Shown piece by piece: positions 1-25,300 of a stretch of 25,300 bases of DNA. Source of the DNA: a virus (taxonomy: Duplodnaviria; Caudoviricetes); the IMG/VR virus record IMGVR_UViG_3300042315_000461, positions 1 through 25,300 of that record, one strand, 5' to 3'. The notes beneath the pieces were generated by a model that was not told where the DNA came from, searched no databases, and worked only from the letters and a program-made list of their open reading frames with translations. The position numbers and the translations under genes were made by a program. The first letter of the stretch is position 1, and every line of letters begins with the position of its first letter.

Positions 1-179
1 CGCTCGCCCTCGGTCAGATTCCGCCCCGCGATGAGGTCGAGCAGCGCGTCACGAGCTCGCCGCCGAGCACACCCCTCGTCGCGGTCGCGAGTCGGGCGGT
101 TCGTGAGGATTGCGCGCGAATCAGGCGCCACGAGAATTGAGAGCAGCGCGTCGAGATGTCCCGGGTCAATGCTTACCAT
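1..179 (-). CDS. Hypothetical protein, 5' part only (MVSIDPGHLDALLSILVAPD...), runs off the window edge; its position after the initiator would suit a helicase loader/replication accessory
   Basis: ATG at 179-177 overlaps the end of the initiator ORF and is preceded by GAGGAGGG; frame is open to position 1. Function inferred from position only. Confidence 0.6.
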   Translation of the reverse strand, partial: MVSIDPGHLDALLSILVAPDSRAILTNRPTRDRDEGCARRRARDALLDLIAGRNLTEGE

Positions 180-1051
180 CTCTCACCCTCCTCTGCCGAT
201 TCCTGCACGGTCGCCCACGCGGCATTGACGGACTTGCGCCCTGCCGGGCCTTGGCGCCCCCCAGAAGGCGCGCGGACGGGTCGGGTGCTGTCGTGTATGC
301 CCTCGGCCACGATGCGGCCTAGGAGAGCCAGCGACGGCCCGCTGCCGCCTGCGACCTCTGCCGCCCGCTGGATGCAGGCGAGGACGTGCGGCGCTCCCTT
401 GGCCTCGACGTGGCGCTGGATGGCGTCCGCGTCGAGCGCCCCGACCATCATCGGTGCCGAGCCTCGTGCACTGCGCAGCGCCAGACGCCACGCCTCGAGG
501 CAGCCCGAGAGCCCTTCCGGTGCTGGAGCCGTCGCCGCCGCTGCCTCGTGCGCGCGCCCCTGCGTGCGCGTGGGAGCTGCGTCAGCAGCGACCTGTATGT
601 CCTGTCCTGTGTGTACTGTATGTCCTGTACTGTAGGCGTGACCGTCACGCGACGTCACGTGACGTAACGTTACGTCACCGTTACTCGCCGTTATGTCACG
701 TGACGTCGCGTGACCGTCCGTTACGTCACCGTTACGCCGTGACGCTCGGTGACGCCGCTGCCTCTCGGCGCCGGTGTTGTCCCGCTGGTACTCGTCCCAG
801 CCCGCCACGAGGTACGCGTCGCCATCGACGATGAGCAGGCCGACCTCGAGCAGATGGTCGAGCGCCGCCTGCCACGCCTCCGGCGACGGTCCCCACAGGT
901 AGGCCATAATTCGCGCGGTGCACTCCCGCATCTTGACTCGCCCGTCGCCGGCCTTCGCTCGAGCGACGACAGCAGGCCACGCCCACGCGTGACCGGACGC
1001 GCAGAGACGCCCGTCCATCGGTACATCGCAGTCTATGCGGACCCAGCTCAC
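173..1051 (-). CDS. Phage replication initiator / replisome-organiser-like protein (~292 aa)
   Basis: GTG at 1051 in a GTGA overlap with the upstream stop. N-terminal 'SWVRID', winged-helix-like 'ALDHLLEVGLLIVDG', 'WDEYQ...AERQRRHR' motif, then a repeat-encoded linker. This layout is typical of lambdoid O-like initiators downstream of a cro-like gene. Confidence 0.75.
   Translation of the reverse strand: MSWVRIDCDVPMDGRLCASGHAWAWPAVVARAKAGDGRVKMRECTARIMAYLWGPSPEAWQAALDHLLEVGLLIVDGDAYLVAGWDEYQRDNTGAERQRRHRASRRNGDVTDGHATSRDITASNGDVTLRHVTSRDGHAYSTGHTVHTGQDIQVAADAAPTRTQGRAHEAAAATAPAPEGLSGCLEAWRLALRSARGSAPMMVGALDADAIQRHVEAKGAPHVLACIQRAAEVAGGSGPSLALLGRIVAEGIHDSTRPVRAPSGGRQGPAGRKSVNAAWATVQESAEEGERW
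591..745. repeat. Putative replication origin: iteron-like GTCAC/GTGAC/GTTAC repeat block with adjacent lower-GC strand-biased tract
   Basis: Perfect 20-bp inverted repeat 644-663/695-714; 20-bp palindrome 659-678; 17-bp direct repeat CGTTACGTCACCGTTAC at 668-684 and 719-735; 13-bp direct repeat CTGTATGTCCTGT at 593-605 and 616-628. All lie inside the initiator gene. Confidence 0.7.
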
Positions 1052-1251
1052 GGCGCGACCGTGCCAGGTGTCGAGGTCGGTGCAGCCTCGCGCCACAGGC
1101 CGCGACGCTTAAGCCGCCGCCGTGCATCGGCCGACGAGGGCCGCGCGCCGCGTGCGACCCACCGCCACGCGGTCGAGAAATCCACACGCGCGATGTGCGC
1201 GAGGTCTGCGATGGTCATGTGGTCGCCGTGGAACCGTTCAAGGTCGAGCAT
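1048..1251 (-). CDS. Cro-like helix-turn-helix protein (67 aa)
   Basis: ATG at 1251 preceded by GAGGAGGG; 'TIADLAHIARVDFSTAWRWVARG' fits an HTH pattern. Confidence 0.75.
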   Translation of the reverse strand: MLDLERFHGDHMTIADLAHIARVDFSTAWRWVARGARPSSADARRRLKRRGLWREAAPTSTPGTVAP

Positions 1252-1297
1252 CGTCTGCGCCCTCCTCAGCGCGTGATACACAGTGCGCACATTTTGT

Positions 1298-1374
1298 TTG
1301 CGGGCGCAAGTGTCGTGCGCGCGAATGACGCGCCACGACTTGCGGTGCAAGGTCGGATGCAAGTTGCAACGCAA
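1298..1374. promoter_or_regulatory. Intergenic control region with TTGC-N3-GCAA palindromes (candidate operators)
   Basis: TTGCGGTGCAA at 1340-1350, TTGCAACGCAA at 1364-1374 and an N4 variant at 1298-1309. The same core occurs at 3113-3123 (one mismatch) and 6931-6941. Confidence 0.5.
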
Positions 1375-1387
1375 GATGCAACCAGCG

Positions 1388-1816
1388 TCAGAGCGGGATG
1401 ATCAGTTGCTCTGGCTCGGCTCGCAGCGCACGAGCGACGGTCGTCGATTGAATCGGCCCGCCGGTGCGCGACCGAAAGCCCTCACCACTCAGCGCCGCAG
1501 CGATCTTTCTGATGCTCAGGCCAGATGCGCGAAGCTGATGCATCCGGAACAACAAGGCGCGCTCTGTTGGGTCGATGGTCAACGCGCCAGAAGTTTTGCT
1601 ATAGCCAAGTGGAGGGTGGCCAGGCGGCACGCCTCCATGCTTCCTGATGCGCGCGTGAGCCTCGCGAATCATGGCCGAGATGGCCATATCCTTGTCGTGC
1701 ACCTTACCGTGGCAGGGCTCGCAGAGCGGGACAGTCCTTGTGCCCCCCCTGCTGCGCGGGACCACGTGATGGTCATGCAGGGGAGGAGCGGCGTCGCACT
1801 CCCAACAGGATTGCAT
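1388..1816 (-). CDS. HNH endonuclease domain fused to a serine-recombinase 'Recombinase'-type DNA-binding domain (142 aa)
   Basis: CWEC...HDHHVVPRSRGG...LCEPCHGKVH (Zn-HNH) followed by GG.PP..PPLGY...LTIDPTE...GLSIRKIAAALSGEGFRSRTGG...STTVARAL (PF07508-like). Confidence 0.8.
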   Translation of the reverse strand: MQSCWECDAAPPLHDHHVVPRSRGGTRTVPLCEPCHGKVHDKDMAISAMIREAHARIRKHGGVPPGHPPLGYSKTSGALTIDPTERALLFRMHQLRASGLSIRKIAAALSGEGFRSRTGGPIQSTTVARALRAEPEQLIIPL

Positions 1817-1823
1817 CCGGCAC

Positions 1824-2366
1824 CTACTCGCCCCGCTCGATAGCCGCCATGTCGGCGGTCATGAGCGCGGGCATGATTGCGGCCGCTGCGTCCTCGATGG
1901 CCGGCGCGATGGCAAGCATGAGCCGCTCCGCCTCGGCGCCCCGGAGTTGCGCGCGGCCGGCGACGCCCATCGGCAGACCGAGCGCGCGCCAGAGCGCGTC
2001 GAGCATGCGGCCGGCGAGGATGTCGGCGTCAGCGGCGACGCCGAACCCGGAATCCCCGGTCGTGACGGTCGCGCCCAGGTGGCGCCAGTGCACGGCCCCG
2101 AGCTGCGACAGCGGCGTCATCAGCGGCGCCGCGAGCACTGCTCCGCGCACGTCGACACCCCGCGCCCTGACTTGGCACGGCCTCGTGACCCCGCCCTGCG
2201 TCGAGCGCCCCGCGGTCAACGGGTCAGGCATCGCAGGCGGGTCGCCGACCATGCCGCCCCGGCGCCACGCGGCGAGCTCGGCCTCGAACGCGACCCACTC
2301 CGGCCCGTGCTCGTAGGCATACTCCGCGCGGCGCTCTGGGCGCTCGTTGTCGCTCGTGGTGCTCAT
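1824..2366 (-). CDS. Hypothetical protein (180 aa)
   Basis: ATGA overlap with the upstream gene; protein-like composition; no family recognised. Confidence 0.7.
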   Translation of the reverse strand: MSTTSDNERPERRAEYAYEHGPEWVAFEAELAAWRRGGMVGDPPAMPDPLTAGRSTQGGVTRPCQVRARGVDVRGAVLAAPLMTPLSQLGAVHWRHLGATVTTGDSGFGVAADADILAGRMLDALWRALGLPMGVAGRAQLRGAEAERLMLAIAPAIEDAAAAIMPALMTADMAAIERGE

Positions 2367-2749
2367 CGGCGGGACCCCATGGCAACGATGCGGTCATGCG
2401 TCGACGCCGCGAGCGACTCGACCTCGATGGTCGCCACGAGTCGCTCGGCGACGGCCTGCGCGATGCCGGACCCGACATGCTCGGAGCACGCGCCCATCAG
2501 TATGCTGATGACCCGCTCGTCGTGCATGGCGGACCAGTACGAGCCCGCGATGATGGCAGATACGGGCGTCGGGCTCGGCCCGAGCGCGATGTGCAGGCCG
2601 GACAGCCATCGGAACCGGACATGCGTCCAGTGCGCCGACTGCATGTGTGCCATCGATAGCCCGCACGCGGCGAACCGCTCGCGGACCTCGGGCGTGGCGT
2701 GGGCCAGCACGAGGCCGACCCAATCGGGAGTGATGGACGCGGGAATCAT
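2363..2749 (-). CDS. Hypothetical protein (128 aa)
   Basis: ATGA overlaps at both ends; no family recognised. Confidence 0.7.
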   Translation of the reverse strand: MIPASITPDWVGLVLAHATPEVRERFAACGLSMAHMQSAHWTHVRFRWLSGLHIALGPSPTPVSAIIAGSYWSAMHDERVISILMGACSEHVGSGIAQAVAERLVATIEVESLAASTHDRIVAMGSRR

Positions 2750-2982
2750 ACGGCAGCCGCCTGCGCAGCATGGTAGGCGAGACGCAGAGCGCGGCGCGCG
2801 AGCGCAGCGTCATACACGCCATCCTCGTCACACGGCGACATGACGGCCTCGCCGCAGCCAATGTCGAGCCCGTCGACGGTCACCTCGATGATGCTCGGCT
2901 GCATCTCCTCGAGCCACTCACCGGCGAGACCGAAGCTGTCGACCGTCACGTTGCCCTTACACGACTCGATGCGGATTTCCAT
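2746..2982 (-). CDS. Small acidic hypothetical protein (78 aa), first gene after promoter cassette copy 1
   Basis: SD GAGGAG 7 nt before the ATG at 2982; ATGA overlap with the next gene. Confidence 0.8.
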   Translation of the reverse strand: MEIRIESCKGNVTVDSFGLAGEWLEEMQPSIIEVTVDGLDIGCGEAVMSPCDEDGVYDAALARRALRLAYHAAQAAAV

Positions 2983-2988
2983 GGCATG

Positions 2989-3125
2989 TCTCCTCGCGGC
3001 CCCTCGGCCGCCTCATCACCGCGCCACTGCGGCCCGGTGAACAGACACTCTCACGCCCCGACGCGCCGGTCAATAGCGCACTTGCGCTTTTTGACACTTT
3101 GTTCCGAAGTCGTTGTGCCGCAACG
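2989..3125 (-). promoter_or_regulatory. Early promoter/operator/RBS cassette, copy 1 of an imperfect ~140-bp direct repeat
   Basis: Minus strand: palindrome 3111-3125, TTGACC (3073-3068), 17 nt spacer, TG-n-GAGTGT, GAGG-loop hairpin 2996-3011, then SD GAGGAGA. Long blocks match 6799-6943. Confidence 0.8.
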
Positions 3126-3126
3126 C

Positions 3127-3432
3127 TTACAGCCGCGCGAAAGCGACCCGCAACGAATCGCTACGCCGCACGTCGACCATGCCCGGCACCTCGACGAGCG
3201 CGACCTCGTGCCCATCGAGCGGGCCCGAGCGCACGATGCGCACCTGCCCGGCGTAGGCGTCGAGGCCGAGCCCCTCGCCGTGGGTGAGGGTCATGTGCCA
3301 CGCCCCACGCGAGAGGACGCGCTCCTCGCCGGGGCGCTGCGGCCGCTCGAGGGTGACGAGCGTGCGGGGTCCGTCGATGTGCACGGCGTCGAGGACGGAC
3401 CAGACGCGGGCGTCAGAAGGGGATGGGGTCAT
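3127..3432 (-). CDS. Hypothetical protein (~101 aa, [11 protein letters not shown]...)
   Basis: Only the C-terminal part of the listed 3127..3822 ORF looks protein-like; it fills the gap between ssb and the promoter cassette. ATG at 3432 overlaps the ssb end. Confidence 0.6.
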
Positions 3433-3895
3433 CGCCGAAGCCTCCCCCCTGCGACCCGCCGAAGCCTCCCCCCTGCCCGCTGCCGCCCTGCGTCTGCCCG
3501 CCGCGCCATCCGCCGCCACCCGCACCCGTGCCGCCCGACGCGTTGCCCCGCTGCGGTCGCTCCTCGCCGCCGCCGAGGAAGGTGACCTTGTCAGCGCGCA
3601 CCTCCCACGCCTTCCGGTTGACGCCCTCCTTGTCGGTGTACTCACGGGTCCGGAGCGAGCCCTCGACGTAGACCGACCGGCCTTTCGCCAGGTACTGCCC
3701 GCACAGCTCCGCGGTCTTGCCCCACACGCTGATGGTGTGCCACTCGGTGCGCTCCTGCTTCGCGCCGGCCTTGTCGGTCCACTGCTCCGACGTCGCGAGG
3801 CGCAGCTCGCACACAGGCTCACCGCCCTGCGTGTACCGCACCTCCGGGTCAGCCCCGAGGTTGCCGACCAGAATCACCTTGTTGACCGATGCCAT
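3413..3895 (-). CDS. ssb: Single-stranded DNA-binding protein
   Basis: [22 protein letters not shown]...ERTEWH...[24 protein letters not shown], Gly-rich linker and acidic C-terminal DDPIPF. Confidence 0.98.
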
Positions 3896-3897
3896 GC

Positions 3898-4692
3898 TCA
3901 CGTCCCTTCGTTCAGTGCCGTGCTGACGCGCACGCGAGTGTCTTCACGCCATTCGCCCAACAGCTTGATCAACTTGGTGCTGATTTCGAAGCGGTCGAAT
4001 ACCAGCAGCGCAGCCGCGAGAATTTCCATGTTTGGGTACGGGTCCGCGCTGCAATGGAAGTTCTGGAAGCGACGGCGAAAGCACCGCGCAACAGGCGTCT
4101 CGCAGTCTTCGTCTTGACAGACGAGGACGCGCCGCTGTTCTGCGACCCATTCAAAATCCTGCCCTTCGAGGACCGCGACGGTTGCCGCGAGCCCAACCCA
4201 GCTGCTCGACATCGCGCGCTTCTGCGTGCCGTTCGTCTCGAGCAGAGCAGCAGCGGTCCGGCCGAATTGTGAGTCTGCGATTGCGCGAATCTGGGTCGGC
4301 CGAGCGATACGTTTGCGCCCGTTCGCGACAGCATCGGCTGCGGTCAGGACGGCCACGAGACGGCGCGAAAGCACCAGACGGTCGCCGACGCTGCGGCGCA
4401 CGCCGCAATCTGTTGCGGCGAACGCAGCCACTGGAACGCCGACTGTGACCATCATCGGCACCGTTGCGCCTGCCTCGACCACCGCAGCGAGCCGGTGTTG
4501 CCCGTCGATGAGCACGCCTGCCGCGTCGAACGCGACCCCCTGGTGCGTCAACTGCCACTCTCCGGCCTTCATCAGCTCCGCGTAACTCTTCACCGTCCCC
4601 GGGCGCATCGGCCGATTGCTCGCGTAGTTCTTCGCCAGCCACAGCGCCGCGAGCACAGGGTCGACCAGCACCACCTCAGACTTCATCTGCAT
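3898..4692 (-). CDS. ParB/Srx-superfamily N-terminal domain protein with DGQHR motif (~264 aa)
   Basis: [47 protein letters not shown]. Start placed at ATG 4692 (6 nt after GAGGAG) because ATG 4698 overlaps the SD. Confidence 0.8.
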
Positions 4693-4894
4693 CGTCATCT
4701 CCTCGCGCCCCTCGGCGCATCGTCTCGCTGATGTGCGCGGTCAGGTCCACCACGGACTGCCGCGCCTCGTCTCTCTCCTCGAGCAGCCGCCGCACCTCTG
4801 CGCGCAGCCGCTCGACCTCCATCTCTGCCCGCTCCAGCCTCTCGGCCTGTATCGCCCGCACGAGCGCGCGGGCCAAGTGCACCTCGTCACTCAT
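4676..4894 (-). CDS. Small coiled-coil hypothetical protein (72 aa)
   Basis: ATG at 4894 in an ATGAGTGA overlap; heptad-like 'EVERLRAEVRRLLEERDEARQ'. Confidence 0.7.
   Translation of the reverse strand: MSDEVHLARALVRAIQAERLERAEMEVERLRAEVRRLLEERDEARQSVVDLTAHISETMRRGARGDDDADEV
4705..4718 (-). promoter_or_regulatory. GAGG-tetraloop hairpin abutting the SD of the ParB-like gene
   Basis: Minus strand GCGCC-GAGG-GGCGC-GAGGAGA; one of five copies. Confidence 0.6.
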
Positions 4895-5240
4895 GGCCGC
4901 CGTCCTCGTCGCCCTCGTGCCACACGTCGATGACCGGCTCGCGCCGCACCTTCGCACTCCGCAGCCGCTCCGACGCCGGGAGCGAAAGAACGCACCGCGC
5001 GGCGAGTTCCGCCAGCGCCGCCGCGTGCGCCATCGTCGCGGCCTCCGTGGCGTCATGCGCCGCCGTGCACTCGGCCCGCGCGTCGAGGTCTGCGGCCTCG
5101 CACTGCGCAGCGCACGCTGCCACGATGCGCGCCGACTCCTGCGCCATCGACTCCCCCGAGCGCAGCGCGAGTGCGCCGACTGCGACGGCCCCCAGCGCGG
5201 CGCCGATAATGAGGGACACCAGGTCCCATCGGTCACTCAT
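4887..5240 (-). CDS. Hypothetical membrane-anchored protein (117 aa)
   Basis: ATG at 5240 overlaps the recT end; N-terminal hydrophobic helix LVSLIIGAALGAVAVGALAL followed by an Ala-rich helical region with Cys residues. Confidence 0.7.
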   Translation of the reverse strand: MSDRWDLVSLIIGAALGAVAVGALALRSGESMAQESARIVAACAAQCEAADLDARAECTAAHDATEAATMAHAAALAELAARCVLSLPASERLRSAKVRREPVIDVWHEGDEDGGHE

Positions 5241-6033
5241 GGTCGCCCTCCCCCGGATACTCGACCGGCGCCGACAGCGCAGCCTCTCGCCGCGCCCGCC
5301 ACGCCTCGAGCGCGTCGGCCCCGCGCTGCGTGTCGAGGTAGGACGCTGCACCGTTGACGCGCCCGAGCGGCGCCGTGCCGAGGTCGAGGCCGTCGCGCTG
5401 AAGCATCTCCTCGATGTACTCCGCCGCGTCGTCGCCGTGCGCGAGAATGCGCGCCGTGGCGTCGCGGCGCTCGTCGGCAGACTCGGGCGCAGGGACTGCG
5501 GCCGGCGCAGGTCGCGAGGTCGCCACGGGCGCGTCGGTGCCGGCGAGCTCGTCCGGGTCGTACACCCCTGCGACCAGGTCGGGATACACGATGCGCGCGA
5601 GAGCTGCGGCGCACCGCGCCCGGAGCATCGCCTCGGGGTAGGTCTGCCACTGCCCGCCGCCGCGCACGAGGCCGGCGACGCGCGCCTGCTCCATGGTCCA
5701 CGTGAGCACGGTCGGCGAGGCGTCGCCGCGCCGGGTCGTGGAGTAGGTCGCGCGCTCTGCGGTCGACTCCACCATGCGCCACTCGACGCACTGGTCAGAG
5801 CGGCGAACAAGGGCAATGGTGGCGTCCGCCGAGAGGGTGACGCGGCCGCGAATGACGGTGACCATGCGCAGCGCCTGCATGGGACCGATACCGAGTTCGC
5901 GGCCGGTCATCAGGACCAGGAGCGCGTCCTGCGGCTTGCCGCGCAGCGCCTCCGGGGCGAGCGATGACGAGGCGATGACGATGGCGGTCGGGCCGAGCGG
6001 GTCGGCTGCTGCGACGGTGTCTACGATGCTCAT
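5233..6033 (-). CDS. recT: RecT/Red-beta-type single-strand annealing recombinase (266 aa)
   Basis: LRGKPQDALLVLMTGRELGIGPMQALRMVTVIRGR...WTMEQARVAGL...WQTYPEAMLRARC...ARIVYPDLVAGVYDPDEL; SD GGAGG and ATGA overlap at 6030-6033. Confidence 0.9.
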   Translation of the reverse strand: MSIVDTVAAADPLGPTAIVIASSSLAPEALRGKPQDALLVLMTGRELGIGPMQALRMVTVIRGRVTLSADATIALVRRSDQCVEWRMVESTAERATYSTTRRGDASPTVLTWTMEQARVAGLVRGGGQWQTYPEAMLRARCAAALARIVYPDLVAGVYDPDELAGTDAPVATSRPAPAAVPAPESADERRDATARILAHGDDAAEYIEEMLQRDGLDLGTAPLGRVNGAASYLDTQRGADALEAWRARREAALSAPVEYPGEGDHE

Positions 6034-6269
6034 TGCCGCGCCTCCTTCCAGCGTCGCCGCGCTTCGACAATCTCGACCCCGGCGAGCGCGCAGAGGGTCC
6101 GCATGTGGCGCACGTTGGGCCGCGCGTGCCCGTTCGCCCACCGCGACACGGTGGCAGCGCGGACCCCGAGCACGGCCGCGAGTTGCGCGCCCCCGCCGCA
6201 GGAGCCGCAGGCTTCGATTGTGACGTAGGCCGGGACCGCGCCCGGCTCGATGGTGTCGAGGGAAATCAC
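6030..6269 (-). CDS. XRE/Cro-family HTH protein (79 aa)
   Basis: GTGA overlap start; 'GAQLAAVLGVRAATVSRWANGHARP' is a canonical XRE HTH. Confidence 0.85.
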   Translation of the reverse strand: MISLDTIEPGAVPAYVTIEACGSCGGGAQLAAVLGVRAATVSRWANGHARPNVRHMRTLCALAGVEIVEARRRWKEARQ

Positions 6270-6508
6270 CCGAGCACCGCCGCGTTCGCCGCGCTCAGGC
6301 AGGCGCGCGCCCACTCTTTGAGCGTGCACGTCAGCACCACGCGGTCCTCCTCGACGCCGATGCAGTCGACCGTCACATTGCCGCCCTGCTGCCCGCGCAC
6401 GGTGACCGACCACGCATACCGGCTCGGTCGAGCGGCCAACTCCGCCGCGAAGTCGAGCGCCTGACTCTGGGACATCTCCATCGCAGGCGACATTGTAGCC
6501 TGTACCAT
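6266..6508 (-). CDS. Hypothetical protein (80 aa)
   Basis: SD AAGGAGG 5 nt before the ATG at 6508. Confidence 0.75.
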   Translation of the reverse strand: MVQATMSPAMEMSQSQALDFAAELAARPSRYAWSVTVRGQQGGNVTVDCIGVEEDRVVLTCTLKEWARACLSAANAAVLG

Positions 6509-6521
6509 CTCATCCTCCTTC

Positions 6522-6535
6522 GCGCCCCTGGGCGC
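6522..6535 (-). promoter_or_regulatory. CAGG-tetraloop variant of the SD-abutting hairpin
   Basis: Minus strand GCGCC-CAGG-GGCGC-GAAGGAGG. Confidence 0.55.
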
Positions 6536-6630
6536 CGTGCCGTCATCAGTCGCCACCATGGCGTGCAGGTCGCGCCAGCGTGCAGGCTGACGGCGTGCGA
6601 CCCATCGAGACGCCCCGGAGGGCGCGGCGG

Positions 6631-6792
6631 TCAGGCGTCGTACCCGATGGAGCCATCCCTGGCCGCCCGTGCCGCTGCCCTGACGAGAGAAGCGGCCCGC
6701 AGCCTGACGAGCGCGTCGCGCATTCGCTGAATCTGGCGCGCATTCTCCTCCTCAGACACTCGGCGACCTGGCCTTGACTTCTTATTGTCCAT
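6631..6792 (-). CDS. Small basic hypothetical protein (53 aa, MDNKKSRPGRRVSEEENARQIQR...), first gene after promoter cassette copy 2
   Basis: SD GAGGAG 7 nt before the ATG at 6792, the same geometry as copy 1. Confidence 0.75.
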   Translation of the reverse strand: MDNKKSRPGRRVSEEENARQIQRMRDALVRLRAASLVRAAARAARDGSIGYDA

Positions 6793-6798
6793 GCTGTC

Positions 6799-6943
6799 TC
6801 TCCTCGCGGCCCCTCGGCCGCCTCTGCTGTTTTGCACCGTGGCACATCGCCTCGGTGAACAGACCATCGCACAGCCCATTGCGCCGGTCAATAGCCCACT
6901 TGCGCTTTTTGACACTTTCTTCCCAGACCGTTGCGCCGCAACG
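6799..6943 (-). promoter_or_regulatory. Early promoter/operator/RBS cassette, copy 2
   Basis: Palindrome CGTTGCGCCGCAACG 6929-6943, TTGACC (6891-6886), 17 nt spacer, TG-n-GATGGT, hairpin 6806-6821, then SD. Sits at the boundary between tail genes and early genes. Confidence 0.8.
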
Positions 6944-6946
6944 ACC

Positions 6947-9900
6947 CTAGCCTACGTCGCGACCCCGTGCCGCCGCAGTCCCGAGCGTGTGCGCGGCATC
7001 GCTCAGGTAGGCATAGACCCGCGCTGCCGCGCTCGCATCGTCGTAGTCTGCGTGGTCGATGTCGTCGCCCGCCGCGAGGCCGTGAGCCGCGCCGAACGTC
7101 ACGGTGTTGCCCGCAATGACGGTGATGGTGACCTCGCCACCGCTCGCCCACGCGCCCGCAGGGATGCACCGCACCTTGTCGCCGACCGCGAAGTAGGCGA
7201 GGGACGTGCGCCCAATGTCGGTCTGCGCCTCGCCCGTGCGCGGGCAGACAGCGCTCGTGTACTGATTCGCGCTGACCACCACGACGGTCGGCGAGCTGAC
7301 CGACGCGACCCGCAGCGACGGTGCCCACCCCGAGGGTCGGAGGCCTGCTGCGCCGAGGGTCAGCTGCACGCGATTCCCCAGCCAGTCCCGCTCGACGCCG
7401 AGCACGCGGCACGGTTCCGAGGTCAGGCCGAGCGTCCCGTCGATGCCGACCGCAGACGAGCAGGTCAGCGTGACCGTGTCGCCGACCCCGACCTCGAGCG
7501 CTCCCACGTGGTCCGCACTGACCGCGACCTGGTACCGCACGCGAGGCACGCCGGCGCGACGTCGCAGGTGCTGGATGACCGGGAGCAACAGCACCGCCGC
7601 ATCTGCGCCCCCGCCGTCGAGGCGGATGTGCCGCAGGTCGAGCGTCATCTGCTCGCCCGCGTCGCCCCCGGTCGCGTCGACCGCATCGCTGTCTACGTAG
7701 GTCGTCACGCGCCCGGGCTCACCGGCTGCGTCGTGGTCGCTCTCGATGCGATACGAGCGCACAACCCGCCCGTCGACCGTCGAGACGCACTGACCGTCCG
7801 CGAGGATGTCGGCGTCCGTGATGACCATGACCGCGTCGGCCGATGGCGCCGGCCCGATGGGCGTACACACGAGGCGTTGCCGCCCGTCTGCCCACCGCTG
7901 CACGACCGCTGCGCCGATGAGCGTCAGCACGCCGCCCATGACGTCAGCGACGGTCGAGGAGCCCGACACGTCAGCCGAGACGCCGCGCAGGGGCTCGGGC
8001 ATCGGGAGCGCAGAGAATGAGTCCTCGAGCATGTCGTCATCGTCGAGGCCCGCGCCGTAGGGCAGGACGTCGTAGGCCCCGTGGACCTGCCCGCCCCCGC
8101 CCGACTGGAGTAGGCGCAGAAGCAGGATGCCCGGGTCGACGCCCTGTGACCGGGCCTGCGGCGTGACCGTGATGGGCGTGCCGCGGTCGAGGATGTACCG
8201 CCGGTCATCGTCGACCCACGAGACGGTCAGGAGGTAGCCGACGAGGTCGCCCGTGTCCGGGTCGTTGACCGCGGAGCTGGCCGTCACGATGACGTCGACG
8301 TGCCCGCGTGCGTCGTTGCTCTCGTCGCCGCCGCTCAGGCGCATCATCTGCGGCTGTCCCGCACCGGAGTAGACGTCATCCGCCACGAGCAGCCGGCGCT
8401 CCGAACCCTGGTACCACGCGAGCGCAGGGCCTCGGCACGGGATGCGGGCCAGCGCGCGGAGGTCTGCGTCGGCCGAGACGCGCTCGCGGCGGATGGCGAT
8501 GCTCTGCGCCTCGAGGTCGTAGAGCTTGCGCGCATCGTCCGGGGCGCGGAAGTCGACCCCGACGCACACGTCGAGGCCCGGGGTCCAGCGCAGCGAGAGC
8601 GGCGCGCGCGCAGCTCCGCCGACGATGAGCCCGGCGCGCCAGAGCCACCCGGCCCCGTCCCCCGCCAGCTCGACCCGCGCCCATCGGCCGAGGCGCCCCT
8701 GCGTCGTAGCGATGCGCCATCGGTCGCAGTCGTGCCGCGTATCGTTCCATGTCACGGCGCTCGCGTAGGTTCCTGCGATGACCTGCAACGCCCTCTCGGG
8801 CCAGCGCACGAGCTCGCCCGTGCCGGTCGGGTCGACGAGTTCGAGCGTGCACGGCTCCTCGACATAGGGCGAGACGACGAGGCCGAACGGCGCACCGCCC
8901 GCAGGCGCTGCCGGTGATGGGTCCGTGGTCAGCCGGCCGCCGCCGCCGCCCAGTGCGCGCGCAGTGACCGCGTGCGTGGTCGACACCCCGCCCGTGTCCA
9001 CCTCGATCTGCCCGCCGCGGGGATGGTCCGGGTCGAGAGTGATGTCGGTAAGCCGCTCGTGCGCGCGGTAGCACCGGATGTCGACCTCAGCATCGGTCCC
9101 GCCGTGGACCTTGTACTGGCTCTGATACGCCTCCGAACGCTCAAAAATCTGGTCATGCGTGACGCGCGAGCCCTGCCCCGGCACGATGTAGTGCCAGCCC
9201 CGCACGAGGGTCGTGCTCGTCGCGCCCGAGGACAGCCGCTGCCGCAGGAGCGCCGACAGCGGGGCGATACGCAGCTCGAGCGTGAGCCCGTCAGCGGCGA
9301 GGGATGGCTCGCGGTCGAGCACGCCGCGCCAGACCTCGGCGTACGACCCGACGCGCACCCCGTTCGCGACCGGCGCCGCCTGCACGATGCAGACGCGCCC
9401 GCGCCACGCCGTGACCTCGCGAGTCACCGCAGGCTGATACCCGCGCGACGGCTGCCACACGTGCCGAGCGATGCGCGTGTAGGCCACGCCGCGCGCCACG
9501 TCGAGGTCGAGCGCAGAGCCGGTGCCTGCGCCCGCGACGTGGAGCGCCTCGAGACCGCAATGGATGAGCCCGGTCCATGCGCTGATGTCCGACGTGCACG
9601 TGATGACGGACGGCCCGGCCTCGCTGATGAGCGTGGCGCCGAGCGTGGTCCTCGACGTCGCGCCCCGGGGTCCGATGCGCCGCAGGGTCGAGAGCGGGTC
9701 GACGGTGCGCGCCGTGGTCGTGGCGTGGAGCGGCGAGAGCGCAGCGCCCCGAGCGAGGAGCCGAACCGACACCGGCGACTGCTCGACCGTGGCGTCGACC
9801 TCATCGACGCTGCACGACTCGGGACCGAGCGACAGCACGGCCTCGATGTCGCGGTAGGTCAGCGCGCCGCCCGTGCCCGGGATGTTCTGCGAGTCGGGAT

Positions 9901-9994
9901 GCGGGCCGGAGTAGTAGCGGTCGGTGAGCCCGGCGACCGTGACCACGACCGCCCACTGCCGACCCCGGAGAACGTCGAGCGCGGCGACGGTCAT
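6947..9994 (-). CDS. Large tail-tip / baseplate hub protein (~1015 aa)
   Basis: Last and largest gene of the tail block; ATG at 9994 in an ATGA overlap; hub-like motif 'LEVGVGDTVTLT...CRVLGVERDWLGNRVQLTL'. Confidence 0.7.
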   Translation of the reverse strand: MTVAALDVLRGRQWAVVVTVAGLTDRYYSGPHPDSQNIPGTGGALTYRDIEAVLSLGPESCSVDEVDATVEQSPVSVRLLARGAALSPLHATTTARTVDPLSTLRRIGPRGATSRTTLGATLISEAGPSVITCTSDISAWTGLIHCGLEALHVAGAGTGSALDLDVARGVAYTRIARHVWQPSRGYQPAVTREVTAWRGRVCIVQAAPVANGVRVGSYAEVWRGVLDREPSLAADGLTLELRIAPLSALLRQRLSSGATSTTLVRGWHYIVPGQGSRVTHDQIFERSEAYQSQYKVHGGTDAEVDIRCYRAHERLTDITLDPDHPRGGQIEVDTGGVSTTHAVTARALGGGGGRLTTDPSPAAPAGGAPFGLVVSPYVEEPCTLELVDPTGTGELVRWPERALQVIAGTYASAVTWNDTRHDCDRWRIATTQGRLGRWARVELAGDGAGWLWRAGLIVGGAARAPLSLRWTPGLDVCVGVDFRAPDDARKLYDLEAQSIAIRRERVSADADLRALARIPCRGPALAWYQGSERRLLVADDVYSGAGQPQMMRLSGGDESNDARGHVDVIVTASSAVNDPDTGDLVGYLLTVSWVDDDRRYILDRGTPITVTPQARSQGVDPGILLLRLLQSGGGGQVHGAYDVLPYGAGLDDDDMLEDSFSALPMPEPLRGVSADVSGSSTVADVMGGVLTLIGAAVVQRWADGRQRLVCTPIGPAPSADAVMVITDADILADGQCVSTVDGRVVRSYRIESDHDAAGEPGRVTTYVDSDAVDATGGDAGEQMTLDLRHIRLDGGGADAAVLLLPVIQHLRRRAGVPRVRYQVAVSADHVGALEVGVGDTVTLTCSSAVGIDGTLGLTSEPCRVLGVERDWLGNRVQLTLGAAGLRPSGWAPSLRVASVSSPTVVVVSANQYTSAVCPRTGEAQTDIGRTSLAYFAVGDKVRCIPAGAWASGGEVTITVIAGNTVTFGAAHGLAAGDDIDHADYDDASAAARVYAYLSDAAHTLGTAAARGRDVG

Positions 9995-10644
9995 AGCGCC
10001 GTCCCCCACACCGGGAGCACGGCCACCGCGAGGATGCGGCACGAGGTCGACGTCACGCGCAGCACGGCGACCGACCCGCGCACGTCACCCGCCGTCGTGT
10101 TCGCCTCGAGGGCCCGAGGCCCGCTCGCGCTGCCTGCCGTCGCGAGGTCAGGCCGGCGAACGTCGCCCGATACCTGCCACGTGGGCACGATGCGCCGCTG
10201 CCCGGACGCCGCCGCGATGCGTATCTCGGGCAGCTCGCGACACGCGAGAGTCCCGAGCGCGCGCGACCAGGTCACGCCGATGTCGATGACGGTCGAGGTG
10301 ATGGAGTCGAGCCGCACCGTCACGACCGGCGACGACGAGCCGCCGGCCTCCTGCGCTGCCGTGAGCACTGCGACTTGGAGCGCGGAGTCGAGAGGCCCGA
10401 TGGTGAGGAGCGCGTCGAGGGCTTGGTTGACCCCGTCGGCCGAGTGCACGTACCCATGCCGCCGCGCCGCCGTGGTCTCTACGACCTGCGTGCCGTGCAC
10501 GACCTGCCAATGCCGCGCGTAGACCCCGGCGAGCGTGTTGGCCCCGCCGGCGAGGCCGGCGAGCGTGGCACCCGTGACGGTGCGCGCGGTGCGCATCTCG
10601 GCCGCAGCGGGGAGGATGAGACGCGCGGTGAAGGGGATGCTCAA
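9991..10644 (-). CDS. Putative minor tail protein (~217 aa; start could instead be GTG 10650 or 10656)
   Basis: TTGA overlap with the upstream stop; located in the tail block; beta-rich. Confidence 0.65.
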   Translation of the reverse strand: MSIPFTARLILPAAAEMRTARTVTGATLAGLAGGANTLAGVYARHWQVVHGTQVVETTAARRHGYVHSADGVNQALDALLTIGPLDSALQVAVLTAAQEAGGSSSPVVTVRLDSITSTVIDIGVTWSRALGTLACRELPEIRIAAASGQRRIVPTWQVSGDVRRPDLATAGSASGPRALEANTTAGDVRGSVAVLRVTSTSCRILAVAVLPVWGTAL

Positions 10645-11702
10645 GTCCACCCCCACACGAGGACGCCGTGCACCTGGTCCACCGTGCTCGTGTCGGCCTG
10701 GAGCCGGTCGACGAACGCCGGGTCATGCTGCGGCACGATGCCGACCGCCTGCCAATCGATGCCGAGCGAGGCCGGCGAGATGCCCTGCCCCGGGCGCTGG
10801 CGGATGGTCGCCGTGCTCATCGAGCGCGCAGCCCCGGCGCCGACCTGCACCTCAACCACAGGCCCGCGCTCGCCGTCGCCAGAGTGCCGCAGGACGATGC
10901 GCCCGTCTGCCGCCGACGTGGTGCGGATGCGCACCGTGAGGTCGAGCGCGCGGTCATCGACGTCGGGCAGGCGCGGGCCCGGGAAGCTGTGCCGATACGG
11001 GGCGAGTTCGTTTTGACTCGCGGTGTCGACGTTGCGCAGGTCGCTCACGTTGGCGTGGACGCGCGGCAGCGCCGCGAGCCCAGCCATGCACCCGCGCAGG
11101 TCGTGCCCGAGGCGCGCCGAGAGCGGGTTGTCGGGCTCGATGTCGTCGTCATCGACCGCGATGCGCCCGTCTGCGAGACGCCCGGTCGGGAGGCTGGAGA
11201 GCACCGGATACCGCACGAGGAGCGCGACCACCTCGACGGGCGTTGCGCCGTCGCCGAGCAGGTGCATCGTGATGTTCTCGTACCCGCCTGCGAACCCGAC
11301 CGCGAGGCTGCCCGAGTAGACCGCGAGGGACGTGGAGAGCCCGTCTGCGGCGTCGATGGCGAGCGTGGCCGCGCCCGTGGCGCTGCGTATCTCGACCGCG
11401 TGTGTGGTCACCGGCCCGGCAGCCACGCGCGCGATGAGCGTCACGGTGACGGCAGTCGCGCCGGCGAGCTGCGGAATCTCCCACCGCGCGCACTCGGCGA
11501 GCGTGCCCGCTGTGCGCCGACACACCGACGCGCCGCCCGTCTGCGCCCACGACTGCGAGATGACCGTGCACCGCGCGACCTGTGACATGAGGTAGTTGAC
11601 AGCGCTCCCGAGCGGCGTGACGGTCGACGCCTTGAGCGCCTCGCCCGTGAGCAGGGCCTGCGGGTCGACCGCGGTGTAGGAGCCGGGGATGGTGCGCGCC
11701 AC
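10641..11702 (-). CDS. Putative minor tail protein with two related modules (353 aa)
   Basis: GTG start 6 nt after an extended -10 motif; located between tape measure and hub. Confidence 0.7.
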   Translation of the reverse strand: MARTIPGSYTAVDPQALLTGEALKASTVTPLGSAVNYLMSQVARCTVISQSWAQTGGASVCRRTAGTLAECARWEIPQLAGATAVTVTLIARVAAGPVTTHAVEIRSATGAATLAIDAADGLSTSLAVYSGSLAVGFAGGYENITMHLLGDGATPVEVVALLVRYPVLSSLPTGRLADGRIAVDDDDIEPDNPLSARLGHDLRGCMAGLAALPRVHANVSDLRNVDTASQNELAPYRHSFPGPRLPDVDDRALDLTVRIRTTSAADGRIVLRHSGDGERGPVVEVQVGAGAARSMSTATIRQRPGQGISPASLGIDWQAVGIVPQHDPAFVDRLQADTSTVDQVHGVLVWGWT

Positions 11703-11708
11703 GCGGCG

Positions 11709-11724
11709 AGAGTATCACACGCCG
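11709..11724 (-). promoter_or_regulatory. Extended -10 (leaderless-type) promoter motif, copy 3
   Basis: CGGCGTGTGA-TACTCT-N6-GTG; overlaps the stop codon of the Mom-like gene. Confidence 0.7.
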
Positions 11725-12299
11725 CGCAGTGCGTCAGTGACCTCGACCCGCGCGAGCGGCCCACGATACATCACAAGTTTCAGGCTCTTGCCGCTGGTCC
11801 AGATTCGCGGGCCTCGCGTGCTGCCTGCCGGCCTCGATGCGCCCCACCCTGTCGTGTTCCCGAGGACGCGATATCCGGCACGCCTGAAGCATGCCCCGGG
11901 CACCACAGACGAGACCGCCGCCGGGTCCACCATCGTCTCCCAGTGCAACGGCGTCCACCCGTACCGCGCCGCCCACTCTGCCGCTGCCACGCCGTGCCAC
12001 GTGCGCAGGATGTCACCGGCCGATGGCTCGCCCGGCAGTCGCGCGTCGACCCGGTAAAGCGCGCAGCACACGGTCGAGGCCAGCGGTCGAGCGTCCATCA
12101 GGCCAAGCGAACGCCTCGCCGCGAGTTTGAATGAAGGCTCACCGAGGACAATCCACCCGCGCGCGCGCCCGGCAGTGAAGATGCGCCACGCGAGTTTCTT
12201 TCCCGGCGGCGCCCCGCGGCTACCGGTGTAGTGGTCCGCGTATGCCTGCACGAGACCTGCGTCCCATGTCGACACCGGCAGGAATGCCGCGTCGCTCAT
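11715..12299 (-). CDS. Mom-like / DUF4338-like GNAT-fold putative DNA-modifying enzyme (194 aa)
   Basis: 'ADHY...PPGKKL...GWIVLG...CCALYR...WETMVDP....PGACFRRAGYRVLGNTTG' matches the HY...(T/S)x(V/A)DP...GxxF/YxAxxW/YxxxGxT pattern of Mom/DUF4338 proteins. It has its own SD (AGGAGGG). Confidence 0.65.
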   Translation of the reverse strand: MSDAAFLPVSTWDAGLVQAYADHYTGSRGAPPGKKLAWRIFTAGRARGWIVLGEPSFKLAARRSLGLMDARPLASTVCCALYRVDARLPGEPSAGDILRTWHGVAAAEWAARYGWTPLHWETMVDPAAVSSVVPGACFRRAGYRVLGNTTGWGASRPAGSTRGPRIWTSGKSLKLVMYRGPLARVEVTDALRGV

Positions 12300-12310
12300 G
12301 CTGCCCTCCT

Positions 12311-12326
12311 GCGCTCCCTCGAGCGC
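12311..12326 (-). promoter_or_regulatory. GAGG-tetraloop hairpin abutting the SD of the Mom-like gene
   Basis: Minus strand GCGCTC-GAGG-GAGCGC-AGGAGGG-CAGC-ATG. Confidence 0.65.
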
Positions 12327-12358
12327 TGCGCATGATGAGCACGTCGCCGCGCTCGTGT

Positions 12359-13603
12359 CTACGCGTCCTCGTCGACGAGCAGCGTGACCTCGTCAGAGCG
12401 GACCCGCGCGTCGGCAAGGCCGAACGCCACATCCGCAGCGCTGCCCCCTGCGACGCGACCAGGCACGCGCCCGCGGAGATGCTCGGTCGTGTAGGCCGTC
12501 GAGTGCGCCGCGACCGCCGTCCCGTCGTAGAGGTCGGCGAGGAGTCGAGAGCGGCGAGGGTCGCCGAGGTCGTGTGAGATGGCGACGCGCTGCCCGCGCC
12601 CGAGGAGAGGCCAGCACGCGGCGAGGGCCTGCCCCTCGTCGGAGGTCGTGTGCGTCGGCCCGCGCAGGGTGTACCCGACGCCGTGCTGCCGGCAGTGCCC
12701 GATGTGTCGACCCCGAGCGCGGCCGCTGGAGAGCTCGACGAGCCCAGCCGACGTGCGCAGGGTCTGCGAGTAGCGGGTCATGCCGCGCGAGAGCGGGAGG
12801 ACCAGCGGGCAGACGTATGTCGCCGTGAGCAGCGCGCGCCCGCCCGTGACCACCGGCGACTCGCTGCCGGTGAATCCCATCAGCCGGCGAAAGGCCAACC
12901 CCGCCGTCGTCGAGAGCCACCCGATGGGGTCGATGGTCGGCGACGGGTACGAGGTCCACACGTGCCCCGTCTCGTCGAGGCCCCACCGGACGCGCCGGTC
13001 TGCGTTGTCGACCGCGTCGTTGTCCGCGTCCTCGAGGCTCGTGAGCGGCGAGACGCCCTCGTCGGTCGTGGTCGAGGCGCGGAGCATCGTCGGCACCGAG
13101 TGCACGCGCGCCGTGATGGTCGAGACGCCGATGGTGTCGATGCCGTCCGTGATGGTCAGCGAGTGCGGCGATGCGCCCGCGTCGTAATTGCCTCGCGTCC
13201 ATGGGAGCGTGCCGACCACCTGCCGGTATCCCGAGACGAGAGACGCCGCCGTGGTGCCCGTGGGCATGCCGTAGGCGTTGCCCGCCGTGGCGACGAGCGA
13301 CCACGCCCCGAGGCTCGCATTCGGCACGCGAATCCTGACGCGGTCGTCAGTCGTGATGTCGGCCTCCCACGCGAGAGTGCCGCCGCCCGCCGCTGCCCAC
13401 GCCGTGATGATGTCGCCGGCGAGATGCCGCCCGGCCTGCGACCCGTAGCCGGTGAGCCACGCGACGACGTCCGGGTATCGCCCGCCGTCGTACATCGAGG
13501 CCGCAGCGGGGAGCGTGATGTTCGTCGCGCCTCGCGTGTACACGATGGCGCCCGCGAGCGCAGCGACGTCGCAGCCTGCGAGGAGTGCGGGATACCTGGC
13601 CAT
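12359..13603 (-). CDS. Putative tail protein following the tape measure (distal-tail position, 414 aa)
   Basis: TAATG overlap with the tape measure stop; Thr/Gly-rich, beta-strand character; synteny. Confidence 0.7.
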   Translation of the reverse strand: MARYPALLAGCDVAALAGAIVYTRGATNITLPAAASMYDGGRYPDVVAWLTGYGSQAGRHLAGDIITAWAAAGGGTLAWEADITTDDRVRIRVPNASLGAWSLVATAGNAYGMPTGTTAASLVSGYRQVVGTLPWTRGNYDAGASPHSLTITDGIDTIGVSTITARVHSVPTMLRASTTTDEGVSPLTSLEDADNDAVDNADRRVRWGLDETGHVWTSYPSPTIDPIGWLSTTAGLAFRRLMGFTGSESPVVTGGRALLTATYVCPLVLPLSRGMTRYSQTLRTSAGLVELSSGRARGRHIGHCRQHGVGYTLRGPTHTTSDEGQALAACWPLLGRGQRVAISHDLGDPRRSRLLADLYDGTAVAAHSTAYTTEHLRGRVPGRVAGGSAADVAFGLADARVRSDEVTLLVDEDA

Positions 13604-15321
13604 TACGCCACCGCCAATCGACCGCCAGAGAGACCACCCGCGCGAGCCTCGCGCCGTGCACCATCGACGAGGACCGATGTCACCTGCTCGACGCCGAGGA
13701 CCACGGTCACCATGACCGGCTGCGCGCCCCCGGGGCGACCCGAGGAGAGCGAGCCGACGCGGTCACCGCCACCACCCGACGCACCACCCGAGGACGGGCG
13801 CGCGCCACCTCCCCCGGGCGAAGAACCTGCGCCGAGAGCGCGAGCCGTCAGGCCGAGGGCGACGCCCGTCACGGCCATGGTCTTGGCGGCCGTGAACATC
13901 GCTGGGGCGAAGAATCCGAGCACACCCCCGGAGAGGCTCGCCGCGATGCCGAGGCCGGTCAGGAAAGTCGCGTAGGACAGCGCGGAGATGGCGAGCGATG
14001 AGGTGACCTCGCCCGCGATGCGTTTGAGGCTCTTGCTCGTGCCCTCGCCGCCGATGATGAGCGAGCCGAGCGCCTGACCGGCCGCCGCGCTGAACTGCTG
14101 GAGCCCGGCCACGCCGAGCGAGCCAAGGTCAGCGGACGCAGCGGAGAGCGAGAGCAGCGACGCCTCGGCCGCGGTCGCCTGCGGCGGTATCTCGCCGAGC
14201 GCGGCGACCATCTGCGCCACGGGCTCAGGCCCGAACGCATCCGCGCCCTGCGAGAGCACGTCAGATGTCGAGCGCGACGACGGGAATAGGCCGTCCGTCA
14301 CCGGCACGCGGCCCGACTCCACGCCCGCGACGAGACGCGCCGTGCGGGTGTCCTCGCCTGCACGCTTGACGAGCGGGTCAATGGCCGTGAGCGCTTTGCG
14401 CAACCCCTCGAGCGAGGATGTTTCGTCGCGGGTCGCCGCTGCGCGTGCCGTCGATGCGGCCGCTGCGCGCGTGCCCAGGTTGATGACGTCTAGCGTGACC
14501 TCGGTCGTCAGTCCGACCTCGCGACGGCCCTGCTCGCGAGCGCGGGTCAGCGCGACCTCTCGCCGCTCGAGCGTGCTTGTCGTGGCCTCGATGAGCTTGC
14601 GCACCTCGAGGAGTTGCCCCTCGGCGTTGCTGATGTCGCGCCGCGCGAACTGCGCCGCGAGCGCTGCGTCCCTCACGCTGCCGTCGCCTGCGCCGCCGAG
14701 CCGAGCCCGGAGCGCGCCTTGTGTCGTGACCGCGCGAGACCGCGCCGCCTCAATCTCTGACTGCGCCGCCGCCTCCTGCGCCACGAGCCGCTCGAGGTCG
14801 CGCCGCAGGGTCTCAATCTCGCCCTCGATGCCGCCGACCGCCACGCCTGCGCGCACCGCTGCGACCCGATTCGCCGCTGTGAGGTTGCCCCCGGCAGCAG
14901 CCGCGGACGCCTTTGACAGCTCGTCGATGAGCGGACGCGACACGCGCGCAGCGTCGCCGACCGCCCGAATCTTGACGCCAAGCCGGTCGTAGGACGTGGT
15001 CATCAGGTCGGATTGAGAGATGGCCGTCCCGATGGCCTGCGCGAAGTCTCCGAACTGCCCGATGACCACGCCGAGCGGGCCAGCGAGCCCTACGCCGAGC
15101 GCCACCGATGCGATGTCAAGGGCGCCATTGAGCGCGCGCATCGGCTTCTCGACTGCGTCCACTGCGCCGTCGAGCCGCTCCATGCCCGCCGCGAAGGACA
15201 CGCCCGCCTTGCCCGCGGCCTGCGTCTTTTTCTCGGCCGCCGCTGCCGCCGCACCCACGCGCCCGAGAGCACGCTCTGCGACCTCTGCGCCGGTGACCGT
15301 GACCGGGAATGCGAGCGCCAT
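13603..15321 (-). CDS. Tape measure protein (572 aa)
   Basis: Directly after the frameshifted chaperone pair; Ala-rich helical/coiled-coil sequence with hydrophobic segments and a Gly-rich C-terminus. Confidence 0.8.
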   Translation of the reverse strand: MALAFPVTVTGAEVAERALGRVGAAAAAAEKKTQAAGKAGVSFAAGMERLDGAVDAVEKPMRALNGALDIASVALGVGLAGPLGVVIGQFGDFAQAIGTAISQSDLMTTSYDRLGVKIRAVGDAARVSRPLIDELSKASAAAAGGNLTAANRVAAVRAGVAVGGIEGEIETLRRDLERLVAQEAAAQSEIEAARSRAVTTQGALRARLGGAGDGSVRDAALAAQFARRDISNAEGQLLEVRKLIEATTSTLERREVALTRAREQGRREVGLTTEVTLDVINLGTRAAAASTARAAATRDETSSLEGLRKALTAIDPLVKRAGEDTRTARLVAGVESGRVPVTDGLFPSSRSTSDVLSQGADAFGPEPVAQMVAALGEIPPQATAAEASLLSLSAASADLGSLGVAGLQQFSAAAGQALGSLIIGGEGTSKSLKRIAGEVTSSLAISALSYATFLTGLGIAASLSGGVLGFFAPAMFTAAKTMAVTGVALGLTARALGAGSSPGGGGARPSSGGASGGGGDRVGSLSSGRPGGAQPVMVTVVLGVEQVTSVLVDGARREARAGGLSGGRLAVA

Positions 15322-15325
15322 CAGG

Positions 15326-15712
15326 TCACCGCCTTGCCGCCGCGTCCTGCCGCACTGCGTCGGTCTCCCACGCCTCGGCCGCCTGCACTTCGCGCATCAG
15401 CACGAGCACGCCGTCCACGACCGCGCAGGTCGGTTCCGGAGCAACGTCCTCGATGCGCCCGCCCATCTTGAGCCACTGGTACGCGTCGATGATGACGCGC
15501 GCCCACTGTGCCCCGGCCTCGCACGTCGGGCACACCAGGCACGCGAGGTCGTCTCGCTGGATGATGGGCTCGACGAGCCACGTCAGCCCGTCCCGCTCGT
15601 CGCGGTCCCACTCGCCGCCGGTGCCGTCGCATCCGTCGCAGGCGTGGTGGCTGCGGCCTTGGCGCTGGCAGGAGCCTCGCCACGCTGCGAGGGCGAGTAC
15701 TGCGCGGGCGCT
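15326..15712 (-). CDS. Tail assembly chaperone -1 frameshift extension (gpGT-like; fusion ~270 aa)
   Basis: The -1 frame becomes protein-like right at the slippery site (PK|SARAVLALAAW...), has no convincing start of its own, and ends just before the tape measure ATG. Confidence 0.8.
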   Translation of the reverse strand, partial: SARAVLALAAWRGSCQRQGRSHHACDGCDGTGGEWDRDERDGLTWLVEPIIQRDDLACLVCPTCEAGAQWARVIIDAYQWLKMGGRIEDVAPEPTCAVVDGVLVLMREVQAAEAWETDAVRQDAAARR

Positions 15713-16137
15713 TTTGGGAGGCTGCTCACCGCCTCGATGTGCCACGCAATCTCGCGGACAATGAGCCCCGCCGAGGCATGCGCCGCGAGGGCCTCCCACA
15801 GCGCCGCGACGGGGTATCCGTCCGGACCGCGCACGAGGTGCGGCAGGTCGCTGATGCTCTCGACGCAGGCCGCGATGATGGCCTCGGCGTGCATGAGCTC
15901 ACGGTCCTCGCCCTGCGCCGTGTGCGCCCCGGTGCGGCCTTCGATGAGCGCGACGGTCCGCCGGTCCATCGGCCTTGCCGTGACCCACGAGGCATCGCTC
16001 GGGATGTCGAGCCCGGCAGGGTCGCGGGTCGCGTAGTAGTGGCGCAGGTCGGCGAGCGGCAGGCCCGACAACGCCGGGTCCGTGGCGAGCACAAACCGCG
16101 TCGAGACGAGCGCCGAGGTCGAGACGGCGAGGGCCAT
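15583..16137 (-). CDS. Tail assembly chaperone (gpG-like, 184 aa)
   Basis: TGATG overlap with the tail tube stop; lies between tail tube and tape measure; low-complexity tail after the slippery site. Confidence 0.8.
   Translation of the reverse strand: MALAVSTSALVSTRFVLATDPALSGLPLADLRHYYATRDPAGLDIPSDASWVTARPMDRRTVALIEGRTGAHTAQGEDRELMHAEAIIAACVESISDLPHLVRGPDGYPVAALWEALAAHASAGLIVREIAWHIEAVSSLPKAPAQYSPSQRGEAPASAKAAATTPATDATAPAASGTATSGTG
15712..15718 (-). other. Programmed -1 ribosomal frameshift site C CCA AAA
   Basis: X XXY YYZ heptamer in the correct phase (CTC CCA AAA GCG); an A4 run is rare in this GC-rich sequence. Confidence 0.85.
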
Positions 16138-17444
16138 CACGACACCACGGCCAAAAAGCACCATGCGCCTTTGGCCGCGGTCGGCGTCCCCGTGGTGTCG
16201 GCGATGTCGGCCGAGCCACCGCGGATGGTGACCGTGCTGAAGCTGCGCGACTCCTCGATGGTGTCCGGGTCGAGGTCGGCGAGGTAGCCGCCCGGGATGA
16301 TGAGGGCCGCGCCCGTGGCCGCCGTGCCTTGCAGCGGGAGCACCCAGGTCGACCGCGTCTGCCCGCGCAGTCGGGCCATGAGGGCGCTGCGCTGCGTGTC
16401 GGCGAACGTGATGCGGGCCTCGACGAGCACGCGCGTGATTTCCTCATCGGTCCGCTGGAGCACCGACGTCGTCGCCGAGCCGACCGGCTCAGTGTCCACG
16501 GTGATGGTCGCCTCCCAACTCTGGACCCCGAACACGGTGCGCGCGCCGGCCTCGGGCGCCGAGCCGCTCAGAGCGCCCGAGATGACCGAGCCGTACCGCC
16601 GCGCCGTGACGCCACCGCCGACTGCCGAGCCCGCGCTCGGGGTCGCGCCCGAGATGTCGCCCCGGAACGGGCCGGAGAACCGCATCCGCGCCTCGGCCGT
16701 GGAGTTGGACGCGCCGCCGAATCCGATGGCGAGCTCGCGCAGTCGAGACCCGGTGACGACGATGCCGCGCGCCGCGTCCCGATACCGCCACGAGAGCGAG
16801 GTCGCGCCCCGGGCCCCGATGACCGGATAGGCGACCGAGCACTTGCGCACGAGGTCGTTGACCTGCGGGGTCGCGCTGAATGCCGGGTGCACGGTCACGC
16901 GATTCGTCCCCGTGTTGACCGATGTCACGCAGGCGAACTCCATCGCCCCGACAGCGTTGCTCCACGCGACGACGTCGCCGGGATTGACTTCGCCGATTTC
17001 GCCGGCGCCGACCCCGTAGACCGTCGTCGAGACCGCGCCCGTGACCGTCTGATACGTGCCCACCGCGGTCCCGAGCAGGCCGAGCGAGCTGGCGACCATC
17101 TGCCCCATGGCGGTCGAGGCAAACGCCGTCGAGCCCGGCAGCCGGAAGGGCACCGACACCGGCAGGTCGCCGCGCGAGATGCCGACCGGGAGCGAGTCGC
17201 TCGGGGAGTAGGGCGCGTCCACCTCGGGAGGCTGACCCGCGCCCGACGTCGAGACCAGCGGCTCCTCGTAGAGAGGCACCGCGCCCTGCCCGACCAACTC
17301 GGCGATGGGCGCGCGGATGCAGTTGATGCGGCTGTACGACAGGCCGCTCACGTCGACCGTGGTGTAGTCCGTCGTGGACGGCGACCCGAAGGTCGACTCG
17401 ACAGCGAGGGCCAGCTCCTGCCCCGCCAAAAGCCCTGCGCTCAT
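16137..17444 (-). CDS. Major tail tube protein (435 aa)
   Basis: ATG at 17444 in an ATGA overlap; N-terminal 'ELALAVESTFG' is typical of tail-tube proteins; lies before the chaperones. Confidence 0.75.
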   Translation of the reverse strand: MSAGLLAGQELALAVESTFGSPSTTDYTTVDVSGLSYSRINCIRAPIAELVGQGAVPLYEEPLVSTSGAGQPPEVDAPYSPSDSLPVGISRGDLPVSVPFRLPGSTAFASTAMGQMVASSLGLLGTAVGTYQTVTGAVSTTVYGVGAGEIGEVNPGDVVAWSNAVGAMEFACVTSVNTGTNRVTVHPAFSATPQVNDLVRKCSVAYPVIGARGATSLSWRYRDAARGIVVTGSRLRELAIGFGGASNSTAEARMRFSGPFRGDISGATPSAGSAVGGGVTARRYGSVISGALSGSAPEAGARTVFGVQSWEATITVDTEPVGSATTSVLQRTDEEITRVLVEARITFADTQRSALMARLRGQTRSTWVLPLQGTAATGAALIIPGGYLADLDPDTIEESRSFSTVTIRGGSADIADTTGTPTAAKGAWCFLAVVS

Positions 17445-17914
17445 GCTGTCACCTCTGCCGTGATGCGGACGCGCAGCACGCGCCCGATGATTCGCCCGTC
17501 GCCATCGTCGAGCTCGACGATGGCGGTATCTGGATAGACCTCGAGGATGTTCGCGTCGGCGCCCCACACCGACGCCGGTCTCAACGCCTCGACGAGCTGC
17601 ACCGCGTCCTCGTAGGTCACGAGCCGGGCCAGGTCGCCGTCGTCAGACCACGCGAGGTCGGAGTCGCGGTAGACGACGTGCAGCGTGATGTCGTGCCGCA
17701 CCTCGTCGAGCGTCGAGGAGATAAGGAGCCCCGTGTCGATGGGCGGTCCGATATCGAGCCACACCGAGCGCGTCGGCAGGCCGGGGAATTCGAGCGCGAT
17801 GTCCTGCTCCGAGCGGATGCCACGCGCGCGCGTCCACGGGCATGACTGCACGCCGGTCGGCGTGAGGCCCGCAATGGTCGCGTAGAGCGCATCGCGCAGG
17901 GTCGTGATGCTCAC
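17441..17914 (-). CDS. Putative tail terminator / tail completion protein (157 aa)
   Basis: GTGA overlap start (VSITTLRDALYATIAGL...); size, acidity and position immediately before the tail tube. Confidence 0.65.
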   Translation of the reverse strand: MSITTLRDALYATIAGLTPTGVQSCPWTRARGIRSEQDIALEFPGLPTRSVWLDIGPPIDTGLLISSTLDEVRHDITLHVVYRDSDLAWSDDGDLARLVTYEDAVQLVEALRPASVWGADANILEVYPDTAIVELDDGDGRIIGRVLRVRITAEVTA

Positions 17915-18489
17915 TTGCGCTGCTCCTCGAGCACGGCAGTCAGCAACTCGCCGATGGTCTGGTCGACCTGCCCGCGGTCCTTCGGGGACAAGCCGAACCA
18001 CGGGCGCTTGGCGTTGACGCCCTCGGCGTAAGTCACCGCAGCGCCGCGCACCGTGACGACGCATCGAGTGCGCAGAACCGCAGTGACGTCGAGCGACCGC
18101 GCGAGTTGTCCCGATGCCGTCAGGTCGACGAGCACGCCGCCCGAGCCGACGCCCTTCCGGGACGCGCGCTTGTACTCGGCGTACCCGCCCTCGTAGAGCC
18201 TGCCGATGATGGCACCGCGCCGCCCGTCGACCCCGCGCTGCGGACCTCGTCGAGCATGCCACGGGGCGCCGCCCTTGGGCTTGAGGCGCTTCGCAATCTC
18301 GCTGCGGAAGTAGACCACCACGCGGTCCGTCGAGTAGGCCGCATGGGCCCGGTCATTCAGCCCGCGCCCCTCGCGGAACGTGCGCTGCGCCATCTGCGTC
18401 GCGACCGCCTGCCCGATGGCGCGCATGGCCTCGGTCGTGACGACGCGCGTGGGCCACTTCGAAAGGTCGACCTTTGCCCCGACTGCCAT
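17911..18489 (-). CDS. Virion morphogenesis / neck protein (Mu gpG/HK97 gp10-like, 192 aa)
   Basis: Basic protein with 'VDLTASGQLARSL' and 'KRPWFGLSPKD' motifs. Confidence 0.75.
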   Translation of the reverse strand: MAVGAKVDLSKWPTRVVTTEAMRAIGQAVATQMAQRTFREGRGLNDRAHAAYSTDRVVVYFRSEIAKRLKPKGGAPWHARRGPQRGVDGRRGAIIGRLYEGGYAEYKRASRKGVGSGGVLVDLTASGQLARSLDVTAVLRTRCVVTVRGAAVTYAEGVNAKRPWFGLSPKDRGQVDQTIGELLTAVLEEQRK

Positions 18490-19526
18490 CAGCGGTCGTC
18501 CGTGACGCGAGTCCGCGTGACCTCGTAGGGCGCGGACGGGTCGGCCTCGTACCGCACGACCGAGAGGTCAGTGAGCGTCGACCCGATGCCGGCCGTTGCG
18601 CGCCCCGTTGCGGCCCCGATGGCGGTCTCGCCCGTGTCCACCACGCCGTCCCCATCGAGGTCGGCCCAATCGACCAGCGCGAGCACCTGGTCGATGCTCT
18701 CGACCGCGCGCGCTCGGTAGTACGCTGCGAGGTCGGAGCGGTCAGCCCCGGCGCTCGAGGTGCCATCGACGATGGCGGCCGCCGTGAGGTAGGCGTGTGC
18801 GCGCGAGAACTGCGAGCCCGGGAGCACGTCCTCGACCCGGGGCGCGATGCGAGACCGCACGAGGAGGACCAGGTCATCGAGCGCTGCGTCACGCTGCGCC
18901 CGCCACGAGCCCTGACCCATCGGGCGACTGCGCAGGTCAGGGAACGCCGCGAGCACGTCAGCGTCGGAGAGGCCCGTCGAGAACGCCATCGCCACGATGT
19001 GCAGGACGTCGCGGTCGCGTCGGTAGTCGGTCGTGATGCCCTGCGTGGCCGCCGTGTAGTCGACGGACCACCGCACGTTGCGGGTCGGGGTCGTGCCCAC
19101 GTCGCCGGACGCGATGACCACCGAGCGCTCGTGCCAGTGCAGCGTCAGCGTCGAGGCCGAGACGGTCACCGGATGCGGCAGCGGCTCGGCAAGCTCGACC
19201 GTGCCCGCGAGCGCGCCGGTTGTGACCTGCCGCACGACGCGCACAGCCGCCTCGACGGTGCCGATGCCGTAGAGCATCGCAGACGCCGGGGAATCTGGGG
19301 ATGCGAGGGTCACGGGAGCGCCGGATGCGCCCCACGTCACGGTCAGAGTGCGCCGGTCAGTCGAGATGGAGGAGACGGTGTCAGGCTCTCGAGCAAGCGC
19401 GAGCGTGTACGTCGATGCGCCTGTGGGCCACGTAACCGTGAGAGTCGGCGATGACGCGATGACGCCATCCGGCGGCCACCACCGGAACCGATGCGCCTGC
19501 CCCGTGTTGAGTTTGCGCGCGGCCAT
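18489..19526 (-). CDS. Putative head-tail adaptor with N-terminal beta-rich extension (345 aa)
   Basis: C-terminal ~140 aa are helical and connector-like, ending near DLDGDGVVDTGE; first gene of the neck block. Confidence 0.55.
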   Translation of the reverse strand: MAARKLNTGQAHRFRWWPPDGVIASSPTLTVTWPTGASTYTLALAREPDTVSSISTDRRTLTVTWGASGAPVTLASPDSPASAMLYGIGTVEAAVRVVRQVTTGALAGTVELAEPLPHPVTVSASTLTLHWHERSVVIASGDVGTTPTRNVRWSVDYTAATQGITTDYRRDRDVLHIVAMAFSTGLSDADVLAAFPDLRSRPMGQGSWRAQRDAALDDLVLLVRSRIAPRVEDVLPGSQFSRAHAYLTAAAIVDGTSSAGADRSDLAAYYRARAVESIDQVLALVDWADLDGDGVVDTGETAIGAATGRATAGIGSTLTDLSVVRYEADPSAPYEVTRTRVTDDR

Positions 19527-19532
19527 GGTGCG

Positions 19533-19548
19533 AGCCTACCACACACCG
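19533..19548 (-). promoter_or_regulatory. Extended -10 (leaderless-type) promoter motif, copy 2
   Basis: CGGTGTGTGG-TAGGCT-N6-ATG in a 39-nt intergenic gap; no SD. Confidence 0.7.
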
Positions 19549-19565
19549 CGCGCGAGGTCGACGCC

Positions 19566-20402
19566 CTACACCGCCGCGCGATTCGCTGCCGTGACGTCGG
19601 CCTCAGTCGCCTCGCGGTAGCCCCATCGCAGCGCCGTCGAGAGCGGCACCGCAAGCCACGAGTGCCGGCAGTTGTAGCCGCCGCCCGAGTCGAGCGGATG
19701 CGGCAGGCCGTTGACGCCGTTGTCGAGCTTCGGGGCCAGTTCGCGGCTCACCCACAGCCCCACGAGCGCGGCGCAGAACGGGCGCGTCAGGCCGTCCTCC
19801 GGGCCTCCGTAGGCATACCCGAGGATGCCCGGCAGCTCGTCGGCGTAGGCCCCCGCCACGGCCCGCGCGTAGACCGCGGTCTGTGTGCGCGCCTCGGTCG
19901 CGGCCTTCTCCGTGCTGATTTCGAGGCGCTTGGCGATGCGCTCCGACAGCTCGGTCAGCGACTCCAGCCGGTAGCCCTCGCGGAGCAGCGGCATGAGGTC
20001 CGTCGCGACCGCGAGCGTCGAGCCGCGGAATGCGTCGCGCGCGTCGCGCTTCGCCGCGTCGATGACGGACGTGAGCGCCTCGACGTCGATGACCTCGCTA
20101 GGGTCGAGGCCAAGGGAGCGAAGATGCGCAGGGGTCGCGCGCTCGACCGCTTCGAGGCCGTCGAGCCACGCGTCCTGCACCTCGCCCGTGAGCTCGGCGA
20201 CTGCCGCCGCGACCTCGTCGAGTTGGACCGCGATGATGCCCGCGCGCCAATCGCCGTCACCGGCCTGGTCGAGCAGCTCAAGCAGCCGCTCGCGCAGGGT
20301 CGCGCGGAGTCCGACGAGAGCAGCGGCGGTCCGCTGCCCTACGTCGTCGATGTCGGCCTGCCGCCGACGCAGTGCCGCCCGTATCGCTGCGGGCAGTGCC
20401 AT
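19566..20402 (-). CDS. Head morphogenesis / minor capsid protein (Mu gpF/SPP1 gp7-like, 278 aa)
   Basis: 'TEARTQ...YGGPEDGLTRPFC...GGGYNCRHSW' motif. Confidence 0.85.
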   Translation of the reverse strand: MALPAAIRAALRRRQADIDDVGQRTAAALVGLRATLRERLLELLDQAGDGDWRAGIIAVQLDEVAAAVAELTGEVQDAWLDGLEAVERATPAHLRSLGLDPSEVIDVEALTSVIDAAKRDARDAFRGSTLAVATDLMPLLREGYRLESLTELSERIAKRLEISTEKAATEARTQTAVYARAVAGAYADELPGILGYAYGGPEDGLTRPFCAALVGLWVSRELAPKLDNGVNGLPHPLDSGGGYNCRHSWLAVPLSTALRWGYREATEADVTAANRAAV

Positions 20403-20405
20403 GCG

Positions 20406-20603
20406 TCAGCGGCGGGGCTTGCGCTTGGGCGCCTCGACGGCCTCGGGCTCGATGGCCTCGGGCGCGGGCTCGTCGAGGAGCACAATCGACCCCTCGCCGA
20501 ACCACCCGATGACCCGGTCGATGTCGGCCTGCGAGAGGTCGACGTCCACCGGCGCCGAGTAGTGGCCGAGCTTCGGAGCCGCAACCATGAGGCGCGCGCG
20601 CAT
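20406..20603 (-). CDS. Small hypothetical protein after the capsid gene (65 aa)
   Basis: TGATG overlap with the capsid stop; acidic/Pro linker and basic tail (PKRKPRR), as often seen in small post-capsid genes. Confidence 0.7.
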   Translation of the reverse strand: MRARLMVAAPKLGHYSAPVDVDLSQADIDRVIGWFGEGSIVLLDEPAPEAIEPEAVEAPKRKPRR

Positions 20604-21661
20604 CAGGCCACGACCGCCGTCACGAGGTAGCCCATGTTCGTGTCGAGCACGACCTCGTCGACGTAGGCTTCCGCCGCCACGATGGTGCCGACCGCCTGCG
20701 GGGGCATGGTCTCGACCGAGCGCACGGTCATGGGCAGCGCGATGCCGTCCATGCTCACGCCCTCGCCGGAGAGCCCGTCCTCGATGACCATCAGCGCGCC
20801 GGTCGCGCGGGCCATGATGTCGCCCGACTCGTTGGCGACCGCATCGGCCCCCTCGAGACAGCCGACCCACATGCTCTTGCCCCAGATATAGCCCGCCGTG
20901 TGGCTGGCACCGTCGACCGAGGTCCGACGCCGCGCGCCGCCGATGAGCAGGGTGAGCCCGAGCTCGCCGCGGACGAGGTCGACGAGGTACTGGTCGTTCG
21001 CGACGACGCGCGAGACCTGCGCCGCGCCCGACGTGACGACCCGCACGCCGCTGGAGTGCAGCGAGCGAGCGAACGCGTCGGCGCACTGCCGGCCGAGGAT
21101 GGCCGTGTCGGCGTCGCGCCCGTAGGCGCTCTCCCGAACCAGCACCTTGGCAAGCTGCATGTCGATGAGCGGCGTGGCCGTGGCGATGGTGCCCCACTGC
21201 GCGCCCGCGCCCGCGATGTTGGCGAGCGTGTCGTCGGGCCAGTTGCCCGTTCCGAACATGAGAGCCGCCGCACGGGCCTCGATGTCGAGGGCGAGCTTGC
21301 GACCGATGGCCGCTGCCTCGCGCTCCTCGAGGGCGACGGGGAACTGCGACCGCTGCGAGAGCTTGCGCGGGATGATTTCCGACGCAATCTTCAGCTCGTC
21401 GCAGGCGTAGGACACCGTGCTCGGAGCGCCGAGCGAGCGCCGCGGGTAGTCAGCCCCGAGCGCGGTCGTGGCGACCTGCACGGACCCGAGCATGCCGCTC
21501 GACGCCTCGACGAAGATGGTCCCGCGCGATGCGGTCGGGGCGACCCGGACCTGCGGCAGGCGAGGGAAAACGAGTCCGGCCATGCTCTGCGCCGCGCCGA
21601 TGGCGAGCGAGGAGAGGACCGGGGAGACGGGCGCGAGCTGCGCCAGAGTCGATGCGCTCAT
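20603..21661 (-). CDS. Major capsid protein (HK97 fold, lambda gpE-like, 352 aa)
   Basis: Strong SD AGGAGG; size and position after the decoration gene; 'PVLSSLAIG...VFP...V', 'WGTIATATPLIDM' and C-terminal 'GYLVTAVV'. Confidence 0.85.
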   Translation of the reverse strand: MSASTLAQLAPVSPVLSSLAIGAAQSMAGLVFPRLPQVRVAPTASRGTIFVEASSGMLGSVQVATTALGADYPRRSLGAPSTVSYACDELKIASEIIPRKLSQRSQFPVALEEREAAAIGRKLALDIEARAAALMFGTGNWPDDTLANIAGAGAQWGTIATATPLIDMQLAKVLVRESAYGRDADTAILGRQCADAFARSLHSSGVRVVTSGAAQVSRVVANDQYLVDLVRGELGLTLLIGGARRRTSVDGASHTAGYIWGKSMWVGCLEGADAVANESGDIMARATGALMVIEDGLSGEGVSMDGIALPMTVRSVETMPPQAVGTIVAAEAYVDEVVLDTNMGYLVTAVVA

Positions 21662-21673
21662 GTCAGCCTCCTA

Positions 21674-22072
21674 TCAGACGACGGACGCGTAGATGCCGAG
21701 CAGCACCACGCAGTCTTCGGTGTCGGCGGTGCTCGCGTCGGAGTCCTTGCCGGAGATGAGGATGCCGCGCGCGACATCCCCGCTTGCGGCCGCCTTGGCC
21801 TTGCCATCCGCGTTCGGCGTGACGAGCGCGCCGAGGGTGAGGCTCGCCGACGCCGTCACGACGTGGCAGAGCCCGCCGATCTGCACGTCGATGATGTCGC
21901 CCGAGACGCCCGACGTGAGCGCGACGCCCACGTTGTGGTGACCCGTGGCGAGCGTGCCGTCGGTCGACTGCGTGGCGACAGGGAGGCCGCCCGAGGCCGA
22001 GTTGATGCGTACGAACCGACCGCGCGTGACGGTCGCCGTGAGGATGCAGGAGACGACAATCGGCTGGCTCAT
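21674..22072 (-). CDS. Capsid decoration/cement protein (DUF2190-like, 132 aa)
   Basis: 'VGVALTSGVSGDIIDVQIGG...LTLGALVTPNADGKA' pattern; between scaffold and capsid. Confidence 0.8.
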   Translation of the reverse strand: MSQPIVVSCILTATVTRGRFVRINSASGGLPVATQSTDGTLATGHHNVGVALTSGVSGDIIDVQIGGLCHVVTASASLTLGALVTPNADGKAKAAASGDVARGILISGKDSDASTADTEDCVVLLGIYASVV

Positions 22073-23571
22073 CGGTGACCTCCGTTGGCGGCTCGCACCT
22101 GGGCGAGCATGTCGTTGGCGCGGGCGATCTCCAACTCGCGCGCAGTCTTGGGCGGCGTCGGCTCAGCGGCCCCGCCGTGCCCGGTCGCGCTCCCGACCTG
22201 CGCCTGCGGCACCATGTCGGAGAGCATCGCGCGCACGTCGTCGAGACCGATGCGGACGGCCCGCTCGACCCACGACCCACGCGAGGCCTGCGGGATGCGG
22301 GTCTCGCGGATGGCGCCATCGACGATGGCCTCCGCGTCCCGCGTGCGGAGCGCGAGCTCCGCGGCATTGGCGCGCTCGGCATCAGCCGACAACGCACCCT
22401 TCAGGCGCTCGACCTCTCGGGCGAGCTCCTCATTCCGCGCGGTCATCGCCGCGGCTTCCTGCTCGGTCACGAGCGCCTCCATCGTACCGCCTGCAAGAGA
22501 CGCGAGCGCCGGGGCGGTCCGGACAGCGCGCGGATAATCGAGCGGCATACGACCGCCCATGAACATCCAGTCATCAGCGTCGGTCGCGATGCGGTCCACG
22601 AGGCCCCGCTCCACAGCGTCCTGCGCCGAGTAGACCGACCCATCGCCGAGCGCCTCGCGACTCACGCCACGACCGCGCGCGATGTCGTCGAGCATGACCT
22701 CGGCGAGCGCGTCGACCCGGCGCTGGAGCGCTGCGAGGTAGTCGCCGTCATCGACCGACGCGCGCTTCGAAGGCGTCTGCGTGCTCACGACCTCGACCAC
22801 GTGCTCGGCGTCCTCGACGTAGAGGGTCACGACCACGCCCACGCCCCCGACCTGCGCAGTCGGCGACGCGACAATCTCATCGGCGCCCGAGATGACCCAC
22901 AGCGCCGCCGATGCCGCCGTGCCGTAGACGTAGGCGACGACGTAGACCCCCGCGGCCTGCGCCCGTGCGATGGCGCGGCGTGTCTCGACGACGCCCGAGA
23001 CGTAACCCCCGGGGGAGTCCACGTGGATGATGAGCACGGGATGGCGCTCGGCCATCGCGGTCGCGGTCTCGTACCGCGCCCGGTCGTAGTCGTAGGGATA
23101 GAGCCCGCCCTCGAGATGCATCGAGCCGACGGCACCGTCGGGGAGCACGCGCGCAGGCCGAGGCGCCGAGAGCGCTCGCGCATGCCCTGCGAGGACCGCC
23201 AACTCTGCCGGCGCCATCGATGCGCCCGTGTCCTCGTCTCGCCGCATGTCGGTCTCCTTGAGTCGCTCGACCCATCGCCGCCCGGGGTCGCCGCCCCACA
23301 GGAGCCACGCCACGAACCCGGGCGTCTCCTCGCCGTCCTGGTCATCGACGCCGCGGTCGAAGTCGTCAGCGTGGCGAGCGAACCATGCAGGGGCCTCGAC
23401 GGTCGCCCACTGCTCGGACTGCGGCTCACCGTCCGCGATGCTGTTCGCCCGGCGCACGGTCTCGGGCTTGAGACCGTCGCCCGACTTGCCGGCCTCGTGC
23501 AGCTCGACACCTCGACGCGCGGCGTCCTGCACAGCCTCGGGCGGTGTCAGCTCGGCAGTCGTGAGCGCCAT
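22069..23571 (-). CDS. Head maturation protease (S49/SppA-ClpP fold) with N-terminal 'WLLWGGD' domain and C-terminal scaffolding region (500 aa)
   Basis: 'IHVDSPGG', 'AASAALW...ADEIVASPTAQVGGVGV'; C-terminal coiled coil; lambda gpC-like position. Confidence 0.88.
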   Translation of the reverse strand: MALTTAELTPPEAVQDAARRGVELHEAGKSGDGLKPETVRRANSIADGEPQSEQWATVEAPAWFARHADDFDRGVDDQDGEETPGFVAWLLWGGDPGRRWVERLKETDMRRDEDTGASMAPAELAVLAGHARALSAPRPARVLPDGAVGSMHLEGGLYPYDYDRARYETATAMAERHPVLIIHVDSPGGYVSGVVETRRAIARAQAAGVYVVAYVYGTAASAALWVISGADEIVASPTAQVGGVGVVVTLYVEDAEHVVEVVSTQTPSKRASVDDGDYLAALQRRVDALAEVMLDDIARGRGVSREALGDGSVYSAQDAVERGLVDRIATDADDWMFMGGRMPLDYPRAVRTAPALASLAGGTMEALVTEQEAAAMTARNEELAREVERLKGALSADAERANAAELALRTRDAEAIVDGAIRETRIPQASRGSWVERAVRIGLDDVRAMLSDMVPQAQVGSATGHGGAAEPTPPKTARELEIARANDMLAQVRAANGGHR

Positions 23572-24959
23572 CAGAGACCGCCCGGCAGCGCGCCCGCAGG
23601 CGGCGTCATGGCGACCGTGCCCGCGACCCGCGCGCGCTCGCTACGCCCATCGGCGGCAGTCGAGGGCGGTGCAAGCTCGAGGGTCGCGCGGATGTGGCGC
23701 TCGTCGTCGGGTGACGGCGTCAGCGCGCCGGTGTTGAGCAGAGAGACCACGTCCGCGATGCGCTCGACCCACAGCGGGGAGCGGATGCCGGCGTAGGTCA
23801 GGCGCGGCAGCTCGGCGAGCGGGAGCGGCCCGATGTTGAGCGCGACGATGGCGCGCACGTAGGGCGCGAGCCCCTCGGCGACCCACTGACACAGGTCGCC
23901 CGCGAGCTGCGCCGCGAGGTCCGCGTGCACCTGCGCCGTGGAGTAAGAGCCCGAGGAGGACGCCGAGCCCATCGCGAGGTGCTGCACGTAGCACGCCTGC
24001 AAAATCTGCCGCTCGAGGTCGGCGACCACGCCCGAGAGCGGAGCGGCCGAGTCGGGGCGACCCTCCCACGCAAGCGTCGCCCACGAGGGCATCACCAGCG
24101 CGGCCTCCTCGTGCGAGGACCACTTGCGCGCGATGTCGAGCAGCGCCGACCGGGCCGACTCAATGGCCGACACGTCGGGCGGTCCGCCATCGCTGCGAGC
24201 CGAGCGCCCGAGGGCCTCCTCGTCGATGCTGATGGTGGGCACTGGGACCGCGGTCCGCTGCATCGCGACCGCGCGCAGGCGCATCGTGGCCGTGTAGTCC
24301 GTGGCAAGCGGCTCGATGTGCCGCATGATGCCGAGCCCCTCGACGCCCGCAGCCGGCGAGGGATAGACCAGGTGGACGAGCCGCTCGTAGGGCAGCCGCA
24401 CCGATGTCATGCTCGACAGCCCGCCGGGCTCGCGGCGCCATTGGTCGACCGCGACCACGCGCCCGTCGCGGTCGTACACCCATTGACGCACGCTCGATTG
24501 GTCGCGCGGCTCTAGGTCGACGTAGGTGGTCCCCTCGTAGGGGTATGCCACCATCTCCGCGAGGCTGAACCCCATCAGCGCGCCGCGCAGGAGGTCGCGC
24601 AACCGCGACTCCCACGAGGGCAGCGCGATGATGCGCCCCTCCCATTCGATGACCGGGGAGCTCGCCCCGCCGAGACCAAGCACGCGCCGCACGACCGCCG
24701 CAGCGGCCTCCGACGCAGGCGAATCCGCCACCGGGGATACGTCCCACGTGGCCGAGGTCGCGAGGCCCGACAACGCCTGCCACCCGACCCGCACGGGCGC
24801 GCACCGCTCGGCGACCGAGTAGGCCCGGATGCGCTCCGACAGCACCGCGAACCGTCGCGCGTGCTCGCCATCCTGTGCCGCGAGAGAGTGCGCGCCGATG
24901 CCCCGACCTGGTACGGCCTCGGGCGGGGTGTAGGCGGAGACGCGGACAGCCTGCGGCAT
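23571..24959 (-). CDS. Portal protein (Mu gp29/DUF935-like, 462 aa)
   Basis: 'LLRGALMGFSLAEMV', 'GLGIMRHI', 'GSYSTAQVHADL', 'IVALNIG' motifs; first gene of the head block. Confidence 0.85.
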   Translation of the reverse strand: MPQAVRVSAYTPPEAVPGRGIGAHSLAAQDGEHARRFAVLSERIRAYSVAERCAPVRVGWQALSGLATSATWDVSPVADSPASEAAAAVVRRVLGLGGASSPVIEWEGRIIALPSWESRLRDLLRGALMGFSLAEMVAYPYEGTTYVDLEPRDQSSVRQWVYDRDGRVVAVDQWRREPGGLSSMTSVRLPYERLVHLVYPSPAAGVEGLGIMRHIEPLATDYTATMRLRAVAMQRTAVPVPTISIDEEALGRSARSDGGPPDVSAIESARSALLDIARKWSSHEEAALVMPSWATLAWEGRPDSAAPLSGVVADLERQILQACYVQHLAMGSASSSGSYSTAQVHADLAAQLAGDLCQWVAEGLAPYVRAIVALNIGPLPLAELPRLTYAGIRSPLWVERIADVVSLLNTGALTPSPDDERHIRATLELAPPSTAADGRSERARVAGTVAMTPPAGALPGGL

Positions 24960-24965
24960 GTGCGC

Positions 24966-24981
24966 AGACTACCACACGCCG
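24966..24981 (-). promoter_or_regulatory. Extended -10 (leaderless-type) promoter motif, copy 1
   Basis: CGGCGTGTGG-TAGTCT-N6-ATG before the portal gene; no SD. Confidence 0.7.
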
Positions 24982-25009
24982 TCAGTCGATGCACGCACGG
25001 TGCGTCAGG

Positions 25010-25264
25010 CTACTCGGCTGCGGTGTCTGCGGCCCCGGGCACGGGGGCTCCGTCGCGCAACACCGTCATACCGCCGCGCAGCGCATCCCACACGGCTTCG
25101 GACTCCGTGTCGAAACTCTCGCAAGCCTCCCACACAGAGCGGTCGGACGTGTAGGCGCGCTCCCAGTTCATCCGCTCAACGGCGATGCCGACTGCCTTGG
25201 CCAGCTCGGCAGCCTGCTTGATGTTGCTTTCGTCGTCGCGCAACACCGCTACGTGGTCCTTCAT
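25010..25264 (-). CDS. Hypothetical protein (84 aa)
   Basis: Protein-like acidic ORF on the same strand as all other genes; no family recognised. Confidence 0.65.
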   Translation of the reverse strand: MKDHVAVLRDDESNIKQAAELAKAVGIAVERMNWERAYTSDRSVWEACESFDTESEAVWDALRGGMTVLRDGAPVPGAADTAAE

Positions 25265-25300
25265 CGGCCCTGCATTGCACTCCCACAGAGTCCATATGCA

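Follow-up and report, generated by a model that had tools for sequence, protein, structure and literature searches.

The window, which is the whole stretch of 25,300 nucleotides that was analysed, carries on its minus strand five short hairpins that each stand directly before a Shine-Dalgarno (SD) sequence, together with predicted promoters and the genes behind them. Sites are named by letter, and the gene position behind a hairpin is called its slot.

Hairpin A, 6806..6821, minus: 6-bp stem, GAGG loop, SD at 6799-6805, stem probability 0.99; second hairpin of a predicted leader
Hairpin B, 6522..6535, minus: 5-bp stem, CAGG loop (GAGG in the relatives G003, G004 and X573), SD at 6514-6519, stem probability 0.68; internal to a predicted transcript
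Hairpin C, 4705..4718, minus: 5-bp stem, GAGG loop, SD at 4698-4704; within the coding sequence of an upstream 72-aa ORF
Hairpin D, 2996..3011, minus: 6-bp stem (5-bp in G004), GAGG loop, SD at 2989-2995; second hairpin of a predicted leader
Hairpin M, 12311..12326, minus: 6-bp stem, GAGG loop, SD at 12304-12310; starts 5 nt past a predicted -10 box, at the predicted transcript start
Predicted sigma70-like promoter of the 194-aa gene, 12332..12361, minus: -35 at 12356-12361, 18 nt, -10 at 12332-12337
Promoter-hairpin-SD-gene module, 11703..12359, minus: with the 194-aa ORF at 11715-12299 (DruA/Mom-like as a lead)
Promoter cassette copy 1 (predicted), 6788..6943, minus: A-rich tract, -35 at 6886-6891, -10 at 6863-6868, 5' leader hairpin at 6836-6856, hairpin A, SD
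Promoter cassette copy 2 (predicted), 2978..3125, minus: -35 at 3068-3073, -10 at 3045-3050, 5' leader hairpin at 3018-3038, hairpin D, SD
53-aa Arg-rich ORF, 6631..6792, minus: slot A
80-aa ORF, 6266..6508, minus: slot B; stop codon overlapping the start of an HTH gene (6030-6269)
264-aa ORF, 3898..4692, minus: slot C; phrog_5931, function not assigned
78-aa ORF, 2746..2982, minus: slot D; an unrelated 76-aa ORF takes its place in G004
RecT-family ssDNA annealing protein, 5233..6033, minus: PF03837, E 1.3e-5; phrog_561, E 6.9e-38
Related hairpin ahead of a 67-aa HTH gene, 1257..1272, minus: the SD itself forms the loop
103-aa ORF, 3' part, 25010..25300, minus: its GAGG hairpin (site H) lies just past the window end

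Occurrence and folding of the hairpins

All five hairpins that the first-pass annotation had listed are present on the minus strand with an SD behind each, and the genes downstream are non-structural, as it had proposed, based on Pfam and phrog annotation and on the comparison of gene starts. They lie on the coding strand and are the only C-NAGG-G hairpins with at least 4 Watson-Crick pairs on either strand of the window. Comparison with shuffled sequence, which had been suggested as a check, gave 5 hairpins of at least 5 pairs with an SD against a mean of 0.01 and a maximum of 1 in 300 dinucleotide shuffles, using a search pattern derived from the window data themselves; without the SD requirement the shuffles gave a mean of 0.41 and a maximum of 3. 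When the loop sequence was ignored, 9 SD-adjacent tetraloop hairpins were counted in the window (mean 0.45, maximum 3 in 20 shuffles).

Hairpins D (2996) and A (6806) do stem from a single duplication, that of a 156-bp promoter cassette whose two copies are 78% identical; the inner 3 pairs of the 5' leader hairpin are flipped in copy 2 relative to copy 1. The supposed Mom-like gene is hairpin-led as described, while its identity is a lead only, with no Pfam match and with Atlas feature matches at 0.91 that include DruA in 19% of members and Mom in 42%. Its promoter was the sole match of a consensus scan of positions 1-13000 (1 found, 0.5 expected), and a terminator scan of the same region found none on the minus strand. 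The hairpin at 1257..1272 was absent from the earlier list; it starts 7 nt past the -10 of a promoter-like match (1280-1309), and its counterpart in G004 has another stem, again with the SD in the loop. At the other end of the window, G001 is 100% identical to positions 25010..25300 and has the site H hairpin.

In 140-nt folds the stem probability was 0.68-1.00 for four of the copies and 0.01 for the copy at 4705-4718, which forms in a 66-nt fold; two sites of the clade, E and G, were also low (0.21 and 0.06). The folding model gives GAGG and GGGG loops the same stability as GNRA (-12.6 vs -12.5), with GAGC, GUGC and CAGG loops 0.9-1.4 kcal/mol weaker. The Rfam search that had been called for matched no family: for short hairpins, which are hard targets for covariance models, the window and three related stretches gave only weak miRNA and snoRNA matches, far below gathering scores.

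It is quite unlikely, in our judgement, that the hairpin works mainly on translation, either by blocking re-initiation from upstream or by keeping the SD unpaired in RNA of 71% GC. Several internal copies begin within a few bases past a stop codon, in A/C-rich stretches, and structures past stop codons can insulate against re-initiation, according to the available part of one report (PMC7518266), but promoter-proximal copies have no ribosome upstream. At site M the real hairpin had a lower SD opening energy than 60/60 shuffles. Over 44 sites, however, the opening energy was below that of the shuffled hairpin in 22 (mean 4.5 vs 4.8 kcal/mol, p 0.35), and it did not differ from the value after hairpin deletion (p 0.78). 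The proposal of a standby or SD-exposing element therefore finds no computational support in the SD opening energies of these 44 sites.

Conservation, covariation and loop types in related phages

Near relatives of the phage carry 8-11 copies each, in line with the conservation expected of a selected element. A clade search that used the 3' half of the motif only recovered 14 distinct coding-strand stems: one has a mismatch and the other 13 pair throughout, 5 of these using G-U on the mRNA strand. At the orthologous site A, one pair is seen as G-C, G-U and A-U, and the outer GCG/CGC pairs are almost invariant within the clade. As the stems differ yet stay paired, nearly every departure being a G-U in the mRNA, there has been selection on RNA structure, as the first-pass annotation had claimed. 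The palindromes could in principle act at the DNA level, as operators bound by a dimeric repressor or as road blocks of the stoperator kind, given the two HTH genes in the region and the copies near promoters; this is extremely improbable, as the half-site spacing varies by 2 bp, the inner bases covary, G-U departures fall on one strand, and all copies face the same way and abut the SD.

The loop and the C-G closing pair had been thought to be kept throughout. G003 has a GAGG copy closed by U-A as well as a GAGGG pentaloop, and the GAGG form is missing from the sister lineages (RecT 55-72% identical), whose hairpin-SD units carry GGGG, GGGA, GAGC, GUGC, AGGG or GGGGA loops instead; therefore neither loop nor closing pair is invariant. 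In a RecT tree, 27/27 rows of the family have an SD-adjacent G-loop hairpin and the loop type tracks lineage, and the element is common to the whole phage family. No cultured member of the family was found in the annotated phage collection, where the best RecT match was below 60% identity.

G-N-G-N loops make up 21/34 SD-adjacent hairpins (10 of the 21 from one clade) against 109/1189 background hairpins, G occupies loop position 3 in 27/34, and true UUCG and GAAA loops are absent. Because of this strong bias we have kept the reading of a regulon, in which a sequence-specific RNA-binding protein of host or phage would read the G-rich loop and co-regulate translation of the hairpin-led genes, although we hold it to be doubtful. 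Hairpins set flush with the SD, a near-invariant loop and base pairs around a covarying middle, and CsrA over the cut-off in 19/41 genomes of the putative host phylum would all fit such a factor. Against this, members of the family differ in loop, closing pair and stem length (5-8 bp), two or three loop types occur together in one genome, and the motif was not found as a repeated feature in the sampled host-phylum genomes. No RNA-binding Pfam family was found among the 33 window and 29 G004 proteins, most of which are without any match. SSB similarity alone points to uncultured myxobacteria as the putative host.

CsrA requires GGA in the loop (consensus ANGGA), which is absent from the five window copies (GAGG or CAGG, C-G closed) and from the GAGC and GUGC loops; GGA loops occur only in the separate 1257-1272 hairpin and in a few sister loops. 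The 53-aa protein had been put forward as a ligand but is encoded in 0/13 comparison sequences, including the complete G004 with its 8 hairpins, and its ORF appears to be strain-specific cargo rather than a conserved ligand. ANTAR targets, which consist of two weak hairpins with six-base loops (A at position 1, G at position 4) and work with an ANTAR protein, were also considered and rejected: the present stems are strong tetraloop stems, in the window clade the base equivalent to the first loop position is C, and no ANTAR Pfam match was found among the window and G004 proteins.

Site J, just beyond window position 1, has a promoter, a hairpin and an SD-like sequence without an apparent gene start, which also counts against a regulon. 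It could give rise to a structured RNA with an exposed CUCCUC that pairs in trans with the GAGG loops and SDs and shuts off the early genes. The 120-nt leader from J to E is 89-91% identical in three relatives, one of its hairpins shows stable-loop swaps, and the C/U segment bulges out unpaired in one of six predicted folds. Such an RNA is nevertheless very unlikely: the conservation comes from three close relatives, other folds pair the C/U segment in cis, and two of the three relatives have no clear U-tract terminator. It was not found in sister lineages that retain the hairpins, and the five regions scanned held no clear counterpart for the sister GGGG loops. Another possibility, though a doubtful one, is that the G-N-G-N loop is a recognised signal through which a host factor, or the CUCCUC-bearing J RNA, jointly sets the stability or translation of all early cargo, making each hairpin both a slot and a membership in a regulon. 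The host factor could conceivably be a nuclease guide, a ribosomal component or another RNA-binding protein.

Predicted transcript starts and gene exchange behind the hairpins

Promoter-like boxes were predicted at A, D, M, G, I and J, and none were found at B, C, E, F and H. A stem of at least 5 pairs starts 4-8 nt past the -10 in 23/38 coding-strand promoter-like matches (orthologous copies included) against 2/14 for the opposite strand and 15.6% of random windows (Fisher 0.004), where promoters and +1 are predictions and the promoter pattern was hand-tuned after the sites had been seen. Matches of the A/D type (5 of the 38) were scored negative, and four of them fold with an interrupted helix at +1. 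By this prediction, 1/5 window copies (M) and 4/11 clade sites would be 5'-terminal.

When G004 and G003 are compared, homology breaks directly behind the hairpin-SD at 7/8 hairpin starts against 3/27 others, a comparison confounded by the largely structural make-up of the control genes; breaks also occur at some early genes that lack a hairpin. Four unrelated genes follow the site A hairpin in four relatives. An added gene stands right behind the hairpin-SD in one strain at each of slots B, C, E, F and G, with the resident gene shifted downstream; in G004 the HTH gene lies directly behind hairpin B. The 264-aa ORF of slot C is missing in G003, where a variant hairpin and SD stand immediately upstream of SSB, and G004 has an allele with 43% identity. 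The 135-aa gene of G003 and X573 has a hairpin copy on both sides, and site D of G004 is a chimera of an A-type promoter and a D-type leader. Beyond what had been seen in the window at first, the hairpins thus seem to mark predicted transcript starts and gene-swap junctions.

These patterns could mean that the unit is foremost a recombination anchor like that of PeSL cassettes, a short repeat spread by RecT-type exchange behind which cargo genes can land next to a functional SD, the hairpin being kept only as a harmless self-contained structure. We consider this unlikely, since it takes selection on RNA structure to produce stem changes that are compensated and G-U that falls on the mRNA strand. 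The slot comparison found no cargo gene in more than one slot, modules M and H were gained together with flanking sequence rather than from hairpin to hairpin (the module at 11703..12359 is missing from G004 as a single block), and random exchange followed by selection would also leave junctions at gene starts.

The explanation we prefer, with a probability of about one in two, is that the hairpin with its strong SD is the standard gene-start module of leadered early and accessory genes, serving as both mRNA guard and exchange point. As relatives keep hairpins with other loops at predicted starts and swap points, a gene-start module is more probable than the switch of one regulator. Covarying stems, a single orientation, a constant position at the SD, family-wide occurrence and breaks behind the SD are what the sequences show. 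A stabilising element is the best supported of the options in the first-pass annotation, and we infer that what it would provide is protection of the mRNA.

In this gene-start module, the hairpin would act as a compact 5' barrier that, with an SD-bound ribosome, shields downstream mRNA from 5'-end-dependent decay. In Bacillus subtilis a 5' hairpin or a ribosome-binding site stabilises the mRNA downstream (PMC3997798, available part), and in the putative host phylum RNase J is over the cut-off in 21/41 genomes and RNase Y in 23/41. Transcripts from M, G, I, J and many sites of the sister lineages would open with the hairpin as their first structure; at A and D another hairpin would occupy +1 and the GAGG hairpin come second. 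The internal copies at B, C, E, F and H are the weakest step; they may form a second barrier once upstream RNA has been cut or chewed, or act as an insulator after a stop codon. Site C speaks against a barrier, as it lies within coding sequence and its hairpin is predicted to stay unfolded in wide context. Site J, without a gene start, fits protection better than control of translation. Late operons appear to be leaderless and most internal genes appear to overlap an upstream stop, so the module would mark most of the places where ribosomes load afresh on leadered mRNA.

Cargo genes would also be exchanged behind the hairpin-SD as a fixed point, probably through recombination at short homologies, for which the RecT protein is the likely recombinase. 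Loop uniformity within a lineage could then arise because recombination spreads and homogenises the copies, with RecT encoded among them, while selection may favour a stable, G-first, purine-rich loop. Stability alone is not sufficient as an explanation, given the G-N-G-N bias, the lack of UUCG and GAAA and the use of the weaker GAGC, GUGC and CAGG loops.

If the gene-start module is real, it would be a natural 20-base expression module that is both mRNA guard and hinge of phage mosaicism, available in many natural variants of both stem and loop. It could provide compact expression parts for GC-rich myxobacteria and a marker for locating accessory-gene slots in these phage genomes. A new class of regulator would follow only if the loop has a ligand. 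Should the loop be a recognised signal, phages of uncultured myxobacteria would have a 20-base plug-in slot that gives a captured gene both its ribosome site and membership in a post-transcriptional regulon, and that captures genes much as an integron does but needs no integrase.

Comparison with known systems

One close parallel is the PeSL (promoter-early stem-loop) cassette known from T4-type phages (PMC2839356, PMC4122927). In the available parts of these papers, PeSL are repeated intergenic units of a sigma70-like promoter, a stem-loop and an SD before variable orphan genes, which are gained, lost or replaced at the units. The same exchange of variable orphan genes is found here (7/8 vs 3/27 starts), with one gene flanked by two copies. 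PeSL stem-loops, in contrast, are described around or before the promoter boxes, as terminators or attenuators, and mini-circles between units have been shown, whereas the present hairpins lie at or past the predicted +1, flush with the SD and without a U-tract. The shared unit is about 20 bp here and about 100 in PeSL, 5/11 clade sites are without a predicted promoter, and the hairpin phages form a GC-rich 34-kb family unrelated to T4-type phages.

The SAS/ESAS of cluster K mycobacteriophages are, in the part of PMC3203893 available, a clade-specific AGGAG-containing repeat of 11-19 copies in one orientation, before non-structural genes only and absent from the host, with a consensus that differs among subclusters. 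The hairpins likewise stand at non-structural starts in one orientation and are rare in the sampled genomes of the putative host phylum. SAS are, however, 13-bp and non-palindromic, and the 17-bp inverted repeats of ESAS were judged there not to support RNA pairing; the hairpins covary as RNA and have no sequence match to SAS, so that they were not placed in that sequence class. The function of SAS was left untested in that text, and the hairpin family makes the question of start-associated repeats testable with short reporters.

Similar to the 5' stabilisers (aprE leader and STAB-SD of B. subtilis, ompA and papA of E. coli; PMC3997798, available part), there is a hairpin at or close to the predicted 5' end, with little unpaired sequence, adjoining a strong SD, in a putative host phylum that has both RNase J and RNase Y, and at one site the SD-like sequence is not followed by an apparent gene start. 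Stabilisers of this kind place the helix within about 0-3 nt of the 5' end, a placement predicted for 23/38 promoter-like sites and 1/5 window copies. Those stabilisers are single natural leaders with measured half-lives, whereas here there is a repeated, homogenised module, half of its copies internal, recognised through genome comparison.

CsrA/RsmA sites also place a short hairpin beside the SD, and differ in that the window loops lack GGA. The T4 C(UUCG)G hairpins of Tuerk et al. (1988) are reportedly intercistronic. In the available part of PMC4371310, one lineage likewise reuses a small stable tetraloop hairpin many times over in its mRNA with no ligand needed; the T4 loops are UNCG, while those described here are G-rich and GNRA-like (GAGG, GGGG, GAGC) and are tied to accessory-gene SDs and swap points.

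Hairpins in the window and in close relatives

The window phage is tailed, has 71% GC and is represented by a fragment of its genome, in which portal, protease, capsid and tail genes are followed by RecT, SSB, two HTH genes and the replication initiator. The five hairpins of the first-pass annotation were recovered at their exact positions on the minus strand, which is the strand of all called genes, and they are the only C-NAGG-G hairpins in the window with at least four Watson-Crick pairs:

2996-3011, minus strand: hairpin D
4705-4718, minus strand: hairpin C
6522-6535, minus strand: hairpin B
6806-6821, minus strand: hairpin A
12311-12326, minus strand: hairpin M

The combination of hairpin and Shine-Dalgarno sequence (SD) was observed five times, compared with a mean of 0.01 and a maximum of 1 in 300 shuffles, and a loop-blind count gave nine SD-adjacent hairpins in the window compared with 0.45 in shuffles. 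Two of the five copies were, as had been claimed, products of duplication, sitting in a 156-bp duplicated promoter cassette. An SD without a hairpin is also present, for example ahead of the capsid and RecT genes. An Rfam search of the window and related stretches gave nothing close to a gathering score. Other features of the window were as follows:

640-718: probable origin iterons, palindromic tandem repeats within the replication initiator gene
1257-1272, minus strand: hairpin with its loop formed by the SD of a 67-aa HTH gene
1388-1816, minus strand: 142-aa ORF with an HNH-like motif and a recombinase DNA-binding-like domain, likely a mobile endonuclease
11703-12359, minus strand: self-contained promoter-hairpin-SD-gene insertion amid tail genes
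20603-21661, minus strand: major capsid protein

The 640-718 repeats give rise to the weak Rfam miRNA matches of the window, and such repeats seem to do so in L334, another record compared. The counterpart of the 1257-1272 hairpin in the close relative G004 has another stem, again with the SD in the loop. GGA in a hairpin loop is the look of a CsrA site, which the 1257-1272 hairpin shares as a candidate only; CsrA was found in 19/41 genomes of the putative host phylum. The 142-aa ORF has a lower third-position GC and a patchy occurrence in relatives. The gene previously called Mom-like encodes a 194-aa product whose likeness to DruA and Mom holds by language-model features only (matches to DruA and Mom clusters); it has a 34% relative in the record L285, and a role in DNA modification or anti-defence is possible. 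For the major capsid protein, identity is 96% to G004 and 46% to G003, another close relative, while the portal is 99% identical; this is a swap of the capsid module between close relatives.

In pattern scans of viral contigs, multi-copy matches were confined to close relatives, with 10 hairpin sites in G001, 11 in G003 and 8 in G004. G004 (34,333 bp, classed complete) encodes an IstB-like loader, matches a terminase weakly and has no integrase match among 29 proteins scanned. Stems were searched with the 3' half and the SD only. Of 14 distinct coding-strand stems, 13 were fully paired and one had a mismatch, and five contained G-U as read on the mRNA strand; the four opposite-strand matches were mostly unpaired. 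Depending on the phage, one pair of site A reads G-C, G-U or A-U, and at site D one entire pair is gained or lost between phages. Part of this variation may be gene conversion between copies and not independent change. Even so, the variation keeps pairing, which excludes chance and speaks against DNA operators. The expected conservation in relatives was borne out, while the C-G closing pair is not invariant, since G003 has a GAGG loop closed by U-A as well as a GAGGG pentaloop.

Gene exchange and loop diversity

Between G004 and G003, homology breaks directly behind 7/8 hairpin-led starts compared with 3/27 others (17/52 starts could not be scored), and with G003 as the query, behind 6/7 compared with 2/26 (13/46 unscored), a contrast that is inflated because the controls were mostly structural genes. 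The sole exception was site J, which lies just past window position 1 and lacks a true gene start; when it was dropped, p was 3e-5. In slot A, each of four phages has a gene unrelated to those of the others. In slots B, C, E, F and G, an additional gene sits right behind the SD in one strain and the resident gene is shifted downstream. A 135-aa gene in G003 and X573 is flanked by two hairpin copies, and site D of G004 is chimeric, combining cassettes A and D. Exchange purely from hairpin to hairpin is disfavoured, however, as modules M and H arrived together with DNA from their flanks and none of the cargo genes was seen in more than one slot.

Syntenic phages with 65-80% DNA identity have their own repeated hairpin ahead of SDs; the GAGG pattern was found in 0/5 sister-genus records, one of the five being more distant. 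Scanning metagenomes for RecT yielded 51 loci, among which the family members have stems of 5-8 pairs and GGGG, GGGA, GAGC, GUGC, AGGG, AGGC, AGAG or GGGGA loops. In a quick RecT tree, an SD-adjacent hairpin was present in every one of the 27 family rows, under a filter that demanded G at loop position 3. Loop type tracks lineage, and a single genome often has two or three types. The folding model scores GAGG and GGGG loops equal to GNRA in stability and GAGC, GUGC and CAGG loops lower.

Without the filter, G is at position 3 in 27/34 distinct SD-adjacent tetraloops compared with 382/1189 background hairpins, and G-N-G-N loops make up 21/34 and 109/1189, respectively, where about 10 of the 34 look like chance matches in coding sequence and 10 of the 21 come from the window's clade. 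This bias is left unexplained by mRNA protection, the reading preferred below, and so keeps alive a regulon in which a ligand reads the G-N-G-N loops, which we consider unlikely.

The 53-aa Arg-rich protein, previously suggested as one candidate ligand, was rejected: it is absent from all 13 comparison sequences, and every sequence in which it occurs is 100% identical to the window's copy. An Atlas search with a family-wide 180-aa protein as candidate ligand gave no usable match. Compared by their consensus features, CsrA, ANTAR, boxB and DNA-operator readings were rejected or ranked low.

Position in predicted transcripts

The hairpin starts 5-7 nt past a predicted -10 box at M, G, I and many sister-lineage sites. 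In a promoter-first test, a stem started 4-8 nt past the -10 box in 23/38 coding-strand promoter-like matches, compared with 9, 2 and 1 at later offsets, 2/14 on the opposite strand and 15.6% in random windows; because the pattern was hand-tuned and the 38 matches include orthologues, this is suggestive, not proof, of a hairpin at the predicted transcript start. The predicted +1 of A and D is taken by an interrupted hairpin that covaries, with the GAGG hairpin second, and five sites (B, C, E, F and H) lie inside predicted transcripts.

Site J (G001 sense strand 12829-12950; L039 11198-11377, minus strand) has a TTGACA promoter, a GAGG hairpin with the same spacing, from the TTGACA box, and an SD-like sequence without an apparent gene start. 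The hairpin is followed by a structured leader of 120 nt, which contains a C/U-rich, anti-SD-like segment and a hairpin that swaps its loop between UUCG, UAAC and UCAC; a terminator-like stem precedes the IstB-like gene. It is a candidate leader or small RNA, and no counterpart was found in the sister lineages.

No SD is present at three late gene-block heads (24957-24977, 19524-19544 and 11700-11720, minus strand); each has an extended -10-like box placed exactly six bases ahead of its start codon, as does a fourth in G001, G003 and G004. As the late operon transcripts look leaderless by prediction and most internal genes overlap the preceding stop codon, we infer that on leadered early mRNA the hairpin-SD lies at most of the points where ribosomes load anew.

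In B. subtilis, a 5' hairpin or ribosome-binding site stabilises the mRNA behind it (PMC3997798), and a compact stable helix at the predicted +1 beside a strong SD agrees with this rule. Internal copies could act once upstream RNA is removed, or insulate after stop codons, where structures serve as insulators (PMC7518266). We give a probability of about 0.5 to the hairpin and strong SD being an mRNA-protecting gene-start module. SD exposure by the hairpin was rejected, and ribosome standby, suggested earlier, gained no computational support: over 44 sites the SD opening energy did not differ from that with a shuffled or deleted hairpin (60 shuffles per site).

The host is probably a myxobacterium-like cell, judging from the best cellular SSB match (a Myxococcales bin, 76%, in a scan of 5/64 parts) and the organism-named protein matches (4/5 Myxococcota, Myxococcales or Bradymonadia). 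RNase J was over the cut-off in 21/41 and RNase Y in 23/41 genomes of the putative host phylum. The 5-bp hairpin pattern gave 38 matches in 34/301 genomes of this phylum, that of G006, compared with 18 for the reversed control, and is not a repeated feature of the genomes sampled. A host RBS element was rejected, with at most two matches per genome and mostly unpaired ones among the 30 inspected (10 Watson-Crick paired, 1 G-U, 19 unpaired); an ATG lay within 12 nt of one paired match. A paired GAGG hairpin with an SD behind it and an ATG 13 nt further along is common to L349 and L352, two genomes of the putative host phylum, and may be one genuine cellular site.

Among 77 non-clade phage matches, which include those of a fixed-stem search, a start with an ORF behind it was found in 9/31 paired and 6/46 unpaired ones (p 0.14), and five records checked had one paired copy apiece. 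Single GAGG-loop hairpin, SD and ATG sites occur in unrelated phages (L064, L073, L116, L141, L165, L171, L018, L019 and L075), two of them with 36-37% GC and a G-U/A-U variant pair. Spread to unrelated phages was rejected, as these single-copy sites are, as a set, not significantly above chance.

Comparison with known systems

The UUCG hairpins of T4 are intercistronic. The hairpin-SD element is real, conserved and, as far as searched, undescribed; no description was found in the literature covered, which was partial, so absence from print is not established. The main text of a 2026 myxophage preprint mentions no hairpin, stem-loop, Shine-Dalgarno, leaderless or RecT, and its supplements could list such phages. 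The promoter-early stem-loop cassettes (PeSL) of T4-type phages (PMC2839356, PMC4122927) are alike in gene shuffling but differ in stem-loop position and terminator features, and the start-associated sequences of cluster K mycobacteriophages (PMC3203893) are alike in distribution but unlike in sequence and structure. The repeated T4 UUCG hairpins are a further precedent (PMC4371310). Site J recalls STAB-SD in having an SD-like sequence and no gene start. The element can be regarded as a variant of already known phage gene-start cassettes.
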